Notes under the pieces: generated by a model
What the model was told of the DNA's origin: nothing
The model's database searches: none
The model's input: the letters and a program-made list of their open reading frames with translations, nothing else
Shown: piece after piece, positions 1-64,000 of the stretch
Layout of the letters: each line of letters opens with the position of its first letter
Numbering within the stretch: position 1 is the first letter of the stretch
Source: a phage
Assembly: GCA_011939005.1 (NCBI GenBank)
Contig: GCA_011939005.1_4858.1
Direction: 5' to 3' (one strand)
Length of the DNA: 64,000 nucleotides
Position numbers and translations under genes: made by a program

Positions 1-3000
1 GCCTGGAATAAACTGAATCAGTTCGGTGGCTGGGCGCGCGGTAAAATCGCGGGGATGGGCGGCGGAGAAGGTCCTGGTTTCTTAACCCGGATGCGTGGCC
101 TTATCAGCGGTAGTGTCCGTGGGGGCTTTGAAGCGGTAAGCTCTTTCGGTAAAGGATTGCTGGGTATCCGCGACGTTTACGATGACCACGGTAATGTTGT
201 ACTGCAAGGTGCACGTCTGGAAGCTGGAGAATACTATCAGGTCATTGATGGTAAAATGGTTCAGCTGAAAACGCTGGACGACATCAAACTGGGGAGTGAT
301 ATTGTTGACTCCGCAGGTAATCTGGTATTAGCAGCCGCTGACTTAGCCGCTGCGGGTAAACTCCGCTACTATAAAGGCGGGAAAATCCAAGCACTGACCC
401 AAGGTCTGGCCAGTAAGATTGGCTTAGGCTTTAATAAGGTGGCTAAGCTACCGAAACGGTTCCTGGATTTCCTGTCACCGAAAGCGGGCAGCATCGTTGG
501 TAAGATTAAGGACTGGCTGAACGAGATTCCGGAAGGCGAAGAAAAGACACGTCTCCAGAAAGCGTTCAACCGCGTAACGAGCTTACCGGGTAAAGTGCTC
601 GGTTTTGCGAAACGTGGTGTCGACCGTCTGAAAGACATGATTACCGACAACCCACTGACGCGTTGGTGGAAAGGCCGTAAAGATGGTGGGGGTGGTGGTT
701 TCAGTCTCTTCTCATCAACCGGCAAGAAAACCAACCACATCCTTATCCGTATCTATAAACTGTTGAACCAACGTTTACCGGGCGATCCGGAAGACGAAAG
801 TTGGACAGAAGAAATGGAGAAGGGTGTCGGTGGCGGTGGTAGTACGATCGGCCGTGCAGTTCGCGGGGCGTATAATCGTGCGAAATCGTCGTTGTCTGAA
901 CGTTTTGGTGGACGTTGGTCAAGAACAAAAGCGTTCTTTGGTCGTGGACGTGACCGCCTGCGTGGTTGGTTCAGTGGTTTCCGAGGCCGGGCTGGGGATA
1001 TGCTCGATGGATATCGTGGAGCACGACACGACATTGCTACACGTTACGAAGTTGAACGTCGGTTGGCTGGACGCGATGACGATGTTGCTGAGTTTTATCG
1101 CAGCCATTTGAACGCGAAAGGTGGTCTTTCTGGCCGTAAAGTCTACGGTGACGCGAAGGACGACCTTGAGACCGCGCGCGATGCAGCAGGTCGGGTTATC
1201 AACAAAGGGAAGAATGCTGCCAAGTCTGCAGGTGCAAGGTTATTCGAACGCTTGGACCGAATGATCGGCTTGCAAGAGATGTCATGGTTTAACACCATGC
1301 GCGAATCAGTATCCCGTGCAGGTGGTGACGATGGCATTATTCGTACCATGTTTGCGAAGTTCGGTAAACGTAACAAGCCACCTGAAAGTGATGAAAAACG
1401 CGACTACCTTAACTTCTTCAAACGTTGGCGTGAGAAACGTAAGGAGAAGAAAGAGAAAGCGCAGGGCTCCAAAGGGAAATCTGGCGGTCTGTGGGATATG
1501 GTGAAAGGCTTACCTATCATCGGTCCCATCGTCAGTATCTTGGGAACTGTGGGTAATATACTCGGTTCTATCACGAAATGGGGTGTGTTAAAACCAGTAG
1601 GTCTTTTAGGTAAGGCTGCGTGGAATGTCGGTAAGTTCGCAGTAACCCGTTTGGCGGCACCCGCGGTGTCCGCTGTGGCAACTGCGGCATCTGCCGTCGT
1701 GACAGCAGTGGGCTGGCCGGCAATTCTTATCGGTGGTGCGATCGCCGCGGCTGGTTACGCCGCGTACAGGATTGCAACGACTACCTATACCCAGTACCTG
1801 GATAAGATGCGTTTAGCTCAGTACGGTTTCCGTGATTACGATAAGTGGTCGTCGGACGACGGGGCGAAAGCGCGTTACTTAGAAGACGCATTGCGTGAGT
1901 ATGTGTCTTACGCGGAAGATGGCCAAGCCAGTCTCCGTGGGCTAAGTGGAAAAGACGTTCAGAAGTTAGCTGAAGGGTTCGGTATTAACGTTGAGGAAAA
2001 AGGCGAGATGTTGGCCTTCCAAGCGTTTATGCTTCAGCGCTTTATTCCGATTTATCTCCGCTGGATTACGGCACTGAAGTCAATGCCGAACAGTATCCAG
2101 TTGGCTGACGTCGGCGATGCGAAGAAAGTATCGAAAGAGGACATGCTGACTCTCTTCAACAAAATGAAGATGACTAAGGATGCAAAAGCGTTCTCTTCGT
2201 TAACAGACCCACGCAAAGTCAACCAAGGTTTCTTCTCGAAAGCTTGGGACGTTGTAACCTTTACACCGAAGGAGTTCTTGAGCGGTGAAGAGGTTATGGA
2301 AGTGCAGAATGAAGTCGAGCGTGCAATCAAGTCCAGAATGGACGATAAGAAAGCACGTAAGTACGGAATGGCACCGGCCGTGGAGGGGATTAAGTCCGCG
2401 GGCGTTGATGAAGCTATCAACAAACTTGGACAGTTGGATAACGAACGTAATAAAAATCTGGCGAAGGTAGAAGGTTGGGAAGACGGAACAGAGCAGGTTC
2501 AGATTCAGGTAGACTGGAATGCGGTGCTCGACCAGAAAGACATGAATGCGATGGAATCGGTGCGTTGGAAGACTTACGGCTTTACCACCATCGATAACGC
2601 CACCCGCACTTTGATCACGGTATTCGAGAAGAACGTCATCAAAGACATTGACGTGAAAACCGCAAGCTACAAAGGAGATTGGAAGAAAGCCATCGCCACG
2701 ATGGTTCCAGACGCTATCGGTACACCGAAAGAAGATCGTTTGAAACGGTGGTTCTTTGACCGTTTCTTACCGGTATTCATGACGTATTTGGTTGGGGTGA
2801 AGCGTTACCTGCCAACAGCCGATCCGCTGAACTTGAAACTGACCGGCGGCTACCTGTACGAAATCAGTCTGATGATGTCAACTGCCTACAGCCTGAAAGG
2901 TGGTATAAGACAGTCGGTGTGGGAAGTGAATATCAACCCATTAGGGGGTGAGGCTAACACGAACCCATCATCCATCAAAGCCGAACTGGAAACGCTGAAG

Positions 3001-4578
3001 CTGCTGTCAAAAGAAGCTGACCTTGCCGTGCGTAACATGATTAAAGCCATTAGAAATAATGGCAAGCGTGCGCGCTGGAAGGATCGTAACAAGAACCGCA
3101 GTTCTCTGGAAGTTACCGGTGAGGATGAAGAAGACTCGAACATCAGTTCGGGAGATTCTTTGTCATCTGACGGTGCTCGCGCCTCAGGCTACATTCCATC
3201 GGGTACGAGTGGTGGTGTGCCGGGTAACTTGGGTCAAGTCGTCGATGCGGTTGGTGGTGTGCGGAACTACGCTGCAATGACCACTGGTTCGTCTTCGATT
3301 AACCTGAGTGATGTGAAAGACGGTGATTATAAGTCACTGGCTGAAAAATACCCGATAGAAATGTTGGGTAGAAAGGGTGCGTTGAACGTTCCGAATATCA
3401 AAGCATTGATTACCGATGCGGCGAACATGATGGGCGTGCCACCTGCAGTGGCGTTAGCAATGGCTAAGGCGGAGTCCGGATTTAACTACACCGCTAAAAA
3501 CCCGTATGCTTCGGCGTCTGGGCTGTTCCAGTTCATTGACGGCACGTGGAACGGGATGATGAAGGGGTATTCGCGGAAGTTTGGTATTCCGCGTGTTAAC
3601 CAAATGGACCCGTGGGCGAATGCTATATTGGGTGTACAGTTCATTCGTGACAACATCCAACAAGCACAGCGTGACCTGGGTGGTAAAGCACCACCTCCAG
3701 CCGTGGCTTATCTGTACCACTTCTTGGGTGCAGGCGGCGGTAAGAAGTTCTTGGAAGCATGGAAGCGTAATCCGAATATGGCGGCATCGAGTGCTCCTGG
3801 GATTACATCTGCAATACTGAGAGGGAATGCCAACGTCTTCTACAGCAACGGTCGTATACGTAGCGTAGACGGGGTTATTCAGGAACTGAACCGCCGTATG
3901 GGCGCAATTTCCGCCAACGAAGTCGCTGCCGATCCGAGTAAGACGAAGGATATGGTTGCAGGCTTGTCGCCTAATTCACCAACCAACCCGGCAGCAGCAA
4001 TGGGTGCACCGGCCGCTAATGATCCGAGTCTGTCGCCAGCAGATAACCTGCCAGCAGATAATGCTAATCGTCGTGATGACGCATTGACGCAGAAAGGGGC
4101 CATGGCGGCACAAGATGCAATGGCTACCGCCGCAGGTAATGTAGGACCAGCAGCACCTACACCAACCACAGGCGGTACCGGAACATCCGATGCCTCAACA
4201 ACGGCCGAAACCGTAGCGTCGCAAGCTGCAGCAGAAGGATTGTCTGCGACGGATGTTGCTAAAGTGAAAGCAGGCGCGGAAGCGCAGGTTAACGCAGCAG
4301 CTCGTCCAGTTGCCGCTCCAACTTCTGATGCTACAGCATCGACGCCAACGCTGAATGGTGACCCGATGGATGTTCAGCAGCTCAAGGTACTGATTCAGTC
4401 TCGCGATTACTTGAAAGAGATTCGTGATATTTTGAAATCAAATCCGAGAGCAGCAAACGACACGCGTGGTGGTAGTATCCAGCAAGCGGCAAATGTGGCT
4501 CCTCCGGGCTCAGCTGCACGTAGGCAGGAAATAACCCAACCGACACCGTCGTTAAACGTAAGTCGGAAAGCAAGCTAA
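1..4578 (+). CDS. virion tape-measure-like / ejection protein with lytic transglycosylase (SLT) domain; 5' partial
   Basis: Frame 1 is open from base 1 (first in-window ATG at 55) to TAA at 4576-4578. Gly-rich linkers, hydrophobic helices (about nt 1510-1770), SLT motif ESGFN..AKNPYASASGLFQF..DGTW (about nt 3440-3560), Ala/Pro/Thr-rich linker near the C-terminus. Confidence 0.65.
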   Translation, partial: AWNKLNQFGGWARGKIAGMGGGEGPGFLTRMRGLISGSVRGGFEAVSSFGKGLLGIRDVYDDHGNVVLQGARLEAGEYYQVIDGKMVQLKTLDDIKLGSDIVDSAGNLVLAAADLAAAGKLRYYKGGKIQALTQGLASKIGLGFNKVAKLPKRFLDFLSPKAGSIVGKIKDWLNEIPEGEEKTRLQKAFNRVTSLPGKVLGFAKRGVDRLKDMITDNPLTRWWKGRKDGGGGGFSLFSSTGKKTNHILIRIYKLLNQRLPGDPEDESWTEEMEKGVGGGGSTIGRAVRGAYNRAKSSLSERFGGRWSRTKAFFGRGRDRLRGWFSGFRGRAGDMLDGYRGARHDIATRYEVERRLAGRDDDVAEFYRSHLNAKGGLSGRKVYGDAKDDLETARDAAGRVINKGKNAAKSAGARLFERLDRMIGLQEMSWFNTMRESVSRAGGDDGIIRTMFAKFGKRNKPPESDEKRDYLNFFKRWREKRKEKKEKAQGSKGKSGGLWDMVKGLPIIGPIVSILGTVGNILGSITKWGVLKPVGLLGKAAWNVGKFAVTRLAAPAVSAVATAASAVVTAVGWPAILIGGAIAAAGYAAYRIATTTYTQYLDKMRLAQYGFRDYDKWSSDDGAKARYLEDALREYVSYAEDGQASLRGLSGKDVQKLAEGFGINVEEKGEMLAFQAFMLQRFIPIYLRWITALKSMPNSIQLADVGDAKKVSKEDMLTLFNKMKMTKDAKAFSSLTDPRKVNQGFFSKAWDVVTFTPKEFLSGEEVMEVQNEVERAIKSRMDDKKARKYGMAPAVEGIKSAGVDEAINKLGQLDNERNKNLAKVEGWEDGTEQVQIQVDWNAVLDQKDMNAMESVRWKTYGFTTIDNATRTLITVFEKNVIKDIDVKTASYKGDWKKAIATMVPDAIGTPKEDRLKRWFFDRFLPVFMTYLVGVKRYLPTADPLNLKLTGGYLYEISLMMSTAYSLKGGIRQSVWEVNINPLGGEANTNPSSIKAELETLKLLSKEADLAVRNMIKAIRNNGKRARWKDRNKNRSSLEVTGEDEEDSNISSGDSLSSDGARASGYIPSGTSGGVPGNLGQVVDAVGGVRNYAAMTTGSSSINLSDVKDGDYKSLAEKYPIEMLGRKGALNVPNIKALITDAANMMGVPPAVALAMAKAESGFNYTAKNPYASASGLFQFIDGTWNGMMKGYSRKFGIPRVNQMDPWANAILGVQFIRDNIQQAQRDLGGKAPPPAVAYLYHFLGAGGGKKFLEAWKRNPNMAASSAPGITSAILRGNANVFYSNGRIRSVDGVIQELNRRMGAISANEVAADPSKTKDMVAGLSPNSPTNPAAAMGAPAANDPSLSPADNLPADNANRRDDALTQKGAMAAQDAMATAAGNVGPAAPTPTTGGTGTSDASTTAETVASQAAAEGLSATDVAKVKAGAEAQVNAAARPVAAPTSDATASTPTLNGDPMDVQQLKVLIQSRDYLKEIRDILKSNPRAANDTRGGSIQQAANVAPPGSAARRQEITQPTPSLNVSRKAS

Positions 4579-4582
4579 TCGT

Positions 4583-4602
4583 AGGGGGTGGCAACACCCC
4601 CT
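4583..4602 (+). promoter_or_regulatory. stem-loop in the junction between first and second virion genes
   Basis: agggggtg-gcaa-caccccct, perfect 8-bp stem immediately after the stop codon of the first gene; not followed by a U-run. Confidence 0.4.
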
Positions 4603-4626
4603 AATCATCTTACAGAGAGGTTTTAC

Positions 4627-6849
4627 GTGGAAGCAAGACAACTAAAAGATTCAGGATGGGTAACCGGCCTGTTTGGCGGTACAACCGCACAGCGCGATGA
4701 GCGCTTCCTGGGTTTGCGTCGTTACTCTAACGCGATGCTCTCGTTTGAAGATACCACGATGGGTGGTTCGCAAGCGTTAAATGCGCCGCCGCAGTTTACG
4801 ATGTTTGCTGATCCGAGTTCAACAGGTGCTTTTGCACAACCTGATGCAGGTCGTGGCTCGTACTCAAAGTACGTTAAAGGTCAAGACCAACGTGGTTCCT
4901 ATCGTTTAGGGACTTTCTATTACGAAGCTATTAACCAAAACAGTTTTTATCTTCATTGTCGTTTCGGTAAACCTCGATATATCGGGGTAGCTGCATTCTT
5001 CGCGAATATGTACGATTCCAACCTAGCGTATCTGGCACGCACAGGTGACTACCCAGGTATGTTACGTGCGATGGGGACGTATGTTGCCGCCGCAGCAATA
5101 TGGGCCGCAGTAGGTACGGTTGCCTTTGCGGTTATTCTAATTACACCACGTATGTTGAAGATGGTGCTGAACAAGCAGACTTCTCGCTACTACTACGTGA
5201 AACCGACAATGCACTTGTATCTGCGCGCTGTGCAGAATATGGTCAACACCCAGTTAGTTTATCGCCGATTGGTACCAACGGGTGTGTTAGGGACTTTCCA
5301 GCTTGCTAATGCTGTAGATGGGTCTGAGAAAGGCGGTACTGCTAATAAGTACAACGGCGACCGTAAAGAGTGGTACTCCATGCTGCCAGAAATCTGGACA
5401 GCTGATGGTGAGTTCGATATCTATCGAATGATTAACCGCTACCAAACATTAGCCAACTACCAGGCGAAAACCATCGATAAAATTCGTAAAGAGTCGAGTA
5501 ACGAAGAGGACATGGCTCGTCGTTTGCGAAACTTCTATCTGGAAGCGACGTACTCAACAACCCATTTGGAGAAAGCTGCGCAGTACGAGGTTTCTTTACG
5601 TAACCTTGAACATGTAGCCAAAGCTGGTAAAGGGTACGATGCTGGTTTTGAAAACGTCGACAACAAAGAAGACGAACTGGTAGCAGGGATGAACGGCAGC
5701 ATTCAGGATGCTCAGTCACAAGGGGGTAAGGCTGAAAACTTCGAAAACGAAGGTGATGCGCAACGTAAAGAGCTTGCCGAGCGTATGGCACAGGTTGAAA
5801 AGAACCAGGCACAGGTTGCTAAAAGTCAGACCGAAGCAAACTCAATGGATGAGAATAATCTCGACATTGGGAAGATTGAAAACTGGATGGACCAAGGCCA
5901 GAAAGAATCTGTCGGTAGCGTCTTCAAAGACTATATCGATATTTTAGAAGGCGCTATGGATGGGTTAACTTCGAACATCGCTTCGGAGATACGCAATGGT
6001 TCGCAGTGGATTACTTGGCGTGTTGATGGACGTGATACCGTAGGGCGTTCGTTCTCCAACACCACCAAAGAACCTGAAATCTCTGGCACGGTTAACTCCG
6101 CCACACAGAAAGCACGTTCTTTGGAAGTAAACCTCTCTGGTGGTAAGACTGGTTTCGACGCAGTCGATGGTCTCATTACTGGGTTGAAGTCCGCCTTTAC
6201 AGGCGCACTCGATTTCTTACATTTATCAGGGATTATGTCACTGTACAACTCGTCGGTGATTGACTTCCCGGAAGTGTGGGACTCCTCAGACACCTCAGGT
6301 GACGATATCTCGCTAAGTATTCCCCTTCGCTGTTGGTCGGGTAATGACTTAGATGTGTTTCAGGATCTGATTGTCCCGTTGTCGTTCTGGTTAGCGGCAG
6401 TTTGTCCGTTAGCAACCGGTAAACAATCGTTTACACACCCGTTCTATCTGGAGTGCTATTCTCGCGGTCGTTATTCCATGCGTAATGCCATGGTAACTAA
6501 CTTGAGTCTCCAGTTTGGTACAGGTGGGTTAGGGTGGCGTGCTGACGGTCTGCCGTTGTCGTGTGATATACAGGTAACTATTCGTGACCTGTCACGCGTT
6601 ATGTACATGCCGATTGTAACCGATATTGGTGTGTTTGATGATGATAACAAGTTCAGTGAATTTATGTCTGTGTTGGGTGCTGCCACGCTTTACGAGCGTA
6701 CCAACGGTATCGCGCAGGCTAAAATCAACGCGTCTATCTGGGCGCAGAACTGGGCAAGTGCCTGGTCACAGGGCAGCATCGTCAACGCCGCATTAGATAT
6801 CATACCGGCACGACAAATCGCGAACATTTTCCTACCACAAGCGCGATAG
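4627..6849 (+). CDS. hypothetical virion-associated protein with one predicted transmembrane helix
   Basis: ORF track gives a GTG start at 4588, but 4583-4602 is a stem-loop; in-frame GTG at 4627 is preceded by RBS agagagg. Hydrophobic segment GTYVAAAAIWAAVGTVAFAVILI. Start uncertain. Confidence 0.55.
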   Translation: MEARQLKDSGWVTGLFGGTTAQRDERFLGLRRYSNAMLSFEDTTMGGSQALNAPPQFTMFADPSSTGAFAQPDAGRGSYSKYVKGQDQRGSYRLGTFYYEAINQNSFYLHCRFGKPRYIGVAAFFANMYDSNLAYLARTGDYPGMLRAMGTYVAAAAIWAAVGTVAFAVILITPRMLKMVLNKQTSRYYYVKPTMHLYLRAVQNMVNTQLVYRRLVPTGVLGTFQLANAVDGSEKGGTANKYNGDRKEWYSMLPEIWTADGEFDIYRMINRYQTLANYQAKTIDKIRKESSNEEDMARRLRNFYLEATYSTTHLEKAAQYEVSLRNLEHVAKAGKGYDAGFENVDNKEDELVAGMNGSIQDAQSQGGKAENFENEGDAQRKELAERMAQVEKNQAQVAKSQTEANSMDENNLDIGKIENWMDQGQKESVGSVFKDYIDILEGAMDGLTSNIASEIRNGSQWITWRVDGRDTVGRSFSNTTKEPEISGTVNSATQKARSLEVNLSGGKTGFDAVDGLITGLKSAFTGALDFLHLSGIMSLYNSSVIDFPEVWDSSDTSGDDISLSIPLRCWSGNDLDVFQDLIVPLSFWLAAVCPLATGKQSFTHPFYLECYSRGRYSMRNAMVTNLSLQFGTGGLGWRADGLPLSCDIQVTIRDLSRVMYMPIVTDIGVFDDDNKFSEFMSVLGAATLYERTNGIAQAKINASIWAQNWASAWSQGSIVNAALDIIPARQIANIFLPQAR

Positions 6850-6871
6850 TACACCACAGAGGTAGCGCATT

Positions 6872-7411
6872 ATGAGTTTATTTGGAAAGACCGCAAAAGA
6901 GTTGGTTTACGATCTTATCGTGTCCCAGAATCCCGGACTGGCTGGTAAGGGCGTGACCATCGATAAATTGTCGTTCGGTAACCCGTCGCACATCACCGCA
7001 GCCGATCCTGACCCAGAACAGTACACCAGACTGAACACCAGTCTCGATGTTTCTGGTATCGTTGAGAAAGGTACGTTTGGTAAGATGGGTCTTACTTACC
7101 GTCGACTGGACGTAGCCCACCTGTTTGAAAACGTGGTGCTGTCTGTAGATGGTAGTAGCGCATCCACTGCTGCTGATCTTGTCCCGTTATTGCAGGCTAA
7201 GTATAACTGGATGATTGACACATCGGAGATCTATGCAAACGAGTCAATGACATCTTCCACGAAACACAATTTGCGTTTCAATGGCAAGTCTTTGGCTTGG
7301 ACTGGCACGGTTGAAGTTTATCTAACCGAAGTTCCAAGTGATGGCGTCGATATCAGTAAACTGATCACTGTTACTGAGCTGAATGGCTTGGTTTATGAAG
7401 TCTCGATATGA
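6872..7411 (+). CDS. hypothetical protein (last gene of structural operon)
   Basis: 179-aa ORF, ATG with RBS agagg upstream; followed by terminator. Confidence 0.6.
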   Translation: MSLFGKTAKELVYDLIVSQNPGLAGKGVTIDKLSFGNPSHITAADPDPEQYTRLNTSLDVSGIVEKGTFGKMGLTYRRLDVAHLFENVVLSVDGSSASTAADLVPLLQAKYNWMIDTSEIYANESMTSSTKHNLRFNGKSLAWTGTVEVYLTEVPSDGVDISKLITVTELNGLVYEVSI

Positions 7412-7420
7412 CGCAGGCGT

Positions 7421-7476
7421 AACAAAAAATAAGTATTACGAGTACCCCGTCGGGGTACTCGTTTGCTTTATTTTTT
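7421..7476. terminator. bidirectional rho-independent terminator
   Basis: Perfect 11-bp stem acgagtacccc/ggggtactcgt (7438-7462) flanked by A-run upstream and ttgctttatttttt downstream; sits between convergent genes. Confidence 0.75.
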
Positions 7477-7897
7477 AGCGTTCAATAATCACTCTTACGA
7501 TATCTTCTACCGGAGGGTAATACCACAGAACCACGCTGTTTCGTCCCAAGTCTTTTGGAAACGTTTGACAGTACGCAATGTCGGTGCCGAAGCGCTCAGA
7601 GAGCTTTAAAACGTTCTCTGGGAATTGACAGCCTCCTCGCCAATCATGCGTATAGAGTACCTGCTGTAGTAACTTCACATTAGCATCGAAGAAGTACAGA
7701 TTTTCCACTGGCGCAATATGTGGTACCGGAATTGGCGTGTCTGTAAGTACGAACTCCAAACCACCACATTGTTCTGAACGCTCCGCTAGGAGTTTCAGAT
7801 GCCATGGCATTAGACCGTGGTCTTCCCAGACGATATTGTTGACCAGTAAACGATCAACGTATTCATCGTAATCAACCGTGAACAGTTTCTTCGCCAT
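7475..7897 (-). CDS. hypothetical protein
   Basis: Minus-strand ORF; ATG at 7897 has RBS gagg, whereas track start 7912 lacks one. No motif recognised. Confidence 0.5.
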   Translation of the reverse strand: MAKKLFTVDYDEYVDRLLVNNIVWEDHGLMPWHLKLLAERSEQCGGLEFVLTDTPIPVPHIAPVENLYFFDANVKLLQQVLYTHDWRGGCQFPENVLKLSERFGTDIAYCQTFPKDLGRNSVVLWYYPPVEDIVRVIIER

Positions 7898-8813
7898 CGG
7901 TAAACGCCTCATCTTTTACAGTAAGGGAACCGTTTACTTCGATTTCAGCGGCGGTCATGTCTGCTTCTTTAACGAATATACCGTCCGCGTTCAGGAAACC
8001 CTTACGGTCTTTGATTTCATCCCACGCCAGAGAGAAACACTGTTCCAGAGTCATATCGTACGCATTAGCCAGCGCATTGGCGTATTCGACCATCTGCGCG
8101 AAGTGACATTCGATCATTACCGCGTCGCTGTTCTCGAAGTGTTTATATTCGAGTTGCTTAGCTGAGTCGATGCCGGCTTGATCCCAGATGTAATCAACAG
8201 CTGCTGTGAGATGGAAACGCATTTTGTGGAACAAGTAATGACTGTTCCCGGCGTGTGGTTTCTTTGAACGTGCGTCGTTGACGTATGTGCTGATATCGGT
8301 TGAGTCAAACTTAATGAGTTCCATCAAGTTAACCAACACGACCAGAGCATCACCGATACCGTCCATGATGTAACGACGTTTGTTTTTACTGATACCGGTT
8401 GCCGCTTCACCGTCTTCTTCGTAGAGTTTGGTGGCTTGGCTATACCAGACGCCGTTATCCAGAATACCACGCGCTTTAGACCAACCCATAACGTTAGTAA
8501 TACATTGTGGGATGGTGTACAAAGGTACGTAACGCGGACGATCAACCGTACCACGATACTCGACACCTTCCAACGTCCACGGCATTTCGAAATCATTTAT
8601 TTCCAAACGATGGTCGCCTGTGAAGACTTTACCTTCGACGTAAGTGTGACCGGTTTCACTGTTCACGCACAGGGTGTACAGTTTCTCAAAGGACCACGGT
8701 TTAACAAACTGACGTTGGCAGAATCCAGCCAGAAGCTCATTAATCTGTGCCAGGTACTGGTTAGGTTCAACAATAACGTTATACGGAATCTGGATAGTGA
8801 AACGATCGCCCAT
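7872..8813 (-). CDS. hypothetical protein; C-terminal half possibly MazG-like all-alpha NTP pyrophosphatase
   Basis: 313-aa ORF, ATG with RBS aaggag; MazG assignment rests only on an acidic helical segment (GIGDALVVLVNLMEL) and is weak. Confidence 0.55.
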   Translation of the reverse strand: MGDRFTIQIPYNVIVEPNQYLAQINELLAGFCQRQFVKPWSFEKLYTLCVNSETGHTYVEGKVFTGDHRLEINDFEMPWTLEGVEYRGTVDRPRYVPLYTIPQCITNVMGWSKARGILDNGVWYSQATKLYEEDGEAATGISKNKRRYIMDGIGDALVVLVNLMELIKFDSTDISTYVNDARSKKPHAGNSHYLFHKMRFHLTAAVDYIWDQAGIDSAKQLEYKHFENSDAVMIECHFAQMVEYANALANAYDMTLEQCFSLAWDEIKDRKGFLNADGIFVKEADMTAAEIEVNGSLTVKDEAFTDGEETVHG

Positions 8814-8830
8814 TTTGATAGCTCCTTAAA

Positions 8831-8864
8831 CAAAAAAATAACTAGGGTGTCCATATGGACACCC
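8831..8864 (-). terminator. rho-independent terminator
   Basis: Perfect palindrome agggtgtcca-ta-tggacaccct (8843-8864) with A-run 8831-8838 on plus strand (U-run on minus transcript). Confidence 0.55.
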
Positions 8865-8875
8865 TAATACGTATT

Positions 8876-9064
8876 TTAAATCTTGCACGCACCACCGGTG
8901 CAGTTGTCGTCGTCTTTCGACGGGTCAACGCCACCTTCCACACCTGCATCCGGGTCAAGTCCAGGGATAACCATCTCGTCATCCGGAGACATGTTTACAT
9001 CCGCACTTAACCCATCACGATACATGAACGTTGTGGCTTGCCCACGACCGAGTTCTCCAGCCAT
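8876..9064 (-). CDS. small acidic hypothetical protein
   Basis: 62-aa Asp-rich ORF, ATG with RBS gaggaaa, fits gap between neighbours. Confidence 0.35.
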   Translation of the reverse strand: MAGELGRGQATTFMYRDGLSADVNMSPDDEMVIPGLDPDAGVEGGVDPSKDDDNCTGGACKI

Positions 9065-9076
9065 ATTTTCCTCTAC

Positions 9077-9556
9077 TTAATTAATCAGGTGTATCACAAC
9101 GTCTGTCGTTACTACGTCGACCAGACTGCGATAGATTTTATCGTAACTGAACTTGTTGAAGAAGAAACCCGCTTCGTCGACAATAACCAAGCCGAATTTC
9201 TCGTAGCCGGATATACCAGCACCCGTCGCGCGTTTCCAACCCTCGGGCAAGTAGTTACAGTGTACGGTCAACCAACCGTTCCCGGCAGCCTTTTCATGGA
9301 ACTTCTCCACTACTTCGTTTCGTAACGATTCATTGTGGACCAGATACAGAACGCTGCCGTGGAACTTTGCTGACATATCAACGGCGTGTGTTGTAACGCC
9401 CTTCTGACGACCGGCACCGTAACGGATGGTACGGAACTCACTCAGTGCAATATGCGGTAAAAAGCCACAGCTGCGGGCTTCATCGGAGTCCAGTTCGATA
9501 AGACCTTTGGACAGTTCTTTTACCACGGCACGATAATCGATCCGAGTTATAGACAT
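9077..9556 (-). CDS. hypothetical protein with NTPase-like motifs
   Basis: 159 aa; Walker B-like GLVIVDEAGFF and degenerate P-loop-like GAGRQKGVTT; no canonical GKS/T. Confidence 0.5.
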   Translation of the reverse strand: MSITRIDYRAVVKELSKGLIELDSDEARSCGFLPHIALSEFRTIRYGAGRQKGVTTHAVDMSAKFHGSVLYLVHNESLRNEVVEKFHEKAAGNGWLTVHCNYLPEGWKRATGAGISGYEKFGLVIVDEAGFFFNKFSYDKIYRSLVDVVTTDVVIHLIN

Positions 9557-9567
9557 CTGTTTTCACC

Positions 9568-10335
9568 TTATTTGTAGTTAACCATATACGGCGCGCCCTG
9601 CTTAGTAAAGCCAACCGTCAGCTTGCTCGCCTCTTCTTTTACCCATGCGGGTAATTCTTCACGGAATGCCGGATTCAGGAACCAAATCTGCTCATAGCGC
9701 CCGTCAATCTTTTCAACAACACGTTCCCAACCTTCGACGTACGTCAACGAGAACCATTTAGAACGCGCCTGGCGTGCCCAGTAGTGGTATTCGATGGTTC
9801 GACCGACGTGAGTCAAGACATCAATCAGAACTTGGTAGAAGCTCGGCTTTCCGATGACATGGCTATACTCGAAGATAACAGACTCTTCGCCAGGGACGAA
9901 GTTATCTTCAAAATTCTTCTCCCCTGTTAACGGTACCATTATCGTGTCGTCGTTGATACATAACAACCAGTGCTTATTCGAAAATGTCGGCGTGTCGCCT
10001 GAGAAACGAGCCCAGCGATAATTTTCAATCGCGACGCCAATCTGTGGCCGTAGTGTATCGACCACCTTCGCTATCGCTGCAGGGTCTATCGGCTCATAAA
10101 CCAGACAAATCGCTTGCGCTTGCTCTCTTTCCTGCTCAGGTTCCGCAGGTCGTGGTCGCCGCCCCAGCATCAAAATACCACTAAGATTAGTTTCCCCAAT
10201 CTCAATGATTTCTATTTCGCTAGTGGGAAGCTGCCGTTTAGCGTCCTCCATGTCGACGGCCCCTAATAACCCGTATTCGTAGTCGTCAAATTCCACTGTG
10301 TAGAATTCATCGGAGAACGCAAAGAGTTTCATCAT
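9568..10335 (-). CDS. hypothetical protein
   Basis: 255-aa ORF in co-directional array, ATG start; no motif recognised. Confidence 0.55.
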   Translation of the reverse strand: MMKLFAFSDEFYTVEFDDYEYGLLGAVDMEDAKRQLPTSEIEIIEIGETNLSGILMLGRRPRPAEPEQEREQAQAICLVYEPIDPAAIAKVVDTLRPQIGVAIENYRWARFSGDTPTFSNKHWLLCINDDTIMVPLTGEKNFEDNFVPGEESVIFEYSHVIGKPSFYQVLIDVLTHVGRTIEYHYWARQARSKWFSLTYVEGWERVVEKIDGRYEQIWFLNPAFREELPAWVKEEASKLTVGFTKQGAPYMVNYK

Positions 10336-10336
10336 C

Positions 10337-10588
10337 TTATTTCTCCATTGTTTTAAAGAGAACGTCTACGCTGTTACGGAGCATATTCAATTCTTCTTCT
10401 TTCTTACGCAGCAGCATTTCAGGAGCGTTCTTTGCAAACTCTTTCAATGCCATTTGGACGACATGCGAATCGGTTTCGTCCGGGAACAGGGCCTTTAATG
10501 CAACCCATTCTTCCGCCGTGAAAACATCGCCTTTGCGAACATTACGCTGTTGTGGTAGTCGAATTGTTTTACTGAGTCGGTCAGTCAT
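10337..10588 (-). CDS. hypothetical protein
   Basis: Track start 10600 is TTG; first ATG at 10588 overlaps upstream stop (ATGA) and has RBS ggtggag. Confidence 0.45.
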   Translation of the reverse strand: MTDRLSKTIRLPQQRNVRKGDVFTAEEWVALKALFPDETDSHVVQMALKEFAKNAPEMLLRKKEEELNMLRNSVDVLFKTMEK

Positions 10589-11121
10589 AGCTCCACCCAA
10601 ATCAGTTTAAAGGTATCACCTTCTAAGCCAGTCGGATGAATAATCATCGCTTCGGTATAGATAGGCTCTTCTTCTGCAATGCGGTGTTCAGCTGCTAAGC
10701 CTGAAAGGTGCATGTAGAGGTCTTCATCCATATCCCCGTTAAAAGATGAGGTCAGGATGAAAGGTGTGGATTCTGCGATTTGCAAAAGCGTTTCTTTGCT
10801 AATCTGCATCTCCATTGTCCGACGTCGTTCCATCCAACTGCCTTGTTCGTGGATATACGGGTCGGTATTAATGCGAACGACAGGTTCCGTAGACACACCC
10901 AGACCACGCGACATCATCTGGATAGCCAGAAGCGTCCACCATTCTTGTTCAGCTATCGGGAAACCGATAGCTTTCATCGTCCCGTCCGGTTGTGGAACGT
11001 GCAGTTGTCCACGATGTTCGTCTGGAAATTCGATGATCTTCTGACCATTGACAGGAATAAACGGCGGTTCGTCCGTAGCAACCACCACTTTAGGTTTGAA
11101 TGGAACGACGTTGTCAACCAT
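10585..11121 (-). CDS. hypothetical protein
   Basis: 178-aa ORF, ATG start, coupled to downstream gene. Confidence 0.55.
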   Translation of the reverse strand: MVDNVVPFKPKVVVATDEPPFIPVNGQKIIEFPDEHRGQLHVPQPDGTMKAIGFPIAEQEWWTLLAIQMMSRGLGVSTEPVVRINTDPYIHEQGSWMERRRTMEMQISKETLLQIAESTPFILTSSFNGDMDEDLYMHLSGLAAEHRIAEEEPIYTEAMIIHPTGLEGDTFKLIWVEL

Positions 11122-11133
11122 AAACGCTCCTAA

Positions 11134-12171
11134 TTAGATAGCGACAGGCGCAGATATTTTTTCATGGGACTGATACCCGACGATTTCGAAATCTTCGAAC
11201 TTATAATCGAAGATAGAATCCGGTTTACGCTTGATGACCAGTTTCGGTAAAGGTAAAGGTTCGCGCGTCAGCTGCAATTTAGCCTGTTCCAGATGGTTGG
11301 AGTACAGATGTACGTCACCACCACTCCAAACGAAATCGCCTGGAACCATGTTAACTTGCTGAGCTACCATGTGTACGAGTAATGCGTAAGACGCGATGTT
11401 GAACGGTGTTCCCAGGAAGAAGTCTTGGGAACGTGCATACAGCTGACATGAAAGAATGCGGCGAGGTATTTCAAGTGCGTCCATCTCAACGTGGAACACT
11501 GCGTCGTCTGCAACAGCTTCATTACTAAAGCGGGAATCGTTAAATTGATCTGGAAGGTTCTTTTCAAACCAATCAAGACGCTCGTCGATAGACAGCTCAC
11601 GAGTGTAGAACTGAAAGAACGCATGACACGGAGCTAACGCCATTTGATCCAACTCACCCACATTCCATGCGCTGACAATAATACGGCGACTGTCAGGATC
11701 GTTACGCAGTTGGTCAATCACCTTAGAGATTTGGTCGTGTAGTTTCAGAAGTACACGCGCATCGAACATTTGTGAACCGTCGTCCGCGTCGCCATAATCC
11801 ACGTATCCTGCATCTTGCAGTTTCTCGAGTAAAGCTGCATTTTTCTTAGGCACCAGTTTCACATCTTTCCAACGTCTCCACTGTTCCCCATACAGGGGGC
11901 CAAGGTTCCCATTTTCATCTTGCCACTCCCGCCAAATGGTAACGCCGTTATCTTCCAGATATTTGGTGTTGGTATCGCCACTAAGGAACCACAGCAGTTC
12001 GTGAATAATAGAACGCAGGTGGAGTTTTTTAGTCGTGACTAGTGGGAAACCTTTGCGCAAATCAAAACGCATTTGGCGACCAAAGACGGAGAGCGTCCCT
12101 GTTCCAGTACGGTCGCCTTTAACATGCCCTTCATCCAGAATATTCTGCATCGTTTCAAGGTATTGCTTCAT
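11134..12171 (-). CDS. thyA: thymidylate synthase (ThyA family) with two insertions
   Basis: Near-complete ThyA signature: [94 protein letters not shown]-terminus APVAI; 345 aa versus about 264 in E. coli. Confidence 0.95.
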
Positions 12172-13031
12172 TAGATACTATCCCTCTTTAAGCTTTCAAA
12201 TAAGTAAAGTAGATCATCATTCATCACCACATTCACACCGCCATCTGTGTAGGCTGCGGTTATTTCAGGTACACGTTCGAACAGGATACGATTCCAGCGC
12301 ACTGAGTCACGAACATATTTGTCCAGCAGTTCGTTTAACGTAGTTGCGAGTGCAGCATTGATTGTCGGCAACTCGTCGCGTTTAAACGGCCGGTGGCAAT
12401 AGGGCGCAAGGTGCGTAGCGACACAACTGTCCAGGACAGTCTGGAACATCAGACAGATGGCTGGCCCAGCCATCTGTCTAGAACCAGGCAATTTATCGCC
12501 AGTAAAATCATCAGACGCGGGAACAAACAACCCGATGCCGTTCATTTCACCTTTCGTGTTGATTAGCACACGATGTCCGTTGTATATTACACGGCCGAAT
12601 TCCAGGCCGCAGATACGCGCCAACATTCGGTATTGTCGCGCCAAACTATGCAGCTCGGTAACGTAGCTGTGGGGCTCGTGCTCATCTTGCAATATGAGTC
12701 CAACCACTTCGGTGGCAACAACAAAAAGGTTATGAAGACGGAACTCTTTGGTGTTTCCCGTGGTGCGGTCTTTTATAGCTGCATCCAGTGGAATAACGAA
12801 ATCTCCCACGTTCGTGTGCTTGCCGAAGTGCAACAGACCAACGAACGCCCAAAGAGAGCGACCCATGGCCGCCGCCACTTTCAAGTTGTCCATCTTCTGC
12901 ACACCTTCAGCGACGTCGCCTAATGTGCGATAGAACTTGGCTAGCTGCTGCTCGCGTGTCCCGTATTGGTAAATCTTCGCTTGCCGGTACCAATCATCAA
13001 CCGCCTGAGTCTGCTGAATAATACTAAGCAT
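12171..13031 (-). CDS. hypothetical protein, translationally coupled to thyA
   Basis: Stop overlaps thyA start; ATG at 13031 has RBS aggagg (track start 13097 would overlap upstream gene by 74 nt). Possible MazG-like helix pattern, weak. Confidence 0.55.
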
Positions 13032-13443
13032 ACTCTTCCTCCTGATACGCGTAGCAGATTGCAAAGTTAAGCTGGCCGGTTGCGCGAGAAACGACAACGG
13101 CGATAGTCTGGTCTTCTACACCCGACATCGGTGTGCCCTGGTTAACCATTTGACCTGCGGCTTTACTTACCGGACCCAGCAAACGCCAGCTGTACAGACG
13201 GCTACGTAACGCGGCGTTTTGTAAGAAAGCGGAGCCGCAATCATAGTCGATGTTAAACGCCGCAAACATTGGACCACAGTTTGCCATCGTGCCGTTTAAC
13301 GGCAGCTCGCTCGTTACCACAATCTTCACAGGCTTGTCTTTGAGACGTTGTGCTAACGCTTCCCAGTTAGCGTTATTAGTGCCAGCGACGATGGTGTTGT
13401 TCAGAAGTAAGCCAACGCCTTTTTCAAACGCGATATTGTTCAT
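13024..13443 (-). CDS. hypothetical protein
   Basis: 139-aa ORF, ATG start; no motif recognised. Confidence 0.5.
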   Translation of the reverse strand: MNNIAFEKGVGLLLNNTIVAGTNNANWEALAQRLKDKPVKIVVTSELPLNGTMANCGPMFAAFNIDYDCGSAFLQNAALRSRLYSWRLLGPVSKAAGQMVNQGTPMSGVEDQTIAVVVSRATGQLNFAICYAYQEEEYA

Positions 13444-13491
13444 TATAGTTCTCCTTGAGGTCTTTTACATACGTACAGCCGTGGCCGTAAA

Positions 13492-13854
13492 TTATCGAAG
13501 AATAAGAATTTGACTACTGTCGTGCACATTGTACGTATTCATCCTGGGCTTGCTAGGCGGGTTGAATCCCATCAATAATTCGCACAATACACGACCAGGC
13601 TGCCCACTGAAGATAACCAGATGCGTGGTGTCTTCGCCGTCTCCAAGTCGGGAGAAAGCCACGCGTGGTGATGCAGCTTGCGTGTAGAGCTGCAGCAGTT
13701 GAAACTTACCTTCTGCGAAGGGAGCAAGTTTCTCTTTCCACTCGACCATAGATGATTCGTCGAGTTCTAACGTGCGTACACGTCTCCCGGCGCTATCCGC
13801 AACTCCACAAACAAACACGATTCCGTGACGATTAAAGAAGAAGCCGATTTGCAT
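13492..13854 (-). CDS. hypothetical protein
   Basis: 120-aa ORF, ATG start, RBS aaggag. Confidence 0.5.
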   Translation of the reverse strand: MQIGFFFNRHGIVFVCGVADSAGRRVRTLELDESSMVEWKEKLAPFAEGKFQLLQLYTQAASPRVAFSRLGDGEDTTHLVIFSGQPGRVLCELLMGFNPPSKPRMNTYNVHDSSQILILR

Positions 13855-13872
13855 TTACATACTCCTTAAGAT

Positions 13873-13908
13873 AAAAAATGAAGATACCCTCTCCCGAAGG
13901 AGAGGGTA
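13873..13908 (-). terminator. rho-independent terminator (UUCG-loop hairpin on minus transcript)
   Basis: Stem taccctctcc / ggagagggta with loop cgaa on plus strand (13885-13908), A-run 13873-13878. Confidence 0.6.
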
Positions 13909-13912
13909 CGAC

Positions 13913-14575
13913 TTAGATGCGGGTTTCATTATCCCAGTAGTTCCGAATGACTTCCTGGGCTTCAGCATCCGACGGGTTGCCTGGAATAGCGTCTTCTACT
14001 GCAAACGGCAATACGTCCTTGATAGACGTCAGCTCAAATCGCTCAACTTCCAGTTCGACTTTTACCCACTCGCCGAATGTCGTGGAGTCGCGCAGTTCGT
14101 TGACAAGGTCTTCGAAACCTGCCTGCGATTCGATAACTGGGTGACCTGCCAGTTTAAAGAACAAGTCGATATCCCAATGCTTCGCACCTTGCTCTGCCAG
14201 TTCACCTGGTTCGAGTTTGATACGACGCACGAGATGTGCAAGATTGCCATCTTCGTAGAAGGTCAGACCCGAAGCAAACCCGATATCCGAGTTCTCTTCG
14301 ATACGACCATCAGATGCTTGTCGTTTTAACGTTAAGACTGCGGTTTTATCGGTGGACAACCGCACGCGACGTTTGCCGTTAACGACCGGCATAATGACAT
14401 CCAGGAACGTTTCACCTGTCTGACCAAACAGCCATTGCCAACCTTCTTCAGTGGGTTTAACCCACATGCAATACTCACGTTCCTTCTCCGTAGAGATGGA
14501 CTCACGCGCAACAGTAATGACTTCTTTTTCCTGCTGCTCGTCTAAGTTTTTGAGAATATCAAATAGTCCCATCAT
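13913..14575 (-). CDS. hypothetical protein
   Basis: 220-aa ORF, ATG start. Confidence 0.55.
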   Translation of the reverse strand: MMGLFDILKNLDEQQEKEVITVARESISTEKEREYCMWVKPTEEGWQWLFGQTGETFLDVIMPVVNGKRRVRLSTDKTAVLTLKRQASDGRIEENSDIGFASGLTFYEDGNLAHLVRRIKLEPGELAEQGAKHWDIDLFFKLAGHPVIESQAGFEDLVNELRDSTTFGEWVKVELEVERFELTSIKDVLPFAVEDAIPGNPSDAEAQEVIRNYWDNETRI

Positions 14576-15410
14576 CGATTCCTAGTTTCTTCAAAAGTTC
14601 GGTTCGATCAAACGTACTGTCCTCAGGATCGATATGTTCAGCTATCATCTCAATCAGATTTGGTAGCCAGTCCCAGTGTGCTGGGAATATCTTACGCCCT
14701 TGCATCATGTAATAATGCTTAAGCGGGATACGTGCTCGCAGAATCTCTGCAAATACATTACCTAACGATGTCCCGTCGACCGACAGTATAAAGAGTTTAT
14801 TTACCAGCGCATGGATAAAACGGCTTTCTGTAACCGGGGTAAATGAACCGGGCTTATAGCTGGTTCCTCCGTAGATTTCCGCTTTCAGATTACGACCTAA
14901 CCGGATACAGTCGGTGCCATCCAGTGCACGCAACTTCTCAATATCAGGCCAGGTGTTCACTGCCTGTCGCATGATATCAAATTCCATCACCAAAGTGCGG
15001 TTATCAATTTCACGCATTAAGTAATCCAGAATACGCAGGTAATGATAATAACCTTCGAGCGTCCGGAAAGGTCCGTGGGGGGTAACAAAATACTCACCAG
15101 GGCGAGCATAGAAGTTACTCGCCATCCGACCTATCTCAGTTCGCCCCTGCGAATAGATGTTGAAGTGATTCAGACCGTCTGTAGACGGCGTGATATCCAC
15201 CAAGGTACTCTGGTAACCCATACGCAGTAAATAGCGTACAAAGGCTTCCTTTTCTTCTGGTGGTAGGATGGGACGTAAAACAGGATATGTGGCTTCTACC
15301 GAGGCGGGCAACGTAAACCCAAAAGCAGCCGCCAAAGCATCCACCGATGCACCATCGACACGTAGACGTTCCAACGCACTACGCAAAAACTTACCTTCAT
15401 CTTTCGACAT
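14559..15410 (-). CDS. hypothetical protein
   Basis: 283-aa ORF, ATG start, overlaps downstream gene by 17 nt. Confidence 0.55.
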   Translation of the reverse strand: MSKDEGKFLRSALERLRVDGASVDALAAAFGFTLPASVEATYPVLRPILPPEEKEAFVRYLLRMGYQSTLVDITPSTDGLNHFNIYSQGRTEIGRMASNFYARPGEYFVTPHGPFRTLEGYYHYLRILDYLMREIDNRTLVMEFDIMRQAVNTWPDIEKLRALDGTDCIRLGRNLKAEIYGGTSYKPGSFTPVTESRFIHALVNKLFILSVDGTSLGNVFAEILRARIPLKHYYMMQGRKIFPAHWDWLPNLIEMIAEHIDPEDSTFDRTELLKKLGIDDGTI

Positions 15411-15419
15411 AGAGGTACC

Positions 15420-16694
15420 TTACAAGGCGAAATAGCTCTGCACCAGCGTACTGGCAGACTGATATTGGACACTACCACCGGCGATAACGTACGGACGTTT
15501 CTCGGTGGTCAGGAGTGCTTGAATCGCATTACTGTTGGCGTAAGTGTAAAGTTTAAGCTCAACCATTCCAGGATTCGTTTTAGAGATATCCCAGTTTGGA
15601 TTAAGCGCATTAAACAACGTCAACAGTCGCTGACCGTAGGTGCTGTAACCCACACCCGGCTCAACGTTAAGGTTCATCAGAAGATTCTGAATAACAGTAT
15701 CTGCAATCTCAGCACCTTGACCTGGCTGTAGTTTAGGCAAGTAATACTCAACAGAATTGAGATTGCCCGCAGCCGCAGCCTGTATCATCAGTTCGCCGTA
15801 CAACGCTTGTTGTGCAATAGGATCGGTGATAGCCTGAATCATCGGATCGATGCGATTCGGCAGACCGTATTGATTGAGCTTCGTGGACATACCGTATATC
15901 AACGCGGACGAGGTGTTGATATCCAGCGAGGAGAAATTCCCACTCCCGCCCGTAAAGCTATCAATGATCCCGTCGATAGACAAGAAGTCGTCCAGGTCCT
16001 TAAAGCTATCAAACGTGTGCGTAACGTCGTCAATCAGTGCGGTGACTTGCCACTTGGCGCTATTGGCCATATCGACGTAGTTACCGATTTCACGCTGTAC
16101 CTCACCAGGCAGTTTGGCAAGCTGTCCCGCGATGTTCATCGTGGACTCCAGGCGAGCTTTCACTGACGCATAATCTGTCCCGACCGCGCTTAAAGCGCTA
16201 TCGCGAAGATCAGTCAGTGTATCCCATCCCTTACTTAACAGACTACCTGCGCCGCCCGGTGAGAGATAGCTCAGTGCAGTTTTCCCTTCCTGGTTTACCT
16301 TCTGAAAGGGTTCGGACACATCGCGCTTCTGTGGATCGATAACTGGCAGCGCTTCTTTCGTGTTGGAAGCAAAAGTAGGCACACGTTGTGGCGGCGATAC
16401 TCCGGAAGCCGCTGAACCTGCTGCCTTTTTACCACCTACCGTGACTTGGTCGCCACCCCCGAACACGTTACCAAATTTTTCACTTATCGTGTTGCCAATG
16501 TTGGAGATCTTGTCGAAAGTTTCCCCTGCTTTGGCGGTTACGTTATTGTACAAATTTTGAGCACTTTCAATACCGCGCTCGGCATTACCGATCGTTGACT
16601 GGACACGGTTTTGAACATCGTTAACTTTGTTCTCTATTGCGCCCGTTGTGTTGCTTATCTGGTTGGTAATCCCATCAAGGTTGTTCAGTTTCAT
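15420..16694 (-). CDS. hypothetical Ser/Gly/Asn-rich protein
   Basis: 424-aa ORF, ATG start; low-complexity Gly/Ser stretches; possibly structural or injected, unproven. Confidence 0.55.
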   Translation of the reverse strand: MKLNNLDGITNQISNTTGAIENKVNDVQNRVQSTIGNAERGIESAQNLYNNVTAKAGETFDKISNIGNTISEKFGNVFGGGDQVTVGGKKAAGSAASGVSPPQRVPTFASNTKEALPVIDPQKRDVSEPFQKVNQEGKTALSYLSPGGAGSLLSKGWDTLTDLRDSALSAVGTDYASVKARLESTMNIAGQLAKLPGEVQREIGNYVDMANSAKWQVTALIDDVTHTFDSFKDLDDFLSIDGIIDSFTGGSGNFSSLDINTSSALIYGMSTKLNQYGLPNRIDPMIQAITDPIAQQALYGELMIQAAAAGNLNSVEYYLPKLQPGQGAEIADTVIQNLLMNLNVEPGVGYSTYGQRLLTLFNALNPNWDISKTNPGMVELKLYTYANSNAIQALLTTEKRPYVIAGGSVQYQSASTLVQSYFAL

Positions 16695-17553
16695 TGGAAC
16701 TCCAGAATCTATACGTCGCTAACGGAACGTTGTCGCTGACCTCATATTCTCTACCACTACGATGGCGAACTTTGAAAGTGATTTCGAACTCACGTACGTC
16801 CAGCGCTTGTAAGATTATTAGAAACCAACGCCAGGTGATTGCCTCGGTGTGACGCATCGCCTGTTTCATGTTGTTTCGTCTGTCCCCACGTTTGGATGAT
16901 GTGCCTGGGCACAACTTAGGGTTGTTGACGTAGTTCGTCGTCCACCGTTCCAGTTTATCACCATCGATTTTATACCCACGAATAATTTTGTAGATTAAAC
17001 GCAGGAGAATATGCTTCATCACATGTTCGATGGTGTGATCGATGTTCGCGATATACTCGTTAACGTCGTGAGATGCAGGATGCTCGAAACGCTCTTTACG
17101 TTTCTTCCTGTTCTCATTACGTAAGTTCTTAATGAAGTCCTCACGCACAAACGTACTGTCGAATACAAAACACTTCGTGTCAAAGCTTCCCCGCTTAGTC
17201 AGCATGGTGACTGTTAGCGTTTGCATCTCCAGGATAACTAATCCCTCGATGAAACGTTTCCACGTAAAATCGACTGTCAGGTTACGTACCGAACCACCCG
17301 TAAGTGAGGTGTTCAGCCGGTTAACGCGGTCGGTCATCGTGGTCAGTTTGCTGTCACGAAACTGTTTCAGATACTCCGGGTCGTTGACATGTTGACGGAT
17401 AAGGTCTTTCCATATCCCGTCGCTAATACCCATCAACTTAACCAGATTCCAATAAGCATTCCTTAACGGGTAGCTGGAATCCGACGCTGGTGGCGTACCG
17501 TGCCAAATTTGCTCGCGTGTGCTATTCAGCGGCGGCTTTTTCTCATCATCCAT
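16675..17553 (-). CDS. hypothetical basic protein
   Basis: 292-aa ORF, ATG start. Confidence 0.55.
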   Translation of the reverse strand: MDDEKKPPLNSTREQIWHGTPPASDSSYPLRNAYWNLVKLMGISDGIWKDLIRQHVNDPEYLKQFRDSKLTTMTDRVNRLNTSLTGGSVRNLTVDFTWKRFIEGLVILEMQTLTVTMLTKRGSFDTKCFVFDSTFVREDFIKNLRNENRKKRKERFEHPASHDVNEYIANIDHTIEHVMKHILLRLIYKIIRGYKIDGDKLERWTTNYVNNPKLCPGTSSKRGDRRNNMKQAMRHTEAITWRWFLIILQALDVREFEITFKVRHRSGREYEVSDNVPLATYRFWSSNETEQP

Positions 17554-17586
17554 ACATCACCTTGTTACAAGGGAATAGATTAAAAG

Positions 17587-18117
17587 TTAGAGATAGTGTT
17601 CCACTATCACTTCTAACTCGCGGAAGATATGTGCGGTTTGATTAAACAGCGTATCCTGTTCGGGTGTTTGTTTATCAAATGCACGCTGATACAGTTCTAA
17701 CATAGCGAAGACTGTGCGCAGTTTATCACGCGCGACTTCAGGATCGGATGCACCGAAATAATGATCAAGCCATCGTGGTTCTGAACTCTCTCCTTTTCTA
17801 TCGATTGCCTCAGGCAACTCTAACCAACGCTGATTGGGAATGTTGCTACTGGATACACGGTTATACTCAGAAATGAAGAATTCCAATCGCTCCACCAACG
17901 TGTCAAAATCTCGAATACGTAATTCGAGTTGTCCACGCAATGAAAAAGGAAGGTATTCTTTCCCATTATATTCCAGAGGCTCTGTAATGAGTTCTAAGCC
18001 CACCATCACTCTGTGCAGGGTGTTATGGGTATTCTTATGAAACTCAGCCTCCAAAGAGCGTCTGCGAGCTTCTACAGCCTTACGACGCAGGAGTGTTGAA
18101 AGCCATTTAAAAAGCAT
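17587..18117 (-). CDS. hypothetical protein
   Basis: 176-aa ORF, ATG start; divergent from plus-strand gene at 18194. Confidence 0.5.
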   Translation of the reverse strand: MLFKWLSTLLRRKAVEARRRSLEAEFHKNTHNTLHRVMVGLELITEPLEYNGKEYLPFSLRGQLELRIRDFDTLVERLEFFISEYNRVSSSNIPNQRWLELPEAIDRKGESSEPRWLDHYFGASDPEVARDKLRTVFAMLELYQRAFDKQTPEQDTLFNQTAHIFRELEVIVEHYL

Positions 18118-18193
18118 AGGTGTTATCCTATTATGAGATGTTGTCTCGGATAGATAATATCTGTCTGAGTTCTTTTTGAGATGAGGTTATCCC
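18118..18193. promoter_or_regulatory. divergent intergenic region carrying motif TAGATAATATCTGTCTGAG
   Basis: 76-bp gap between divergently oriented genes; contains near-palindromic AT-rich motif (18151-18169) shared with two other intergenic sites. Confidence 0.4.
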
Positions 18194-18664
18194 ATGAGCG
18201 AAGAAGTGAAATACCAAGCGTTCGACGGAGATGTGGACAACGAAGATTCGCTTCTCCGCCAAACACAACAGCTACGCGTTAAGCTCGTCACAGATATGGT
18301 GAACGACGGTGAAGTACACAAAGACTTAAAAGCCGTCGACCGAATCGAACGCCTAATCAACGGCATCGACAAACAGGTCATGACGAAGCGGAAAATTAAA
18401 GCTGCTGAGAAAGGCGCTGAGGCGACTCAAGATTTGGCCAACAGTTTAAACGGCTTCTTAATGACCCGTGCTGGCGTTGGTATCAAACGTCACGACGATG
18501 AAGAAGATTTAAATAACGGATACCAACCCACCGTCCCACAGATTGCCGCAGTACGGCCTCCGAAAGAAGGTGAGTTGGCACCAGTAGGCGAAAAGATTGA
18601 CGTTGACCAGATCATGGCGTCTGCGTTTGCGAGTCGTCGTCCTGCTGATGACGACGAAGACTAA
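18194..18664 (+). CDS. hypothetical acidic protein (plus-strand island)
   Basis: 156-aa ORF, ATG with RBS gaggt; acidic C-terminus ending DDDED; 3' end overlaps convergent gene by 53 nt. Confidence 0.45.
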   Translation: MSEEVKYQAFDGDVDNEDSLLRQTQQLRVKLVTDMVNDGEVHKDLKAVDRIERLINGIDKQVMTKRKIKAAEKGAEATQDLANSLNGFLMTRAGVGIKRHDDEEDLNNGYQPTVPQIAAVRPPKEGELAPVGEKIDVDQIMASAFASRRPADDDED

Positions 18665-19340
18665 ACAGCGCAGTGTCCTTTACGTCAGTACCGACGTATT
18701 GAGCAAGAAAACGGGTGGACTCCTTAAAGGGGTTCACCTTATCTCTTTTTATTTGCGCGATTGCTTCTTCCGTTAATTCGCTGGTCAGCATACTCGGTCG
18801 GGTAATCGTAAAATCCGGAATCGGTTTCTGGAAATGGCTCGCGTGTTGTTCTATCCACGGATACCAATCGTACATTATCCAACCATCCCATGCAGAAGCA
18901 AGTCGTCCTGGTGTAAGATCGCTGTGAGGAATAACAACGACGTCTACTTGCACTTCGTTGTAGTAGTAGCGCAGTTCTTCCAAAAACGCATGACGTTCTT
19001 CATCATCGAGATCAGCGTATGGCCACAGGTTAAACGTTAAGACAGGTCGCTCGATAGGAGCGTGCATCTGTATCGTCATTAACATTGCCTGTACTTCGTT
19101 CTTTAGCGTAAGCAACATTTCTGTTGGCTGCGCGTTCTGCAACGCGCGTTTATCACGCTCCGCGAACTTTTTATTCCAGTCCTGAATTCCTACCACTTCG
19201 GCCCACGCATCCGTGAACCGCATCCGATACACTTCTAAATCAAGCTTCTCTAATACATCAGGCTGCAACACTTTCGCCCAACCAATTCGTGTATCGAAGA
19301 TTGTGTCGATATCGACTAAGAAACGGCGTCCTAATCTCAT
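18612..19340 (-). CDS. hypothetical protein
   Basis: 242-aa ORF, ATG start, ATGA-coupled to upstream gene. Confidence 0.55.
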   Translation of the reverse strand: MRLGRRFLVDIDTIFDTRIGWAKVLQPDVLEKLDLEVYRMRFTDAWAEVVGIQDWNKKFAERDKRALQNAQPTEMLLTLKNEVQAMLMTIQMHAPIERPVLTFNLWPYADLDDEERHAFLEELRYYYNEVQVDVVVIPHSDLTPGRLASAWDGWIMYDWYPWIEQHASHFQKPIPDFTITRPSMLTSELTEEAIAQIKRDKVNPFKESTRFLAQYVGTDVKDTALFSLRRHQQDDDSQTQTP

Positions 19341-20005
19341 TCCGGGCGTCCTAAGTTGTTACCGATGTGCATTGCTTTAAAGTACGAAGACCATGTACGC
19401 GGCGCTTTTGAACTGGTACGCTCAGCCCCTTCCAGGTTGATGCGACCTTTACCGGTTTGCCGTAGCGATTGATAGAACGCACGTTGTAACGTATCGTTAC
19501 CACCACGCGCCCACAGGAACTCCTGGAGCGTTGAGTCGTGTCCATCCGAGTACATGATGTACGCTTCTGGAAACGAAACACCCGAAGCTTTGGAAGGCCC
19601 TACTACCTGACCTGAGAGTTTATCGCGGACTTTATCGTTCTTCGCCACCGCCATTTTCTTCTCATGCATCTGCGTCTGGCGACGTGCAGGCAGGCGGAAG
19701 ACTAAATGGGGGTAACGGGTACGCTGTAGGATACCGGTTTTCGGTTCCGTGAGCCACAGGCGCTGACACAAGCTCAGTCCCATCGCTTCGCAAATTTTAA
19801 TATTGCGCATATGGTCAATTTTGACCTTGCCACCAGTTGGGTTGTAAACAGGCAACCCTTCGCGCAGACGATTGAACTCTTCGTCAGACATTCGCGAGAA
19901 AGCGCGCTTGGCAGCTTCCGCGTTAATCCCGGTCGGGTCAACTAAGTTCAGTAACTGTAAAGCATAAGCTTCTGCTTTTTTTCGCCGTGCCGGGTCTAAT
20001 CTCAT
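19337..20005 (-). CDS. hypothetical protein
   Basis: 222-aa ORF, ATG start, coupled on both sides. Confidence 0.55.
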   Translation of the reverse strand: MRLDPARRKKAEAYALQLLNLVDPTGINAEAAKRAFSRMSDEEFNRLREGLPVYNPTGGKVKIDHMRNIKICEAMGLSLCQRLWLTEPKTGILQRTRYPHLVFRLPARRQTQMHEKKMAVAKNDKVRDKLSGQVVGPSKASGVSFPEAYIMYSDGHDSTLQEFLWARGGNDTLQRAFYQSLRQTGKGRINLEGAERTSSKAPRTWSSYFKAMHIGNNLGRPE

Positions 20006-20277
20006 TTTTTCATCCTCTCGCGGAGCACTGGAAGAACCACACGTTCCAGGTCTTCAATCCAGTACGGGATATCTTCATTGTGTTCAGGCACACCGACCGC
20101 ATCAACCTTCGGTTTATCATTAATCAGGTTGCCGTAATGGGCATTTACCTGATGACTAAATTCAGACAGTGCATGTCGCGGTGCTGAGAACTCGTTATGG
20201 AACGCGGTGCTAAGTTCCTGGCTAATACCAGCGAGACCCAGACACAGACGCTCTACAATATCTTTCTGATAACGCAT
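20002..20277 (-). CDS. hypothetical protein
   Basis: 91-aa ORF, ATG start. Confidence 0.45.
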   Translation of the reverse strand: MRYQKDIVERLCLGLAGISQELSTAFHNEFSAPRHALSEFSHQVNAHYGNLINDKPKVDAVGVPEHNEDIPYWIEDLERVVLPVLRERMKK

Positions 20278-20322
20278 CGCTAATCCTCAGGGGGGAAAAC
20301 AGGCGGGTTGCCCCGCCCATGC

Positions 20323-21816
20323 TTATTTCTTCTTAGTCAAGAACTTAGGTTCCAGACCATCCACGGCCATCGCCAGTAATGACATTGCTGTTAAGCAACG
20401 CTTACCACCTTTGACTTCCTGATCCTTGAACATCCAGTATTCCACTGTATTGTCCAGAATTTCATTCCAGTCCCACTTTTCGTCGATAACTTTATAAAGC
20501 TCCGCCGGTGAGAGATGGTACTTCATTTCCAGTCGGTGGTAGTTATTCTGCATGTACGCTAATGCGGCGGTGATTTCCAACGCACGGCGCAAACGCGGGT
20601 TGCTGTCACACATGTCGCGAATCGTGGTACGCATGAAAGATGTACCAGGTAGCAAATCGAGGGTATAGTTAGCACCACTACGTTTGTAGCCCCATTCATC
20701 TTTCAGTGTGTCGCTCAGGTAATGCCACAGAGAGAGGTGATAAAGCAGACCCATCTCCTGCGAGAAGACCATTTTGAACTTAACGCCTGTGTGACCACCC
20801 TTCGCACGGTACTGCGTGAAAACAATTTCTTTCAGGTCGTTCACCGAAGCATTCATTGCTTTCGAACGCGCAGTCGGGTATTTCTCTTCGTTTACACCGG
20901 TCTTCGCGTTGTAAGTCTGATCCTGCTTCAACTCACCAGACTTGGTTGCAACCAGCAGGGAGTTAGTTAAGAACGACAACTGACGGCGCGGGATACCCGC
21001 AAACTTCAGATCATCGCCTGCATCGTCCAACAGTTTACCGTTCGCCTTCGGTCCACCACGGCCACCTGCCGCCATTGCTTTACCCGCATCGTCGGCCAAC
21101 TGAGCAACGAAGCCCATATAGAAACCACCACGCGCAAACGCAGACGGCCAACGGCTCATCATATTCGATTTCTGCAGGGCATCGTGGGCGTTCAGGATGT
21201 TCTGTTCAGAATCACCGACTTCCGATTTGGCATGTTTCTCTTCCAGAGAAGAGGTGTGCCATTCGGACAGGGAGTCAATCGAGTACAACCACGGGTCGAG
21301 AATCTTTTTCGCAGAGCGACGGATTGGGTCAGGGAATGGTGTTTCGCGTGCCTTACCAGCCATATACTCTTTGAAACGTTTTTCGACTTCGTCACGGATA
21401 TAAGCAGAGTAATACTCCTCACCCGCCATGATATCCGAGCCAACCATGTTGTAACGACCTTCGTGGATCAGGTCCAGCACGCCGCCCGTTGGTGATACTT
21501 CTAATCCGTTTGCTTTCGCTGCGGAAATGTACCCCGTTTCCAGACGACTTAATGCTGCCGTAACTTCGGTATCGTATTTCGATCCCCAGGCTGCATTATA
21601 ACGTTGCAGAATCATGAAAATGCAGAAGTCTAATAAGGTAGACTTAAAGGTGTTCCCACGACCTGCGAAGCCCATGATGTGGGCAAAACCACCGTTGAGG
21701 TAGTACAAACCATCTTCCCCGCGCTCGTAGTTACCGAGAGCGTGGTCCATGATGGTATATACGTTAAAACGAGGGCGAATTACTTCACCCATGACTTGTT
21801 TAGCTGGACCTGCCAT
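20323..21816 (-). CDS. putative RecA/UvsX-like recombinase-type ATPase
   Basis: 497 aa; motif GGFAHIMGFAGRGNTFKST resembles the UvsX P-loop region (...AGPSKSFKS as I recall it) and a downstream IDSL resembles the RecA/UvsX Walker B (IDSLGNL). Motif-level only. Confidence 0.5.
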   Translation of the reverse strand: MAGPAKQVMGEVIRPRFNVYTIMDHALGNYERGEDGLYYLNGGFAHIMGFAGRGNTFKSTLLDFCIFMILQRYNAAWGSKYDTEVTAALSRLETGYISAAKANGLEVSPTGGVLDLIHEGRYNMVGSDIMAGEEYYSAYIRDEVEKRFKEYMAGKARETPFPDPIRRSAKKILDPWLYSIDSLSEWHTSSLEEKHAKSEVGDSEQNILNAHDALQKSNMMSRWPSAFARGGFYMGFVAQLADDAGKAMAAGGRGGPKANGKLLDDAGDDLKFAGIPRRQLSFLTNSLLVATKSGELKQDQTYNAKTGVNEEKYPTARSKAMNASVNDLKEIVFTQYRAKGGHTGVKFKMVFSQEMGLLYHLSLWHYLSDTLKDEWGYKRSGANYTLDLLPGTSFMRTTIRDMCDSNPRLRRALEITAALAYMQNNYHRLEMKYHLSPAELYKVIDEKWDWNEILDNTVEYWMFKDQEVKGGKRCLTAMSLLAMAVDGLEPKFLTKKK

Positions 21817-21831
21817 TTAGCGCTCCGTCAA

Positions 21832-22131
21832 TTAGCGTTTTTTCAGTGGGAGTAACAGACGACGTTTATGCCAAACTTCGAAATGCATTTCTGCCCACTC
21901 GGTGACTTGACTGTCATCTTTAGGGTTGATATTAGAAATGCCCTTGAAGCGGTTACGGTTACGTTCGTCGATTTCGATTTCCAGAACGCGCTGACCATCA
22001 GCACGAGTGGTCACGTTCAGGATTTTACCAACCACGATCGGACTACCATCGGTATTCTTCTTCGTCGGGGTGGTGTAAATCTCAGGTTCGATACGAGAGG
22101 TTAAAGCGCGAGTCAGTAATTTGATTCTCAT
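21832..22131 (-). CDS. hypothetical protein
   Basis: 99-aa ORF, ATG start, immediately upstream of the recombinase-like gene. Confidence 0.45.
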   Translation of the reverse strand: MRIKLLTRALTSRIEPEIYTTPTKKNTDGSPIVVGKILNVTTRADGQRVLEIEIDERNRNRFKGISNINPKDDSQVTEWAEMHFEVWHKRRLLLPLKKR

Positions 22132-22229
22132 CAGGTGTTACCTTTTTGCAGTTCTCGTACATAAGGTTTGGGTGATACGTAAAAGACTTACTATGTAGCC
22201 CAATCCCTTATATATTCGAGGTTGATAGA
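22132..22229. promoter_or_regulatory. divergent promoter region
   Basis: 98-bp AT-rich gap between divergently transcribed genes. Confidence 0.35.
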
Positions 22230-22985
22230 ATGAATGTTAATCCACTTGCAGCGTTGTCGGGCTTTGTTGCCAAAGCATCCACGATTCTGCCTAAAGCCTT
22301 TAGCGGCTCTCAACAGGAACTCGCGCTGACCACCTATGACGACATGTCTGATGTGTCCAAGTGGATGCAGCAAGAGAAGTTTTTAAACTTTACCGGAATG
22401 CTTGTACCCGTACCTCCGGGCTTCAACACGTATGTGATGGACCACATAGAACGGTTGGAATCTGTATGGGCTGTGCTCCAGAAGATTCAGGAAGGGGTTT
22501 TAACACCCATCGACAAACGTTTCGGTGCGATGACCCACGACCTGGGCATGTTAACTCTGCCGATTGGGTTTAAGTTCAAAGACCTGAACTACCCACTGAA
22601 AAACATTAACCCGAAAGACCTGGTTGAGAAACTGGCGAAGTCGTACACCAACAATGTGATCGACCAGCGTGCGATTGAAAAGACCTACCACAGTGCAGGT
22701 GAGATTGACGTTGCGTTTAATCGTGCCAAAGCGCTGAACCTGGAAGTGACTAAGAAACTTCAGAAAGGTATTGATCGTACAGTTGAAAGCATCAATGTCT
22801 CTGTAGACATTATCTCTAATTCACAAGTCCATCCTAATGTGGCGGCAGAGTTAGTGAAAATGGCTGACATGGGTGCTGACTGGGTTGAGCTGTTCGGACT
22901 GTTTATGAAACAGATTAATGAACTGACAGAATGCCTGAACGTAACCGGTGATCGCCTCAAGACCCTGAAAGCAAACAAAAAATAA
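22230..22985 (+). CDS. hypothetical protein (plus-strand island)
   Basis: 251-aa ORF, ATG start with RBS gagg; bounded downstream by a bidirectional terminator. Confidence 0.55.
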   Translation: MNVNPLAALSGFVAKASTILPKAFSGSQQELALTTYDDMSDVSKWMQQEKFLNFTGMLVPVPPGFNTYVMDHIERLESVWAVLQKIQEGVLTPIDKRFGAMTHDLGMLTLPIGFKFKDLNYPLKNINPKDLVEKLAKSYTNNVIDQRAIEKTYHSAGEIDVAFNRAKALNLEVTKKLQKGIDRTVESINVSVDIISNSQVHPNVAAELVKMADMGADWVELFGLFMKQINELTECLNVTGDRLKTLKANKK

Positions 22986-23040
22986 AAAGTAAGCAGTACC
23001 CACTCCCCTTACGGGAGTGGGTAGGCTTTATTTTATTTGC
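22985..23040. terminator. bidirectional rho-independent terminator
   Basis: Stem tacccactccc / gggagtgggta (22997-23023) flanked by A-run and ggctttattttatttgc. Confidence 0.7.
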
Positions 23041-23956
23041 ATTTAGAACCGTTGACAAATGTCGGCGGTATCCATTTCAAAATCTTTGTCCGATTCCCGT
23101 CACGTGGACCGAGCCAGTAAGTACACCAGTGTGCACGACGCATATGCGCACATCTGCTACCTTGTGTTCTTTTCTCCGTATCAGTATCAAATTCTTCAAG
23201 ATACTCGCTTTGTGCTTTTACGGTGGAGAGGACAGTCGGTTTAGATTTTGGTTCAATGTGGTAATTGGCGATACGTTTCTTTCCAGTTAATTGTCTCAGT
23301 TTGACGGGTGTAGGGTTGTGCGGGATCAGTGAGAATGTAAACATGGTAGCGCCGACAATGCGTAACGTTTTCTCATTGGCCGGCGTACCAGTTTCCGCCA
23401 CACGCAAGGATACAAAGCCGTCACCCACGTCCACGATTTCAAAGGTTTCCCCCTCGATACGTTTTCCAAAAATCATCATTGTTAAACAATCTTTCCCTTT
23501 AAACATTCGCCGACCGAAAACGTAAGTCTTTTCTTGGATACCGATATCTTTAGCGCGATAGCACACTGAAAAGGAGACGGCCCAACCGGGAATCTTGTCT
23601 ATCCAGCTGCGTGGTATCTCAGTGAGAACGTCGCCAAGTAGAACTTGTTCAAAAATATTAAGATCAAATTCCATTTGGATACCCCCGTATCGCCAGCCGT
23701 AGGCAAGAGACAGGAAGTCTGCGGTGCATTCTTCGGCGAAGCAGTTCTTTAGGAACGCCTCAATCGGTATAAAGTGCTGGCCTATCTCGCCACAATGGGC
23801 TATTGCGTATTGCTCGATGATGGCGGGATCTCCACTTCTGGATTTCACACGTTCGTCGATTTTAGTAAGACCGTTTAAGAAATTACTCGGGGATTCGCGC
23901 ATACCGATTACATCTACATTTACCGATTCTGCCAAATCAAAAAGAAAGCTGTCCAT
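23033..23956 (-). CDS. hypothetical protein
   Basis: 307-aa ORF, ATG with RBS aaggag. Confidence 0.55.
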   Translation of the reverse strand: MDSFLFDLAESVNVDVIGMRESPSNFLNGLTKIDERVKSRSGDPAIIEQYAIAHCGEIGQHFIPIEAFLKNCFAEECTADFLSLAYGWRYGGIQMEFDLNIFEQVLLGDVLTEIPRSWIDKIPGWAVSFSVCYRAKDIGIQEKTYVFGRRMFKGKDCLTMMIFGKRIEGETFEIVDVGDGFVSLRVAETGTPANEKTLRIVGATMFTFSLIPHNPTPVKLRQLTGKKRIANYHIEPKSKPTVLSTVKAQSEYLEEFDTDTEKRTQGSRCAHMRRAHWCTYWLGPRDGNRTKILKWIPPTFVNGSKCK

Positions 23957-23985
23957 TTAATACTCCTTTAGATTAATGGTCGATT

Positions 23986-24020
23986 AAAATAAAACTACGG
24001 ACACCCCGAAGAGTGTCCGT
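23986..24020 (-). terminator. rho-independent terminator
   Basis: Stem acggacac / gtgtccgt (23997-24020) with A-run 23986-23995. Confidence 0.55.
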
Positions 24021-24024
24021 TTAA

Positions 24025-24567
24025 CTAGAAATTGCCAATAGTGATGGGCTGCGTTGGCTCGACCACAATCAGTATTTCTTTCAGACGTGAAACGATATGC
24101 TCCCAGATCTGTGCTTCGAGGTGACGTAGCATAGTGGTGAACTCCTCCATATACATCTTTTTATACTCGTCGCGGTTGAGATGTTCCCACGCTTCTTTCA
24201 ATGGGCCTGCTTCCGGTCCAGACATCTTAATCATCATTTCGATGTCCTTCATTTCATCAAACGCTTTACCGACCTTATCAATAACCTCATCGGTCTTGAG
24301 TTCGAGTGAGAAGCGACCCATCTTAGACTGCAGGAAGCCGTCTTCAATGTCTTCGTCGTTGTATTCGAAACACGCAATACGTTGCGCGAGTTGATGAACT
24401 TCATTTACCGCGATATTGACGTACGCCGCAGAGATAAGTCCAGCGAGGTGTTGACGATCGATATTCTTCGGTATCAGATAGTCTTCACACTTACGCTTAA
24501 ACTCGAACAACGCCGCTGGAAATATTTCACGAAATTCGTCATCGAGTAAATCAATGAATATTTTCAT
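24025..24567 (-). CDS. hypothetical protein
   Basis: 180-aa ORF, ATG start. Confidence 0.55.
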   Translation of the reverse strand: MKIFIDLLDDEFREIFPAALFEFKRKCEDYLIPKNIDRQHLAGLISAAYVNIAVNEVHQLAQRIACFEYNDEDIEDGFLQSKMGRFSLELKTDEVIDKVGKAFDEMKDIEMMIKMSGPEAGPLKEAWEHLNRDEYKKMYMEEFTTMLRHLEAQIWEHIVSRLKEILIVVEPTQPITIGNF

Positions 24568-25103
24568 TCAACAGGTTTCCCATATTTCTCGCCGAGATAC
24601 AGCAGTTCGCGACGACAGATAGCCAGCACCTTCATCTCCGCCTCACGATACAGCTTGGTGATTTTGTCAATGATTGGCTGGTCAACGATATCGGACCATG
24701 TTACCGTATCCGTAACGTTCGACGTTTGCCCGTTAATGACCACAGCAACATATGTCTCGCCCAGGTTCTCTTGATGTAACCCCGCCAGAGATTCACCAAC
24801 CTTATCAAAGGCTTCACTCAATAAGTCGGTGATTTGGTCCGTCCCTTCTACCAGTTCAAAACGATGGGGATAGTTCAGAATGTTACGCAGCCGCGTGAAC
24901 ATACGCTCAATAAGCTGATTTACCATATCCCCAGTGTCACAGATAGTCACATCTACACCCGAACCTATTTCGTCAGACAAACGATTTTCGTGGACGGCCA
25001 ACGCATCGTGAAGTTCAAATTCCACGTCACGTTTTAATCCTAACAGAATTTCATCTAGCTGACGTCTCGACTCCGACAGAGCGAAGTCAATTACGATTTG
25101 CAT
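24564..25103 (-). CDS. hypothetical protein
   Basis: 179-aa ORF, ATG with RBS aaggag, ATGA-coupled to downstream gene. Confidence 0.55.
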   Translation of the reverse strand: MQIVIDFALSESRRQLDEILLGLKRDVEFELHDALAVHENRLSDEIGSGVDVTICDTGDMVNQLIERMFTRLRNILNYPHRFELVEGTDQITDLLSEAFDKVGESLAGLHQENLGETYVAVVINGQTSNVTDTVTWSDIVDQPIIDKITKLYREAEMKVLAICRRELLYLGEKYGKPVE

Positions 25104-25113
25104 CTAATGCTCC

Positions 25114-25521
25114 TTAAAAGTTACTTAACTCGGGCTGCGTATACCAGTATCTGCACGCTACGAGATCCACAACGTTATATTTCAGTTGTCCACCGTGCTG
25201 TGACGTGTCTGCCAATTCATGCGCAAGCTTGTACGCCAAGTCTTCACGGTTGTCGAGGATAAGCAACACAACACGCTGCACCTCATTAAAGATATCCGGT
25301 TCACGTAAACAACTGTAGCGCTCGCTAAGATGCTTAATAACGCCTTTATAAACATCTTCTGGTACAGCAGTGCCATTTTCTGCTACGTGGAATGAAACAA
25401 GCACGATTTTAATTAAAATCTCGACAACCATGGAGTATATCATTCCACGGTTGCCGTTAATTTCCACATGCTTTAGATACTCTTGCAAGTCCATCAATGA
25501 CTCGCTATACACCTTTAACAT
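25114..25521 (-). CDS. hypothetical protein
   Basis: ATG at 25521 has RBS aggtgg; track start 25587 would overlap the upstream gene by 55 nt. Confidence 0.5.
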   Translation of the reverse strand: MLKVYSESLMDLQEYLKHVEINGNRGMIYSMVVEILIKIVLVSFHVAENGTAVPEDVYKGVIKHLSERYSCLREPDIFNEVQRVVLLILDNREDLAYKLAHELADTSQHGGQLKYNVVDLVACRYWYTQPELSNF

Positions 25522-25532
25522 AGCGACCACCT

Positions 25533-25904
25533 CTAGTTGGTTGCCGGCCACACCCCTGGCGATGGGATTGCATCGTATCCACGCCATTTCTTAATGGCAA
25601 CAAGGCTAGTGCCTGGGGAGCCGTCTAAATCGAAACCGACGGTTGCAACCACATCAACTTCGGTTTCTAAGTTAGAGTGGCCGATCGGAGAGAGGTGGGA
25701 GAAGCTGACGACTTTACCGCCCTGGATGGCGGTATCTCGAACTATACGAGCCATCTGTCTTATTTCTTGAGAAACTGGGCCGCGTAGGGTGGTTACCCGC
25801 GACGATAACGTCAACCAGTTTTCGCTCTCGGGTGCGACTATGTACAGAATAGTCCCTTCTTTAAAGTATTGTTTAACCAGTGTTTCAAATTCGTCTTGCG
25901 TCAT
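25533..25904 (-). CDS. hypothetical protein
   Basis: 123-aa ORF, ATG with RBS aaggag. Confidence 0.5.
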   Translation of the reverse strand: MTQDEFETLVKQYFKEGTILYIVAPESENWLTLSSRVTTLRGPVSQEIRQMARIVRDTAIQGGKVVSFSHLSPIGHSNLETEVDVVATVGFDLDGSPGTSLVAIKKWRGYDAIPSPGVWPATN

Positions 25905-25917
25905 GTTAAATACTCCT

Positions 25918-26652
25918 TCAGTAGTTTAGTTTCTCAGCGACTTCTTTACGGATGCGACACATCACCACCATCGCACCATTCGGAATTTGGCTCACGCAGT
26001 TATCCGTGTAAAACTTACCTTCACAGAGATAAAAGTCCAGACACATGGCATCGGTCAGTTCGTGCCACAGTGTGCCGAAACCATACTGCCAAGGGCCGGA
26101 ATGAACGACATCGTAATCGCCATCAGTTATGCCAAATGCGGCAGTAGCGGAAGACCACAGTGTTGAGGAGGTGGTATAAGTGTCATACCAGTAACCGAGC
26201 AGTCGATGGTTACGACGTATCTCAGCTAACCGCTCGTACATTGGGATGAATACGTCCTCCACTTGCGTGACAAAATCAGCCAGCATCAACTTTTCCGTGA
26301 ACCACTCGATCCACGCAAAGATTTGTTCTTCAACGTCTTGTTGGCTTAACCCCGTGGCAGTAATGCCTTCTTCGTAGGTGTAACCTTCGTAGACGTCAAC
26401 AACATTAATCTCTACATGCTCTAGCGTGAACAACCGTTCGGTGTTGATGCAGTCGTACATCTCTTGTAACCACGCAGTGAAGACTTCTATACAGACGTTG
26501 ATGGCTGTATACTTGAATTCATCGCGCAGAGGATACCACTGTGGGTTATCCTTTAGTTCGTTCTTCGCGAACGCGGGCCAATGCTTTTCGAACAACGCTT
26601 CAAAGAACTGGGGCGTGAGGTTTAAAAGCACCGGCACTTCGACTTTAAGCAT
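25918..26652 (-). CDS. hypothetical protein
   Basis: 244-aa ORF, ATG with RBS aaggaga; preceded by motif TAGATAATATCTATCTCAG. Confidence 0.55.
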   Translation of the reverse strand: MLKVEVPVLLNLTPQFFEALFEKHWPAFAKNELKDNPQWYPLRDEFKYTAINVCIEVFTAWLQEMYDCINTERLFTLEHVEINVVDVYEGYTYEEGITATGLSQQDVEEQIFAWIEWFTEKLMLADFVTQVEDVFIPMYERLAEIRRNHRLLGYWYDTYTTSSTLWSSATAAFGITDGDYDVVHSGPWQYGFGTLWHELTDAMCLDFYLCEGKFYTDNCVSQIPNGAMVVMCRIRKEVAEKLNY

Positions 26653-26685
26653 CGTGAATAAATTCTCCTTAAGGTTACGTCCCTG

Positions 26686-26704
26686 TAGATAATATCTATC
26701 TCAG
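26686..26704. promoter_or_regulatory. conserved AT-rich near-palindromic motif (candidate promoter element)
   Basis: TAGATAATATCTATCTCAG; 13-bp core TAGATA-A-TATCTA is palindromic around its centre; lies between a stop codon and the next RBS. Confidence 0.4.
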
Positions 26705-26705
26705 A

Positions 26706-27446
26706 TTACTTTAAGAGATGCAAGAAGCGTGCTGCCTGTTCTGTAAAGTGAAAATACTCGATGGTATCAGGTTCGTCCGAGTGAATGTCGTCCGGGTCCA
26801 GCAGGTAGCCCGAGATATCATCCGTTAAAACCCAAGCGTCCCCTTGCAGGAAAATACCCATCGGTTTTTCTACCACGGGCATCACTAAGTCCGAATAAGA
26901 GTTACCTTCTGCTACCCTTACAATGTCTTCGCACGGGTCAACAATATACAGGTTGCAGAGACTGCGATCTTTAAGACTGCGATGAAACATCGCTCGATCG
27001 TACCAAATAACCTGAGAACAATTATCTTCGTCACCCGCCACATCGACCAACTCTGTCCAGAAACGATGTAAGAACCAGTTCAACGCACCGGTTATTAGCT
27101 CGTTCGGTTTCAGCATTCTAACGTGTTCGTCGTACAACTCTTCCATTGTCCAGATTCGACATTGCTCACGATCGATTGTCGGTAGCGGAGGTATTTGCGG
27201 CGGGACTTGTTTAGGCATCGGCTCATCACATCTTGCATTGTAACGCGCAATTGTTTCGGTAACCAGCTCTGCCACAACATCACAAGCCGCTTCAAATCCC
27301 CACTTGTACAACACGTCGTAATCTTCCATGGGCGCAGCACCGAACTCACGGTTCGTTGCCATCCACGACATCCATCCGTATTGCTCCACACAGTTAATCA
27401 GACTTTGTGTGTGGAGCGTGAGCGATTCACTCACGACTCGCAACAT
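26706..27446 (-). CDS. hypothetical protein
   Basis: ATG at 27446 has RBS gaagaagaggtg and sits just after the upstream stop; track start 27506 overlaps by 59 nt. Confidence 0.55.
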   Translation of the reverse strand: MLRVVSESLTLHTQSLINCVEQYGWMSWMATNREFGAAPMEDYDVLYKWGFEAACDVVAELVTETIARYNARCDEPMPKQVPPQIPPLPTIDREQCRIWTMEELYDEHVRMLKPNELITGALNWFLHRFWTELVDVAGDEDNCSQVIWYDRAMFHRSLKDRSLCNLYIVDPCEDIVRVAEGNSYSDLVMPVVEKPMGIFLQGDAWVLTDDISGYLLDPDDIHSDEPDTIEYFHFTEQAARFLHLLK

Positions 27447-27447
27447 G

Positions 27448-28962
27448 TTACACCTCTTCTTCTCGCAGTATGCGACGGTTTGCGTAATACGCACACCACA
27501 ACCCATGATACTCTTTACCGATATAGATTAAGAAGTAACGGATGTAGTATTTTTCAGGACGACACACCGCGATGTAATAACGGCCTTCCGGTTCTTTAAT
27601 ACGGTTGATTTCCGTACGCGATGGAATATCGATACCGCGAGTCAAAATAACCGAGACAGGTCGTTTACCCATCGGAAAGTCGATCTTTAACGTTATTGAC
27701 TTATCGACGCTACGGTAGTATTCCTTGACAGGTTTACCTTTGTCGTCGAATAGCAAGTCGGTAATGTCGTTTAAGACATAACCCTTTTCCTGATGCAGAA
27801 CATCTCTCAACGTTGTAGCGAGTTCGTCACGAATATCCAGCGCACGGTACGACAATAAGGGCGGGCGAAGCATTCTGGAGATGGCCAGGTCTTCAAAGAA
27901 CCAGACATTAGAATCCTCCCCACTGAAATGCATCTTGTCTGCCGGCAATCCGTCGCCTGCCACATCAACGAATTTCTTACGCTTAACGAACTCATTGTTA
28001 ACAACGCCAATTGGATCATACTGCCGCATCTTCGGTGTATCTTTCCATGCCAGGGCGGCGTGGTTGTTTACAATCGTGTAGATGTTATCCCACGGTTGTT
28101 TAGTGAACATTACGGAAAAGTGTGCATCGGGAATCATTTTCCCAATAAACACCAAGTCGTCCTTGTTCTTTGCATGGTTGCCACCAAACATGTAATAGAA
28201 AGTTTCATCTTTCACTTTTACAGTAGGATGGTCTTCGTTCACCAACGGATAGCAATATTTAACCGTACAAATCGGCGGATATGCCGCAAGGTTCATCCCA
28301 GCGGCGATGGGCTCGGGTTCCGCGGATGCAGGCAACTCATCCTTCGACCAGTACGGCTGATATGGAACACCGTCGTTGGTCGCGGTGATAGCTGAACCTT
28401 TTCTAGCCAATTCGTCCGCCCGGTCGTTACCGTAGTGGCCGGAGTGTCCTTTGATTTTGATAACCTTAACACCCCGTCCTTCTTTTTTCATCTGCTGTTT
28501 GATTTCCCAGATACGAACAATAAGTTCTTTGTTCGCCAGCGGAGTACCATCAGCACGAACCCAACCACGTTTATGCCAGCCGTCTATCCACTCGTTAAAA
28601 GTGTTTACAACGTAACTGGCATCCACGTAGATGATATAGTTCTTCGCACGGAATGGCGCATTCTCAAACAACGTGATGAAGGCGATTAACTCGCCCACAT
28701 CTGAGTAGAACTCTTTCGGAACGGGAATAACGGCGTCGACAAATTGAACGGTGTCCGGCAACTCCGGACACTTCACATCCTGCGGCACTTTTTTGTATCC
28801 AACAGTGGTAATCCGTTCTGAAACACCCGGATGGCTATAAGCCTGACTGTCTTCCAAATCTCCGTTGTTGAATAAATAACCATGAATACCAGCCCCCGAA
28901 CCTTTCGGGGACTCAGTATGACTACCATCGGTATAAATAACCGCTACGTCGACGTCTTTCAT
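27448..28962 (-). CDS. RNase HI-domain protein with long C-terminal extension of unknown function
   Basis: N-terminal ~190 aa: VIYTDGS, ELIAFI, YVDASYV, WHKRGW, KGHSGHYGNDRADELARKG (RNase HI signature); total 504 aa. Confidence 0.8.
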   Translation of the reverse strand: MKDVDVAVIYTDGSHTESPKGSGAGIHGYLFNNGDLEDSQAYSHPGVSERITTVGYKKVPQDVKCPELPDTVQFVDAVIPVPKEFYSDVGELIAFITLFENAPFRAKNYIIYVDASYVVNTFNEWIDGWHKRGWVRADGTPLANKELIVRIWEIKQQMKKEGRGVKVIKIKGHSGHYGNDRADELARKGSAITATNDGVPYQPYWSKDELPASAEPEPIAAGMNLAAYPPICTVKYCYPLVNEDHPTVKVKDETFYYMFGGNHAKNKDDLVFIGKMIPDAHFSVMFTKQPWDNIYTIVNNHAALAWKDTPKMRQYDPIGVVNNEFVKRKKFVDVAGDGLPADKMHFSGEDSNVWFFEDLAISRMLRPPLLSYRALDIRDELATTLRDVLHQEKGYVLNDITDLLFDDKGKPVKEYYRSVDKSITLKIDFPMGKRPVSVILTRGIDIPSRTEINRIKEPEGRYYIAVCRPEKYYIRYFLIYIGKEYHGLWCAYYANRRILREEEV

Positions 28963-29681
28963 TATTCTCCTCGCAACTGCGGTGGAATGTATTCACCTGT
29001 GCACATTTCGCGGTGAGCTTCTAACATGCGTTCGAAGCCGTACGTACGCGCGACCAGGGCCAAATGATAGATGCGTGCCGTAGAATACGCTTCCTTCGCA
29101 GCATCAAAGTTAGCGTTATGCTCGTACGCTTCTTTGCCGCGGGTCCAATGGTGCGCTTCTGCGTGCCAGTTCGGTTCCAGGCCAAACGCATATGCAATAC
29201 GTTCTGCAGTCCGGTCAGAGTCCAATATAGAAAACTTGCGGTACTTGCCCGGCGGGATATCGCACTGCGCGAATGCGTTCATCAGAATTGGAGCATCGAA
29301 ATCGGGACCACGCATGGTGATAACCATTTTCACGTTGCCCAGATCATCCAACCATTTTTTGGCCGCCCACAGCGCTTCTGGCAGTGGAGTGGTCCCAGAA
29401 AACGCTTCAATACGTGCTTTCTCGCTCGGTGCGTATTCGGGGTCGCCTTTACCTTCCCAATAACCGACCGTTTGTGGATCGATGTAGAAGATTTCTTTTG
29501 CTTTTGCATCATTGGGGTCGATTTTGTGGTAACATGAACCGATCATTTTCATTGTCGGAACATCGAATGCCACGTTTGCCAACGTTAAGATGTAGGCATC
29601 TGGACGTAAAGCCAGGGTCTCTAAGTCCGTCCCAACAACAACGGTGGGCGTTAAAACAGGCAGAATTTTAGGATATGTCAT
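28962..29681 (-). CDS. putative DnaQ-like 3'-5' exonuclease (T4 DexA-like)
   Basis: 239 aa; Exo I-like motif VVGTDLETLAL and further blocks (DFDAPILMNAF, AHHW) aligning by eye to T4 exonuclease A; stop overlaps RNase H start by 1 nt. Confidence 0.6.
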   Translation of the reverse strand: MTYPKILPVLTPTVVVGTDLETLALRPDAYILTLANVAFDVPTMKMIGSCYHKIDPNDAKAKEIFYIDPQTVGYWEGKGDPEYAPSEKARIEAFSGTTPLPEALWAAKKWLDDLGNVKMVITMRGPDFDAPILMNAFAQCDIPPGKYRKFSILDSDRTAERIAYAFGLEPNWHAEAHHWTRGKEAYEHNANFDAAKEAYSTARIYHLALVARTYGFERMLEAHREMCTGEYIPPQLRGE

Positions 29682-29726
29682 TTCAACTCTCCACGAGATT
29701 ATATATCACACTATTGACTATTAACG

Positions 29727-29765
29727 TAAAAAAGGAAATCCCCTCTTACCCGAAGGTAAGAGGGA
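29727..29765 (-). terminator. rho-independent terminator (UUCG loop on minus transcript)
   Basis: Stem ccctcttacc / ggtaagaggg with loop cgaa (29741-29764), A-run 29728-29733. Confidence 0.55.
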
Positions 29766-29769
29766 GTTT

Positions 29770-30249
29770 TCATTGCACAAGGCAACTACTTTTGTGCCGT
29801 TCGTAGGCACGATTAAAAGACTCTCTGTCTTCGCGATAGCCGCGAATGAGAGACTTAATCTGTCGTGACAAATCACGACTAATGTCTTGAGGGCTACGAG
29901 AACCAGGGTCGAGATATATCCCGGAGGGTATACCATGAAGAGTGGGGCGAATAAACTCTTCACAAAGCGGTGCGGTCATCGGGGTGTGCCACCCTTTAGC
30001 TTCTGCATAGTTGTTTACTGACTTAGCGTACAGATAAACGTAATAAGCATAAGCGTTCACATCCGCAACAAACATTTTCCCTGCCAGCTTTTTCGCCTCA
30101 GGACTGTTCCCACCGTTATATACTGGTGGGTGTTCTAAAGGACGAAAAGGCCAATCTCCGGTTGAGGAGTAATCTGGGTCTACGTGACGGATGACCCCAG
30201 GGCATCCTGTCAACAATAGCACCAGTATCGCCACCAAAAATAACTTCAT
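29770..30249 (-). CDS. putative lipoprotein
   Basis: 159 aa; N-terminus MKLFLVAILVLLLTGC has signal peptide with lipobox LTGC; ATG with RBS gaggag overlapping end of upstream gene. Confidence 0.55.
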   Translation of the reverse strand: MKLFLVAILVLLLTGCPGVIRHVDPDYSSTGDWPFRPLEHPPVYNGGNSPEAKKLAGKMFVADVNAYAYYVYLYAKSVNNYAEAKGWHTPMTAPLCEEFIRPTLHGIPSGIYLDPGSRSPQDISRDLSRQIKSLIRGYREDRESFNRAYERHKSSCLVQ

Positions 30250-30258
30250 GTATGCTCC

Positions 30259-30768
30259 TCATGGATTATTAAGCGTCTTGATAATCTCCTGTCGGAAATC
30301 GTTTGCCGCCTGCGACCCCACTGGGCGAGAAGCCGCCTGGTGTTTCTTGGCAGGCGGGCTAGACGGATTTAACGGTGCCTGTGGTGTTACCGGCTTGAGT
30401 TCTTCAGGCGGAACCGCGGCCCCAGTGCCTGTCCCTGTTGGAGATTTGGTACCATCATATGGCGATCGAGAACCCAGGCATGTGAAGAGACGATCGTACA
30501 GCTTATTGTTCTCCACTTCGCCATGATCGGACTTCTCTTTTAGCTCCTTATAGGATATCTCCAGATACTGAGTACGCGATTGGACGCTAACCAGTGTGTG
30601 GTATTGAACAATATAGGCATATGAGACAAATGCAGAGAACGCGACCAGTGCCACTATCACTAGTGTCACTATCTTCCCGGCTCGTGTTACTTTCTCCCCC
30701 TCGCCCGGTTTAAATGCTTCCCACAGCATCTGTAAGAATGGAAGCAGTTTGAAAACTGATGCTATCAT
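30259..30768 (-). CDS. membrane protein with Pro-rich C-terminal region
   Basis: Track start 30774 is GTG; ATG at 30768 has RBS gaggtg. Transmembrane segment IVTLVIVALVAFSAFVSYAYIV, then Pro-rich tail. Confidence 0.5.
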   Translation of the reverse strand: MIASVFKLLPFLQMLWEAFKPGEGEKVTRAGKIVTLVIVALVAFSAFVSYAYIVQYHTLVSVQSRTQYLEISYKELKEKSDHGEVENNKLYDRLFTCLGSRSPYDGTKSPTGTGTGAAVPPEELKPVTPQAPLNPSSPPAKKHQAASRPVGSQAANDFRQEIIKTLNNP

Positions 30769-30792
30769 GCTCACCTCGGAGAGTTTTTAATT

Positions 30793-32172
30793 ATGTATGA
30801 TTTACAAGGCTTTATTCAAATAGCGGCTCTGATTGATAATGGCCCTGGCAACACCGCTCCGGTAGGTGAGTTGTCTGAGCTGTCATATTCGTTCGCTAAA
30901 AGCAAGCAGTATTTTACTAAAGAAAATCTGCAGGTGGAACTGGTTGCTTTTACTTCTAAACGTGACGAGTTGCCTATTAAGACCCCGGCCGTCTTTAGCG
31001 ACCACGTTCTTACTGTTTCCCAATGGATCTACCAACAGTCTATCCTGGGCAACTTAAGAAACGACGAAGTTGAATTCCAGCGTTTGCTGTTGGGGCAATT
31101 TAATAGTGTCATCAGCGGTGTTCAGTCTGGCGCGATGATTCAGACTAACAGTAACTGGTTCCCACGTTGGGTCAGTTGGAAACTTGAAACCACAGCAGAT
31201 AAAGTCGAAGACCCATCTGATGTGAATAACCAGATTATTCTCTGGTTTGCTGATGAAGATTTCAATCAGGACTATACCGGATTTGAAATTGAAGTCCAAA
31301 TGCCGATATTACCGGTTGATACTTTCTTGGCTGTGAAATCTGTAGTCGAAAAGGCAATGGAAGGGTTCAACCTTCCGGATCACCATAATAAGATTAACGA
31401 ATTAGCTGACGGTTATCCGTACACTAGCCTGATTACTAACATCTATACTTGGCACGACCAGGAAGACTTTGATTCCACCTTACCGATACCGATGTCGGTT
31501 ATCATCTACGGCCGCGCAGGTCGTAACCCGAGCAGGATTAAACAAGCGTTACGTGATTACATTTTGGCAAACTCCAGTTTTACTGTGGCGTTGGGTGTCA
31601 AGGTGTTCCCAGAAATCTTTACGACCACCAAGTTCACAATTGTTCCCGGTTGGTCAATTCGTGGGATTCCAAATGAGGAAGATGTTGCGGCATTATACTC
31701 GCCGATTCTCCCATATGATTTCTGGGTCAAAGCAATCTCCCGATTTGGGGAGTGGACTGTTCAAACCATTACGGAAAAAAATAGTGGAGCGATCTCGATT
31801 CCAACTACCGATGTAACGGATTTACCGTCCATCTATAAATCGTTGAACGCCGTGGTTATCGCTGGCCCTGAAAACGATTCACGCAAAACGACCCTGCATG
31901 ACACAATTCCTGACTACGCATTAATCGGCACTAATAATGCGGATATTGCGAGAATGTCGAAGAAAACCACCGAGTGGTTGGATCTGTTCTTCCAGGCGTT
32001 AATTGCAGCCGAAGAGTACCATCCGCACTCCACCCCGTTGGATATCGTGAAGCTCGTAGACGACGTTGATCCTAACGTTTACTTCTACGTCTTCGAATTC
32101 GATAACGTGGAATATCGTGTCTTGGCCCGTAAGGCCATTTGGGATGTTCCTGCGGTAGAGCCAAAAGCCTAA
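30793..32172 (+). CDS. hypothetical protein (plus-strand island)
   Basis: 459-aa ORF, ATG with RBS ggagag; only 24 nt from the divergent minus-strand start. Confidence 0.55.
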   Translation: MYDLQGFIQIAALIDNGPGNTAPVGELSELSYSFAKSKQYFTKENLQVELVAFTSKRDELPIKTPAVFSDHVLTVSQWIYQQSILGNLRNDEVEFQRLLLGQFNSVISGVQSGAMIQTNSNWFPRWVSWKLETTADKVEDPSDVNNQIILWFADEDFNQDYTGFEIEVQMPILPVDTFLAVKSVVEKAMEGFNLPDHHNKINELADGYPYTSLITNIYTWHDQEDFDSTLPIPMSVIIYGRAGRNPSRIKQALRDYILANSSFTVALGVKVFPEIFTTTKFTIVPGWSIRGIPNEEDVAALYSPILPYDFWVKAISRFGEWTVQTITEKNSGAISIPTTDVTDLPSIYKSLNAVVIAGPENDSRKTTLHDTIPDYALIGTNNADIARMSKKTTEWLDLFFQALIAAEEYHPHSTPLDIVKLVDDVDPNVYFYVFEFDNVEYRVLARKAIWDVPAVEPKA

Positions 32173-32182
32173 GGAGGGTTAA

Positions 32183-32806
32183 ATGGCACAACTGTTGCCT
32201 AACACGCCTCAGGTTAACCTTGAGGGGTTGTTCAAGGTTAAGGCACCTTATACGTTGCCAGATAAAGTGATTTACCGTGTTGACGCGGTACAGAACTTTC
32301 CGAAACTCCAACGTAATAATATTGACGTTTATAACAAGTATTATAAACCTGTCGGCCTAACTCGTGACGACTATATCAGCGACGCTAATGTCGAAGCCTC
32401 GATTGTAACATTAAAGTCGAGGGACGGTCAAGTCTACGAGTTGCCTGATACGTACATTGAGACGTATCCTGGACTGAACGGGTTAAATTATAGACGCAAT
32501 GTGGTGGTTATTGACCTGGCATTAATACCCGAATACGTCGATGTCACACTGCTAACGAACGACCTGAAAAGCATTTTAGAACGCGGTTTAGGAATCGAAG
32601 CACGTGTGGACATCACGTCGATGGATTACGAAGGGACGGTGACGGAAGAAGAACACTTGCAAATGGAAGCGGTGCGTAAAGCCAAAATCCGTGAGCAGGT
32701 TCCTCTGACAGAACAAGTTGCAACACTCACTAAGCAGAATCAAGAACTGCAGGCGTTGAATGATGCGATGTTGAAAATCCTGAAAGATAACGGGTTAACA
32801 AATTAA
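32183..32806 (+). CDS. hypothetical protein with C-terminal coiled-coil-like segment
   Basis: 207-aa ORF, ATG with RBS aaggaggg; followed by bidirectional terminator. Confidence 0.55.
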   Translation: MAQLLPNTPQVNLEGLFKVKAPYTLPDKVIYRVDAVQNFPKLQRNNIDVYNKYYKPVGLTRDDYISDANVEASIVTLKSRDGQVYELPDTYIETYPGLNGLNYRRNVVVIDLALIPEYVDVTLLTNDLKSILERGLGIEARVDITSMDYEGTVTEEEHLQMEAVRKAKIREQVPLTEQVATLTKQNQELQALNDAMLKILKDNGLTN

Positions 32807-32860
32807 AGAAAAAAAGAACTACCTACTCCCTTGGGAGTAGGTAGGCTTTTATTTTTTATC
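32805..32860. terminator. bidirectional rho-independent terminator
   Basis: Stem ctacctactccc / gggagtaggtag (32819-32844) flanked by A-run and gcttttattttttatc. Confidence 0.7.
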
Positions 32861-32863
32861 GCA

Positions 32864-33997
32864 TTATTTACCGATGATATCACGGACCATTGCTTTGATT
32901 GTGGCAGCAGTACGTTTCTTTTTCGGCAGCTTGCGGATTTCTGCGTACAGTTTATCCAGGTTCAGCGTTTTCTGTACCTGCGCAACAATCTGCATTTGCT
33001 CTTCGTCGATCTTCACTTCGACGGTTTGTTCCTGCATTTTGCCCAGTTCCTGAATCACACTGGCAACCGACACCGGATAAGCTGTTGATTTTGGACGTTC
33101 GATACCGAGGGTAACAAAGATTTCGTCGTCAATAAACACATTTTCGATATCAGCCAAGTTTTCCAGAATGATTTCATCGTGGTCTTCATCTTCTGACGCA
33201 TTCGGGTATGGACGTTTGTAGGTGTAATCCCACACGTCATAACCGAGTTTATCTGCGAGTTGTACGAAACCTTCCCAGGTTACTTCGCCGGGGTTGATAG
33301 TCTGACCACGGAAACCAGGGTTGGCCGTAAAGACTTTCACCCAGTCGATGTTCGCGATGGTGCGACACTCTTCCAGCGGCGCGTAGCGATCTCCCACTTC
33401 GTCATTGTCAGGCTCTTCAACATGCACTGCTTCGCAACGCTCGAAAGTGACTGAGTGTGGTTTACCGTCACCGAAGATAACGGAGGCAGCACGCCAGTCT
33501 TCGATAGTCCACTGAACATGAGTCAATTCAATGTAACAATGCCCAACTTTAACACGACCATGTGGGGCACTTACTGGTTTAATCAGCTCACCTGGTTCGA
33601 AGAAGAATTCGTCAGAATGTGCAATGGCATACCAGACACCATCAACACCTTCAACGAGAATAGACCAGTTATAAGGCGCGTGGCAATTTTGGAAAGCTAC
33701 GCCCAGCATACTTCCCCAACGGTCATCTGGCGAATATTTCAGTGGCGGCAGGTTATCAAACTGAAGAGTTTGAGAAGAAAGGCACAACTTATTACGCAGG
33801 TGCGGCAGCGGCAGATAAGCCTCCACATTGTTATCGACCAGCGCATTGTAAAGATCCGGGTTGATAACACCGGTGCCAGTGACGTGTTGTGCAATCAGAG
33901 CTTCTGAATATGCACGAATACCTTCGTAGCTAAGCACATACGCACGGTCACGTACTACACGAGCCATATCTTCGATTACGGAAATTGGAAATTTCAT
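32864..33997 (-). CDS. hypothetical protein
   Basis: Track start 34021 is TTG; first ATG at 33997 has RBS aagga. No motif recognised. Confidence 0.55.
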   Translation of the reverse strand: MKFPISVIEDMARVVRDRAYVLSYEGIRAYSEALIAQHVTGTGVINPDLYNALVDNNVEAYLPLPHLRNKLCLSSQTLQFDNLPPLKYSPDDRWGSMLGVAFQNCHAPYNWSILVEGVDGVWYAIAHSDEFFFEPGELIKPVSAPHGRVKVGHCYIELTHVQWTIEDWRAASVIFGDGKPHSVTFERCEAVHVEEPDNDEVGDRYAPLEECRTIANIDWVKVFTANPGFRGQTINPGEVTWEGFVQLADKLGYDVWDYTYKRPYPNASEDEDHDEIILENLADIENVFIDDEIFVTLGIERPKSTAYPVSVASVIQELGKMQEQTVEVKIDEEQMQIVAQVQKTLNLDKLYAEIRKLPKKKRTAATIKAMVRDIIGK

Positions 33998-34057
33998 GTT
34001 AATAGTCCTTATAAAAGTCAATGGTATTTTCAGATGATTAGTTACTGCTGTAAAAAA

Positions 34058-34288
34058 CTAGTTACGGTCGGAATTAAAGACGTGCCAGGTACTACGCCAG
34101 CGAAAGAATCGGGTCATGAAACCACGCACGTGGTAGCCTGAGAACAACATCCAGATGGCAAGAAAGAGTTGCGCCCATGGGGACGTGAGTTCCATCAGAT
34201 GTGCGACAATCGCACCGATTACCAACATTACCGTGGAGAATAGCAAACCGTACATCATCGGAATGTTGTGGCTATAGCGTTTCTCCAT
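34058..34288 (-). CDS. small two-helix membrane protein (holin-like topology)
   Basis: Two hydrophobic helices (GLLFSTVMLVIGAIVAHL; WAQLFLAIWMLFSGY) and basic C-terminus. Track start 34324 is GTG; first ATG at 34288; start uncertain. Confidence 0.4.
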   Translation of the reverse strand: MEKRYSHNIPMMYGLLFSTVMLVIGAIVAHLMELTSPWAQLFLAIWMLFSGYHVRGFMTRFFRWRSTWHVFNSDRN

Positions 34289-34334
34289 CCAGTAGAGAAA
34301 ATTTATTAAACGTTTCACGAGCACACATCCAAGA

Positions 34335-34371
34335 ATTAAATAAAAGGCGGTCAGACCCGAAGGTCTGACCG
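34335..34371 (-). terminator. rho-independent terminator (UUCG loop on minus transcript)
   Basis: Stem cggtcagacc / ggtctgaccg with loop cgaa (34348-34371), A-rich run upstream on plus strand. Confidence 0.6.
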
Positions 34372-34375
34372 TTAA

Positions 34376-34969
34376 TTACGCTTCGGCCTCAAAGAACGGC
34401 TGGTTCGGTACCACTGCATATTCGAGCACGAAAAGATGTTCTGGGGCATCTTCTGCTCGCCACAGTTTGTGACACGTTGCCAGTTTTTCCAGGATGGTCA
34501 ACCAGCTGAGCTGGCAGAAAGCACGGTCGCCGAAGAACAGTTTCTGCAGTGCAATCGACACATCCATATACGCCTGTTTGAAGTCGAGTTCTTTATCGTA
34601 ACCCGCCGACTGTCGCCACGTCAGCACGAAACCTGCTTCGGTTTCGTTAATTGCTGGACGTAAACCACAAATCCACATCAGCGCCAGATTAACGTTCCAG
34701 TCGAATTCGATACCTTCGTCTTCGTCATCACCAAACGCCGCGTTTAACGCATCGTAGAAACCGTGGTTCTCTGCGAACCATTCGCCATACTCAACGTATA
34801 CCGGTGCTTCGACAGCTTCCCCATCGACTTCACCGATAGGACGCTCTACATAGTTCGGGTTGGTTTGAACGTGTTCCGCACCCGCGCGAATTAATTCGTA
34901 GACATCTTTGGCGGTGATTTGTGCGGCTGTTTTAAGACCTGGATACCAGGGGCGTGTTACGAGTGTCAA
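34376..34969 (-). CDS. hypothetical protein (apparent TTG start)
   Basis: 197 aa; no in-frame ATG/GTG near the 5' end; TTG at 34969 has strong RBS aaggag and overlaps upstream stop by 4 nt. Confidence 0.5.
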   Translation of the reverse strand: MTLVTRPWYPGLKTAAQITAKDVYELIRAGAEHVQTNPNYVERPIGEVDGEAVEAPVYVEYGEWFAENHGFYDALNAAFGDDEDEGIEFDWNVNLALMWICGLRPAINETEAGFVLTWRQSAGYDKELDFKQAYMDVSIALQKLFFGDRAFCQLSWLTILEKLATCHKLWRAEDAPEHLFVLEYAVVPNQPFFEAEA

Positions 34970-35688
34970 AGCAATGCTCCTTTCATGATAGTGTTATTTG
35001 CCAGTAGTGTACCGGCCGCAGGTGATATTTTGGTGTACAGCGTATCCCAGATTTTCTGAAGCTCAGCGACGCGTTGGTCGCGGTCTTCCTTCGCAAAAGC
35101 AAGCTGACGTGTTTCAGCTTTCGGTGGCGTCATTTTCGCACCGTAGAATGCTGCGTCTTTTCGGTAGCTGGCCATCCAGCGTTTCCCGACCGATGATTTC
35201 TTTTTAATCATCGCAACAGCAGCGCTCTCACCGAAGCGGTAGCCTAATGCGATTTCGGCTGTGCTCGGCTTGCGTTTGAGTTGTTTTGTCAGATGATCCT
35301 CGATGTGTTTCATGTAAACAGCAGCAAGCTGTACAGCATATTTCGGTTTATTAAGGTCTGCGTTCTTTGGGATGTTAAGTTGTTTCCCATACAGACGTAT
35401 CATGGAGCGTTTAGTGCCTGTCGTCATTTGGACAACACTACTAGCACTGCTCGATTTATTCTTACCCACGTTTTTATTAAAACGGGATTCGCGGTAAATG
35501 GTGGTCGCAAGCATCCCGGCATGTACACCTTGCTTTTGAGATGCAGAGACGATGAGAGGTTTAATCTCATTGAACTGGTCCTGGATAAGGACGAATTCTT
35601 TTTGGTGTTTGTTACTGGTGGTCTGGTAAGAAGCGTTGCTGTTGAATGTGGTCACTGCTACCAGAAGAAATAAAATGGTGCGAAACAT
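34966..35688 (-). CDS. secreted lytic transglycosylase-like protein (candidate endolysin)
   Basis: 240 aa; N-terminal signal peptide MFRTILFLLVAVTTFNSNA; ESRFNKNVGKNKSSSASSVVQMTTGT aligns with the SLT motif of the large virion protein at 1-4578. Confidence 0.55.
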   Translation of the reverse strand: MFRTILFLLVAVTTFNSNASYQTTSNKHQKEFVLIQDQFNEIKPLIVSASQKQGVHAGMLATTIYRESRFNKNVGKNKSSSASSVVQMTTGTKRSMIRLYGKQLNIPKNADLNKPKYAVQLAAVYMKHIEDHLTKQLKRKPSTAEIALGYRFGESAAVAMIKKKSSVGKRWMASYRKDAAFYGAKMTPPKAETRQLAFAKEDRDQRVAELQKIWDTLYTKISPAAGTLLANNTIMKGALL

Positions 35689-35779
35689 GGATGTATCTCC
35701 AAACGGATTTATACTTTTCCGTTCCCAATCCGGGAAGACGGCGCGGACGGCATTGTGCTCCTTTGTAATGTGCCCTGAT

Positions 35780-35791
35780 GATAATATCTAT
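35780..35791. promoter_or_regulatory. conserved motif GATAATATCTAT (third copy)
   Basis: Exact 12-mer also at 26688-26699; overlaps the stop codon of the gene at 35788-36288 and lies upstream of the secreted SLT gene. Confidence 0.35.
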
Positions 35792-36288
35792 TTGAAACTT
35801 TTTGGGATGATTTTCTCTGCTTCCCTCAGCAGGGTGTCCGGTAAATAGAATCGATAAGTCTGCTCCGTGTGCTGTAGTCTTTTCTGTAAGTGTATAAAGA
35901 TTTCCAATCGCTCATGGTAACGTAACCAACCGTTAGCCATCCCTAGGGGCGGTATCGCAATCCCTCCTTCTAAGTCTTCCCCTAGTCGCGCCAGCGCATC
36001 AATGCCGGACGTGACATAGTAAATCTGCGATTTATAGCGAAAATGGGTTTTAGTAGGAAGGAGTATTACCCCTTCCTCAGGATAACAATAGACCTCACCG
36101 ATAACGATTTGCTCTTTACGACATTTCTGGCGATAGTCATTATAAAGCGATGGGAAGCGTTCTCGGCACGCCAAAGCAATGCCCCTTCCCATTGCACCAA
36201 CACAGTTAACTGTAACGACCTTGAAGCGCTCAGGCGCGTTAAACAGGTCGTGGGAGATAATAGCCTCGTCGATCAGTTCTAGTGACAT
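35788..36288 (-). CDS. putative macro-domain (ADP-ribose-binding/processing) protein
   Basis: 166 aa; VVTVNCVGAMGRGIALACRER resembles the macro N-terminal Gly-rich motif and IAIPPLGMANGWL resembles the C-terminal phosphate-binding loop. Motif-level only. Confidence 0.45.
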   Translation of the reverse strand: MSLELIDEAIISHDLFNAPERFKVVTVNCVGAMGRGIALACRERFPSLYNDYRQKCRKEQIVIGEVYCYPEEGVILLPTKTHFRYKSQIYYVTSGIDALARLGEDLEGGIAIPPLGMANGWLRYHERLEIFIHLQKRLQHTEQTYRFYLPDTLLREAEKIIPKSFK

Positions 36289-36487
36289 CTATTGCCATAC
36301 CCCATTGTGAAATAACCGGAGACTGAAGCAACGATTCCAGCTCAGTAAGAACTCTGGCTTTTGCTTCTTCGCGCAACTTACGGACTTCCGGATCGGGTTT
36401 ACCTGCGCCTAAATATTGGGGTTCTGTTTGTGGGGTAGGGAAACCACAGAAAGAACTAACCATTATTCCGATGATTGTTTTTTGCAT
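36239..36487 (-). CDS. small hypothetical protein
   Basis: 82-aa ORF, ATG with RBS aaaggaa; 3' end overlaps the next gene by 50 nt. Confidence 0.35.
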   Translation of the reverse strand: MQKTIIGIMVSSFCGFPTPQTEPQYLGAGKPDPEVRKLREEAKARVLTELESLLQSPVISQWGMAIDVTRTDRRGYYLPRPV

Positions 36488-36910
36488 TTAGCTATTCCTT
36501 TTCACCCAGGTTTGTACCGCTGACTCGAAACCTTCGTGTTCGATACCGAGTCGTTTCATTGCCAACATAGTGTTGAGGCTATTCGTAATTTCTTCACGGT
36601 AGCAATGGTCGTCCATCTTACGCCAACACTTCTCCGGGTCAACACCTAAGCGTTGGAGTAGATACGCCTCACGCACCATACCAGGCCGCCAGAATTTAGG
36701 GCGGGTAATCGCGATTTCAATCATGGGTGTCATGTCCAACGTGTGCGCGAGAATACTAACCGGCGTTTCCCCAACTTTATCACGTAACGCTAAACGTAAC
36801 CACCACTGAACGTTTGCTTTGGTTTCAGGTAACAGATCGTAGAATAAGGCTGTTTCTTCTTCTGATAAATGATCGTATAGTGATTTTGTTTCGCGAATAG
36901 CGGTAACCAT
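36488..36910 (-). CDS. hypothetical protein
   Basis: 140-aa ORF, ATG start. Confidence 0.5.
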   Translation of the reverse strand: MVTAIRETKSLYDHLSEEETALFYDLLPETKANVQWWLRLALRDKVGETPVSILAHTLDMTPMIEIAITRPKFWRPGMVREAYLLQRLGVDPEKCWRKMDDHCYREEITNSLNTMLAMKRLGIEHEGFESAVQTWVKRNS

Positions 36911-36928
36911 TTTAATGCTCCTTTAGAT

Positions 36929-37447
36929 TTAATCAATCTCGCGTTTAGGGCTCCTGTGAAACTTCACTTCAGGATTATCCTTAAATGTTTCCCAGATAAG
37001 GGACGCACCACCAAGCTCTTTGGTTTTCGTGGTGCGCAAGTGTGAGTCGCCGAGCATAACAGCACAACGTCCTTTTGCCATATACTTTTTAATTTTTTCA
37101 ACCATTTTAGCTTCACGAATATAAAAAGAACGGCTAAAGTTTACAGCCATTCCCTTTTTATCCTTGATATCTTTAGCGTAGGTTGCATCGCTCCAGTCAT
37201 CGATCCCAATAGCAGGGATGCCGAGTTTCTTAGCCAACTCCAGCCCCATGGGCCCAATAGAGTACATCTTCTCCTTTAATGCCTTATCTTGCGCTTTTGC
37301 AGTGTGATATTCATACGGCCCCAGTTCTTCACACAGTAAAAAATCGTATGGTTTTTTCCGATGGTTATCGATGATCGCCCATTCAACACGATTACGATCG
37401 GCCGTGGTATGAATTTCCCCATATATGTCAACACGAATGTCCGTCAT
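36929..37447 (-). CDS. hypothetical protein
   Basis: 172-aa ORF, ATG start. Confidence 0.5.
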   Translation of the reverse strand: MTDIRVDIYGEIHTTADRNRVEWAIIDNHRKKPYDFLLCEELGPYEYHTAKAQDKALKEKMYSIGPMGLELAKKLGIPAIGIDDWSDATYAKDIKDKKGMAVNFSRSFYIREAKMVEKIKKYMAKGRCAVMLGDSHLRTTKTKELGGASLIWETFKDNPEVKFHRSPKREID

Positions 37448-37698
37448 TTTAATTCCTCAAAAACTATAGGCACCGGCAGCGTACCAAGCGCTGCTTTAAT
37501 ACACGTACTCAGCGGAGTATCATCGAACGCAACACGACCGATAGTACCCACGTTGATGTGTTTTGGATTTACGGGTAAGAACTCCTTCGCCCGTTCGTAC
37601 TCAGCCCAACAGACATCGGTGTTTAAAGCTGAAAACCCAGGACGGTGAAACATAAATAGCACTCCTCGCGTAAAAATACCCCACTCATAGTGAGGCAT
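37444..37698 (-). CDS. hypothetical protein
   Basis: 84-aa ORF, ATG start, ATGA-coupled to downstream gene. Confidence 0.45.
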   Translation of the reverse strand: MPHYEWGIFTRGVLFMFHRPGFSALNTDVCWAEYERAKEFLPVNPKHINVGTIGRVAFDDTPLSTCIKAALGTLPVPIVFEELK

Positions 37699-37723
37699 AA
37701 TCGTAAGGAGTGCTAAAACAGGA

Positions 37724-38212
37724 CTATGCTACCGCAGTCCTTAAAGGTTCATCTGCTTCCGCAGGAACCTGCTTCGTAAATTCAAGCCATTGTCCGTCGG
37801 TAGAGACTGTCTTGTCAAAACCGCGAGCGGTAAAGAACGCAATACCAGCTTCCTGGCAAGCGTATATTCCCCCATGCGCATTGGTGAACTGTTCGTTCAC
37901 TTCAAGCGCATCAAAAATCTGCGTCATCGTTTTACGACGGCGTGCCATTTCAGACACGAACATCGTACGAATCTTCAGAACCCCAGCGATTACGCGATAC
38001 AAACAGTAACCAACAGGGGTACCCCCTTCCAGAGCAACACAAGCACGGTTCCCCGCCAACAGTTTCTCCAGAGTGAGGTTCGGAATCTCACCTTTTTCGA
38101 TATGGAGTATGGTACGTTGGTGGTTCAGAAATTTATAATGCAGCCCCAACAGCTGTTTATTTTGTGCTTCCGTTAAATCTGAAGATGAGGAAAGAATGAC
38201 AATTTCGGCCAT
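37724..38212 (-). CDS. hypothetical protein
   Basis: Track start 38239 is GTG without RBS; ATG at 38212 has RBS agga. Confidence 0.5.
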   Translation of the reverse strand: MAEIVILSSSSDLTEAQNKQLLGLHYKFLNHQRTILHIEKGEIPNLTLEKLLAGNRACVALEGGTPVGYCLYRVIAGVLKIRTMFVSEMARRRKTMTQIFDALEVNEQFTNAHGGIYACQEAGIAFFTARGFDKTVSTDGQWLEFTKQVPAEADEPLRTAVA

Positions 38213-38655
38213 GAGCTGAATTCCTAAGTGAGCTTTCACCTGCGATGAAAGCGAGTAACGAAGAATTGCGTTTGTGTTTTCTTAAGTTTACCGGTAAAGC
38301 TTAGCGGTGTATACCGCTGCAGGTAAAGACCAGTTCTCTATCGGAACCGTGTCTTTGATCAACAACGTCGTTGAAAACGCTGCGATGCTGAGGTAACCTT
38401 CCGTCGCCACATTCGCTCATGGCGCTTCTGATTACCACGCCAGTCTTCCCCGACTGTACGTGAAACTGCAAAATCATCCGGCCCGCAGACTTCCGCGATG
38501 TCTGCTAGAAGGTTCTTTGAAGACCCTATAGCCATCCCCGCGCTCGAAAGAACGATACGCCGGGTTGACACGGCCGCCCCTGAACCCACGACCACGGGAT
38601 CAGAGACTGTTTCACTGTTACATGATACTTCTCCCACTTCGTAATTACCCTCCTG

Positions 38656-38763
38656 TTAAAACCAACCTTGCATCAATGCAAGGATTGCGCCTAGGGCGTA
38701 TGCGCCCGCTCCTAGTATCAGGCTACAGACGATACACCCAACCCTTTTCACTAAAATAACCAT
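38656..38763 (-). CDS. tiny hydrophobic peptide (35 aa)
   Basis: Hand-translated MVILVKRVGCIVCSLILGAGAYALGAILALMQGWF; below ORF-track size cutoff; overlaps next tiny ORF (ATG inside the upstream stop region). Confidence 0.3.
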   Translation of the reverse strand: MVILVKRVGCIVCSLILGAGAYALGAILALMQGWF

Positions 38764-38882
38764 GTTGCTACAAACGCTCCGATTGCGCAAATGATAAGCG
38801 TGATACCAACATCTGTCCATGTGGCACCGTCATACGCACCTGTTGCAATCATGGCTGCGTTGACACTATTCACGACTGTCAT
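38751..38882 (-). CDS. tiny hydrophobic peptide (43 aa)
   Basis: Hand-translated MTVVNSVNAAMIATGAYDGATWTDVGITLIICAIGAFVATWLF; below ORF-track size cutoff. Confidence 0.3.
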   Translation of the reverse strand: MTVVNSVNAAMIATGAYDGATWTDVGITLIICAIGAFVATWLF

Positions 38883-39069
38883 AAGCCGGGTCCCTTAAAC
38901 GCGGGGGCTTGCTCCACAGATTACCGAAGTAAACCCCTTCTAAGAACACCAAAACAACTAAGCCCCAAAAGGCAGGCGTAGCGCGAGACATGAAAATACC
39001 GAGTAGCACCACAGTGTGCATTACCACAACTGCCCAAAACTTTAAACGACCAGGTTTACGTCTTGCCAT
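38866..39069 (-). CDS. small membrane protein
   Basis: Track start 39114 is GTG; ATG at 39069 has RBS aaggatgg. Two hydrophobic helices. Confidence 0.4.
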   Translation of the reverse strand: MARRKPGRLKFWAVVVMHTVVLLGIFMSRATPAFWGLVVLVFLEGVYFGNLWSKPPRLRDPAYDSRE

Positions 39070-39156
39070 GGAATGCCCATCCTTTCGTGCGGATAATCCA
39101 ACCCCAGGCACCACGAATCAACCACAGTGCAATACCGGTTAATACGATACCTTCAA

Positions 39157-39348
39157 TCATGTCCGTTCTCCTATATCTCGCCACTCACAACGCGTGTCGA
39201 ACAGACGTTCTTTAAGAGCAGCAGCTAAATAAACGACCGCAGCGATAACCACTACGGTTGCACAAAAGGAGAGGTACAGTACCATCACAACAAACTGAAG
39301 GAACTGAAAACCCCACCAAGCCCATAAGCGCCAACCTTTATGATGCAT
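39157..39348 (-). CDS. small membrane protein
   Basis: 63 aa, Trp-rich N-terminus and one hydrophobic helix (VVMVLYLSFCATVVVIAAVVYLAAAL); start overlaps the stop of the Rad50-like gene. Confidence 0.45.
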   Translation of the reverse strand: MHHKGWRLWAWWGFQFLQFVVMVLYLSFCATVVVIAAVVYLAAALKERLFDTRCEWRDIGERT

Positions 39349-41848
39349 ATTTGATTATTACCCCTTCGTTATACACCGGTGGAAGCGTTACACCTTCTGG
39401 TTCCACGACACAGTAGGTGGCTTCGTTAAGTTTAGAATGAACTTCCGCTTCATGCGAAACGACCAGCAATTGAGAAAACTCTCCCGACAACGCCAACGAT
39501 TTAATGAAGTTAACTAATCGGTTTTTGTGTTCTTCATCCATGCCTTCAGATGGTTCATCCAATAACAAAGGATAATTTTGTAAACCAAGTGCTTTATACG
39601 CCGTTAAACGAAACATCATGTTGAAAATGATACGCTGTGCTTTTGAACCTTTCTTCACGTCAGGCACCAGTTCTTCATGGTCTTTTAATCGCACTGGGAA
39701 TGTATAATCCAAATCCCCGTCGGTTAGATCGCATGGAATAACCTGCATCGGATATGCCCACACCATTTCGATATACCGATTCATTAAATCCATGATGCGG
39801 GTAATCGCAGCATAAAAGTAACGACGCAATAATCCTTTTTCGGGTGAGACGGCATTGATAATCAATCTGGCATGATGGTGTTCTTTGAGCAACTCAGCTT
39901 GCTCTTTTTCCAGTTCCGCTAAACGTGCAATAGCCCCTTCCATTTGACGAAACCGTTCACGAGCTGAAGTATACGCATCGAGCTTCGCTTCGCGTCGGTT
40001 TAACAACTCGCGAACCACGACGTTGTTAACGGAGATGTTCATTTCCGATACCAGATGTTCGTAGCCCTTTTGGAAACGTTCGATTGCTTCTTTGGTTTGT
40101 TGCAGTTGGGTGGTTTCGCGTTCCAGCTCATTGGCTTGTCTGCGGTATTCTATCAGTCGTCGGTTAGCCCCGTCCAGTTGTGAACGGATATGTTCAATTT
40201 TCTGGCTCAGCGCACCATCAACGTTACCTACTGCAGCAACAGCCTCTTGCCATTCCCGTTCCGCTGTTGCAAGCTTCGCCGATTGACGCAGATACATCAT
40301 GGCCGAATCTAACTCTTCAGTAAAGGCACGTGCAATGGCACCGTAACGATCCCGCGCCGTGGTGAAGATATCCAGCTCCTGCAGTTTACGGAAAAACAAA
40401 CCGATAACGGGATGATTGGAATACGACATGACGATTTCGCGAATCGTACGTAAGCTACGGACGTCCTCTTCAATCTCTTTGCGGTCACGCAAAAGACTAT
40501 CCATTTCGTCTTTCAGCTGTTTTTTCCAACCTTCATTATCGTTGATGGCCTTTTCAATTTCAGGTAACGACTTACGAATCCCAGGACGGAAACGGTGGTT
40601 ACACTGTGGACAATCAACTTCTGCAGTTTCTAAGAAGTGTTGACGGTCGTGGTATAAACCGTGTAGCACATTCTCACAACGTTGCAACTTTTCAGATAGA
40701 CCCGCAGAGGTTAAATCCATACCCTGTAAACGCTTCTCTAACGCTCCCAGGCGCTCTGTTGTCTTTAACTGGTCCAGATGCATGGACAACGGTAAATTCC
40801 AGTTACAGGCGTCGTTTAACGCGTTCTGAATGCTATCCACGTCGATGCGGGTACCTTCAAACAGAGCCGGGAACATCCAGTTCTGTTGGAATGTTGCCAG
40901 TTCCTGTTTTAAGCTGTCGATTGTTTGTTTTAGACCGGTATGGTTGCGCATCAGATACGCTTGACGCGACTCCTCATCCAGTAGCTGTGACAACTCTTTA
41001 TTGTACATGTTGCATTCAGTTTCAGCAGAGGCAGCTTGCTCGCGCCAGGCAACCACACGACTTTGAAACTCGTTAATCAGTTCGTCAGAAGGCAGAACGC
41101 CATAACGTTCCATAATGAGTTTTACAGCCGGTTGCAACGAAGCAATGCGTTTCCGGATACTATCAACCGAAACGGCGTTATCTAAACCGGGTCTCGCTTC
41201 AATGGTGCGGTTTAGTTCCTGAAGCTCAACGTCCAGTTCTTTCAAACGAACTTCCAAACGTGCACGATCTTCTTCATCGTCAACGACGCGCATTTTTGCT
41301 TCGCCGATTTTTCGTCCGGTGTGCTCAATGGCCCCACTTAAACTGGAAGCGAGTTTACGCAGACGACGATAACAACCAACAACGTACGTCAGATCAGATT
41401 CTGACATTAACGTAAACCATTTACGACGAACTTCAGTGGTGGCGTCTGTTAATAAGGTCTCACCATTAATTAACTCTTTGATTTCTTTGGTGATTCCGGT
41501 TAATTGCTCCACCATGGAGTTGTAAACTTTAGCGTTTACTGAATCTACGATGGAAACACCTTTAGTGATGTTGAAGATACTACAAGACAAAGAAGACCCA
41601 CGTCGCAGGACTTCAAACTTAAGACGGTCGTCCCCAACTAACGCGTAGTTAGTGTAGGAACCACCTTCACGGAATTCTGATTTTGCTGGAGCTAAGGGGA
41701 GAAAAACAGATAGGAGGCTTGTTTTACCGCAGCCGTTGCCACCGAGGATGATGGTAACGGTTGACTTAAGGGTGAAATCAAACGTTTCGATTTCATGTAA
41801 CCCCATGCCGGTAAATCCTTTCAAAATGATACGTTCGACCTTGAGCAT
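39338..41848 (-). CDS. Rad50/SbcC-family ABC-type ATPase with coiled coil and zinc hook
   Basis: 836 aa; Walker A ILGGNGCGKTS; long Glu/Leu/Arg-rich central region; CxxC hook DCPQC; C-terminal Walker B LLLDEPSEGMD and H-loop VVSHEAE. Confidence 0.8.
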   Translation of the reverse strand: MLKVERIILKGFTGMGLHEIETFDFTLKSTVTIILGGNGCGKTSLLSVFLPLAPAKSEFREGGSYTNYALVGDDRLKFEVLRRGSSLSCSIFNITKGVSIVDSVNAKVYNSMVEQLTGITKEIKELINGETLLTDATTEVRRKWFTLMSESDLTYVVGCYRRLRKLASSLSGAIEHTGRKIGEAKMRVVDDEEDRARLEVRLKELDVELQELNRTIEARPGLDNAVSVDSIRKRIASLQPAVKLIMERYGVLPSDELINEFQSRVVAWREQAASAETECNMYNKELSQLLDEESRQAYLMRNHTGLKQTIDSLKQELATFQQNWMFPALFEGTRIDVDSIQNALNDACNWNLPLSMHLDQLKTTERLGALEKRLQGMDLTSAGLSEKLQRCENVLHGLYHDRQHFLETAEVDCPQCNHRFRPGIRKSLPEIEKAINDNEGWKKQLKDEMDSLLRDRKEIEEDVRSLRTIREIVMSYSNHPVIGLFFRKLQELDIFTTARDRYGAIARAFTEELDSAMMYLRQSAKLATAEREWQEAVAAVGNVDGALSQKIEHIRSQLDGANRRLIEYRRQANELERETTQLQQTKEAIERFQKGYEHLVSEMNISVNNVVVRELLNRREAKLDAYTSARERFRQMEGAIARLAELEKEQAELLKEHHHARLIINAVSPEKGLLRRYFYAAITRIMDLMNRYIEMVWAYPMQVIPCDLTDGDLDYTFPVRLKDHEELVPDVKKGSKAQRIIFNMMFRLTAYKALGLQNYPLLLDEPSEGMDEEHKNRLVNFIKSLALSGEFSQLLVVSHEAEVHSKLNEATYCVVEPEGVTLPPVYNEGVIIKYAS

Positions 41849-41901
41849 GTTTGCCTTCTAATGAGAAAGTATTAGTCGTTCATATCCAAAAGGTCATGCG
41901 T

Positions 41902-41934
41902 AAAAAAGAAGAAATGGAACCCCGAAGGGTTCCA
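41902..41934 (-). terminator. rho-independent terminator
   Basis: Stem tggaaccc / gggttcca with loop cgaa; A-rich run 41901-41914. Confidence 0.55.
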
Positions 41935-41944
41935 GAGAGGAGAG

Positions 41945-42571
41945 TTACTGCGGAATAAACTTACGGTGTCCGAGCGATTCCCAAAAACTGTCGGTGCGCT
42001 CTTTGGTTAATTCATACCACGCACGCCCGGCATCAGAATCGACAACCTTTAACGTTTCAGTAAGCAGGAATTTGAACAGTTCAGCGCTACGACCGGGTGC
42101 CACGCCGTCGAGATATATCGGGATTAAATAACCGGTTTTGATTTCTTCGTACGGTTGCGATTGGTGCTGGCCAACAACCCAGGCATCAGCAGCGCTACCG
42201 ACCAATGTGGTGTTTACAGTTAACTCATCAGAAATCCAGTTAACTGTATCAGCCATTATTGAATCGCCATTGACGTAGAAGAAAACTAAACGTTTAGGTT
42301 GCTCCACCGAACCAGCCAAATCTAATGCAGTAGTTCCGGTGAAGATCGTATTATTGGGATTACGTTCTGCAATAGGTAGAGCAAACCACGCTTCGAGCTG
42401 CCCCCAGCTACGCGGCAGTGCTTCTTTAAACCACTTCACCAATCGCGGGTATTCCAGAAACCCTTCTACCTCTTCTTCCATCAGATTGATACGCAGTTTG
42501 GTATCCTGACGATTCGCTTTCTGACACGTCACCATGTCGTCGATGAAACGAATCAGGGTAATCTCGTTCAT
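41945..42571 (-). CDS. hypothetical protein
   Basis: 208-aa ORF, ATG with RBS gaagga; no metallophosphatase motifs (not an obvious Mre11/SbcD). Confidence 0.55.
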   Translation of the reverse strand: MNEITLIRFIDDMVTCQKANRQDTKLRINLMEEEVEGFLEYPRLVKWFKEALPRSWGQLEAWFALPIAERNPNNTIFTGTTALDLAGSVEQPKRLVFFYVNGDSIMADTVNWISDELTVNTTLVGSAADAWVVGQHQSQPYEEIKTGYLIPIYLDGVAPGRSAELFKFLLTETLKVVDSDAGRAWYELTKERTDSFWESLGHRKFIPQ

Positions 42572-42589
42572 GTTTAATCCTTCTTCAAC

Positions 42590-42618
42590 AAAAAAAGAAG
42601 GTAGCCCGTAGGCTACCT
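42590..42618 (-). terminator. rho-independent terminator
   Basis: Stem aggtagcc / ggctacct with loop cgta; A-run 42590-42596. Confidence 0.55.
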
Positions 42619-42625
42619 CTCGTAT

Positions 42626-43126
42626 TTACAGCCCCATATGCATAAGGGAAATGATTGGGACCTTACGGCCACGAATCATTGCATACGGTTCGTACATTTG
42701 TGCGTTAGTTTCGAATAACTCACAGGCCGGAATACGGTCACCGGTAGAGAGTTGTAAGACCTCAATTTGGTCGCCCCAGAAGTTATTCACTAATACGTGG
42801 TCGACAGTGTTGTCTTCACGACCTTCAGGGGTTTTGCAATAAGTGGCTGCATCGTACCAACCTTTGCGGTATACTTCATATCCCGCATGAAGCATCCGGT
42901 AGTACGGACGTAGCTGTGGGGCATTCAACGCAGCATCTAACCATTCGCTGTGGATGCTGTTAATCAGTACGGTTGCTTCTGCTGGCCAGTCGGTGCGATT
43001 GAGGGTTAACTCGCCTAACAACTTCAACTTCCAACCAGTAGAAAGAATAGCACGGGTACGTTCAGGGTTAACGTTCATCTGAGTAAAGAAAGAAGAACGG
43101 GTATCGTCGAGAATGTTCATGTTCAT
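42626..43126 (-). CDS. hypothetical protein
   Basis: Track start 43192 is GTG; ATG at 43126 has RBS aagga. Confidence 0.5.
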   Translation of the reverse strand: MNMNILDDTRSSFFTQMNVNPERTRAILSTGWKLKLLGELTLNRTDWPAEATVLINSIHSEWLDAALNAPQLRPYYRMLHAGYEVYRKGWYDAATYCKTPEGREDNTVDHVLVNNFWGDQIEVLQLSTGDRIPACELFETNAQMYEPYAMIRGRKVPIISLMHMGL

Positions 43127-43255
43127 TTGCTTAATCCTTACGGGTAATAGTCGATTAAAAAGGACCCTGCGGCTAAGTGTTGGGGAGATCACCGCAGGGC
43201 CAAAGTGAGATGGGTCGTCATCTCACGTTATAACATCTGTCTGAAAACTTTTCGG

Positions 43256-43639
43256 TTACTGGTCGAGCGCTATTGAACCACGCACTTCGCCTTGTTGTTC
43301 AATAACCAGGAGGCGCTGTTTGGTTTTCGTATTGTAAGCGAGCGACGCGCGAAGCGTCGGGTCGCACGTTATTGTCTCTACCGGCACAATCTCTTGTGCC
43401 TTTGAGTTCAACAGAAAGTAGTAACCTGCCGGACAAGTTTCCTCGCCCTTTGCGTGGACTAGGATGTACTCGTCGTGCCGGCTGACTTCTTCACATCTAC
43501 CATCGTCGCCAGTACAGACTTCGAATGAAGGCGGGTTGTACTGATACGGTGTGCCCGGCAGTAAATCTTCTACGCTGGTTGTAGCTGAAGCGGAAGCGGT
43601 CAAGAACACCGCCGCGATAATACCCATAAATCCACGCAT
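43256..43639 (-). CDS. secreted Cys-containing protein (paralog family member 1)
   Basis: 127 aa; signal peptide MRGFMGIIAAVFLTASASA; motif ETCPAGYY; ATG with RBS aaggaaa. Confidence 0.5.
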   Translation of the reverse strand: MRGFMGIIAAVFLTASASATTSVEDLLPGTPYQYNPPSFEVCTGDDGRCEEVSRHDEYILVHAKGEETCPAGYYFLLNSKAQEIVPVETITCDPTLRASLAYNTKTKQRLLVIEQQGEVRGSIALDQ

Positions 43640-43652
43640 GTTGTTTCCTTAC

Positions 43653-44063
43653 TTAAAAGTCGAGTTTATTGATGCCTACGTTTTTCTTAATCGTAGGGTC
43701 GTACATGATAACCGTCAGGGCATTGTCGCCTGGGTCGCGAGTAAACTCGGCAACGGCTTCACCACTGCAGGCTTGGTTATCATTATAGTTCATGGATTCG
43801 GCTTGCCCGGTTGCCATGTTAATAACCCCGTATTCAGGGTCGCCACATGCGACACCGCCCATCGTTTTCACTAACAGGTAACGGTTGTTATCGGACATCG
43901 CAACGATCTGGCAGCTACCGCCTTGTACGTCAGAGTTCTGGCACCAGAACTGTCCGCCGTATTCGTGATCGTTAACAACTTTTGGTAACTCGATACTTCC
44001 AGCGCGAGCGAAGAAGCTAATGGCCAGAGTAGCAAGTAAAACTGGTAATAAAAAATGTTTCAT
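43653..44063 (-). CDS. secreted Cys-containing protein (paralog family member 2)
   Basis: 136 aa; signal peptide MKHFLLPVLLATLAISFFARA; motif VACGDPEY; RBS gaggtg. Confidence 0.5.
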   Translation of the reverse strand: MKHFLLPVLLATLAISFFARAGSIELPKVVNDHEYGGQFWCQNSDVQGGSCQIVAMSDNNRYLLVKTMGGVACGDPEYGVINMATGQAESMNYNDNQACSGEAVAEFTRDPGDNALTVIMYDPTIKKNVGINKLDF

Positions 44064-44085
44064 AATAGCACCTCAATTTTTTGAG

Positions 44086-44577
44086 TTATTCTGAATAGTC
44101 GATTGTTTTGATGGTTTCCATACCGTAGTACATAGCGATGGAGGCCAGAGTTTTGGTATCAGGTCGCTGTACAAAACCGGCCCTGAAATCTTTGCTGCAA
44201 ATTTTCTCCACTGATAGTTCATCACGATTAGGGATAAGCCATAACGCGTCACCGTTGTGACGGTCGACTGCACCCCACCAACCACCTGGGCAATCTTTAT
44301 CGCCCGGACGGTGTACGATAGCGACACGTCCGTTGAAGGATATGTCAACTACACGACACTGTTTCTTAAGCAGCTTACGCGCATTGCACCAGAACGGCTT
44401 ATCATTAAGATTGATGGTGCGGGTATATGCTGGAATGCTGCCGTTAATACTGCCCTGGAACCCGCTGAATTCGTCAGCGCGTGCCTTAGAAATCCGTAGC
44501 CCAACAACAACTGCCATCAACAGCACAGTAAAAAGCACCACCTTAATCAGGTGGTGATTAACGTTATTGCATTTCAT
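44086..44577 (-). CDS. secreted Cys-containing protein (paralog family member 3)
   Basis: ATG at 44577 (RBS ggaga) gives N-terminus MKCNNVNHHLIKVVLFTVLLMAVVVGL; motif KDCPGGWW. Confidence 0.5.
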   Translation of the reverse strand: MKCNNVNHHLIKVVLFTVLLMAVVVGLRISKARADEFSGFQGSINGSIPAYTRTINLNDKPFWCNARKLLKKQCRVVDISFNGRVAIVHRPGDKDCPGGWWGAVDRHNGDALWLIPNRDELSVEKICSKDFRAGFVQRPDTKTLASIAMYYGMETIKTIDYSE

Positions 44578-44965
44578 TTTTGATATCTCCACGAATGAGG
44601 GTGATGCGACCAACGAGCACATCGTTGTGATAAAAACTCACAGCAACCAGATCTGGCAATTCCAACGGCGATACGCTGACCGAAGTGACTTTTGGTTGAT
44701 CGCACGATATGTCGATTAATCGCTGATACATTTTCAGTTTCTTATCAGCGATAACCAGCCCTGTGCAGTTCTTACCATCCGTCAGTTTGTAGATTTGTAA
44801 CTGTTCGACCTCACGCATCAGTTCCGGTTTTTCATTCGGTGCAATGCCATAATCCGAATCAGCTGATGTGTATTCAGTCACGTCTGGCTTATCGAAAGCA
44901 TAAGTTGCTGCGATACCACATGCGGCCAGAACTACTACTGCTTGTAAGAACTTCTTGATAGTCAT
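44564..44965 (-). CDS. putative lipoprotein (paralog family member 4)
   Basis: 133 aa; signal peptide with lipobox VVLAACG; motif KNCTGLVI. Confidence 0.5.
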   Translation of the reverse strand: MTIKKFLQAVVVLAACGIAATYAFDKPDVTEYTSADSDYGIAPNEKPELMREVEQLQIYKLTDGKNCTGLVIADKKLKMYQRLIDISCDQPKVTSVSVSPLELPDLVAVSFYHNDVLVGRITLIRGDIKNEMQ

Positions 44966-44990
44966 GTTTTACTCTATAGTCGATTGGTTT

Positions 44991-45020
44991 AAAAAAGAAT
45001 AGGCTACCCGGAGGTAGCCA
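44991..45020 (-). terminator. rho-independent terminator
   Basis: Stem taggctacc / ggtagcc(a) with loop cgga; A-run 44991-44996. Confidence 0.5.
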
Positions 45021-45069
45021 TTGAGTTAATCTCTTAACTCTCACCTAAGTAATATATATCTGAGATATT

Positions 45070-45657
45070 TTACAATGTGAACGTTGTGTTAAGAATACGA
45101 AAACCCAATGCTCGCTTAGCGATTTGCATATTTGCAGGCGTGAAGTCCACCAGTTTGATTTGAACGATCGATAAATCGTAAAGCTTGTGAAGCACTTCGA
45201 TTTTGTGTCGCCAATCTGTTTTTTGGTGCAGCTCTATCGTCGTTGGTATCTCGCCTAGTCTCGGCAACTGTGCTCCAAGTAAACGATGATGGACTTTACC
45301 GTTTATAGTTGGGGTGCCTTCCGTGACCATCAGTCGCGCATCGATGTAGTTATTTCGCTTAGCGTACTCCATAAAAGTTTTGACATTTATCTTTTCCTCG
45401 TATAGAATGCTGCGAAAGTATTCGTAAATGATGTGTCCTGCCTCCCTACCGCTTTCCGAGTCCGGAATAACCTTATCGATGAAAATCGCAGAGACCACTT
45501 CGTTCCCACGCGAATGCATTGTAATGACCCTGTCCCCGTGCTGCGCAGAAGTTATTAACCCACTTACATCAAGCCCCACTGGGAACAAGCCGCGACTACG
45601 CATTACGTGCAGGTCTTCTAACCTGTTCTCTTGCAGTCGTAAAATACGTTCTGTCAT
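45070..45657 (-). CDS. hypothetical protein
   Basis: Track start 45666 is GTG; ATG at 45657 has RBS gaggtg. Confidence 0.55.
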   Translation of the reverse strand: MTERILRLQENRLEDLHVMRSRGLFPVGLDVSGLITSAQHGDRVITMHSRGNEVVSAIFIDKVIPDSESGREAGHIIYEYFRSILYEEKINVKTFMEYAKRNNYIDARLMVTEGTPTINGKVHHRLLGAQLPRLGEIPTTIELHQKTDWRHKIEVLHKLYDLSIVQIKLVDFTPANMQIAKRALGFRILNTTFTL

Positions 45658-45690
45658 ATACCACACCTCAAATTAATTTGAGTTAAGTGT

Positions 45691-45731
45691 AAAAAATAAG
45701 AGGACTCCAGTAACCCTCGTGGTTACTGGAG
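45691..45731 (-). terminator. rho-independent terminator
   Basis: Stem ctccagtaacc / ggttactggag (45705-45731); A-run 45691-45696. Confidence 0.55.
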
Positions 45732-45736
45732 ATAAA

Positions 45737-46267
45737 CTACACACTCAACGTTTCGATGAAAGTGATGCGCGCTGGGTGAAATGTGTGATAAGCAGTCACC
45801 GGCGTGTGCGGGCCTTCGGCTGCGTGTATTGCGCCATCGTATCCGCTCAACAACAGATGGTCATATATCCCACTGCAGTTATACGCCACCGATGCCCACA
45901 GAGGTAACTTGTCAAACTCTTTAGGGTGTTGGTGATAAATTTCCATTAAACCCTTTTCAGGATGACGCTCTTGGATACGCACCCACTCATTCGTTTTAGT
46001 GAGCAGCCTCCCTTTCTTCTGTGCCACTGTCTGGTATTGATGCGGGGAAAGAATATCGCGGAAATTACCCATGTCGACAAATGGGTCGGTTGGATCGTTG
46101 ATAAACGGATTGGTGATTTCCAAAGAAACGTGGTTGATTAGCCAGCTGGGATTCGCTTTAACGATTTCGGCAGGCACATCGATGTCTTTATAAACAACCT
46201 GTGAACGCGACAGGTTGGCTTCAGCAAAAGGTTTATCAGTAACAACGTAGCCTTCGAGTTTCATCAT
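45737..46267 (-). CDS. hypothetical protein
   Basis: 176-aa ORF, ATG-ATG start, coupled to upstream gene. Confidence 0.55.
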   Translation of the reverse strand: MMKLEGYVVTDKPFAEANLSRSQVVYKDIDVPAEIVKANPSWLINHVSLEITNPFINDPTDPFVDMGNFRDILSPHQYQTVAQKKGRLLTKTNEWVRIQERHPEKGLMEIYHQHPKEFDKLPLWASVAYNCSGIYDHLLLSGYDGAIHAAEGPHTPVTAYHTFHPARITFIETLSV

Positions 46268-46827
46268 AAAGCTCCTTTAAAGTGGTATGTTAAGCTTTCT
46301 ACGAGATGGCAGGTTTGGCTTTCAAAGAAGTGTAAAATGGGCTCAATGGGCACACCGCCGAGATTATAGACGATTACGTCCTGCTTTAATCCGGCATCGA
46401 CTTCGCTAAGAAACGATTCGGTTGCGAGTTCACTCTCTGACGAGGAAAGGGTAATCGTTGTTTCCCCATCGTCGCTACTACCAGACGCATCCTGTAAACG
46501 CAAAACGGTCGGTACGGTTTTACTGATACGAATATCTGGCGGGAGTGTAACCTCCAGTAGCGGTGTACGGACTTTACGCGCAAGATAGTTGGTGAATAGA
46601 TTGGGATCAAGCTCACTGACGCCACAGCAAATGCAGTTCAGTAAGGTCGACAAGCTTGTCGTTTTGCGTTCAAATATCCCCTTGATCTGTTTGGCCTTAT
46701 CGCTATAAAGGAACACCAACAGCTGGTCGGGGTTATCCGGTAAATCACTTTCAACTCCTTCCCACTCCGGATCGTTGCGGATGTGCTCTTGCCAGATATC
46801 GTTTCGAATTTCTAGTAAACGGAACAT
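46264..46827 (-). CDS. hypothetical protein
   Basis: 187-aa ORF, ATG start. Confidence 0.55.
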   Translation of the reverse strand: MFRLLEIRNDIWQEHIRNDPEWEGVESDLPDNPDQLLVFLYSDKAKQIKGIFERKTTSLSTLLNCICCGVSELDPNLFTNYLARKVRTPLLEVTLPPDIRISKTVPTVLRLQDASGSSDDGETTITLSSSESELATESFLSEVDAGLKQDVIVYNLGGVPIEPILHFFESQTCHLVESLTYHFKGAL

Positions 46828-46836
46828 ACACTCACC

Positions 46837-47418
46837 TTACGCAATGTAAATACCACGGTGGTTACGGAAACCGTGTTCTTCGGTAAGGTAGCGCGCATAG
46901 GTGTGCTCGACGGATGGGGTGTAGCAAACCAGATGCAATTCCTGACCTTCAGCTAGGCCCGGTAACATGACGTTTAGCCAATCCATCCCGCCGTTCTGCT
47001 GTAACGTATCTTGCGACAGCGTTAGTGGCTGAACAATATGCGCTGGGTTACTGTCGTCTTCGCTTTTCGTAAAACGAAGAATAGCCGGACGGGAACCATC
47101 TACTAGTACCGTGCGTGGTAAGTCAAAAGCAACCACCTTCGCTTTCTGTTCGTAGGATGATTTATAACGACGTAACAGTCCAATATCGGTATCTAGTACG
47201 GTAGCCATCACGTTATACAACATCACTAGACGGGCGTCGTTATCGATGGTGACGTGTTTTACGAACACCATCATCGGAATACCTTCGCGTTGGAATACCA
47301 CGAAGTCTGCTTCTTTGTATTTCTCGCAACCTTCTACTACCCGTGGGGCTTTCACGCGATAGCGGCGGGTCAGTTCTTCGTAGTTCATTTCATGTTGTTC
47401 AATAATTGGTTGTGGCAT
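46837..47418 (-). CDS. hypothetical protein
   Basis: 193-aa ORF, ATG start. Confidence 0.55.
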   Translation of the reverse strand: MPQPIIEQHEMNYEELTRRYRVKAPRVVEGCEKYKEADFVVFQREGIPMMVFVKHVTIDNDARLVMLYNVMATVLDTDIGLLRRYKSSYEQKAKVVAFDLPRTVLVDGSRPAILRFTKSEDDSNPAHIVQPLTLSQDTLQQNGGMDWLNVMLPGLAEGQELHLVCYTPSVEHTYARYLTEEHGFRNHRGIYIA

Positions 47419-47438
47419 GGTTAAATACTCTTTACGGT

Positions 47439-47468
47439 TAAAAAATAAGAAGGGGGTACAAGACCCCC
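47439..47468 (-). terminator. rho-independent terminator
   Basis: Stem gggggt / accccc with loop acaag; A-run upstream on plus strand. Confidence 0.5.
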
Positions 47469-47478
47469 GATGGCGAGA

Positions 47479-48717
47479 TTACAGTAAACGCAAATCTGCG
47501 ACAAACAACAGTTGACGGCCGTACTTAGTCACTTCTTTCCAGCCATTGTTAACACCCCATTTGATGATAGCGTCGTAATGCCACTGTTTCAGTTCGTTGG
47601 TACCCCACGCATCCCGTACCGCCTTCGCCGACATCAAATAAGCAGGTTCGGCAACGGAGCGCATTTCAGAATCTGGCAGGCGAGAAACAACGGAACTGTT
47701 CACGCGCTGCAGTGTACCGGACACCTGTATCCAGAACGCAGGCGATATTGTATTTGTCGGTCGACAGTCAAATACCCAGGCCGTGTCATTTTCACTGGCC
47801 GGGGTCTTGCGTTTATAGATGCTTAACAGTATTTCTGACTGGATAACTTCGCGGAAAACAGCAAGAAGTGCGATGACTTTCTCATTAACCACCTCATCCT
47901 TTTCGACCTTATAGTAATCTTTAAGGTTTCCGGGCTCTGCTATCGGCATTACTGACCAAACATCGGCGTCTAACATCTCACCGAAATAATGGTTAGCGTT
48001 TTCATCAGATGTCCAGAACATCGTATTACCGTCATTGGCAGTGGTGGCTAGATCACGCAGTGCTTCCTTGGTGTCTTCGTCAATTTCCACAGGTTTGGCT
48101 GCTTCACGCGGTGCGTTTTTCGTGTAGAATCTGCGCTTGCTTACCGCTCTATTCCATACGGTAGTAATTTGGTACGCAGTGAATTCGGGGAACTGCTGCA
48201 CCAACACTTCCGCATCAACATCAAGCCGCTCTGAATTAAAGTTTTGTAATTTCTCATTAAACCCTGTATTCAGCTCTCCGCCAGTCCACCAGTTGCTGTC
48301 GCTTAGTGCAGGCATGTCAGGTGTTAACTCGAACACCGGTTTACCGGTCAGCAGAGTAAGAATGTAGTGCACCCACATTGTGTTACCCTCAGCAATGGCG
48401 CGTCCGATGTTTTGATTACCCGATAGGTAAGCTACACGCGAATCCCCTTCGAATGTCATGGTTAACTCAACCCACGGCGCTAAGTCAGAGACGTGGTGGC
48501 CTAAACGGCACTTTACTTCCCCTTTGTCAAGCAGCCGCTTTTCGACAACGGTTGAGAGCTTTTGTGGCAGGCACGCACAATCCTGCCACGTTACGTCGCT
48601 GTAAGCCATACTCCGAATATTGAACTGCATTCCCAACAGTACAATTGTGTTAGTAATTACTGCATTAAAGAATGCTTCTTTCGGTGTCTGGTAAACTAAT
48701 TCGTATTCGTTATACAT
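47479..48717 (-). CDS. hypothetical protein
   Basis: Track start 48753 is TTG without RBS; ATG at 48717 has RBS aaggaaa; about 412 aa. Confidence 0.55.
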   Translation of the reverse strand: MYNEYELVYQTPKEAFFNAVITNTIVLLGMQFNIRSMAYSDVTWQDCACLPQKLSTVVEKRLLDKGEVKCRLGHHVSDLAPWVELTMTFEGDSRVAYLSGNQNIGRAIAEGNTMWVHYILTLLTGKPVFELTPDMPALSDSNWWTGGELNTGFNEKLQNFNSERLDVDAEVLVQQFPEFTAYQITTVWNRAVSKRRFYTKNAPREAAKPVEIDEDTKEALRDLATTANDGNTMFWTSDENANHYFGEMLDADVWSVMPIAEPGNLKDYYKVEKDEVVNEKVIALLAVFREVIQSEILLSIYKRKTPASENDTAWVFDCRPTNTISPAFWIQVSGTLQRVNSSVVSRLPDSEMRSVAEPAYLMSAKAVRDAWGTNELKQWHYDAIIKWGVNNGWKEVTKYGRQLLFVADLRLL

Positions 48718-48838
48718 TTGGTATTTCCTTTTAAAGTACACTAAAGTGACCAAAAAATGTTACTAAAGAACAGTTGGTGTTTAAGCGACTGTGGGTTTAT
48801 ACACAATGCTCACTAAGATGACATCTATCTGTAAAAAC

Positions 48839-49156
48839 TTAGTATACGACCAGTACGATGCAGTCATCGATAGCCAGATTCAGTAATGAGTAGTCGTTAC
48901 TTAACCGCTGGTAACGCATCCCTTTTTCAAACCGACTTAGTTGTTCAGTCGGCATGACGTATACCGCGCTTTGCACTACTCCCGTAAACAGTTCGTCGTA
49001 GAACTGGTCTACTTCCCCGACTTTGTAAAAGCGCATTCTTTGATTGTTAGCAAAGACGCTATCTAGCTTCCCGTTACTGGCTTTCTGTAACGCAGTAAAG
49101 GCACTGTCTGCATCATTACGCTCTAATGCACTTTTAATGGTTTGAAATAAAGACAT
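48839..49156 (-). CDS. hypothetical protein
   Basis: 105-aa ORF, ATG start. Confidence 0.45.
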   Translation of the reverse strand: MSLFQTIKSALERNDADSAFTALQKASNGKLDSVFANNQRMRFYKVGEVDQFYDELFTGVVQSAVYVMPTEQLSRFEKGMRYQRLSNDYSLLNLAIDDCIVLVVY

Positions 49157-49340
49157 GGTACTGCACTCCTCGTTAGGTTAAAAGTCAAGGTCAACTACAA
49201 AACAAAAGGATGTCGGTATCCTACGGATACCTCCGTTTATGTTCGCATCCAATACATAAACCCCCTTACCCCCGTACTCTCCTCGATTGTCAAACGATGA
49301 GATCGAAACGTAAAAAAGTGTAGTATGAGAGGAGGGTGGT

Positions 49341-50273
49341 ATGAACAAATCTAAGTCAGGGTTGCACATCTTCTCGATAGGTATCGTCGCGGAAGATAAA
49401 CCTCGTGGTGCCACTCGAGTTAAAGTCATCCCTATCGAAGTTAACTTTATTAATCCAACAGCTGTCGATGCAACAGAGACGCCTGTAGAGAAGCAACACA
49501 ACAGTTTAAGTGGTACTGACAACCTTACTGTAAAGCAAGGTAATGCCATCACTGCAAAATGGATGAAGTCCAACAGCAACCGGGTTAACCCTCCGGATGT
49601 GAAAAAAGAAGACTACGTAAGAATCTGGCGTATCGGTGAAACCGATATGTACTTCTGGGAAGATTTAAACAACAGTAACGTTAAGCGACTGGAAGATGGG
49701 GTATACGCCTGGTCTGCTGACCCAGTAAACCAGATGGCCGATGACCTCTCTAACGCCTACGTACTGAATATCTCCCCGATGGATGGTCACGTTACTTTAC
49801 GTACCAGTATGACTAACGGCGAGAAAAATGCGTATTTGCTCCAGCTGAATACCCGTGACGGGTTTTGCCAGTTAGTGGATGACGAAGGGCGTAAGTTCTA
49901 CCTCAACTCTCCAGAGGATGACTTAGGGTTTGAAAACGCCTGCCGGTCGAAGATTAATATCAATAAAGAGGACGCTTTCATTTATGCTAAACGTTCTATT
50001 AATCTCGAGACAAAGACGATTAACGAGAAGTGCGAAACTCGCAACTCTACAGCGTCGAAAAACATGGCATGGAAGACTGAAGACTGGAAGACCACATGCC
50101 CAACGAATCTATTTACCGGTAACCTGGAAGTAGGTAAAGATTTCCTCTATAACGGCAAAGGTGAAGGTAAGGGCACATTCACAGTTACCGAATCGGTTAT
50201 CGGCGGCATCACCTTTACTCTTCACGTACATACTGGCCATGGTCCGGGCAACGACACCAGTACACCACACTAA
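49341..50273 (+). CDS. hypothetical protein (plus-strand island)
   Basis: 310-aa ORF, ATG with RBS gagaggaggg; preceded by a 184-bp intergenic region. Confidence 0.55.
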   Translation: MNKSKSGLHIFSIGIVAEDKPRGATRVKVIPIEVNFINPTAVDATETPVEKQHNSLSGTDNLTVKQGNAITAKWMKSNSNRVNPPDVKKEDYVRIWRIGETDMYFWEDLNNSNVKRLEDGVYAWSADPVNQMADDLSNAYVLNISPMDGHVTLRTSMTNGEKNAYLLQLNTRDGFCQLVDDEGRKFYLNSPEDDLGFENACRSKININKEDAFIYAKRSINLETKTINEKCETRNSTASKNMAWKTEDWKTTCPTNLFTGNLEVGKDFLYNGKGEGKGTFTVTESVIGGITFTLHVHTGHGPGNDTSTPH

Positions 50274-50480
50274 GTTATTTACGTGTGTGGGGTATAATGT
50301 GACAATAAACCCCTAACTGTAACGATAACCCGAATCGCTTGTGCACAGTTAGCCACTTTTTTCGCACAAAAGCCGGTTTATTGTCAACTAATTTACGAGT
50401 CGGGGCAGTTAATATGCCTTGAAGTACAAGTAGTTGAACATAGGGTTCTTCTGCTATCATTTGTTAATGGAGATAAGTAA

Positions 50481-50690
50481 ATGAGCATTCGTGAAATCAC
50501 CGCAGGCAGCGACGTTTCTGGTCTGGTAGAAGCAGGCACCGTTCAGGTTTCTGGACTGAGCACCGTTACCGAAGTTACCGAAGCGCTGGCTAAGAAAGCC
50601 GAAGCTGAAGGCGGCGTAGCATTTAAAGTTACCGCTTGCGGCGGCAACAACAAAATGTTCGGCAACGCCATCTATTACGTAAACGCGTAA
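50481..50690 (+). CDS. DUF1471 (YdgH/BhsA/YjfY)-like small protein without signal peptide
   Basis: 69 aa; VSGLSTVTEVTEALAKKAEAEGGVAFKVTACGGNNKMFGNAIYY fits the enterobacterial DUF1471 pattern; an in-frame stop lies immediately upstream of the ATG; RBS ggagataag. Confidence 0.6.
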   Translation: MSIREITAGSDVSGLVEAGTVQVSGLSTVTEVTEALAKKAEAEGGVAFKVTACGGNNKMFGNAIYYVNA

Positions 50691-50703
50691 TCGGCCTGCA
50701 GGC

Positions 50704-50762
50704 AAAAAAAGATATAGGTACCCTACTCCCGTTGGGAGTAGGGTTTACCTTTTATTTTTTTC
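50704..50762. terminator. bidirectional rho-independent terminator
   Basis: Stem accctactccc / gggagtagggt (50720-50744) flanked by A-run and ttaccttttatttttttcg. Confidence 0.7.
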
Positions 50763-52014
50763 GTGCTTTGTAGCGATGCATTTCAACAAATGGCTTACCC
50801 CAAGCCCCGAAAGGCCCGACGATTGCCTGCGCGTCGTTTACCAAATTCTGGTTATACCAACGCGCGTTCCCCAACAAAAAGTTTTCCCGGTCGAAGAATG
50901 TGGTATTAAAGACCCACTCCCCTTCTTCCCAGGTCGGCCAGTACCCTACACATTTACCAATACGGTTAAAGATAGGACCTAGCGTCTTCTTCCCATCTGG
51001 GTCAGTCGGGTCTTTTAAATAGAACCGGCCCCAGATAGCGTTGTGGCTTATTCCGTGAATCTCTTTTTCGAGATACGGGTTGTCTATCGTAAAGATAAAC
51101 GAGGATTCGTGCGTCAGCAACGCTTTTAACGTTTCTGAGTTACGAATACGTTGAACGGACGTAGGCGTACTTAAATCACCTACACCGATGGCGTCCCAAT
51201 CGTAATAGCGACGGGTTTCCAATACAATCTTCGCCACGCTAAGGTTTGGCAGACTCAGCATAATCGCACGGTCGCTGAAATAGCCCTGCGGTGGCAACCA
51301 ATGCAGAATACCCCCGATGACGAACCCAACGGTTTTCCCTGTAATGGAATCGGGTAAGGTCAACATTAACGAAGAATAGTAATCTCGCGTAGTATCGAGT
51401 TTGTTCATCGTTAAACCGGATATGGGGTAAGTCTTCACTTTACCAATATTCGCCATCACTAGACAGCCGATGTCGGGTGTGTTGGCTCTCCGCACGATGT
51501 TACCAGCACCGGTTAAGCGAACGCCCACAGGGTCAGATTGGTGCGGTACCCACTGACCGTTGATGTTGTACAGTACCCCGGTACGGTATTTTTCTTTCCA
51601 CTCATCGTCGCAGACTACAACAACGTCGTGCGCATCATCAGGGTTGAAGTCCTGAGTGTAATGGTACCCAGGAGGGCACAGGTGCGTTTCTACGGGCACA
51701 TCTGCATTAATAGACTGGTAATGTGCCTCAGCGAATTCTAACTTCGGTAGGCCTTTCCCAAGCGTTGGAATTGCGATTCCTGACTTGGTGTTTAACCAAT
51801 CTTGCAACGTGTCCGTACGGTTTTGTAAATCAGCCAGGTGATACTGGCTATAGAAGGTATATTCGGCACCTAGTGCTTCTAGTCCTACTTCGAAAAAGTG
51901 GTAGTTAGCACAAAGGGTATTTAAGGGCTGCGTGACATCGATGGTTCCCCAAGTTCGGGTGTCTCGAGAGAAGCCAAAAGCGCTGTCGGCCCGCACTTGA
52001 TAAGCAGTAGTCAC
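50752..52014 (-). CDS. hypothetical protein, divergent from tail-fibre operon
   Basis: 420-aa ORF with GTG start at 52014 and RBS gagga; no motif recognised. Confidence 0.55.
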   Translation of the reverse strand: MTTAYQVRADSAFGFSRDTRTWGTIDVTQPLNTLCANYHFFEVGLEALGAEYTFYSQYHLADLQNRTDTLQDWLNTKSGIAIPTLGKGLPKLEFAEAHYQSINADVPVETHLCPPGYHYTQDFNPDDAHDVVVVCDDEWKEKYRTGVLYNINGQWVPHQSDPVGVRLTGAGNIVRRANTPDIGCLVMANIGKVKTYPISGLTMNKLDTTRDYYSSLMLTLPDSITGKTVGFVIGGILHWLPPQGYFSDRAIMLSLPNLSVAKIVLETRRYYDWDAIGVGDLSTPTSVQRIRNSETLKALLTHESSFIFTIDNPYLEKEIHGISHNAIWGRFYLKDPTDPDGKKTLGPIFNRIGKCVGYWPTWEEGEWVFNTTFFDRENFLLGNARWYNQNLVNDAQAIVGPFGAWGKPFVEMHRYKARKK

Positions 52015-52081
52015 TGGCTGTTTCCTCTAAGGATTCGGGTCATAGTATGAACTCGACGCCCTCAGAGAAAAGGAGTGTAAA
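52015..52081. promoter_or_regulatory. divergent promoter region of the tail-fibre operon
   Basis: 67-bp gap between divergently oriented genes; contains TAGTATGA, also present upstream of the plus-strand gene at 49341. Confidence 0.35.
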
Positions 52082-55000
52082 ATGGCTGTCGTCCCTGACC
52101 CGCACTATCAAGAACCGGGGAATATGCAGACCGGTGAAGCGGTAACGCCGATCGGTACTAAGTACCGGATGCTGTTCCCCGCACACGCCCCCTTTTATAC
52201 CACATCCCTGGTGGTCAAGAGTGGCGGCAAGAAATTAACATTAGGTGATGATTACGTCATCACCCATGCGTACGTTACGGGCATGGCACGCACTGGCCAT
52301 GTTTGTCACGGCGGCGTGTGGATTACCAACCCGAAATATCAGAGTGGCTTTACACTCGATTACCACGCAATTGGCATCGGTGAAGCCACTGCAGAAATGA
52401 TCGCCGCAGAACGAGAAGCGAATAAAGATCGCTATCCCGTGGACTGCCAATGGGATAACGTCATTGGGGATTTATATTTCCCACCGGTCGATATTAAGTT
52501 CGATTGGGAAAACTGGCGTGGCGAATCTGAGTTGATGGAAGCCATTGTTGCGGTTGGTGCTAAGCTCGGTGAAGCGATCAGTCGCGTTGACCCGATTGCT
52601 CGTAACACGTTAGACCTTCAATATCGCGCCGGCGTCACGCTTATCACGTCCGAGCAGTATGCGACGTACGACGGTACTGGCGGCTACACGTATAACGCGT
52701 CACGTCGTCGTTATTCGTTATCTTACCAGAACACGACATTCGATGCGTATTCGTTAGCGGTAAAATACCGTTTACCGAGCATTCCACCGGAAACAACGTT
52801 GAACCCAGGCGAGTTGATCGATTGGATGCTCTGTTACGCAAACGGTGGGACAAGTATCCTGCGTCTTCAGTTGAAGCAACGCGCGATTTATCTTACCTTA
52901 ACGACAGCGATTGGTTCCGGTTCGTCCAATTACAGCTATACGTTGACGACTGGCCTGACTGATACCGAGTTGGCGGGTGAGGTTGAGTTTAGCGTGGTCA
53001 GACGCGAAGGTAACGGCGTTTACGACATCACCGTTAAAACAAGCAAGCAAACCGTTAACTACAGCTTTAACGTTGACAACCCACCGAGCGAATTTGCACC
53101 AGGGTATCAGAAAACTGATGTCGCAAAATGGTTGAAGTTTAAATCGGGCGTCAACCTAAACTGGTGGGCAGGTGAGAACGATTACGTCCAGATTCGTTCA
53201 TTACCAGGCGCACCGGCACCTGACGTTAACAATGACGTGTACCAGCTGCTGGTAAAATATCACCAGATTGTCGATAAACTGTACCGTGATGCACCGGCAC
53301 ACACACACGTGCCGCGCAAGGATAACCCGCATCGCGATTCGTGGGGCGCAATCCGTGCTTTGGAGAATAACGGTATTGCTTCGGACGCGACACTGGTATA
53401 CGGAAAAACGCAACCGCAGCTGACAGATTACGTTAACAATCTGTTGCCGAAACTGTCAACGCTGGCGAATAAGCTTTTACGTTTACCGGCGGCTGCACAG
53501 TCTATCATCGGCACGTTCGGCATGAAGCCTGGCCTGACTTCAATAACGTCAGCAGTGGGTACCGATGAGTCTGAAGGCGTGGGTGCACAATTCACGGTTG
53601 ACCCGAGGGTTATCCGTTTTATTGGCCGCGATTCGCAAACCGTTAACGCCGGGAACAATCCGATTACATGGCAAGGTGGGGCTAACCAACTCATCCTTTA
53701 TCCGGATTCCCGTGGATTGGAGTTCAACGGTAAGAAACTGTTGGACCCTACTACGGTCGGGCCGTACCTGCCGGGTAACGAATCAGGTGGTGATGGACTG
53801 TTTTACGGAACATCCACAGCTACTGTAACCATTAACGGTAACGGTATTCAGTCTGTTCCGTTCATTTGTACCTTTGTTCCACCGGAGTCCGATGACCTTG
53901 GCCTGATGGCTGTCCGTTTGTTGGCTACTGAATTCGGCGATCGTGAGGACTTGGCCGCAACGCCGGCACTCATCAAGAAATTGGATCAGCAGTTTACGGG
54001 CAAGTTGGTTGCCGTTAAATCGTACATCAACGACATGCCACTGACGAGTTCTATTTACATCGATAAAACTAACTTCGGCTTATCGAACGTACAGAACATC
54101 CCAGATGTACAATTGCCGATTTCCCCGCTCCAACAAGCTGAGCTGGACAAGTATGCAGTCGTCGGTCACAAACACACTTCTGCCGCGTTCGGGATTAAGC
54201 GTGCAACAACGACGGAGTTCGGTTTAGTACAGTTCGGCACCGCGGTTGACGATGCCACTCTGGCATTAGACGGTGGTGAGGTCATCCGACAGGCGGACGC
54301 CATCACAGAGATAGAGAAGGTTGCGAAGACAGTCGACTCTGGTGCTTCAATCAACATTATTCGTTACGGTTTACCCGGCACGGATATCATTGAAAACGGC
54401 ATCACTTACACCGACTGGATGGTTACTATTAAAGCGAACGATTATTTCGTTGGTCGCGAGTACAAAGTACCTCTCTCCACATTTAACTTGGCGGAGCTAT
54501 TCCCAGCGACGCACGAAGATGCTGAGTTTGGCGTGTATGTTGACGCGGCGGGCGATGACGGCAAGTACATTATCTACGAAAATCCAAACACGGCAGAAAC
54601 TGAGACGATGACCAAAATAGGTTCCATCATCACCAGTGAAACCGGTGTGGTTTTTGTAGAAATCCGCAACGTGACGCGTTTAGGTGAGTTCCGTGAATTA
54701 GGCGAGCATATCGAGGATGATAACGCCCATATTCGTCGGGGCATGACGCAAGCTGAATTCGGATTTACTTACGGTACGGGCGGGCCTGTGTGGTCCACGG
54801 GCGCACCGGGTACAAAACGTATAGATGCTGATTGGCGTTACGCGCAGGCTAGCGGCTATACGCCTATGTTGAAAGCGGACTACGATCCGGCTGCTGATAA
54901 ATGGACGTTTAAAACAACCAGTTTATCTGTAACCGATTATCGTTTTGTCCACAACACGTTCCCGATGTTCCAGAATAACGGCATTACCGCAACGTGGACA

Positions 55001-55795
55001 CCTTTAACCGCAACAGCGGACAGTGTGCTAGAAACGGTAATTGGGTGTTGTCATCACTCGGCCACGTTCATGCACCGTATTTCTGTACTCGTCGCACGCA
55101 CCGCAGGACGTATTACCACTCCAGGCGGTGTGAGCACGTATGCGGGAATCGCGGTTAACTACGGACGTGCTGCGCAGGTTGTTATTGGCTTGAACGGCGT
55201 TACTGGTTCCGGCCATGACTGGACGGCACTTAATCCATCGGTGCGTTTCAGCCACGCGCGAACAGCGGACGGTATTTCGTTCGTGGGAACGATTAACATC
55301 GATTCCAAAACGATTAACTTTGAGCTGACGCTAACCGCGACAACAAAGACGCTGAAATACACCTTGCAGTCGACCGGCGAGTCGTGGACTGAGGATTTGT
55401 CTACCCGTCTCCGTCCTGACTATATCGACTTGACGAAACTGATTACCGATCCGAGTACGCCGATTTATCACGGCGTGGGTGGTTTGTTTAGTTCCGACAC
55501 AGAAGCGCGTTTGACCTACGCTAACCTGAACACGATGCCGACAAAGAATCGTTATTACGCCACGTTCCTTGACTATGCGATTAACTATTCCGGCTTAAAC
55601 CGCGCAAGATTCTTTACTGGCGTGGTGGATGCAGGTTCAACGATTAATGAGATGAACAGCGCGATGAGCAACTATTCATACAGTTCGTTCCGACCAGTGG
55701 ATACAGGTAAAATTCCACTGGTGGCACACCCATCCAAGATGATGACGTTCAATCCGAAAAACACGTCAGCTCGAACACTTATTATTCGTGATTAA
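52082..55795 (+). CDS. long tail-fibre protein (1237 aa)
   Basis: ATG with RBS aaggag; fibre-repeat motif HTSAAFGIKRATTTEFGLVQFGTA of the T4 gp34/gp37 type; Thr/Gly/Asn-rich beta-type composition. Confidence 0.75.
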   Translation: MAVVPDPHYQEPGNMQTGEAVTPIGTKYRMLFPAHAPFYTTSLVVKSGGKKLTLGDDYVITHAYVTGMARTGHVCHGGVWITNPKYQSGFTLDYHAIGIGEATAEMIAAEREANKDRYPVDCQWDNVIGDLYFPPVDIKFDWENWRGESELMEAIVAVGAKLGEAISRVDPIARNTLDLQYRAGVTLITSEQYATYDGTGGYTYNASRRRYSLSYQNTTFDAYSLAVKYRLPSIPPETTLNPGELIDWMLCYANGGTSILRLQLKQRAIYLTLTTAIGSGSSNYSYTLTTGLTDTELAGEVEFSVVRREGNGVYDITVKTSKQTVNYSFNVDNPPSEFAPGYQKTDVAKWLKFKSGVNLNWWAGENDYVQIRSLPGAPAPDVNNDVYQLLVKYHQIVDKLYRDAPAHTHVPRKDNPHRDSWGAIRALENNGIASDATLVYGKTQPQLTDYVNNLLPKLSTLANKLLRLPAAAQSIIGTFGMKPGLTSITSAVGTDESEGVGAQFTVDPRVIRFIGRDSQTVNAGNNPITWQGGANQLILYPDSRGLEFNGKKLLDPTTVGPYLPGNESGGDGLFYGTSTATVTINGNGIQSVPFICTFVPPESDDLGLMAVRLLATEFGDREDLAATPALIKKLDQQFTGKLVAVKSYINDMPLTSSIYIDKTNFGLSNVQNIPDVQLPISPLQQAELDKYAVVGHKHTSAAFGIKRATTTEFGLVQFGTAVDDATLALDGGEVIRQADAITEIEKVAKTVDSGASINIIRYGLPGTDIIENGITYTDWMVTIKANDYFVGREYKVPLSTFNLAELFPATHEDAEFGVYVDAAGDDGKYIIYENPNTAETETMTKIGSIITSETGVVFVEIRNVTRLGEFRELGEHIEDDNAHIRRGMTQAEFGFTYGTGGPVWSTGAPGTKRIDADWRYAQASGYTPMLKADYDPAADKWTFKTTSLSVTDYRFVHNTFPMFQNNGITATWTPLTATADSVLETVIGCCHHSATFMHRISVLVARTAGRITTPGGVSTYAGIAVNYGRAAQVVIGLNGVTGSGHDWTALNPSVRFSHARTADGISFVGTINIDSKTINFELTLTATTKTLKYTLQSTGESWTEDLSTRLRPDYIDLTKLITDPSTPIYHGVGGLFSSDTEARLTYANLNTMPTKNRYYATFLDYAINYSGLNRARFFTGVVDAGSTINEMNSAMSNYSYSSFRPVDTGKIPLVAHPSKMMTFNPKNTSARTLIIRD

Positions 55796-55807
55796 GGAGA
55801 TTTTTGA

Positions 55808-58800
55808 ATGAAAACGTATCCTTACGATCCTCGGGGTGTAAATCCTGAGTGTCACTTCATCGAGGAACGTATCATCGACTCCGACAATCCTAACGATCGG
55901 GTGGTGATGCTAGATCATCGCCCGTTTTTCGAAGGATTGGTGGTAAGGCTCGCCGGCTCGTCCATACCGCTTACCCGCGGGACGGACTATGAGCTGGAGT
56001 ATGCTTTAACACCGTTGGACGACTCGGTGACGACCCCGGTGTTTTGCGGGGTGCATCTTATTAACCCTAAACTGCGTGGTGCGGTGGTCTTTGAAGGCCA
56101 GATGCTCGGGGGTACGTTTTACAGTGGTTTGATTGAGATGTTGGATGAGCTAGTTAAGGCACTCAACAATCCAACGGCTGCAGATTGGCTGCTTTTAGGT
56201 AATCGACCTTCCCTGTACCCAGCCACCCCTGCAGCGGTGGCTTGGTCAGACATGCTGAATAAAAAGTATGTTGCCTCTGCAGTGCATGATGTGGAGTTAG
56301 ATGCCGGGGCGGCCAACGAGCAGATTCGTGAAAAGCTTACTGAGCTGAAAGATGCGGTTTTGGGCTTAGGAACTGAAATCGCCGCATTTAACTACCCCGG
56401 ACACATTGCGTCGACTAACCCTCATGGGACTACCGCGGCGCAGGCCGGTGCGCATCCTGTCAACCTGAAAACGCCAGATACTTTCCTGGCGTATGGAAAG
56501 ACGTTGCGTCAGTTAACCAGCGAGGTCCGTGCACTGGGTCTGCAACAATCGGATATCGACAAGTACATTTCTAAATGGGTATCGAAAGAATCCAAAGGGG
56601 TGTTTAATGCGACGATATCCGGTACTCGTGCCCTGTTCCGTTCTCCTGCTGGTGAATCCGAAATTGTGTTCTCTGCTGAGGCATTCACTCTTAAATCTAA
56701 TGGCTCTGTTGTGTTGGCGTGTGGGTATGCCGACACTACTGGAACCGTCCGGTTTATGGAGTGGAAAGCAGGCATCAATACATTACGTATTGAGTCGACT
56801 GGCAGTGCCTTGGGGATGGATAAGCTGACGCTTAATGGTACGACGTTACTGACCACAACTGCTCTCATGGGCTATCAACAAGACCCTGGTACCGGCGGTG
56901 GTACCGTTGACCCGGATGACAACAAACTGTACATTAGCGGGGTGAACGGCATCACTTTCACGGGTAAAGGGTCAAAAGCCGATCCCGTCACCGGGAAGGT
57001 CACAGCCAAACCCGCGACGACCTCTGAACCAGGCGTTGTGACGCTGACTGATAAGCCGAGCGATGTAGTCAAAGGGCAAGCAGCCACCCCGTCGGCGCTT
57101 TTGCCGTATGAGGGCGACCTGTCTTCGTACGTCAGGAAGACAACGCTGCTGAATAACCAGCCGATGAACACTGGTAGTCGAACGCTGACGAAAAAGGATT
57201 TAGGTTTAGACTTGGCTGATAACACAGCTGACGTCGATAAACCACTTTCTGATGCGTTGGCAGAAGCAGTTACCGGTCTTAGTGATAAAGGTCACCATCA
57301 CAACTTCGCTGATTTACAGATTCCAACAGCCTCTCAAACTGTGCCAGGTATCGCACGATACTCTACCAACTTAAACGGCTTGGCGGATAATCGCGGCGTT
57401 ACCCCGAATGTTCTGAACGATCTGTCAAAACGTTTAGACGTAGTTGCAGCTGCGCTAGCAAACGCGAAAGAGGATTCCGTGACCGATTTTGCCGCTGTGC
57501 GTGGTAAGACTTGGACTGTGGGATCTACACGTACCACCCTCGCCGTAACGGATTTGAATTATTTCTATCTGTTAAATGGTGCACGTAAAGAGGGGACGGT
57601 ATCTGGTTCGATAGACCTGCAAACCACCCCGATGTTCCAGTGGTTCTCTCCAGATAACCGTATGGAAAGAACGTGGCAGAACGCGGTAATTAATATCGGT
57701 GACGGTATTGATTTTAGTGGGTTTGAGGTTGCCGTCCCGGAAACGAACTACGGTGCGCAGATTGGGTTAACGGCAACCGGCATGGGTGACTTATCGGTTG
57801 TTAACCTTTTAGCAAAAACGTGGGTTCGTTGCGATACAGGTAAACTACGTATTTGGGTTCGTGGCGGTGGTGCTGTTTCTGTTTATCTGGACGGTGTAAT
57901 TATCGGTGCGGGTATTACAGAAGCGGGGTATCTGGAGGCGACTGTCAAAGAGGGGTGGAAGCAACATTGCCTGGCGTTTCGTGCGGAATGTAACAATAGC
58001 GCGAAAGCAGCTGCTATACGCTTCACCATTTACGATGGTGATTACCCGGTTGCGGTGTCGGACAAAAACACCAAAGTTGCCCGCCTGCAGGAGTTTGTTA
58101 AGACCGCGAACGGTTTACGACATTATCTTTACGTGAACATGATAACCAACGCATTGTATTCACGTGCGGAACCCATTGTGGACACGGAAGGTATTAACCT
58201 GGAGCGTGGGTACATTGGTTACATTGATGTACCCGAGACGGGATTGGTTGCAGGTACGACTTACGAGTTTGAAACGACGTTTGATTTTGGCATGGCGTCC
58301 GAACTTAAACGGCACTTCGAAACACGTCTGGCGCACGGAGTGAGTAATGCCGACTGGTCGTTGACGGATAACCCAAAAATGTTACCGCTAAACAAAGTCG
58401 ATCCGTTGCCTAAACAGTGGCTTTATGCGTACCCTAATAGTCCAGTTTCTGGTAACCACTATATTCGATTAGACCGAGGGTTATTCGATTATAAATTTGA
58501 TAGTACCATTTCAAGCCTAGTGTTTGTTGGAGCGGTTGTCTCCACAGAAAGCGCATCACCGTACTGCTGGTTTACACCAAGCAACCCGAAAGAAAAAGGG
58601 ATGGCGACGTTTGAAGGTTCTGTGGTGGTCGATGTTGATTTGTCGGAAGCACAAACAGTTCGCGTTCGCGATATCACATTAAACTTCATGGCCCCGTCTG
58701 CAGATGATAAAAGCAAGACCAGGGTACTGAGATGGAGTGGCAATCGTCCAGAATTGAATTGTGGCTTCATCACGTCTCCTTATAACCAAGCAACTGGAGG

Positions 58801-59938
58801 CATCATCTCGACCACGCAGGGCAGTGTTACAAATAAGGTGCTTGAAAATCCGAGGGTAATTAAAAACCTGACGAGCCAATCTACCGAGTGTTTAGATTTT
58901 CTTTCGGTTCATACCGATAGTGAGCTTGCGCCGCTTGGAGATCGTTGGCTTGTACGTTATCGATACATTGTTGATACGCAGGTACTGCGCATCTCAATGG
59001 TTTCTAAGTTGATAGCCAATCCGCTGGTGCAGGTTTACGAAATGGAATACGACATTCCGTTTGATGCGATCGATTACTTTAAAGGTGGGGCGCTAGCCAT
59101 CCACGTTTCCGGTATTGAAACTGGAGACAACGTGACTATTAACCACGGTTTGATGCAGCCGATCATCTCAGATGTGGATATAAATCGTTTCCATTATTTA
59201 CGTTCACTGTTTGAGTCGTATATTGAAAGGACACCAGATAGACAGTCTTCCGGCCACGAGGAGATGACAGTAACAACGGTACCTTTTGCGTCATTTGGAG
59301 ATAACGTTGATCACCCGGTTACGGAATACATCACGATGTCTGCTGCAAGTGAGGGTTATCCGGAACTTGCACCGAACGGTAAACTCCCAGCGCCGTTTTA
59401 TAAAGGGCTGCAGAAACGTGGTGCTCCGCTACTTGAGTCGGCTCCTGCCGACTATACGTCTAACGGTGGTGAATGGAAGTACGGCTTTATGCGGACTTAT
59501 CGCCCGACTCAAACTGAGCGTTTTGTGTCGGTAAATGGGACAATGCTCTCTAACTACCCCGGATATATCGTCGTGGGTAGTGAGAAAATTCCGGGTAATG
59601 TTATACCTTTCAGTGCGTCGACAACAGCTGTTCGGATATCCAGGACTCTTGCCCGCACGAAACCGATGCAGCCAATTCACATCGTGTTCGTGCCTCCGGA
59701 AGGTTCTGTGCCGCCGCTGCAAGCGAAGTTCACTATTAATGGTGTGGGTAGTAGTGGTAATCCGATGTTCGTGATTACTGAAACGACACCGGTGGAACTT
59801 CGCACGGGTGGCGAGACGATTCTCATTGAGAAGCGTAATCCATTCCACATCCCCACCAGGACATGGGATTGGATTTTACAAACGTTGGATACTGAACGTA
59901 GAAACGAAGGCAACAACTCGGGTGAGTGGGCCTCTTAG
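55808..59938 (+). CDS. long tail-fibre protein (1376 aa)
   Basis: RBS aaggaga; fibre repeats KPATTSEPGVVTLTD and TASQTVPGIARYSTNLNGLADNRGVTPNVLND; His cluster GHHHNF. Confidence 0.75.
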   Translation: MKTYPYDPRGVNPECHFIEERIIDSDNPNDRVVMLDHRPFFEGLVVRLAGSSIPLTRGTDYELEYALTPLDDSVTTPVFCGVHLINPKLRGAVVFEGQMLGGTFYSGLIEMLDELVKALNNPTAADWLLLGNRPSLYPATPAAVAWSDMLNKKYVASAVHDVELDAGAANEQIREKLTELKDAVLGLGTEIAAFNYPGHIASTNPHGTTAAQAGAHPVNLKTPDTFLAYGKTLRQLTSEVRALGLQQSDIDKYISKWVSKESKGVFNATISGTRALFRSPAGESEIVFSAEAFTLKSNGSVVLACGYADTTGTVRFMEWKAGINTLRIESTGSALGMDKLTLNGTTLLTTTALMGYQQDPGTGGGTVDPDDNKLYISGVNGITFTGKGSKADPVTGKVTAKPATTSEPGVVTLTDKPSDVVKGQAATPSALLPYEGDLSSYVRKTTLLNNQPMNTGSRTLTKKDLGLDLADNTADVDKPLSDALAEAVTGLSDKGHHHNFADLQIPTASQTVPGIARYSTNLNGLADNRGVTPNVLNDLSKRLDVVAAALANAKEDSVTDFAAVRGKTWTVGSTRTTLAVTDLNYFYLLNGARKEGTVSGSIDLQTTPMFQWFSPDNRMERTWQNAVINIGDGIDFSGFEVAVPETNYGAQIGLTATGMGDLSVVNLLAKTWVRCDTGKLRIWVRGGGAVSVYLDGVIIGAGITEAGYLEATVKEGWKQHCLAFRAECNNSAKAAAIRFTIYDGDYPVAVSDKNTKVARLQEFVKTANGLRHYLYVNMITNALYSRAEPIVDTEGINLERGYIGYIDVPETGLVAGTTYEFETTFDFGMASELKRHFETRLAHGVSNADWSLTDNPKMLPLNKVDPLPKQWLYAYPNSPVSGNHYIRLDRGLFDYKFDSTISSLVFVGAVVSTESASPYCWFTPSNPKEKGMATFEGSVVVDVDLSEAQTVRVRDITLNFMAPSADDKSKTRVLRWSGNRPELNCGFITSPYNQATGGIISTTQGSVTNKVLENPRVIKNLTSQSTECLDFLSVHTDSELAPLGDRWLVRYRYIVDTQVLRISMVSKLIANPLVQVYEMEYDIPFDAIDYFKGGALAIHVSGIETGDNVTINHGLMQPIISDVDINRFHYLRSLFESYIERTPDRQSSGHEEMTVTTVPFASFGDNVDHPVTEYITMSAASEGYPELAPNGKLPAPFYKGLQKRGAPLLESAPADYTSNGGEWKYGFMRTYRPTQTERFVSVNGTMLSNYPGYIVVGSEKIPGNVIPFSASTTAVRISRTLARTKPMQPIHIVFVPPEGSVPPLQAKFTINGVGSSGNPMFVITETTPVELRTGGETILIEKRNPFHIPTRTWDWILQTLDTERRNEGNNSGEWAS

Positions 59939-59940
59939 GA

Positions 59941-60013
59941 CGGACTGCCTACGGGCGGGTAGTCCGTAGGTAAACCGCCCTTCCGTTATTGGGAGGGCGG
60001 TCTCCGTTTTATT
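59941..60013 (+). terminator. tandem hairpins / partial terminator between fibre genes
   Basis: Stem accgccct / agggcggt (59974-60001) followed by ctccgttttatt; a second imperfect hairpin at 59942-59970. Confidence 0.45.
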
Positions 60014-60033
60014 ACAGATTAGGAGTGTTTGCA

Positions 60034-63000
60034 ATGCCGAGAGAAGATGCGGCGCAGTTTAACGGTACCCTCAGTACCGCTACTTACCCGAACCGTTATT
60101 CGACGGTCATTCCCGTCGAAGCACCGTTCTATCGCATCGGGTTAACGTTAACCGTTACCGATAAAACAACCGGAACCAAACGCAAGTTAATAGAAGGTCT
60201 TGATTATTTCTTAGGACATTACTTCCAGGAATTAGCCGAGGCTGAGAACGATGCAATATACGGCAGCATAATGCTGCTGAACGCCACAGAGGTAGAATAC
60301 GAGTTATTGTCGGTTGGTCGACAGTATCGCATCCCTGCTTCTGAAATCGGCAAGTATCTGGTTAAGACGGATATGAAAGACCCGCGCAACTGCGATTGGT
60401 CTGAGCTGATGAAATATCCGCCGATTATCTCGCCAATCGACCCGCCAAAAGATCTCGAAGAAGCCATCCTTCGCGATGAAATCGTAAAGGCGTTGGAAGA
60501 TATCCGTCTGGGTATTTTAGAACGTGCCCACGAACTGGATGAGGCTTTTGCGGAAGTTACTGATTTGATTTATCAGAACGGTAAAAAGGTGTTTGATGAC
60601 GAAATGTATCAACACCACCTGATTAAAAATGCACATGGTTACACCTGCGGTGACATTGGCGCTCTCCCGGTACTCGGCAAAGCCGTAGATGCGACTAAGG
60701 CATTCGGACGTACCCTGGCAGAGCTAGTGACGTTAATGTCTACCAGTGGCATCCAACAGAAACACGTTGACATGCTTCTGGATAATACCCTGGGTGATTT
60801 ACTGGGCCGTATGCGTGTTCTGAATAACGACGCGATTACGTTCCAAACAACGTCTGGTCACGTTATCAGCATGAAGGGTGAGAAGTTCATCATCACCTCG
60901 ACAAAACCGCTGGTATTAAAAGCTGACCAGGATAACAACGAACCGGGTATCGCTACGGAGTTCAGTGCTGGTCTGAACACGCTTTGGGTTCACTCGGGTA
61001 AAGCAGGTGACAAGTGGGGCGCTTATGATGCAGGTGTGCTTGCACCTGTGTATAACAGCGTGTATCTCGTTACGCCGGATATGGTTAAGATGTACTTGAC
61101 CTCGGTGAAGATACTTCCAGCAAACGCCTACTTCAAGTCCAGCGACACGTTGAAGATTTACGGCTCTGGTAAAGAAACAAACAAACTTTACATGAATGCG
61201 GAGCTGCCTGCAGCAACCACAACTGTGCAGGGTTTGTTTGCGATTACTAACCTTTCGGCGTCCGCTGCAGCATCCACAGCGATTTCCCAAAAAGCTGTTA
61301 CTGACTTGAAGAACAAACTCGACGGATATGTGGACGACACGTATACAGTCAACGGTAAAGGGTTTGTATTAGATTCAAACGGGCAGATGCATCTGACCTT
61401 AACCGCGGCAGATTTCGGTATTGAGAAGATGAACAATACCGGGCCGCTGGAGAAACCGGTTACTAATGCGTTGCGCACCGTGCTATCTGGCAAAGCGCTT
61501 ACAACGCACACCCACACCATTGCCGATCTCGATAACGTGCCGTACGCATCCACGTCTGTTACAGGTTTGGCTAAACTGTGGGATGCTATTGACACCACAA
61601 CAGATAAGATGGTTACTTCGCGTCAAGGCTTCTTGCTTGAACAGAAGATTGACACGCTGAATGACAAGATTGCTACGTTATTACCGGCGTGGACTGTCGG
61701 CGGATCATCGTACGGCAACAATAACTTCTTGCCTATACCTGTCCAGGGGAACTACGAAGGGTATACCAAAAACCAAACCTGGCAGAAAGGTTTGGCGCGT
61801 TACGAGTCTGGTAAGGTTTACTCGCTCCGTAACGGTTCTAACGGGAACCCACCAGGTGACTGGGCTATCTATTACGCCTATGCTGATGTGTCGCCAAGCA
61901 ATACGCTGGAAAATATGCAGCAGACGTCCGTACGCTATCGACCCGCTGGAATGTCGGCGTATCCTGGGGTGAATCTGGTTGCTATTGTGATTACCGGTAC
62001 CGATGCAATGATCTGCTTAGGCAGTGACGGTGCGTACTACCTGGTCATCTTCGATGGGACGATTGACCATGCAAAACATCATCGTGTTGTTAAAGTGGTG
62101 TTGGGTGATTACAAGAACGGTAATGGTGCGGGCACAGTAACGACAGCACCGTGGGCTCCAAACGCTTCTACAGACGATTTGATTGTTTGTAATGAACGTG
62201 TCTACCTGTTGCGTACGGTGCTTACCTCCGGTAACTATTTCGTGAGTATGCGTAGCATCGCACTCAACGAACTTAATCTGGGTGGCAGCAACACGTTTGT
62301 GGCGGATGCGTTAACAGGCGGGATATTAACGTCGGGTGAAAACGTTTATCTGCGACAGGGACAGAAACGTGCACCTTCCGATGCGCTCCCAGCACCAGTT
62401 ACACAGATCTACGCAGACGCGTTAGCGAAGTGGAACAATGCAACCAACTTTGTACATGGTCCTGAGTGTAATCACGCGATTGGTGTTGATGGGCTGAGCT
62501 TTCGTGTTGGTTTAACTCCAACGGTTTGGTTTGCTTCTACTACAGGGCAAACTATTAACTTTAAACAATGGGTGTCAAGCTTTGTTGTCGACTGTAGCGC
62601 ATTAACGGTAACGCTGGAAGGGGCTGATCGATTCCCTATTGTGGCTGATCTTACCACGGTTCGTTATAACGGTGGTACTGAGATTGGGATTCCAAGCCGG
62701 AAGTGGGGCGAAGGTCAAGCTAATAACCGAACCTTTGCAACATCGCAAGACAAGTATATCGTTTCGCAGGGACATGCAGGCGATCGCGACCTAATGCCAA
62801 TTGTCACGATTACCACGTTAGACGACGGTGTGAGTTGGTACGAGTACCTGTCGTGCGACTACAACTTCACTGCCAGAAGTTTTAGTGCGGTAATGTTAAA
62901 CCAAGGTCGTGGTTCTATCTACGAGCTAGGTATGGCGTATCCACTGACTCTGGGAGCGAATTCCAGACTTATCTGGTTGTCACAGCCACGTTCCCGTTTG

Positions 63001-64000
63001 GCAATTGAAGTTGAGTTTGATCCGAACACCACTTACTCAGGTAAGGTGGGGTATGGCCCAACTAACAATCGTCGTGTAGTAGATTCTATCACGTATGAGA
63101 ATCTGTCGCAGATGTGCCACATTGTTACACCGGCGTCGCCTGGTACAGAGTTAAACGGCTGGTATTGCACAGGGCCAGAAACATTCCCTTACCACAACGT
63201 TTCTGGCACTTTCACGATTCATGCCGATCGGTTGACGCTGTCACAGGCCGAATGGGATAAGATGAAGCAGATGATCATCGACGGTGCACCGGCAGGCGCT
63301 GCGAATGGTTATGCTTCGGAATTTATCCTTGCCGCAAATAACGCAGGAAAGGCATTGTTCTCCGTTTGGTTCATCGGCATTGGTACGGCCACACCGCTCA
63401 CGTTAGCACAAGTAGCATGTACGCGTACTGTGAACAACGTTAACGTGTTGGATATCTACTACTTTACACTGAAACCAACAATCAGCAACGGGCAGGTAAC
63501 ATTCCCCGCAGCGATATTGGCTTTGTTTGACTTCTATAACAACCTCGACTATAGCTTGAACTATGCTACGTTGGGTGAGATAACGGGAGGAAAAACACGC
63601 CGGCCGGGACAACCTACCTTGGTGTCAGTAGATGGTACTCAGTTCGGGTTGTATCTTCCACACACGTTAACCTTGCGCCAAATTGGCGACTTGGGTGCGC
63701 TTAACTACGCTGTTGGTCTTACGCTGTCTAATGGTACTTGGACGCGTTCTTCTGCTCCACACGGCGTTGGACGTATGGCACCGTCACACACTCCAGTCAG
63801 TCCAGCTTATCTGGCACATCGCGATCAAGTGATGTTACACAACTCATCTCTCGACTACGTCTATTGTGGTGGTATCGCAACGCCGTCGAGAGATTTTGTC
63901 GCGGCTCCTAATTTTAGTGGCCCGACTGAATCGGTTGTCATTGCTGGTGTGGAAACAGCTGAAGGTTGGCTGGTATATGTGACTGAGGAAGTTGACCTGC
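60034..64000 (+). CDS. long tail-fibre protein (>1322 aa), 3' partial
   Basis: ATG at 60034 with RBS aggag; frame open to window end; fibre repeats AATTTVQGLFAITNLSASAAASTAISQKAVTD and His motif LTTHTHTIADLD. Confidence 0.7.
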   Translation, partial: MPREDAAQFNGTLSTATYPNRYSTVIPVEAPFYRIGLTLTVTDKTTGTKRKLIEGLDYFLGHYFQELAEAENDAIYGSIMLLNATEVEYELLSVGRQYRIPASEIGKYLVKTDMKDPRNCDWSELMKYPPIISPIDPPKDLEEAILRDEIVKALEDIRLGILERAHELDEAFAEVTDLIYQNGKKVFDDEMYQHHLIKNAHGYTCGDIGALPVLGKAVDATKAFGRTLAELVTLMSTSGIQQKHVDMLLDNTLGDLLGRMRVLNNDAITFQTTSGHVISMKGEKFIITSTKPLVLKADQDNNEPGIATEFSAGLNTLWVHSGKAGDKWGAYDAGVLAPVYNSVYLVTPDMVKMYLTSVKILPANAYFKSSDTLKIYGSGKETNKLYMNAELPAATTTVQGLFAITNLSASAAASTAISQKAVTDLKNKLDGYVDDTYTVNGKGFVLDSNGQMHLTLTAADFGIEKMNNTGPLEKPVTNALRTVLSGKALTTHTHTIADLDNVPYASTSVTGLAKLWDAIDTTTDKMVTSRQGFLLEQKIDTLNDKIATLLPAWTVGGSSYGNNNFLPIPVQGNYEGYTKNQTWQKGLARYESGKVYSLRNGSNGNPPGDWAIYYAYADVSPSNTLENMQQTSVRYRPAGMSAYPGVNLVAIVITGTDAMICLGSDGAYYLVIFDGTIDHAKHHRVVKVVLGDYKNGNGAGTVTTAPWAPNASTDDLIVCNERVYLLRTVLTSGNYFVSMRSIALNELNLGGSNTFVADALTGGILTSGENVYLRQGQKRAPSDALPAPVTQIYADALAKWNNATNFVHGPECNHAIGVDGLSFRVGLTPTVWFASTTGQTINFKQWVSSFVVDCSALTVTLEGADRFPIVADLTTVRYNGGTEIGIPSRKWGEGQANNRTFATSQDKYIVSQGHAGDRDLMPIVTITTLDDGVSWYEYLSCDYNFTARSFSAVMLNQGRGSIYELGMAYPLTLGANSRLIWLSQPRSRLAIEVEFDPNTTYSGKVGYGPTNNRRVVDSITYENLSQMCHIVTPASPGTELNGWYCTGPETFPYHNVSGTFTIHADRLTLSQAEWDKMKQMIIDGAPAGAANGYASEFILAANNAGKALFSVWFIGIGTATPLTLAQVACTRTVNNVNVLDIYYFTLKPTISNGQVTFPAAILALFDFYNNLDYSLNYATLGEITGGKTRRPGQPTLVSVDGTQFGLYLPHTLTLRQIGDLGALNYAVGLTLSNGTWTRSSAPHGVGRMAPSHTPVSPAYLAHRDQVMLHNSSLDYVYCGGIATPSRDFVAAPNFSGPTESVVIAGVETAEGWLVYVTEEVDL

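What the first reader, a model, noticed from the sequence alone, without database searches (positions are those of the whole stretch)
35788..36288. Candidate macro-domain protein heading a cluster of small ORFans
The 166-aa protein shows macro-like motifs (VVTVNCVGAMGRGIA near the N-terminus, IAIPPLGMANGWL near the C-terminus). A phage macro domain could remove ADP-ribose marks laid down by host defence or toxin systems. The following four genes (36488-38212) are uncharacterised and could belong to the same module.
Basis: inference. Interest (0 to 1): 0.6.

Follow-up and report, generated by a model that had tools for sequence, protein, structure and literature searches.

The report
Known phage anti-DarT macrodomain (AdfM)

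Summary
The ORF is real: 35788-36288, minus strand, 166 aa, with both quoted motifs. It is a macrodomain of the DarG type. Family profiles match DarG at E 1e-30 to 4e-32. A profile search of PDB gives DarG macrodomains E 1e-52 to 3e-56, against TARG1 at 7e-12. The AlphaFold model (pLDDT 94) is closest to T. aquaticus DarG (target TM 0.84). The catalytic Asn and Lys (N28, K80) are invariant in 54 homologues.

The window is 97-98% identical to Salmonella jumbo phage SPN3US, and the gene is SPN3US gp196, which RefSeq already calls 'macro domain-containing protein'. It is 69% identical to Asesino gp217 and 36% to PhiKZ gp104. Both are published AdfM proteins ('anti-DarT factor macro'; Cell Rep 2026) that enter the phage nucleus. 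PhiKZ AdfM removes DarT2 ADP-ribose from DNA and protects against DarTG2.

The 'module' idea fails. The four genes lie upstream, not downstream. They are not ORFans, and one is a GNAT acetyltransferase. Their linkage to the macro gene decays quickly, and one (p172) is missing even within the species. No DarT is present.

Verdict: observation confirmed, interpretation broadly right but already known. Low interest. The only open point is a clade-specific Trp (NGG to NGW) in the second ADP-ribose loop, untested enzymatically.

The parts
35788..36288 (-). AdfM-type gene: a stand-alone DarG2-like macrodomain of 166 aa, equal to SPN3US gp196 / YP_009153490.1
   Evidence: ORF. 98.8% identical to the SPN3US copy and annotated there as 'macro domain-containing protein'. 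DarG-family hits. AF2 model pLDDT 94.2 with Taq DarG 5M31 as top PDB match. 69% identical to Asesino gp217 and 36% to PhiKZ gp104, both AdfM.
36175..36219 (-). Loop 1, VVTVNCVGAMGRGIA (residues 24-38): the first ADP-ribose-binding loop. It contains T26 and N28 (equal to Taq DarG T20 and N22, and PhiKZ AdfM N23) and R35 (equal to Taq K29).
   Evidence: Coordinates. T26, N28, G31, M33, G34 and G36 are invariant in 54 homologues. Aligned with Taq and Mtb DarG and with PhiKZ, Goslar and Asesino AdfM. The roles of N22 and K29 are given in PMC5179494.
36049..36057 (-). The PTK motif (residues 78-80). T79 contacts ADP-ribose. K80 is the counterpart of the catalytic lysine K80 of Taq DarG and K84 of TARG1.
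   Evidence: Coordinates. T79 and K80 are invariant in 54 homologues and in alignment A2. K80A inactivates Taq DarG (PMC5179494).
35923..35961 (-). Loop 2, IAIPPLGMANGWL (residues 110-122): the second, diphosphate-grasping loop. G116, N119 and G120 equal Taq G117, N120 and G121. A118 replaces Taq G119 and W121 replaces Taq G122, the latter a clade-specific change.
   Evidence: Coordinates. G116 and G120 are invariant. Position 121 is W in 35 sequences and G in 15 of 54, with W confined to the SPN3US/Erwinia jumbo-phage clade. PhiKZ AdfM, which is active, reads GCANGGL.

Best explanation
The gene encodes the SPN3US-lineage orthologue of AdfM, an 'orphan antitoxin'. It consists only of the macrodomain half of a bacterial DarG2 antitoxin, without the DarT-binding domain and without a partner toxin. 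When the phage infects a host carrying the DarTG2 toxin-antitoxin defence, DarT2 uses NAD+ to attach ADP-ribose to thymidines in single-stranded phage DNA, which blocks replication and packaging. The phage macrodomain binds the ADP-ribose through its two glycine-rich loops and, using K80 with help from N28, cleaves the ribose-thymine bond and restores the DNA. By analogy with its 69%-identical Asesino orthologue, it is probably imported into the chimallin-bounded phage nucleus, where the phage DNA is. Shown here: the ORF, the fold class, DarG-type affinity, conservation of catalytic and ligand-contact residues, orthology to published AdfM proteins, absence of a toxin partner, and absence of a conserved gene module. 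Inferred: enzymatic activity on DarT2-modified DNA, nuclear localisation, and protection against DarTG2 in Salmonella or E. coli hosts.
For: DarG-type identity: NCBIfam DarG E 9.7e-31; PADLOC DarG E 4e-32; PDB phmmer Mtb DarG 5M3I at 1.9e-20 and Taq DarG 5M31 at 8e-19. The family profile gives DarG 2.9e-56, 1.4e-52 and 4.6e-36, against TARG1 6.5e-12, viral nsP3 macrodomains 1e-5 to 1e-7, and the Poa1p-type ADPr-1''-phosphatase 3e-5 over a partial match. The AF2 model has pLDDT 94.2 and pTM 0.90, and its top Foldseek PDB hits are Taq DarG (E 7e-13, target TM 0.84, rmsd 2.0 A), Mtb DarG and T. africanus DarTG, ahead of TARG1. Catalytic N28 and K80 and contacts T26, T79, G116 and G120 are invariant in 54 homologues and align with Taq N22, K80, T20, T79, G117 and G121. 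Orthology: 36% identity and E 2e-25 to PhiKZ gp104; 69% over the full length to Asesino gp217. For PhiKZ AdfM, PMC13309987 shows removal of DarT2 ADP-ribose from DNA in vitro, rescue of DarT2 toxicity, and loss of host range on DarTG2 strains when the gene is deleted. It also shows nuclear localisation for the PhiKZ, PhiPA3 and Asesino proteins. An unrelated phage gives a second precedent: T4 Tk.4, a macrodomain whose knockout sensitises T4 to DarTG2 (bioRxiv 10.1101/2025.11.20.689424). The isolated Taq DarG macrodomain is sufficient as an antitoxin (PMC5179494). The window is 97-98% identical to SPN3US, which has a chimallin homologue, gp244 (PMC9365700). No DarT: neighbours are negative in Pfam and PADLOC, and tblastn of a DarT2 against the whole window gives a best E of 2.7.
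Against: No member of the SPN3US/Erwinia subclade has been assayed enzymatically; for Asesino only localisation was shown. This subclade carries Trp where DarG and PhiKZ AdfM have Gly (Taq G122) in the mobile loop that closes over ADP-ribose, and Phe in place of Taq W83. Either change could alter substrate preference. Pfam's generic Macro model scores just under its threshold. I could not confirm that SPN3US is listed in the AdfM paper's Figure S1, because no supplement is held. Chimallin and PicA were not looked for in this window. Nuclear import is cognate-specific according to PMC13309987, so it cannot be transferred safely by homology.
Confidence: 0.78

Rival explanations
1. It is a TARG1-like eraser of protein or RNA ADP-ribosylation, not DNA ADP-ribosylation. 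It would reverse marks made by other host ADP-ribosyltransferase defences (for example mRNA-modifying CmdT-type toxins) or tune the phage's own ADP-ribosyltransferases.
For: TARG1 is the next-best structural and sequence class and shares the catalytic lysine. The clade-specific G-to-W change in loop 2 and W-to-F at the proposed thymine-stacking position leave room for a shifted specificity. Some actinophage homologues are annotated next to or as ADP-ribosyltransferases.
Against: The affinity to DarG is about 40 orders of magnitude stronger than to TARG1 in the profile search. The orthologous PhiKZ protein acts on DarT2-modified DNA and its deletion phenotype is explained by DarTG2 (PMC13309987). 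No ADP-ribosyltransferase was detected beside the gene.
Confidence: 0.1
2. It is a housekeeping metabolite enzyme, as some database names suggest ('phosphatase', 'Appr-1-p processing protein'). It would hydrolyse ADP-ribose-1''-phosphate or O-acetyl-ADP-ribose, or degrade or sequester ADPr-derived immune signals.
For: PHROG 335 is labelled 'phosphatase'. Several GenBank records use 'Appr-1-p processing' or 'phosphatase'. Iyer et al. proposed that jumbo-phage Macro domains degrade soluble ADPr derivatives (PMC7824862).
Against: These names are inherited generic macrodomain labels. The Poa1p-type ADPr-1''-phosphatase matches only weakly and partially (E 0.05 with the single sequence, 3e-5 with the profile, N-terminal 55 residues only). 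The protein has the Lys-based DarG/TARG1 catalytic set.
Confidence: 0.06
3. This is the first reader's extension, or a toxin-antitoxin variant of it. Either the macro gene works as one functional module with the four adjacent small genes, or it is the antitoxin of a phage-borne DarTG-like pair.
For: The genes are co-oriented and tightly packed. No strong minus-strand terminator-like hairpin lies between about 38666 and 34371, so they may be co-transcribed. GNAT, p84 and p140 stay next to the macro gene in the closest genera.
Against: Linkage decays with distance. p172 is replaced by 31 bp in same-species phage SPLA5c. p82, p140 and p172 are patchy. All four are absent beside the macro gene in EarlPhillipIV, Phobos, PhiKZ and Goslar. 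In other genera the slot is filled by unrelated PHROG families. p172 homologues also occur in other jumbo phages such as PhiEaH1, Klebsiella phage Miami and Shewanella phage SXP01. No DarT/DUF4433 or other toxin hit in the neighbours or the window. The protein lacks the DarT-binding half of DarG.
Confidence: 0.03

Closest known systems
AdfM (anti-DarT factor macro) of chimalliviruses: PhiKZ gp104 (also called Nlp3), PhiPA3 gp108, Goslar gp83, Asesino gp217 (Morgan et al., Cell Rep 2026, PMC13309987)
   Same: Stand-alone macrodomain of about 160-185 aa from a PhiKZ-related jumbo phage. DarG2-like, with conserved catalytic Asn and Lys. 69% identical to Asesino gp217, 36% to PhiKZ gp104 and 31-33% to Goslar gp83. 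In Asesino it also has the same flanks (SbcC/SMC-like gene upstream, SLT transglycosylase and p197 downstream).
   Different: The SPN3US/Erwinia subclade has NGW instead of NGG in loop 2. No enzymatic or genetic test exists for this subclade. Gene neighbourhood is not shared with PhiKZ or Goslar.
DarG2 antitoxin macrodomain of DarTG2 systems (T. aquaticus 5M31/5M3E, M. tuberculosis 5M3I, T. africanus 7OMU)
   Same: Best sequence and structure match. Same fold, and same ADPr-contact and catalytic residues (T20, N22, T79, K80, G117, N120 and G121 equivalents).
   Different: Only the N-terminal macrodomain is present: it matches positions 7-150 of the 338-position NCBIfam model and scores 107 bits against a 250-bit cut-off. 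There is no C-terminal DarT-binding domain and no adjacent DarT gene. It is encoded by a lytic phage, not a bacterial TA locus.
T4 Tk.4, also named AdfM (HIDEN-SEQ preprint, bioRxiv 10.1101/2025.11.20.689424)
   Same: A phage-encoded solo macrodomain with structural similarity to Mtb DarG. Its knockout sensitises the phage to DarTG2. It follows the same 'orphan antitoxin' logic.
   Different: It comes from an unrelated phage lineage that forms no nucleus. I did not test sequence relatedness to the window protein.
AdfN (T4 30.3 and other phage NADAR proteins; PMC11825919)
   Same: The same strategy: a phage-borne orphan copy of the DarG enzymatic domain that removes ADP-ribose from phage DNA.
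   Different: It has a different fold (NADAR, not macro) and a different target (guanosine-linked ADPr made by DarT1), and it does not counter DarTG2.
Human TARG1 / C6orf130 (4J5Q, 4J5S)
   Same: Second-closest macrodomain class. Shares the catalytic lysine mechanism.
   Different: It acts on glutamate-linked protein ADP-ribosylation and uses D125, which DarG-type proteins lack. Similarity is much weaker (16-18% identity; profile E 7e-12 against 1e-52 to 3e-56 for DarG).

Membership tests
AdfM / stand-alone DarG2-type phage macrodomain | Macrodomain fold | tested here: met
   AF2 model with pLDDT 94.2 and pTM 0.90. 161 PDB macrodomain-type matches at E<=1e-3, the top one being Taq DarG at target TM 0.84 and rmsd 2.0 A.
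AdfM / stand-alone DarG2-type phage macrodomain | Closer to DarG2 macrodomains than to any other macrodomain class | tested here: met
   Profile against PDB: DarG 2.9e-56, 1.4e-52 and 4.6e-36, with TARG1 next at 6.5e-12. NCBIfam DarG E 1e-30 and PADLOC DarG E 4e-32 are the only hits in those libraries.
AdfM / stand-alone DarG2-type phage macrodomain | Catalytic Lys (Taq K80) and Asn (Taq N22 / PhiKZ N23) present | tested here: met
   K80 and N28 are invariant in 54 homologues and aligned with the Taq, Mtb, PhiKZ, Goslar and Asesino residues. Their roles are from PMC5179494 and PMC13309987.
AdfM / stand-alone DarG2-type phage macrodomain | Intact ADP-ribose-binding loops (the Taq contacts T20, V31, T79, G117, G119, N120, G121) | tested here: inconclusive
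   T26, I37, T79, G116, N119 and G120 are retained. The G119 equivalent is Ala, as in the active PhiKZ AdfM. The adjacent G122 equivalent is Trp in this clade only, and its effect is unknown.
AdfM / stand-alone DarG2-type phage macrodomain | Detectable homology to an experimentally characterised AdfM | tested here: met
   PhiKZ gp104: 36% identity, E 2e-25. Asesino gp217: 69% identity over 166 of 166 residues, with the same flanking genes.
AdfM / stand-alone DarG2-type phage macrodomain | Orphan: no DarT partner and no DarT-binding domain | tested here: met
   Only 166 aa, covering the macro half of the DarG models. Neighbours are negative in Pfam and PADLOC. No DarT2-like sequence in the 64 kb window (best tblastn E 2.7).
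AdfM / stand-alone DarG2-type phage macrodomain | Encoded by a nucleus-forming (chimallin-encoding) jumbo phage | tested here: inconclusive
   The tested 5.5 kb of the window is 97-98% identical to SPN3US. SPN3US has a diverged chimallin homologue, gp244, according to PMC9365700. Chimallin and PicA were not searched for in the window itself.
AdfM / stand-alone DarG2-type phage macrodomain | Hydrolyses thymidine-linked ADP-ribose on ssDNA; protects the phage from DarTG2; localises to the phage nucleus | not testable with these tools
   These need biochemistry, phage genetics and microscopy. They have been shown only for PhiKZ (all three) and for PhiPA3 and Asesino (localisation) in PMC13309987.
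DarG antitoxin of a DarTG2 toxin-antitoxin system (NCBIfam NF048014 equivalog) | Full-length two-domain protein reaching the equivalog cut-off | tested here: not met
   107.3 bits against a 250-bit cut-off. Only model positions 7-150 of 338 are matched, and 6-147 of 329 in PADLOC.
DarG antitoxin of a DarTG2 toxin-antitoxin system (NCBIfam NF048014 equivalog) | Adjacent darT gene | tested here: not met
Pfam Macro (PF01661) | Score at or above the gathering threshold | tested here: not met
   21.7 bits against 22.0 (E 2e-4), covering positions 2-105 of 118. This is a near miss. Many homologues at 30-63% identity carry a precomputed PF01661 hit, and fold evidence settles superfamily membership.

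The most novel reading that the evidence does not exclude
The stretch between the SbcC/SMC-like gene and the macro gene (about 36239-39337) may be a counter-defence 'island' anchored by AdfM. Its fast-turnover small genes would then be further, uncharacterised anti-defence factors: p172/gp193, which comes and goes within the species, plus the GNAT acetyltransferase, p84, p140 and the overlapping p82. Separately, the Trp-bearing loop 2 of the SPN3US/Erwinia AdfM clade may mark a shifted substrate range, for example other ADP-ribosylated bases or RNA.
Probability: 0.15. Interest if true: 0.45.

Novelty: already known. Interest (0 to 1): 0.18.

Why it matters
It matters little for discovery. The gene is already annotated as a macrodomain in RefSeq SPN3US, and its family (AdfM) has a published mechanism. 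The practical value lies in annotation and phage-therapy host-range prediction. SPN3US-like phages infecting Salmonella, E. coli and Proteus can be expected to resist DarTG2-bearing hosts. Labels such as 'phosphatase', 'protein-ADP-ribosylation protein' and 'hypothetical protein' in many GenBank records could be replaced by 'anti-DarT2 macrodomain AdfM'. The result also shows that the nucleus-forming lineage of enterobacterial jumbo phages keeps this second layer of DNA protection.

Tried and rejected
1. Phage-borne DarTG pair: rejected. No DarT-like hit was found in the neighbours (Pfam and PADLOC) or anywhere in the window (tblastn with P. aeruginosa DarT2, best E 2.7).
2. Conserved five-gene module: rejected by the synteny table over ten genomes and by the p172 indel.
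3. Identifying the small neighbours: NCBIfam and PADLOC gave nothing, and Pfam gave only GNAT for 37724-38239 plus sub-threshold DUF5694 and ChaN hits for p172. A single-sequence AlphaFold model of p172 was unusable (pLDDT 45), so no fold search was run on it.
4. Looking for SPN3US in the AdfM paper's supplement: no supplementary text is held. A literature search for SPN3US gp196 returned one listed paper, which was not read.
5. The sigma-70 promoter scan was uninformative: 7 sites against 6.2 expected. These phages use their own RNA polymerases (my own background knowledge).
6. The fragmented macro-gene copies in several SPFM records were judged probable sequencing or assembly artefacts and not pursued.

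Full report
**Observation.** The interval 35788-36288 holds a 166-aa ATG-to-TAG ORF on the minus strand. The plus-strand reading of the same interval is full of stops. VVTVNCVGAMGRGIA is residues 24-38 (nt 36175-36219), and IAIPPLGMANGWL is residues 110-122 (nt 35923-35961). Because the genes are on the minus strand, the 'following four genes' (36488-38212) are transcriptionally upstream. The macro gene therefore lies towards the downstream end of the cluster, not at its head.

**What the protein is.**
- Pfam's general Macro model narrowly misses its threshold (21.7 vs 22 bits, E 2e-4).
- More specific libraries are unambiguous: PHROG 335 at E 6.6e-30, NCBIfam 'antitoxin DarG' at E 9.7e-31, and PADLOC DarG at E 4e-32.
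- The two DarG models are matched only over their N-terminal macrodomain halves (positions 7-150 of 338 and 6-147 of 329). The NCBIfam score (107 bits) is far below the 250-bit equivalog cut-off.
- Against PDB sequences, the best single-sequence hits are the DarG macrodomains of M. tuberculosis (5M3I, 1.9e-20) and T. aquaticus (5M31/5M3E, 8e-19).
- A profile built from 54 homologues (alignment A1) gives DarG at 2.9e-56, 1.4e-52 and 4.6e-36. TARG1 scores 6.5e-12, alphavirus nsP3 macrodomains 1e-5 to 1e-7, and the Poa1p-type ADP-ribose-1''-phosphatase 3e-5 over a partial match.
- An AlphaFold2 model from A1 is confident (pLDDT 94.2, pTM 0.90). Its best Foldseek matches in PDB are Taq DarG (E 7e-13, target TM 0.84, rmsd 2.0 A), Mtb DarG and T. 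africanus DarTG, followed by TARG1.

**Active site.** Jankevicius et al. 2016 (PMC5179494) give the ADP-ribose contacts of Taq DarG as N8, L9, T20, N22, V31, Q34, T79, G117, G119, N120 and G121. In that study K80A abolished activity and N22A had the next strongest effect.
- In my alignments the window protein has T26, N28, I37, T79, K80, G116, N119 and G120 at the corresponding positions.
- T26, N28, G31, M33, G34, G36, T79, K80, G116 and G120 are invariant in all 54 homologues.
- There are four differences. R35 replaces K29 and F83 replaces W83, both conservative. A118 replaces G119, and PhiKZ AdfM, which is active, also has Ala there. W121 replaces G122.
- The Trp is characteristic of the SPN3US/Erwinia jumbo-phage clade (35 of 54 sequences). 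It is absent from bacterial DarG-like sequences and from PhiKZ.

**Source genome and existing annotation.** Window 34000-39500 is 97-98% identical over its full length to Salmonella phage SPN3US and its relatives of genus Seoulvirus, which were isolated on Salmonella, E. coli and Proteus. The gene is SPN3US_0196 (gp196) in JN641803. In RefSeq NC_027402 it is ACQ60_gp070 / YP_009153490.1, where it is already named 'macro domain-containing protein'. Other records call it 'phosphatase', 'protein-ADP-ribosylation protein', 'putative Appr-1-p processing protein' or 'hypothetical protein'.

**Published function of the family.** Morgan et al. (Cell Rep 2026, PMC13309987) describe a DarG2-like macrodomain found in about half of chimalliviruses and name it AdfM.
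- PhiKZ gp104 removes DarT2-installed ADP-ribose from a TNTC oligonucleotide, and the N23A mutation reduces this activity.
- It rescues DarT2 toxicity in E. coli, and it is required for PhiKZ to grow on DarTG2-bearing strains.
- The PhiKZ, PhiPA3 and Erwinia phage Asesino proteins localise to the phage nucleus.
- PhiKZ gp104 is also the Imp1/PicA import cargo Nlp3 (bioRxiv 10.1101/2024.03.27.586873).
- The window protein is 36% identical to PhiKZ gp104 (E 2e-25). It is 69% identical over all 166 residues to Asesino gp217, one of the proteins named in that paper's Figure 1.
- SPN3US itself has a diverged chimallin homologue, gp244 (PMC9365700).
- Independently, T4 Tk.4, a macrodomain structurally similar to Mtb DarG, was shown to be T4's anti-DarTG2 factor and was also named AdfM (bioRxiv 10.1101/2025.11.20.689424).
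- The parallel NADAR-based orphan antitoxin AdfN counters DarTG1 (PMC11825919).
- The isolated Taq DarG macrodomain is sufficient as an antitoxin.

**Most likely mechanism.** The protein is an orphan DarG2-type ADP-ribosylglycohydrolase. It reverses DarT2 ADP-ribosylation of thymidines in phage ssDNA, probably inside the phage nucleus. Fold, class, residues, orthology and the absence of a toxin partner are shown here. Activity, localisation and the defence phenotype are inferred from orthologues.

**The 'module' claim.** I ran tblastn with the window's proteins against the corresponding loci of ten genomes. Presence next to the macro gene was as follows (yes = homologue detected at E <= 1e-3).

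| Genome | macro | SMC | SLT | p197 | GNAT | p84 | p140 | p82 | p172 |
|---|---|---|---|---|---|---|---|---|---|
| SPN3US | yes | yes | yes | yes | yes | yes | yes | yes | yes |
| SPLA5c | yes | yes | yes | yes | yes | yes | yes | yes | no |
| STsAS | yes | yes | yes | yes | yes | yes | yes | yes | no |
| Asesino | yes | yes | yes | yes | yes | yes | yes | yes | no |
| ChrisDB | yes | yes | yes | yes | yes | yes | no | no | no |
| Kwan | yes | yes | yes | yes | yes | yes | yes | no | no |
| EarlPhillipIV | yes | yes | yes | yes | no | no | no | no | no |
| Phobos | yes | yes | yes | yes | no | no | no | no | no |
| PhiKZ | yes | no | no | no | no | no | no | no | no |
| Goslar | yes | no | no | no | no | no | no | no | no |

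- The macro gene is present in all ten genomes. The SbcC/SMC-like gene upstream and the SLT transglycosylase and p197 downstream stay with it as far as Derbicusvirus (EarlPhillipIV and Phobos).
- In SPLA5c, a phage of the same species, window 36924-37467 (544 bp, holding p172) is replaced by 31 bp.
- In other genera the slot is filled by unrelated PHROG families of unknown function.
- p172 homologues also occur in other jumbo phages such as PhiEaH1, Klebsiella phage Miami and Shewanella phage SXP01.
- None of the neighbours matches DarT, an ADP-ribosyltransferase or any PADLOC model. A DarT2 query finds nothing in the whole window (best E 2.7).
- The genes may well be co-transcribed. The only strong minus-strand terminator-like hairpin lies at 34371-34348, after p197. 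Co-transcription in a tightly packed phage genome is not evidence of shared function.
- The four genes are not ORFans either. Each belongs to a PHROG family, and 37724-38239 is a GNAT acetyltransferase (Pfam E 3.8e-5, above threshold; PHROG 3810 at E 3.9e-42).

**Rivals.**
- A TARG1-like protein or RNA eraser remains possible at low probability, because of the clade-specific loop change.
- A metabolite 'phosphatase' role is a legacy label with weak support.
- A TA or multi-gene module is essentially refuted.

**Novelty and verdict.** However, the gene is already annotated and its family was characterised experimentally in 2025-2026. I rate it 'already known', with low interest. What remains open is modest. 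The first question is whether the NGW loop variant behaves like PhiKZ AdfM. The second is whether the variable stretch upstream is a counter-defence hotspot.

Noticed in passing
window 36239-36487 (-): An 82-aa ORF (SPN3US gp195) overlaps the macro gene's first 50 nt in another frame. It is conserved as protein in STsAS (84% identity) and in Asesino (43%, E 8e-13), where it is unannotated and again overlaps the macro start. It is probably a real overlapping gene. It has no family hit in Pfam, PHROGs, NCBIfam or PADLOC.
   Followed up: partly
window 36924-37467 (p172 gene at 36929-37447, -): There is a presence/absence polymorphism within the SPN3US species: this 544-bp segment carrying the 172-aa gene (SPN3US gp193, phrog_14325) is replaced by 31 bp in SPLA5c. 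The 90%-coverage pattern suggests the same in many SPFM and SPLA phages. Homologues are scattered over 31 phage records, including other jumbo phages such as PhiEaH1, Klebsiella phage Miami and Shewanella phage SXP01. It has only sub-threshold DUF5694 and ChaN (Tiki superfamily) hits on residues 95-139. The single-sequence AF2 model was unusable.
   Followed up: partly
window about 36239-39337: The stretch between the SbcC/SMC-like gene (39338-41848) and the macro gene is a variable accessory region. Its gene content differs between genera: GNAT acetyltransferases (two in Kwan) and various PHROG families of unknown function. The flanks are conserved.
   Followed up: partly
window 34348-34371 (-): A strong terminator-like hairpin (10-bp stem, 7 G-C pairs, T-rich tail) lies just after the p197 gene. 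It suggests that GNAT, the macro gene, SLT and p197 may form one minus-strand transcription unit. Terminator-like sites in 34300-39400 are about twice the shuffled expectation (11 against 4.8).
   Followed up: no
window 35646-35768 (+), equal to L001 7647-7778: RefSeq SPN3US annotates a 43-aa plus-strand 'hypothetical protein' (ACQ60_gp069) in the gap between the SLT and macro genes, partly antisense to SLT. It looks like a gene-caller artefact and is not annotated in Proteus phage 7.
   Followed up: no
GenBank records LR535904, LR535911 and LR535912 (SPFM7, SPFM12, SPFM14) and proteins P0037, P0038, P0042, P0043, P0047, P0050, P0052: Several SPFM phage records show the region broken into up to 40 BLAST pieces, with truncated or frameshifted macro-gene products (111-152 aa, only 13-16% of the query covered by the best local alignment). 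This is most likely sequencing or assembly error and not gene decay.
   Followed up: no
window 38866-39348 (-): Small ORFs with hydrophobic, membrane-like sequences (82 aa at 38866-39114 and 63 aa at 39157-39348) sit just downstream of the SMC-like gene. Short genes are annotated at the equivalent positions in SPN3US (10865-11068 and 11156-11347 in L001).
   Followed up: no

Follow-up and report, generated by a model that had tools for sequence, protein, structure and literature searches.

Among the genes of giant phages, those for small membrane proteins are understood least, and annotation often overlooks them. The locus studied here, a run of very small hydrophobic reading frames directly 3′ of an SbcC-like gene, raises the question of whether such frames are genes and, if they are, what their products do. 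The window, i.e. the whole 64,000-nt stretch of phage DNA that was analysed (contig GCA_011939005.1_4858.1), was identified as Seoulvirus, an SPN3US-like jumbo phage of Salmonella, with 96–98% nucleotide identity. The first-pass annotation described four ORFs of 63, 67, 43 and 35 aa at this place, and their sizes, minus-strand orientation and position were reproduced, but one frame had been overlooked and the chain has five members. In head-to-tail order on the minus strand these are ORF-A (39157..39348, 63 aa), ORF-B (39056..39160, 34 aa; the overlooked frame between A and C, with the sequence MIEGIVLTGIALWLIRGAWGWIIRTKGWAFHGKT), ORF-C (38866..39069, 67 aa), ORF-D (38751..38882, 43 aa) and ORF-E (38656..38763, 35 aa). 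Neighbouring frames overlap by 4 nt (A/B, as ATGA), 14 nt (B/C), 17 nt (C/D) and 13 nt (D/E), and overlaps of 4–17 nt along the chain would favour translational coupling. The ATG start of A likewise overlaps the stop codon of the SbcC-like gene (39338–39340) by 11 nt, so the stop-start overlap seen at first pass was confirmed, and it is kept within the clade. B has the Shine–Dalgarno sequence AGGAG 7 nt upstream, and that of E is weak. The small-gene block closes with ORF-F (38359..38637, minus strand, 92 aa), which has a GTG start, the Shine–Dalgarno sequence AGGAGG and a tendency to co-occur with E.

The SbcC/Rad50-like SMC ATPase preceding the chain (39338..41848, minus strand, 836 aa) matches phrog_77 (E=9e-96) with weak SMC_N/AAA Pfam matches, and is 99.6% identical to the EC001 protein. 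It is the orthologue of SPN3US gp186, which is essential (PMC5105663). On the same strand an intrinsic terminator is predicted at 41915..41934 (TGGAACCC-TTCG-GGGTTCCA with a T-run behind it); it closes the gene upstream and sets the 5′ limit of the SbcC transcription unit. An equivalent TTCG-loop hairpin before SbcC was also found in terminator scans of Asesino and Huxley and is visible upstream in other genera. Ahead of SbcC, Seoulvirus, Erskinevirus, Machinavirus and Wellingtonvirus all conserve the promoter-like element TTTTTAC-N15-TATG (41881..41906, minus strand), and the window holds only two strict matches to it, the second of which is probably a ribosome-binding site with its start codon. 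Middle promoters of phiKZ carry AAanTTACc at about −24, and some have TATG at +1 (PMC4666361). By analogy, the element before SbcC resembles the middle class and not the late class of phiKZ, and we infer that it is a putative operon start. The first strong terminator downstream of the cluster lies at 34371–34348, after a signal-peptide transglycosylase gene. A–E would then be co-transcribed with SbcC from the phiKZ-middle-like element in a putative unit of ∼7.5 kb, which would also run through genes for a GNAT acetyltransferase, a macro-domain protein and the signal-peptide lytic transglycosylase. An Rfam scan of the entire window matched no RNA family.

We regard A–E as five genuine protein-coding genes with near certainty. 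In comparisons with SPAsTU and pEa29, substitutions in the small ORFs are concentrated at third codon positions, and dN/dS across A–E is 0.06–0.55 (A, 0.25–0.28; B, 0.06–0.12; C, 0.16–0.35; D, 0.12; E, 0.27–0.55), with B the most conserved ORF of the set. The C-terminal ALTQGWF motif of E is retained despite synonymous codon changes, and in an alignment of 12 genomes from four genera it is kept with synonymous codons and differing stop codons. Conservation of the frames in related phages, one of the points raised at first pass, was thereby found. That the frames are ORFs arisen by chance, or are artefacts of annotation within non-coding spacer DNA, might be suggested by the uneven GenBank annotation: each of A–E is annotated in at least one record, and single records carry from 0 to 5 of them. 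SPN3US gp187, gp188 and gp189 (RefSeq ACQ60_gp079, gp078 and gp077), all annotated as hypothetical, are the same genes as A, C and D; in contrast to the five-gene chain with F annotated here, the SPN3US reference has no entry for B, E and F. B is annotated in SPLA3 and SPAsTU, E only in some records, e.g. EC001 and SPAsTU, and F appears in public assemblies as a called gene of 92 aa, its locus in the SPN3US RefSeq carrying a 40-aa ORF in another frame. The weak Shine–Dalgarno sequence of E and a terminator-like hairpin inside it (38683–38666) point in the same direction; nevertheless, conservation of the E end as a hairpin was rejected, because its codons vary synonymously and it is the peptide motif, not the hairpin, that is conserved. 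The codon-position pattern, the E motif and dN/dS values below 1, together with frame conservation across four genera, effectively refute the chance-ORF reading, to which we give hardly any weight. Comparison of the window with SPN3US showed no conservation of other frames at the locus, i.e. a longer E of 54 aa and alternative-frame ORFs of 37 aa within A and 36 aa within D/E.

[quoted passage not shown] Their hydrophobicity is beyond chance, because only 4.7% of 232 small ATG-ORFs (30–80 aa, all six frames of the window) contain a 17-residue Kyte–Doolittle window of 2.0 or more, and A, C, D and E reach 2.3–2.7, which bears out the hydrophobic-helix character first read from these four frames. 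B scores 1.56 over 17 residues and 2.09 over 15 residues, with Arg or Lys within the stretch. A has a basic N-terminus, a hydrophobic stretch of 36–40 residues and a charged C-terminal tail, and is either one long helix or a two-helix hairpin; AlphaFold2 gives a single helix over residues 4–62 (pLDDT 87). B has a single transmembrane helix, and its basic tail is conserved as W-x-W-I-I-R/K-x-K-G-W-A-F. C has a basic N-terminus, a two-helix hairpin (helices 7–30 and 32–52 in AlphaFold2) and a conserved tail, PP(R/L)LRDPAYD; in both A and C the tail is close to neutral rather than strongly basic. D opens with a segment that is uncharged to acidic, after which a single transmembrane helix extends to the C-terminus, and in E an N-terminus with Lys/Arg precedes one transmembrane helix and the conserved C-terminal motif G-A-(I/V)-x-A-L-T-Q-G-W-F. 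Topologies were predicted by the positive-inside rule: both ends of C would be cytoplasmic, as would those of A if it is a hairpin, B would place its N-terminus outside and keep the basic tail inside, and E would have its N-terminus inside with the conserved C-terminus facing the periplasm. F is soluble and not hydrophobic, with a conserved motif, GEDWRGNQxxHER, and a basic tail.

Homology searches connected the small proteins to no known family in Pfam, PHROG or tblastn, returning only function-less PHROGs and clade-restricted matches. A (phrog_16515, E=3e-29), B (phrog_13448, E=6e-9), C (phrog_18173, E=4e-40) and D (phrog_29196, E=2e-29) each match a family without assigned function over nearly the full length of both protein and profile; F matches phrog_15402 (E=7e-12), and E has no PHROG match. 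In tblastn, B is 100% identical in 21 genomes and falls to 59% in Erskinevirus, and E was found in close relatives only, where the low-complexity filter probably masks part of so short and hydrophobic a query. A search of 5.8 billion proteins returned only near-identical proteins for A and F, and one of 1.84 billion representative proteins gave four matches to C and no new context. With hhalign probabilities of at most 5%, the five families were rejected as paralogues of one another. Neither Pfam nor PHROG gave a match that would link A–E to exclusion, to the timing of lysis or to another function, and a search for a lipobox in A–E gave no conserved cysteine. In the literature, the supplements of PMC7411985 contain no proteomic or genetic evidence on gp187–189, no amber mutants are listed for these genes, and papers on the early-infection vesicle and the phage nucleus make no mention of such proteins.

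The order SbcC, small membrane ORFs, acetyltransferase recurs in the four genera Seoulvirus, Erskinevirus, Machinavirus and Wellingtonvirus and in uncultured relatives, and in all these SPN3US-like lineages the start of the first gene overlaps the SbcC stop codon or falls within a few nucleotides of it. The first-position gene and B alone occur throughout the SPN3US-like lineages examined, whereas C, D, E and F were gained and lost among lineages. C is cleanly deleted in pEa_SNUABM_29 and missing from Wellingtonvirus and the L022-type lineage, D is confined to Seoulvirus and the uncultured L022/L023/L024/L036 lineage, and F is conserved in four genera. In Machinavirus and Wellingtonvirus the first position is taken by A2, although SbcC is still ∼50% identical; A2 was rejected as a homologue of A (hhalign probability at most 5%). 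The Wellingtonvirus cluster has extra genes inserted, and the extra genes of the Wellingtonvirus and CR5 clusters, a 128-aa HEAVH protein among them, matched no known family. The proteins A, C and D are 95–100% identical to those of SPN3US-group phages, and between the window and SPAsTU identity is 51% for A and 74.5% for SbcC. The phages SL2 (phiKZ-like), PA1C, RSL2, PS2 and pTD1 have no such cluster after SbcC, and in Aeromonas phage PS2 SbcC is followed by a signal-peptide transglycosylase without intervening small membrane ORFs. In CR5 a two-helix protein immediately follows SbcC. The position beside SbcC, initially called unusual, is instead a conserved feature of the clade, and it was already remarked in 2016 for gp187 (A), together with the transmembrane segment of that protein (PMC5105663). 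We found no earlier account of the chain of five genes, of the purifying selection on it or of how its content varies between genera.

Since the putative transcription unit is shared with a secreted transglycosylase, a role in lysis is conceivable. Among the lysis genes of the window, the lytic transglycosylase (34966–35688) has an N-terminal signal peptide (MFRTILFLLVAVTTFNSNA, then S), and no other non-virion muralytic gene is present. An i-spanin homologous to CR5_183 (30259–30774; tblastn 2e-20) and an o-spanin-type LLTGC lipoprotein (29770–30249) were found, and an 88-aa two-helix holin candidate with a basic tail (34058–34324) lies beside the lysis genes. The spanins (29770–30774) and the holin candidate are 4–9 kb downstream of the cluster, from which the transglycosylase is separated by ∼3 kb with six genes between and the spanins by ∼8 kb. 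A–E are too short for two-component spanins and have no conserved lipobox cysteine.

In one explanation, one or more of A–E would be a holin, a pinholin or an antiholin set, depolarising the membrane or timing its depolarisation, upon which the Sec-exported transglycosylase of the same putative unit would be activated. All five are small proteins with at least one transmembrane helix (by hydropathy, and by AlphaFold2 for A and C), and C, perhaps also A, has the small two-helix hairpin format of class II holins and pinholins such as S68 of phage 21. Moreover, a signal-peptide transglycosylase would need no large-hole holin, no strong terminator separates it from the cluster, and Seoulvirus genomes have no annotated holin. 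The cluster is nevertheless neither in nor next to a lysis cassette, at the distances given above, and the 88-aa candidate is better placed; unlike class II holins, the cluster has near-neutral tails in A and C, and its promoter-like element resembles the middle rather than the late class. No Pfam holin family above threshold and no lysis-category PHROG at E up to 0.1 was matched by A–E, but holins are extremely diverse and this missing homology is weak counter-evidence. The genome resembles phiKZ, with its lysis cassette gp141–144, in having a signal-peptide endolysin and two-component spanins. The phiKZ holin gp142, however, belongs to class III, has one helix and a large cytoplasmic domain, is encoded within the compact cassette adjoining the endolysin, and differs from A–E, which are not adjacent to the endolysin or spanins. 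The gene order of PS2, where nothing of the kind stands between SbcC and transglycosylase, also speaks against the lysis explanation, and five coupled microproteins exceed any holin/antiholin set described to our knowledge. We consider control of lysis by A–E unlikely, and they are probably not the main holin. Of the roles first proposed, i.e. holin/antiholin, immunity or toxin, none has been demonstrated and the holin option is weakened, and what stands is that these are small phage membrane proteins.

The position of A suggests another role, in which A, perhaps with B, would anchor the SbcC/SbcD nuclease to the inner membrane. Such a role was proposed for T4 gp47.1 with gp46/47 and suggested for SPN3US gp187 (Thomas et al. 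2016, PMC5105663), and a small transmembrane protein does lie directly beside SbcC here, with the first gene of the cluster abutting or overlapping the SbcC stop in every SPN3US-like lineage and with a two-helix protein in the same place in CR5. The likeness to T4 gp47.1 (46 aa, one helix, next to the SbcCD homologues gp46/gp47) is that of a tiny membrane protein beside Rad50/Mre11-type genes, and it is positional; here SbcD is encoded far away, and the neighbour is a chain of five microproteins. Co-conservation with SbcC was not found, as phiKZ-type phages, RSL2, PS2 and pTD1 carry SbcC without such a neighbour, and A evolves much faster than SbcC and is exchanged for a non-homologue in sister genera. 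As established for Chimalliviridae, these phages copy their DNA at a distance from the membrane, in a nucleus walled by protein, which also argues against an anchor, and C, D, E and F would be left without explanation, so that we judge this role very improbable. Alternatively, each microprotein may have a target of its own, to be bound and inhibited, among the inner-membrane proteins of the host or the defence effectors bound to the membrane; transporters, enzymes of division or of the cell wall, and sensor kinases are conceivable. The five would then act like the small hydrophobic toxins or the small regulatory membrane proteins of bacteria and without a single complex. The mutual unrelatedness of the five families, their conserved motifs on different sides of the membrane and the gain and loss of single genes between lineages agree with independent action, but the gene order is conserved, the overlaps are tight, and E and F tend to co-occur, which suggests a joint function. 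Pfam and PHROG showed no homology to known small regulators or toxins, and this too appears unlikely, to much the same degree as lysis control.

The explanation that we tentatively prefer, at less than even confidence, is that A–E form a clade-specific inner-membrane module that is made with SbcC in mid-infection and alters the host envelope. Their products would be made together, with the timing suggested by the resemblance to the phiKZ motif, and would enter the inner membrane of the host, perhaps joined in a mixed complex, to which the overlaps and co-occurrence point. Such an accessory module would not be needed for the chemistry of SbcC, and its likeliest roles would be the exclusion of superinfecting or competing phages, or the tuning of envelope and lysis timing. 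Erwinia amylovora is a common host of several of these genera, which would favour phage–phage competition. Imm and Sp, with which the large lytic phage T4 excludes superinfection, are small inner-membrane proteins that are accessory, evolve quickly and are not made late. They are the functional analogy that we favour for A–E, by likeness of type; in Pfam and PHROG, A–E have no homology to described exclusion proteins of this kind. A bolder version, which we hold to be rather improbable, is that A–E build one translationally coupled multi-subunit inner-membrane complex, specific to SPN3US-like nucleus-forming phages, that controls membrane events peculiar to them. For example, such a complex could keep a second phage from making its membrane vesicle of early infection, a form of superinfection exclusion that would be new, or could tether the SbcCD nuclease outside the phage nucleus, where it would destroy host or rival DNA.

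The result is five conserved microprotein genes whose starts are defined, whose topologies are predicted and whose conserved motifs are described, and since amber genetics exists for SPN3US, the set can be tested there. In practical terms, the annotation is corrected by the addition of B, E and F, and the map of lysis genes in this phage group becomes clearer, with the spanins, the signal-peptide transglycosylase and the 88-aa holin candidate. If A–E do not control superinfection, lysis timing or nuclease placement, they stay ordinary accessory hypothetical genes; if they do, they would be a new element in the biology of nucleus-forming phages.

The segment 37700-42000 aligns from end to end, at 96-98% nucleotide identity, with jumbo phages of the SPN3US group (genus Seoulvirus), among them SPN3US, the SPFM phages and Escherichia phage EC001. 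Several SPFM records (SPFM5-SPFM15 and similar) align in short pieces only, 23-40 per locus, which suggests many small indels or errors in those deposited sequences. The gene at 39338-41848 (minus strand), which the first-pass annotation had called Rad50-like, indeed encodes an SbcC/SMC-like protein of 836 aa (phrog_77, E = 9e-96). Its orthologue in SPN3US, gp186, is essential according to amber genetics (PMC5105663).

Downstream of SbcC, five small minus-strand ORFs, denoted A-E, run head-to-tail as a single chain: A (63 aa, 39157-39348), B (34 aa, 39056-39160), C (67 aa, 38866-39069), D (43 aa, 38751-38882) and E (35 aa, 38656-38763). The first-pass annotation had described four of them, and those of 63, 67, 43 and 35 aa stand where it placed them, but the count is five, as B between A and C had been overlooked. 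The stop-start overlap that it reported with the SbcC-like gene is also present, A overlapping SbcC by 11 nt, and subsequent overlaps are 4 nt (ATGA) for A/B, 14 nt for B/C, 17 nt for C/D and 13 nt for D/E. Shine-Dalgarno sequences are recognisable for B, C and D. Those of A and E are weak or distant; translation of these two probably depends on coupling to the gene upstream. After a gap of 18 nt, E is followed by F (92 aa, 38359-38637, minus strand), which has a GTG start and a strong AGGAGG ribosome-binding site. F is not hydrophobic and has a basic tail. It matches phrog_15402 and is conserved in four genera, with GEDWRGNQxxHER as a conserved motif. The SPN3US RefSeq record lacks F and gives instead a 40-aa ORF in a different frame (gp076), which looks like a mis-annotation. 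Just past the F stop codon lies a stem-loop, AGCGGT-ATAC-ACCGCT (38303-38318, minus strand), with no T-run; equivalent stems in SPAsTU and pEa_SNUABM_29 show paired changes (CGGT/ACCG to CAGT/ACTG), a pattern that points to conservation of an RNA structure in the stretch from F to the acetyltransferase gene.

Judged from sequence comparison, all five of A-E are real genes, and chance ORFs are effectively excluded. Against a background of 232 small ATG-ORFs (30-80 aa) from all six frames of the window, where just 4.7% reached a Kyte-Doolittle score of at least 2.0 over 17 residues, A, C, D and E scored 2.3-2.7, in keeping with their reported hydrophobic character; B, with Lys or Arg within the stretch, scored 1.56 at 17 residues and 2.09 at 15. 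Conservation in related phages, on which the first-pass annotation had made these frames depend, is what we found. When the window is set against two phages of about 74-76% nucleotide identity, SPAsTU of Salmonella and pEa_SNUABM_29 of Erwinia, substitutions pile up at third codon positions (first/second/third: B 4/3/15, D 9/5/24, C 19/7/33). Moreover, dN/dS by the Nei-Gojobori method, approximate since synonymous sites are near saturation, is below 1 throughout: 0.25-0.28 for A, 0.06-0.12 within Seoulvirus and 0.29-0.44 versus Erskinevirus for B, 0.16-0.35 for C, 0.12 for D and 0.27-0.55 for E. The C-terminal peptide of E, G-A-(I/V)-x-A-L-T-Q-G-W-F, is retained in 12 genomes from four genera, while codons for its Gly, Ala, Leu, Thr, Gln and Phe, and also the stop codon, vary. 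This variation rules out, as the conserved element, a terminator-like hairpin that overlaps the end of E in the window. Four of the five families have PHROG entries of unknown function.

Relatedness among the five families was not detectable by hhalign, and their topologies were predicted from the positive-inside rule, hydropathy and AlphaFold2 models of single sequences. A has a basic N-terminus, a hydrophobic stretch of 36-40 residues and a charged tail with conserved R-C-E-W-R; it was modelled as one long helix (residues 4-62, pLDDT 87) but may instead be a two-helix hairpin, in which case both ends would be cytoplasmic. B is a single helix whose basic tail, conserved as W-x-W-I-I-(R/K)-x-K-G-W-A-F, is predicted to lie inside, with the N-terminus outside. 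C has a strongly basic N-terminus, two modelled helices (7-30 and 32-52), a conserved tail PP(R/L)LRDPAYD and both ends predicted in the cytoplasm. In EC001 (locus L002), a 1-nt indel ends the C homologue at 63 aa with ...PPAFKGPGL, so that the RDPAYD tail is gone; the change may be genuine or may stem from an error in sequencing. D begins with an uncharged to acidic segment of 19-24 residues, followed by a helix up to the C-terminus, and E has Lys/Arg at its N-terminus, predicted to be inside, and one helix rich in small residues before the QGWF end, predicted to be outside.

The order SbcC, small membrane ORFs, F-like gene and GNAT acetyltransferase recurs in Seoulvirus (SPN3US, EC001, SPAsTU, pEa_SNUABM_29), Erskinevirus (Asesino, phiEaH2), Machinavirus (Huxley, pSal-SNUABM-04, Caitlin, ChrisDB), Wellingtonvirus (Kwan, pEa_SNUABM_11) and uncultured IMG/VR genomes. 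In a presence/absence matrix, whose profiles were built largely from the same sequences as were scored, B and a hydrophobic first-position protein (37-66 aa) occur in every SPN3US-like lineage, and C was not found in Wellingtonvirus, locus L027 or the L022 lineage. The latter is an uncultured lineage of four IMG/VR contigs (L022, L023, L024 and L036; 107-225 kb, three of them 220-225 kb), with SbcC 58% identical to that of the window; of the cluster, it keeps just A, B and D, with the acetyltransferase directly after, and E and F were not found there. Seoulvirus, Erskinevirus and the L022 lineage have A as the first gene, and Machinavirus and Wellingtonvirus have a non-homologous gene there, A2 (hhalign probability 2%). 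D is restricted to Seoulvirus and the L022 lineage, and pEa_SNUABM_29 has a clean deletion of C. Wellingtonvirus (Kwan, L012; pEa_SNUABM_11, L011) has three additional genes in the cluster: one for a basic-tailed 128-aa HEAVH (HExxH-like) protein, which lies between the A2 and B homologues and belongs to phrog_1365 (unknown function), and two for membrane proteins of 32 and 101 aa. CR5-type phages have other, different small membrane proteins after SbcC; none were found there in SL2 (phiKZ-like), PA1C, RSL2, PS2 or pTD1, and matches in large protein searches were confined to the SPN3US-like clade.

Upstream of SbcC, a strong TTCG-loop terminator (41934-41915, minus strand) is directly followed by a promoter-like element, TTTTTAC-N15-TATG (41906-41881, minus strand), and both are conserved across the four genera. 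In phiKZ, middle promoters are marked by AAanTTACc centred at about -24, in some cases joined by a TATG where transcription starts, and late promoters by TATG alone (PMC4666361); the spacing of our element fits the middle-promoter layout. Downstream of SbcC there is no comparable minus-strand terminator before 34371-34348, and we thus infer a putative transcription unit of SbcC, A-F, the GNAT acetyltransferase (37724-38239, minus strand), four small to mid-sized genes, a macro-domain protein (35788-36288, minus strand), a lytic transglycosylase and a 197-aa protein.

The transglycosylase (34966-35688, minus strand) carries an N-terminal Sec-type signal peptide, cleavable-looking between MFRTILFLLVAVTTFNSNA and the following S, where phiKZ gp144 has its peptidoglycan-binding domain, which implies an exported endolysin. 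Its catalytic domain resembles the phiKZ endolysin gp144 (tblastn 2e-10, with a presumed KZ144 sequence as the probe). With the same probe, a stronger match (5e-18) was the C-terminal transglycosylase domain of a 1507-aa protein (55-4578, plus strand), presumably a virion-associated cell-wall-degrading protein. Aeromonas phage PS2 has a similar signal-peptide transglycosylase gene directly after SbcC. A 171-aa i-spanin (30259-30774, minus strand) is homologous to CR5_183 (tblastn 2e-20), curated in the supplement of Kongari et al. 2018, and is followed by a 159-aa o-spanin lipoprotein with lipobox LLTGC (29770-30249, minus strand); both are annotated just as 'hypothetical' in SPLA3. The best positional holin candidate (88 aa; 34058-34324, minus strand) combines two transmembrane helices with a basic tail. 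It starts 24 nt past a strong terminator, is restricted by sequence to Seoulvirus, where the SPAsTU and pEa_SNUABM_29 versions are 39-41% identical to it, and is left unannotated in many records. In phiKZ, holin gp142, regulator gp143, endolysin gp144 and spanins gp141/141.1 form a compact cassette (PMC12894885).

We tentatively read A-E as a clade-specific accessory module of translationally coupled inner-membrane microproteins that would be produced together with SbcC midway through infection, a timing taken from motif resemblance, and would target the host envelope. To this reading we give less than an even chance. It draws on membrane location, coupled synthesis, the non-late promoter type, and fast evolution and turnover of genes among genera, of which several infect the same host, Erwinia amylovora. 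Superinfection or competitor exclusion, or control of the envelope and lysis timing, would be the likeliest roles. A holin, pinholin or antiholin set serving the exported transglycosylase is unlikely: the putative transcription unit shared with that gene, a two-helix layout in C and perhaps in A, and genomes without an annotated holin speak for it, whereas the lysis genes described here are separate and better placed, which in turn favours the envelope module.

The idea that A-E form a complex rests on gene overlap and co-occurrence; that they are instead independent small effectors or toxins against host membrane proteins is about as unlikely as the holin set. Thomas et al. 2016 proposed an SbcCD membrane anchor for gp187, by analogy with T4 gp47.1 (PMC5105663). 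We consider this role improbable, because A is swapped for a non-homologue while SbcC remains about 50% identical, and because more distant relatives lack the cluster. Moreover, nucleus-forming phages of this type replicate DNA within a protein-walled nucleus, which also argues against an anchor.

A, C and D correspond to SPN3US gp187-189, annotated as hypothetical proteins, and B, E and F are not in the SPN3US RefSeq record and are annotated in other records. The transmembrane segment and position of gp187 were already pointed out in 2016 (PMC5105663). New here are the complete five-gene chain plus F, the purifying-selection evidence, the core-versus-variable gene pattern between lineages, the promoter and terminator framing of the cluster and the lysis-gene map. 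A-E belong among small phage membrane proteins, a known kind, and TTTTTAC-N15-TATG may define a middle-promoter class of SPN3US-like phages.

Follow-up and report, generated by a model that had tools for sequence, protein, structure and literature searches.

The window, i.e. the whole 64-kb stretch of phage DNA that was analysed, carries on its minus strand an open reading frame of 836 codons with an ATG start (39338..41848), which encodes an SbcC/Rad50-like ABC ATPase and is orthologous to SPN3US gp186 and phiKZ ORF165. The translation contains a Walker A motif or P-loop (GGNGCGKT, aa 36-43, 41720..41743), a hook with the sequence VDCPQCNHRFRPG (aa 411-423, 40580..40618), a Walker B motif (PLLLDE, aa 760-765) that is followed by the D-loop region PSEGMDEE (together 39530..39571), and the SH of the H-loop (aa 798-799, 39452..39457), all on the minus strand. 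The CxxC of the hook reads CPQC (aa 413-416) and lies at the midpoint of the protein. Walker B and the D-loop region were also assigned by alignment with P. furiosus Rad50. The same alignment places GSKAQ (aa 734-738, minus strand, 39635..39649) opposite the SGGE of the archaeal protein, so that the position of the ABC signature, S-G-G-E/Q before Walker B, reads G-S-K-A-Q, with both glycines replaced. Judged from this alignment, GSKAQ is a variant form of the ABC signature.

The AlphaFold2 model of the ATPase (pLDDT 81) predicts a head that is split between the two ends of the chain and aligns to P. furiosus Rad50. The N-terminal half of the head contains Walker A, and the C-terminal half contains Walker B, the D-loop (DEE, 771-773), and the H-loop. 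Between them, long helices form an ascending arm with short breaks (aa 138-407, 40628..41437, minus strand) and a descending arm (aa 428-667, 39848..40567, minus strand); the coiled-coil nature of both arms was read from the helices of the model. The arms are joined by a short beta-hairpin (408-427) that carries the CPQC motif, so that a CxxC hairpin of about 20 residues forms the apex and a globular hinge of the SMC type is absent there.

All of these motifs are invariant among 17 homologues with identities down to 29%, and a homologue of the phiKZ type, which is 20% identical, also retains all of them except A737 of the signature; they are therefore not chance matches. The residues concerned are G36, N38, G39, G41, and K42 of Walker A, D764, E765, D771, and E772 of the Walker B and D-loop regions, the SH of the H-loop, and G734, S735, and Q738 of the signature. 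For the hook, C413, C416, F420, P422, and G423 are invariant and the pattern C-x-x-C-x-H-x-F-K/R-P-G is kept, likewise down to 20% identity. An earlier note on this DNA had described the protein as a Rad50/SbcC-like ATPase of 836 aa with Walker A, long arms, a CPQC hook, and C-terminal Walker B and H-loop motifs, a description that the translated motifs, the structure model, and the conservation bear out.

The sole strong family match of the ATPase was PHROG 77, “SbcC-like” (E 8.9e-96). The Rad50 proteins of P. furiosus and M. jannaschii were the top sequence matches in the PDB, and the top fold match of the model was the Rad50 of C. thermophilum in the MRN complex (E 4e-19). The scores remained below the cut-offs of Pfam (28.4 bits vs 40 for SMC_N, 19.5 vs 27 for AAA_23) and of the NCBIfam Rad50 models, for which values of 40-58 bits were obtained vs cut-offs of 700-1087 (e.g. 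57.6 vs 1087). By sequence, the ATPase is thus a very divergent member of the Rad50/SbcC family. Additional SMC-like ATPases were also matched in the fold and sequence searches, i.e. Smc5/6, MukB, and JetC, as well as LmuB in the PADLOC search (E 6e-20), and therefore the ATPase taken alone is not uniquely “Rad50”.

On the upstream side, the ATPase gene is preceded by a gene for a 208-aa protein (41945-42571), which has no Pfam match and falls into a PHROG without an assigned function. A terminator-like element, i.e. a GC-rich hairpin followed by a T tract (41915..41934, minus strand), was predicted by a consensus scan between this gene and the start of SbcC, suggesting that SbcC is not co-translated with the 208-aa gene. 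On the downstream side, a 63-aa, strongly hydrophobic protein is encoded on the same strand (39157..39348; phrog_16515, corresponding to SPN3US gp187). The ATG of this ORF overlaps the stop codon of SbcC (ATGCATCATAA), and the 63-aa protein may be coupled to SbcC. Four further tiny hydrophobic ORFs follow. A scan of the window for sigma-70 promoters yielded fewer sites than the shuffled controls, and neither tRNA genes nor Rfam families were found in it. SPN3US-like phages transcribe their genes with their own RNA polymerases.

Neither of the two neighbours is a metallophosphatase, in agreement with the earlier note. An HMM of the SbcD family did not match any of the 510 stop-to-stop ORFs of the 64-kb window (best E 2.9), and a tblastn search of the window with an SbcD protein also remained without a match (best E 0.14). 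Other nucleases near SbcC were considered as partners, namely a DEDD-type Rv2179c-like 3'-5' exonuclease and a protein with an RNase H domain; they are not phosphoesterases and were rejected.

The SbcC gene is 96-98% identical at the nucleotide level to that of SPN3US-like Salmonella jumbo phages (Seoulvirus). With SPN3US itself, the identity is 96.7% over the whole gene and the neighbours are the same, and in one relative, SPLA1a, collinearity with the window extends over about 42 kb. In closely related complete genomes, an SbcD homologue is encoded at a distance of about 90-150 kb from SbcC (92-147 kb). In SPN3US this is gp27 (21020-22168 of that genome), a protein of 382 aa with motifs of the Mre11 type that matches PHROG 100, SbcD-like, with an E value of 8.5e-64. 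The source genome of the window presumably encodes the same partner, as do its 96-98% identical relatives, at a locus beyond the 64 kb analysed.

A single-sequence PDB search with gp27 gave nothing useful, and the Pfam Metallophos score was sub-threshold (15.1 bits vs 21.5). Because of these two results the annotation alone was not trusted, and the identity of gp27 was tested with a profile of 27 sequences and a structure model. All five calcineurin-like phosphoesterase motifs could be located, i.e. I D22-x-H24 (DIH), II G57-D58, III G97-T-P-S-H101-D102, IV H180, and V G-H212-D-H214 (GHDH), and in the 27 homologues each of them is either invariant or conserved to at least 90%. Motif III, GTPSHD, is a variant of GNHD/E. 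The family profile matched T. maritima Mre11 (E 1e-12) over residues 2-355, which is nearly the full length, and E. coli SbcD (E 2e-6). With the AlphaFold2 model (pLDDT 90.6), the top Foldseek match was E. coli SbcD (7yzo_A, E 8.6e-14), and archaeal and human Mre11 came next; the 24 top matches were all SbcD or Mre11 proteins (E 8.6e-14 to 1e-7), and LpxH appeared after them. The model thus predicts that gp27 has the Mre11 fold, comprising the phosphoesterase core and the capping domain.

Homologues of both proteins were searched by tblastn in 50,697 phage records, and SbcC was found in 289 and SbcD in 288 of them. The counts per genus are equal in eight of the nine genera that are listed in both tables, the exception being Vibrio (22 vs 23), and the two genes are far apart in every genome among the matches listed for both. 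Based on the record totals, the counts per genus, and 17 records among the matches listed for both genes, SbcC and SbcD appear to co-occur near-perfectly across phages, at a ratio of nearly 1:1. The earlier note had proposed a profile search for phosphoesterases as well as a co-occurrence analysis, and had called the ATPase an orphan. The profile search remained without a match in the window and the partner was found in related genomes, and the presence of this distant Mre11/SbcD homologue tracks that of SbcC across about 289 phage records. The orphan view is thus contradicted. Of the two possibilities that the note had offered, the correct one is that of a recombination enzyme whose partner is encoded at a distance; the other, an SMC-like component of something else, did not gain support.

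Several of these features are already known for SPN3US since 2016. An amber mutant showed that gp186 is an essential SbcC subunit (Thomas et al. 2016, PMC5105663), and in the same study gp27 was named SbcD, its separation from the gene for gp186 was discussed, and so was the small 63-aa membrane protein downstream of gp186. In the literature on phiKZ, orf165 belongs to the core genome, its knock-down with ASO results in a phenotype, and it is free of transposon insertions. For jumbo phages, SbcC and SbcD have been described as “practically universally conserved” (PMC7824862). The gene of the window and phiKZ ORF165 are orthologous to the SbcC member of this known pair (gp186, with gp27 as SbcD, in SPN3US); the sequence divergence of the window gene from SPN3US is a few per cent and no functional difference was found.

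We regard it as very probable that the phage has an Mre11-Rad50-like complex of its own for the processing of DNA ends and that the gene encodes its ATPase subunit, which is of the SbcC/Rad50 type. Two copies of the ATPase would pair via their ATP-binding heads and via the CxxC hooks, which cap the helical arms of about 250 residues. A dimer of the nuclease of the Mre11/SbcD type (SPN3US gp27), which is encoded separately, would join this pair to clamp DNA ends in an ATP-dependent manner, and the nuclease would then cut or resect them. The processed ends would be passed on to the phage recombinase, thereby supporting recombination-dependent replication and the repair of the 240-kb genome. E. 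coli SbcCD and T4 gp46/gp47 are the models from which the physical association of gp186 and gp27, the binding of zinc, the biochemical activity, and a role in replication are inferred by analogy.

The similarities to E. coli SbcCD comprise the split ABC head, the antiparallel coiled coil, and the CxxC hook of the ATPase and the Mre11 phosphoesterase fold of the partner. In contrast, E. coli has a single sbcDC operon, whereas the genes of SPN3US-like phages are ~92-147 kb apart; the ATPase has 836 aa vs 1048 aa in E. coli (lengths from PMC5105663); and the signature GSKAQ and motif III of the partner, GTPSHD, differ from the E. coli proteins. The identities of the phage proteins to the solved SbcD/Mre11 and Rad50 chains are about 8-18%, and E. 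coli SbcC was absent among the Rad50-type matches listed. T4 gp46/gp47 are likewise a phage-encoded, essential pair of the Rad50/Mre11 type for recombination-dependent replication (PMC5105663), and a small membrane protein, gp47.1, is encoded nearby; however, the T4 genes are clustered. Similarity to gp46/gp47 at the BLAST level was not reported (PMC5105663), and neither T4 nor an obviously T4-like phage was among the 60 SbcC matches listed (E <= 1e-8). The archaeal and eukaryotic Rad50 proteins of P. furiosus and C. thermophilum are the best PDB matches and share the CxxC hook at the apex of the coiled coil, but the phage ATPase is far below the curated cut-offs, its arms are shorter than those of eukaryotic Rad50, and a third subunit of the Nbs1/Xrs2 type is missing.

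An addition to the proposed complex, not an alternative to it, is that it is tethered to the membrane or to the periphery of the phage nucleus by the downstream hydrophobic proteins, similar to a proposal for T4 gp47.1. This idea was raised before (PMC5105663), and the overlap of the 63-aa ORF with the SbcC stop and the series of tiny hydrophobic ORFs behind it are compatible with it. The same holds for Erwinia phage Phobos, in which a hydrophobic ORF of 63 aa likewise overlaps the stop of SbcC. However, similarity between the Phobos protein and that of the window was not detectable, a corresponding ORF is absent after SbcC in Vibrio phage pVp-JHP1101 and in the phiKZ-type phage SL2, and adjacency is weak functional evidence in these shuffled genomes. 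We consider tethering unlikely.

An alternative to the end-processing complex is that the ATPase acts alone, without SbcD, as an SMC-like organiser of DNA, e.g. by compacting or holding the large genome, either inside the phage nucleus or while it is packaged. The fold search also yielded Smc5/6, condensin, and MukB (E 1e-12 to 1e-16), SbcC and SbcD are never adjacent in the lineage among the matches listed, and the arms are longer than those of T4 gp46 (PMC5105663). Yet Rad50 is at the top of both the sequence and the fold matches, the apex is the CxxC hairpin of about 20 residues instead of a globular SMC hinge, a partner of the kleisin or MukEF type was not seen and there is no kleisin-like neighbour, and the near 1:1 co-occurrence with an Mre11/SbcD homologue also argues against it, so that we consider this reading very improbable. 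A sensor ATPase like LmuB of Lamassu, JetC of Wadjet, or RloC that acts in defence, counter-defence, or competition between phages instead of replication is hardly credible, because the PADLOC matches (LmuB, JetC, DndD, and PtuA) and the fold matches to LmuB and JetC structures reflect the head and coiled coil shared by the Rad50/SMC superfamily, effector or partner genes (LmuA/LmuC, JetABD, or an anticodon nuclease) are not found beside SbcC, the SbcD partner has no PADLOC match, and the gene is core and essential in a lytic phage family and co-occurs with Mre11/SbcD; this reading was dropped on the grounds of context, essentiality, and co-occurrence.

Genes that are linked in function are routinely scattered in the phiKZ-like lineage, and missing adjacency in these genomes is therefore not evidence for an orphan. 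The conserved separation of SbcC and SbcD and the tiny membrane-peptide ORFs at the SbcC stop could reflect a lineage-specific regulation or localisation of the complex in nucleus-forming jumbo phages, a view that we think is quite unlikely. If it were true, the ATPase and the nuclease might e.g. differ in the time or compartment of their synthesis, and assembly or tethering of the complex might take place at a membrane or the nuclear shell, which would confine nuclease activity to the places and times at which ends of phage DNA have to be processed. The SbcC/SbcD pair is among the few near-universal genes of jumbo phages, and its value as a discovery is small. Of specialist interest are the biochemistry of a very divergent Mre11-Rad50 pair, with GSKAQ and GTPSHD as variant motifs, and the site of the complex relative to the phage nucleus.

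The SbcC gene is an uninterrupted reading frame of 836 codons with an ATG start (window 39338-41848, minus strand). A re-check of the translation of this strand placed the Walker A motif GGNGCGKT at aa 36-43, the CPQC tetrad at aa 413-416, i.e. almost exactly at the midpoint of the protein, GSKAQ at aa 734-738, the Walker B motif PLLLDE at aa 760-765, followed by the acidic D-loop region, and SH at aa 798-799. In an alignment with PDB sequences, GSKAQ is the counterpart of the signature SGGE of P. furiosus Rad50. The AlphaFold2 model (17 homologues in the alignment, mean pLDDT 81) consists of a beta-rich N-terminal half of the head (aa 1-137), a long, interrupted first helical arm (aa 138-407), a short beta-hairpin with CPQC (aa 408-427), a long second helical arm (aa 428-667), and the C-terminal half of the head (aa 674-836). 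All catalytic residues and the extended hook pattern C-x-x-C-x-H-x-F-K/R-P-G are invariant among homologues down to 29% identity, and a phiKZ-type homologue (20% identity) has kept both, with the exception of the signature residue A737. Translation, alignment, and model show that an earlier note, written from the sequence alone, described this Rad50/SbcC-like ATPase accurately.

The same note had regarded the ATPase as an orphan, with no metallophosphatase as its neighbour. The latter point was borne out: phosphoesterase features are absent from both the 208-aa upstream protein and the 63-aa hydrophobic downstream protein. An SbcD-family HMM had no match among the 510 stop-to-stop ORFs of the window (best E 2.9). 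The other two nucleases of the window were rejected as partners, being a DEDD-type exonuclease and an RNase H-domain protein. A "UvsX-like recombinase" is annotated in the same window, about 18 kb from SbcC; Pfam gave no match to this protein.

In the jumbo phage SPN3US, a 382-aa protein annotated as "SbcD-like" (gp27) is encoded at 21020-22168. The label was not taken as given, because the Pfam Metallophos match was sub-threshold (E 0.032) and a PDB search with the single sequence was empty. The protein matches PHROG 100 (SbcD-like, E 8.5e-64), and its five phosphoesterase motifs, D22-x-H24, G57-D58, G97-T-P-S-H-D102, H180, and G-H212-D-H214, show either no variation or a conservation of at least 90% across 27 aligned homologues; motif III, GTPSHD, is a variant of GNHD/E. 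The family profile matched T. maritima Mre11 (E 1e-12, residues 2-355) as well as E. coli SbcD and P. furiosus Mre11. For the AlphaFold2 model (pLDDT 90.6), the top Foldseek match was E. coli SbcD (7yzo_A, E 8.6e-14), and the best 24 matches were all SbcD/Mre11 structures, with LpxH ranking after them. On either side, with its start and with its stop, the SbcD gene overlaps the adjacent gene (SPN3US NC_027402.1, 20362-23001 region); these two neighbours encode proteins of 224 aa and 278 aa (phrog_5171 and phrog_3229), which could be co-translated partners.

Co-occurrence was quantified by tblastn (E <= 1e-8) against 50,697 phage records, 289 of which contain an SbcC homologue and 288 an SbcD homologue. 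The numbers of records for SbcC and SbcD are 81 each for Pseudomonas phages, 62 each for Erwinia, 24 each for Salmonella, 22 and 23 for Vibrio, 21 each for Serratia, 19 each for Aeromonas, 16 each for Klebsiella, 13 each for Ralstonia, and 4 each for Burkholderia. Among the matches listed, the two genes are distant in all 17 records common to both searches. SbcC and SbcD are found, respectively, at 168.9 kb and 21.0 kb in SPN3US, 121.2 kb and 215.3 kb in phage 1252 (at 97.7% over the SbcC gene, one of the window's two nearest records), 164.4 kb and 20.2 kb in Phobos, 143.3 kb and 258.2 kb in the phiKZ-type phage PaZh_1, and 36.3 kb and 132.7 kb in pTD1. SbcC is an orphan only locally; at the genome level the orphan interpretation is refuted by an Mre11/SbcD homologue that is distant yet tracks with SbcC, an outcome which the note itself had set as its refutation.

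About 34 SPN3US-like jumbo phages of Salmonella and Escherichia (Seoulvirus, genomes of about 240 kb) match the SbcC gene with 96-98% nucleotide identity; the gene is the orthologue of SPN3US gp186. Phage SPLA1a is collinear with the window over about 42 kb (96.8% identity), except for three non-aligning stretches of about 0.2-1 kb. These are window 23039-24046 (about 1 kb), with a 307-aa ORF (23033-23956, minus strand; phrog_6160, no Pfam match), and the smaller stretches 36924-37467, containing a 172-aa ORF (phrog_14325), and 25662-25830. In OQ383623.1 and MT679221.1 (GenBank) the SbcC orthologue is wrongly labelled 'nuclease SbcCD subunit D', although it is the ATPase subunit. In several SPFM records both the SbcC and SbcD genes are frameshift-ridden, a sign of sequencing errors.

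The feature is real, and the whole SbcC/SbcD arrangement is already known from publication. In SPN3US, gp186 was identified as the SbcC subunit, homologous to phiKZ ORF165, and gp27 as the SbcD subunit (PMC5105663); an amber mutant showed gp186 to be essential (Thomas et al. 2016, PMC5105663). Iyer et al. 2021 (PMC7824862) count both subunits as "practically universally conserved" in jumbo phages, as they do few other proteins. The phiKZ gene orf165 belongs to the core genome, and antisense oligomers against it gave a knock-down phenotype (PMC12571901); it tolerates no transposon insertions (PMC12676376).

The family searches gave matches of very different strength. PHROG 77 ("SbcC-like subunit of palindrome specific endonuclease") matched with E 8.9e-96; the Pfam matches SMC_N, AAA_15, and AAA_23 were all sub-threshold, and the NCBIfam matches, archaeal Rad50 and an SMC-related family, were far under their cut-offs. 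Rad50 heads were the best PDB matches, both with the single sequence (E 8e-5) and with the family profile (E 1e-6), and C. thermophilum Rad50 (MRN complex) was the top Foldseek match of the model (E 4e-19), followed by Smc5/6, condensin, MukB, LmuB, and JetC. The matches of head and coiled coil assign the protein to the Rad50/SMC superfamily. A stand-alone SMC-like organiser is unlikely, as a hook takes the place of a hinge and SbcC co-occurs with the nuclease. A defence-type LmuB/JetC-like ATPase, in line with the PADLOC match to LmuB (E 6e-20), is unlikely in view of the gene context and the essentiality of gp186. The CxxC hairpin replacing the hinge, together with the SbcD partner, singles out Rad50/SbcC.

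Directly downstream of SbcC are five tiny hydrophobic ORFs of 63, 34, 67, 33, and 35 aa (window 38656-39348, minus strand). The start of the first (39157-39348) overlaps the SbcC stop (ATGCATCATAA), and most starts and stops of the five overlap the adjacent ORF. All five are intact in SPLA1a (88-100% aa identity); the annotation of relatives covers only two or three of them. In Phobos a 63-aa hydrophobic ORF likewise overlaps the SbcC stop, without sequence similarity to that of the window; more distant relatives have no such ORF after SbcC. The SPN3US counterpart, gp187, a transmembrane protein of 63 aa encoded immediately after gp186, has been compared with T4 gp47.1; the linker of T4 gp46 is about 300 residues shorter than that of gp186 (PMC5105663). 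A terminator-like hairpin lies between the 208-aa upstream gene and SbcC. The tiny ORFs, the 63-aa ORF of Phobos, and this hairpin are weak evidence for a tethering or timing mechanism specific to the lineage, which has a small probability. A further terminator-like hairpin (38666-38683) is located inside the 3' end of the last tiny ORF. The roughly 400 nt between this ORF and a GNAT acetyltransferase gene (37724-38239), i.e. about 38240-38655, are unannotated in SPLA1a and contain neither a convincing ORF nor an Rfam match; such a gap is unusually long for so dense a genome.

A macro-domain (Appr-1-p processing) gene lies downstream of SbcC in Phobos (44% SbcC identity) and pVp-JHP1101 (30%). 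The order SbcC, macro-domain gene, lytic transglycosylase (window 34966-36288, minus strand) is kept, the transglycosylase being seen in the window and in pVp-JHP1101; the SbcC/macro-domain order persists despite the scattering of SbcC and SbcD. A stretch of about 137 aa in a 240-aa transglycosylase-like protein (34966-35688, minus strand) recurs, at 25% identity and E 1e-5, in a large ORF that extends beyond the window start (1-4575, plus strand). Three consecutive, very large ORFs (52046-55792, 55808-59935, and 59974->64000, plus strand) are paralogous, with pairwise identities of about 22-23%; the annotation of relatives gives two as virion structural proteins and one as hypothetical, and all three are probably members of the paralogue family mentioned for SPN3US gp168. 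Four small proteins of 127-178 aa, whose N-termini resemble signal peptides, are encoded in a row at window 43256-44965 (minus strand); two of the four are weakly alike (26% over 89 aa, E 1e-5).

E. coli SbcCD and T4 gp46/gp47 are established systems that provide the analogy for an M2R2 complex. The most likely function of gp186 and gp27 would be to interact physically and form such a complex, with zinc bound at the hook. By this analogy, DNA ends would be clamped by gp186 heads engaged through ATP, the hook-joined arms would form a rod on closing, and cutting or resection of the end would follow, carried out by an active gp27 dimer. The ends so processed may serve as substrates for the phage recombinase, which would give the complex a role in replication.

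Follow-up and report, generated by a model that had tools for sequence, protein, structure and literature searches.

A DUF1471 protein without a signal peptide, encoded beside the central tail spike gene of SPN3US-like jumbo phages

Introduction

Among the small envelope proteins of enterobacteria, those of the DUF1471 family belong to the most strongly stress-induced; a genome has at least 10 paralogs, and members besides SrfN influence outer-membrane properties; to our knowledge, no molecular function has been assigned to the family. It is confined to Enterobacteriaceae and has the periplasm as its native compartment, and SrfN binds sulfated polysaccharides (PMC4092069). A signal peptide is typical of most members and lies outside the Pfam definition of the family.

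Two described phage systems offer points of comparison for a DUF1471 gene in a phage genome. One is the moron of temperate phages, a concept of Hendrix and colleagues, of which bor and lom of phage lambda are examples. The other is phage phiKZ, in which gp164 is the spike, gp130 is a baseplate connector, and the tip of the spike is the small PAAR-motif protein gp163.1 (PDB 6P1Z, 9XPH). The middle promoters of phiKZ carry the sequence AAanTTACc centred near -24 and its late promoters carry T(-3)ATG(+1), which the non-virion phage polymerase needs in order to transcribe; both elements are present in some of the middle promoters (PMC4666361).

Here we describe a DUF1471 gene in a stretch of phage DNA of 64,000 nucleotides, referred to as the window (GenBank assembly GCA_011939005.1, contig GCA_011939005.1_4858.1). 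An initial annotation, made from the letters and their open reading frames, had read positions 50274-50762 as a moron-like unit encoding a DUF1471 protein without a signal peptide.

Results

The locus and its neighbors

The window comes from an SPN3US-like jumbo phage (Seoulvirus); positions 49300-52100 share 98.5% identity with Salmonella phage SPN3US (Seoulvirus) and about 30 close relatives. The gene and its surroundings are laid out as follows:

49341-50273, + strand: central tail spike gene, SPN3US gp173, the upstream neighbor, on the same strand as gp172
50274-50480, + strand: leader of 207 nt, 40% GC vs. 48% for the window
50469-50472, + strand: ribosome-binding site GGAG, 8 nt 5' of the gp172 ATG
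50478-50480, + strand: in-frame TAA, abutting the gp172 ATG
50481-50690, + strand: DUF1471 coding sequence, 69 aa, equal to SPN3US gp172 (SPN3US_0172, YP_009153466.1)
50704-50761, both strands: bidirectional intrinsic terminator, common to gp172 and the convergent gp171
50752-52014, - strand: gp171, a homolog of phiKZ gp130, the downstream neighbor, convergent with gp172

All intact Seoulvirus records agree in their gp172 protein (100% identity), which is already a “DUF1471 domain-containing protein” in RefSeq; its gene is of ordinary composition (GC 0.52 vs. 0.48 for the window). Both neighbors have counterparts in phiKZ. Residues 6-223 of gp173 match the phiKZ gp164 spike (PDB 6ORJ, PHIKZ164; E = 3.2e-27), residues 243-304 resemble the Mu gp45 apex domain (3VTO, 9KI1; E about 0.003), and the protein also matches phrog_3216, a baseplate assembly protein; gp171 matches PHIKZ130 (9XQD) with E = 8e-11. 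In SPN3US, gp171 is essential and tail-associated (PMC5105663). The unit had initially been placed on the strand opposite to the surrounding genes, which is true of the downstream gp171 only, the spike gene at 49341-50273 being on the + strand as well. Antisense ORFs at 50275-50460 and 50457-50705 were set aside as by-products, the family match and the purifying selection being found only in the + frame. Two window ORFs that are missing from SPN3US had no Pfam match.

Family assignment and fold

The initial annotation had assigned the 69-aa ORF to DUF1471, and both profile and fold agree. The gp172 protein matches PF07338 (YdgH/BhsA/McbA-like) with E = 3.3e-11 and 43.5 bits, above the gathering cut-off of 27, its residues 16-66 covering positions 2-54 of the 55 in the profile, and all tested orthologs also score above the cut-off (29.7-68.1 bits). 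PF07338 was the sole match in the Pfam search of gp172, with no match to PAAR (PF05488). The core residues of the family are retained (G19, V21, G25, L36, A40, G44, G55, N57, G61, A63, and Y66).

An AlphaFold2 model of gp172 (pLDDT 89.8) has a beta-alpha-beta-beta arrangement (strand 15-26, helix 29-42, strands 47-54 and 59-68), and its top PDB matches are 2MA8 (SrfN), 4EVU (YdgH), 2JNA, 2M2J, 2NOC, and 2MA4 (YahO). Against the solved DUF1471 domains of SrfN, YdgH, STM0082, STM1478, and YahO, the model gives TM scores of 0.66-0.78 and rmsd values of 2.0-3.6 Å. The predicted fold also resembles that of RcsF, which comes next after the DUF1471 structures among the matches of the model.

The NCBIfam models for BhsA, McbA, YbiJ, YhcN, and YahO align from about position 29 of precursors of 85-91 residues, which corresponds to the mature domain. 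Scores for gp172 were 39.4 bits against BhsA (NF047859; cut-off 90) and 40.9 bits against McbA (NF040473; cut-off 110), and the best relative, from phage Kwan, reached 60.4 bits vs. the BhsA cut-off of 90. For gp172, all NCBIfam equivalog cut-offs are missed by a wide margin, which means that neither BhsA nor any named paralog is its ortholog. A word-based protein search reached the phage clade alone, and a full HMM search was needed to find the bacterial members. The closest bacterial protein is a BhsA-like protein of Salmonella enterica (52% identity over the 46-residue core), and the closest bacterial matches come from Salmonella, Phytobacter, Kluyvera, Citrobacter, and Serratia.

Absence of a signal peptide

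The DUF1471 proteins of the hosts had been described as carrying signal peptides, and the phage copy as lacking one because of an in-frame stop directly before its ATG. Both statements hold. The TAA at 50478-50480 is in place, and in nine phages (the window and eight relatives) the upstream in-frame sequence is either closed by a stop or has no start with a hydrophobic stretch, which rejects an upstream in-frame start supplying a signal peptide. At its maximum, the hydrophobicity of the N-terminal part reaches 0.6-1.4 in the proteins of the phage clade vs. about 1.9-3.1 for most of the bacterial homologs. Searching 1.84 billion representative proteins with a profile yielded 73 matches, the bacterial ones mostly of 75-92 residues; the bacterial matches that were retrieved start with classic signal peptides, and phage proteins are the only full-length proteins among the 73 that are without one.

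Distribution, age, and selection

A DUF1471 gene of 67-77 aa without a signal peptide occupies the same slot, in the same orientation, in four further genera, all of Erwinia phages:

Erskinevirus: DUF1471 gene in the spike slot of phiEaH2
Machinavirus: DUF1471 gene in the spike slot of Machina, ChrisDB, and Caitlin
Wellingtonvirus: DUF1471 gene in the spike slot of Kwan, annotated “putative BhsA”
Derbicusvirus: DUF1471 gene in the spike slot of Phobos and EarlPhillipIV

With Seoulvirus, the gene is thus present in 5 of the 5 genera examined, and it occurs likewise in pEa_SNUABM_29 and in 16 IMG/VR loci, all of them jumbo-phage contigs. The hosts of the phages that bear gp172 are Salmonella, Escherichia, Proteus, and Erwinia. 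The slot lies between the central spike gene (the homolog of phiKZ gp164) and the homolog of phiKZ gp130, and the identity of the spike protein goes down to 48% across these phages. Wellingtonvirus has a second, tandem DUF1471 paralog of 186 aa. For those pairs whose synonymous sites are unsaturated, the dN/dS of the gp172 gene is 0.08-0.23. In the more distant jumbo phages Kc263, PS1, RAY, and SPLA10 the slot is empty and the spike homolog is followed directly by a convergent gene. Taken together, the same slot in five genera, purifying selection, and an empty slot in distant relatives point to an old, single, and fixed insertion.

The gp172 gene is neither a recent moron nor a loosely attached one. 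A recent origin from a host was rejected: a blastn comparison with 5,426 E. coli genomes gave no match, and the GC content is ordinary. Since the family is confined to Enterobacteriaceae, gp172 is, in evolutionary terms, “more DNA” of host ancestry. The moron of the initial annotation thus survives in part: the insertion relative to distant jumbo phages and the host ancestry stand, but loose attachment does not, given five genera, purifying selection, and ordinary GC. A diverged PAAR spike tip was also rejected, there being no PAAR match and a different fold; because intermediate relatives have an empty slot, gp172 is a later insertion and not a diverged PAAR protein.

The leader and its signals

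The stretch upstream of gp172 had been described as an AT-rich leader of 207 bp with sigma70-like elements, forming a self-contained unit with a strong bidirectional terminator. The length is correct (50274-50480), and the AT-richness is mild only (40% GC vs. 48%). The leader contains the following features:

50278-50301, + strand: promoter-like P1, with TTTAC at 50278-50282, a 15-nt spacer, and TGTG at 50298-50301
50300-50386, + strand: nested perfect inverted repeats of 12 bp (50300-50311/50375-50386) and 8 bp (50313-50320/50345-50352)
50335-50364, + strand: conserved non-coding block TCGCTTG...GCCACTTTTTTCG, from a cross-genus alignment
50392-50416, + strand: promoter-like P2, with TTTAC at 50392-50396, a 16-nt spacer, and TATG at 50413-50416
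50436-50448, + strand: small hairpin of the 5' UTR, GAAC-ATAGG-GTTC

P1 begins directly after the stop codon of the spike gene, and P1 and P2 form a direct repeat (D2). In an alignment of nine leaders, the TATG at 50413-50416 and the TT of TTTAC are invariant, and TTTAC precedes the invariant TATG by 15-16 nt in most of the nine; at the position of P1, the relatives have TTAC-N15-TATG or TGTG. The start predicted from P2 would be G50416, with a 5' UTR of 65 nt. Across the window, TTTAC-N15/16-T[AG]TG occurs 8 times, 6-7 of these (depending on the strictness of counting) falling in the 4.3% that is intergenic. TTTAC is followed by T[AG]TG at N15-16 in 7 of 18 intergenic cases vs. 1 of 218 coding ones (binomial P = 6e-9), and four intergenic copies precede start codons by 25-33 nt. 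In the case of the flanking structural genes, TATG lies 15-35 nt before the start codon, without the TTTAC element. The TTTAC-TATG pair also precedes non-structural genes, e.g., an SMC/SbcC-like gene and an exoribonuclease gene. The signals in the leader are of the phiKZ TTTAC/TATG type, and we infer that P1 and P2 may be used as promoters of gp172, an assignment that rests on motifs borrowed from phiKZ.

A sigma70 promoter was rejected. A scan of 49000-52200 (3.2 kb) gave 0 sites vs. 4.5 expected by chance; the TATAAT hexamer is indeed present, at 50293-50298 inside the spacer of P1, but it has no -35 partner and is not conserved in the relatives.

The nested repeats, which are lineage-specific, close the interval between P1 and P2, and the leader folds with z = -2.5. 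Between P1 and P2 the relatives carry an intrinsic terminator with a UUCG loop and compensatory changes, which is absent (lost) in the window. A conserved structured RNA or sRNA in the leader was rejected: RNAalifold, run on 11 leaders, recovered only this terminator hairpin of the relatives, and the search of the leader against Rfam gave no match at E <= 1. Compensatory closing stems were seen by eye in SNUABM29 and phiEaH2 and do not extend to other genera. The block at 50335-50364 is kept across genera in which synonymous sites are saturated and is present in a single copy in the window; as a small ORF it was rejected, with no consistent frame on either strand. The small hairpin of the 5' UTR appears in the relatives as AGAC-ATAGG-GTCT, in a comparison made by eye only.

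Downstream of gp172, the terminator has an 11-bp stem with 7 G-C pairs (50720-50744), an A7 run (50704-50710), and a T-rich tail (50745-50761), and its folding z is -4.8 on the + strand and -4.5 on the - strand; relatives have the same architecture with other stem sequences. The strong bidirectional terminator is thus corroborated, and the gp172 gene looks, as had been proposed, like a transcription unit of its own.

Published detection in virions

Ali et al. (2017) found gp172 in CsCl-purified wild-type SPN3US, with 4 unique peptides, 6 spectra, and 81% coverage (PMC5694885). The mass-normalised counts (SC/M) were 0.86 for gp172, 0.93 for the 12-copy portal, 0.74 for gp171, and 0.23 for the spike gp173; gp172 was not among the proteins flagged as head, and it was undetected in 47(am1) particles (PMC5694885). 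The authors listed it as the smallest virion protein, of low abundance and unknown function, and considered that its status needed more work; they also reported that SPN3US particles package vRNAP subunits (PMC5694885). There is no mention of gp172 in the 2016 SPN3US proteomes (PMC5105663), and its detection in virions comes from one published data set with 6 spectra. The protein detected is 100% identical to that of the window, which does not fit the cytoplasm as the end point foreseen by the initial annotation.

Discussion

We lean, with slightly more confidence than doubt, towards the view that gp172 is a host envelope domain which the phages acquired long ago, and that it is made without export and ends up in the virion as a minor component. 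An ancestor of the SPN3US/Erwinia jumbo-phage clade would have taken a DUF1471 (BhsA/McbA-like) domain from its enterobacterial host, minus the Sec signal peptide, and the captured domain would have become fixed in the slot directly 3' of the central tail-spike gene. For transcription, a phage RNA polymerase would probably use the two tandem phiKZ-type middle/late motifs, with possible added read-through from the spike gene, the terminator between P1 and P2 being lost, and transcription would stop at the bidirectional terminator common to gp171. Because it has no export signal, the 7-kDa protein would stay in the compartment of virion assembly and would enter the particle as a minor constituent, with the tail or baseplate as its most likely place, a location that we infer from gene position alone. 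In the next infection, gp172 might serve as a small module that binds the cell envelope or works there as an adaptor, which is a conservative guess drawn from the biology of the family (e.g., SrfN).

A rather unlikely reading, though one with several points to recommend it, is that gp172 is a non-structural intracellular protein, either a chaperone for spike or baseplate assembly or a binder of a host factor, and that its trace in the virion is carry-over. Small chaperone genes often adjoin their tail-gene clients. The protein has no signal peptide, some of the genes with the TTTAC-TATG pair are non-structural (SMC/SbcC-like, exoribonuclease), and the virion record consists of 6 spectra only, with gp172 absent from 47(am1) particles. 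Against carry-over are the 81% coverage in CsCl-purified particles and normalised counts equal to those of the 12-copy portal and above those of the spike, and gp172 gives no chaperone-like family signal, its fold being that of an envelope protein family.

Alternatively, gp172 might travel with the spike, on it or close by, and reach the periplasm without Sec when the phage penetrates; we consider such delivery improbable, and no less improbable the further step in which gp172 would mimic, compete with, or antagonise host DUF1471 or RcsF-like proteins and so alter outer-membrane permeability or envelope-stress signalling, or blunt these responses, at the outset of infection. The periplasm is the native compartment of the family and gp172 consists of the mature domain only; its gene directly follows that of the spike, at the place taken by the PAAR tip gene in phiKZ; it has been proposed that the phiKZ spike complex comes apart once it has passed the outer membrane; and the modelled fold resembles that of RcsF. 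Against these points, the case for an effector is entirely inferential, the SPN3US-type spike ends in an apex domain of its own and so offers no obvious docking site, and the rough abundance of gp172 is above that expected for a single molecule bound at the tip. Such an effector, if it exists, would parallel in a phage the spike-borne effectors of type VI systems and might give a handle on DUF1471 function.

Very improbable, finally, is a classical moron, i.e., a loosely attached sigma70 unit whose cytoplasmic DUF1471 protein acts on the host or serves fitness and has nothing to do with the virion: the unit does have its own upstream signals and terminator, a TATAAT hexamer at 50293-50298, a gene that is missing from distant relatives, and a host-derived family, but the hexamer is unconserved, with no -35 and 0 sigma70-like sites. 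Phages of the phiKZ type rely on polymerases of their own for transcription, and vRNAP subunits are packaged in SPN3US. At least five genera have the gene fixed in synteny and under purifying selection, its GC is ordinary, and it has no similarity to E. coli DNA; nor does a lytic phage pass through a prophage stage from which a moron could profit.

Under the reading that we prefer, ancient capture followed by incorporation into the particle, the long retention of this domain beside the cell-puncturing device, and apparently in the particle itself, suggests that a DUF1471 binding activity at the envelope is useful to the virus, and gp172 mutants of SPN3US would be a simple genetic system in which to seek the DUF1471 ligand. 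The smallest virion protein of SPN3US, listed as of “unknown function,” gains a family and a context, and a by-product of the analysis is a motif that is a candidate for the middle/late promoters of SPN3US-like phages, for which we know of no described promoters. The DUF1471 assignment (RefSeq) and the detection in virions (published) were already known. What appears to be new is the combination: a phage-wide DUF1471 subfamily without signal peptides, fixed beside the spike in the slot of the phiKZ PAAR protein, with phiKZ-type motifs. A literature search found no paper that discusses a phage DUF1471 protein without a signal peptide beside the spike, and nothing on the “BhsA” gene of the Erwinia phages.

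Compared with the DUF1471/YhcN family of bacteria (BhsA/YcfR, McbA/YbiM, YbiJ, YhcN, YahO, SrfN, YdgH), gp172 has the same domain, by HMM and by fold, and the hosts of the phages that bear it fall in the sole bacterial group that has the family. The bacterial members mostly carry a Sec signal peptide and are periplasmic, whereas the phage orthologs are all without one; unlike the bacterial genes, gp172 is found in a lytic jumbo phage, adjoins a spike gene, has phage-type promoter motifs, and yields a product that has been reported in virions. Like a moron of a temperate phage, gp172 is an extra, host-like gene that lies between conserved structural genes and has upstream signals and a terminator of its own, but its phage is lytic, it has no sigma70 promoter, its composition is normal, the gene is old, fixed, and under purifying selection, and its product has been reported in virions.

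Further parallels are in phiKZ. P2 is like the middle and late promoters of that phage, TTTAC spanning -24 to -20 and TATG spanning -3 to +1, although the upstream part of the phiKZ motif is A-rich and here there is usually a T-run, often the tail of a terminator. The slot and orientation of gp163.1 (spike gene, small gene, convergent gene) are the same as those of gp172, and both proteins are small and have been reported in virions; yet gp163.1 is a PAAR-motif protein that matches PAAR and 6P1Z, whereas gp172 is without PAAR and has a different fold. The spikes differ as well, the phiKZ type having a blunt beta-helix end and the SPN3US type a Mu gp45-like apex, and since the latter thus has an apex domain of its own, a PAAR-like cap is probably not needed there.

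Promoter-like motifs

Intergenic DNA of the window carries a recurrent bipartite motif, TTTACG-N14/15-T[A/G]TG, with two copies (P1 and P2) in the leader of gp172, the signal-less DUF1471 gene:

13468-13491 (-), bipartite motif
22160-22183 (-), bipartite motif
29707-29730 (-), bipartite motif
41881-41904 (-), bipartite motif
50278-50301 (+), bipartite motif, P1
50392-50416 (+), bipartite motif, P2

Start codons usually lie 25-33 nt downstream of the motif, a terminator T-run often immediately precedes it, and a variant form, TTTAC-N15-TnTG, is found at about 34050, 45689, 48831 and 49310 (-). The motif matches the -24 TTAC and TATG elements of phiKZ and, judged from sequence, is a candidate for the middle/late promoter of SPN3US-like phages. 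At one promoter-like copy, 37651-37674 (-), the ATG of the TATG is the start codon of RefSeq gp074; the gp074 mRNA could be leaderless, or this match could be due to chance.

An AT-rich motif, roughly CAGAnAGAT(A/G)TTATCT, is repeated in five intergenic regions:

18118-18193, AT-rich motif
26653-26705, AT-rich motif
43127-43255, AT-rich motif
44966-45069, AT-rich motif
48718-48838, AT-rich motif

It resembles the class of early promoters, those of the virion RNA polymerase, described for phiKZ-type phages and is absent from the gp172 leader.

The gp172 leader and its relatives

Within the leader, a non-coding block, TCGCTTG...GCCACTTTTTTCG (50335-50364), is kept across genera whose synonymous sites are saturated; it occurs once in the window, and neither a consistent ORF nor a consensus structure was found in it. 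In relatives, an intrinsic terminator with a UUCG loop and compensatory stem changes lies downstream of the spike gene, ahead of P2:

L013:3580-3610, L003:3535-3565, L014:2895-2930 and equivalents (gp172-locus DNA of relatives), UUCG-loop terminator
50386-50392 (window), corresponding position

This terminator has been lost from the SPN3US-type leader, and therefore transcripts of the spike gene could continue into gp172 in SPN3US-type phages.

The gp172 allele of Caitlin, listed as a Machinavirus, is of the Seoulvirus type (L014:3001-3210, 78% aa identity to the window), whereas ChrisDB and Machina (L004, L005) carry a phiEaH2-type allele (47-50%), which suggests, at the level of sequence, that alleles may have been exchanged among jumbo-phage genera at this locus. 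Wellingtonvirus phages have a second signal-less DUF1471 gene immediately 3' of the first (L006:4108-4668 in Kwan; L019:2742-3305), encoding 186 aa with an N-terminal domain (Pfam, 29.7 bits) followed by a long acidic, apparently disordered tail.

In six SPFM records (SPFM5, 7, 9, 10, 12 and 15; LR535903, LR535904, LR535907, LR535908, LR535911 and LR535913) the region was matched only as many short pieces, with gene calls truncated to 61 aa (P0009-P0011); the pattern suggests an artefact of assembly and not that gp172 has been lost.

Comparison with SPN3US and phiKZ

Two sites, 12151-13020 and 22986-24024, distinguish the window from SPN3US. The first, where SPN3US has RefSeq gp038, gave no blastn match and holds a different 308-aa ORF (12171-13097, -); the second is an additional 1039-nt stretch that separates genes adjacent in SPN3US and contains a 307-aa ORF (23033-23956, -). 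Neither ORF had a Pfam match.

Compared with phiKZ, the spike protein (49341-50273) is a mosaic, gp164-like over aa 6-223 and resembling the Mu gp45 apex over aa 243-304, so that a separate PAAR tip, such as phiKZ gp163.1, would not be needed.
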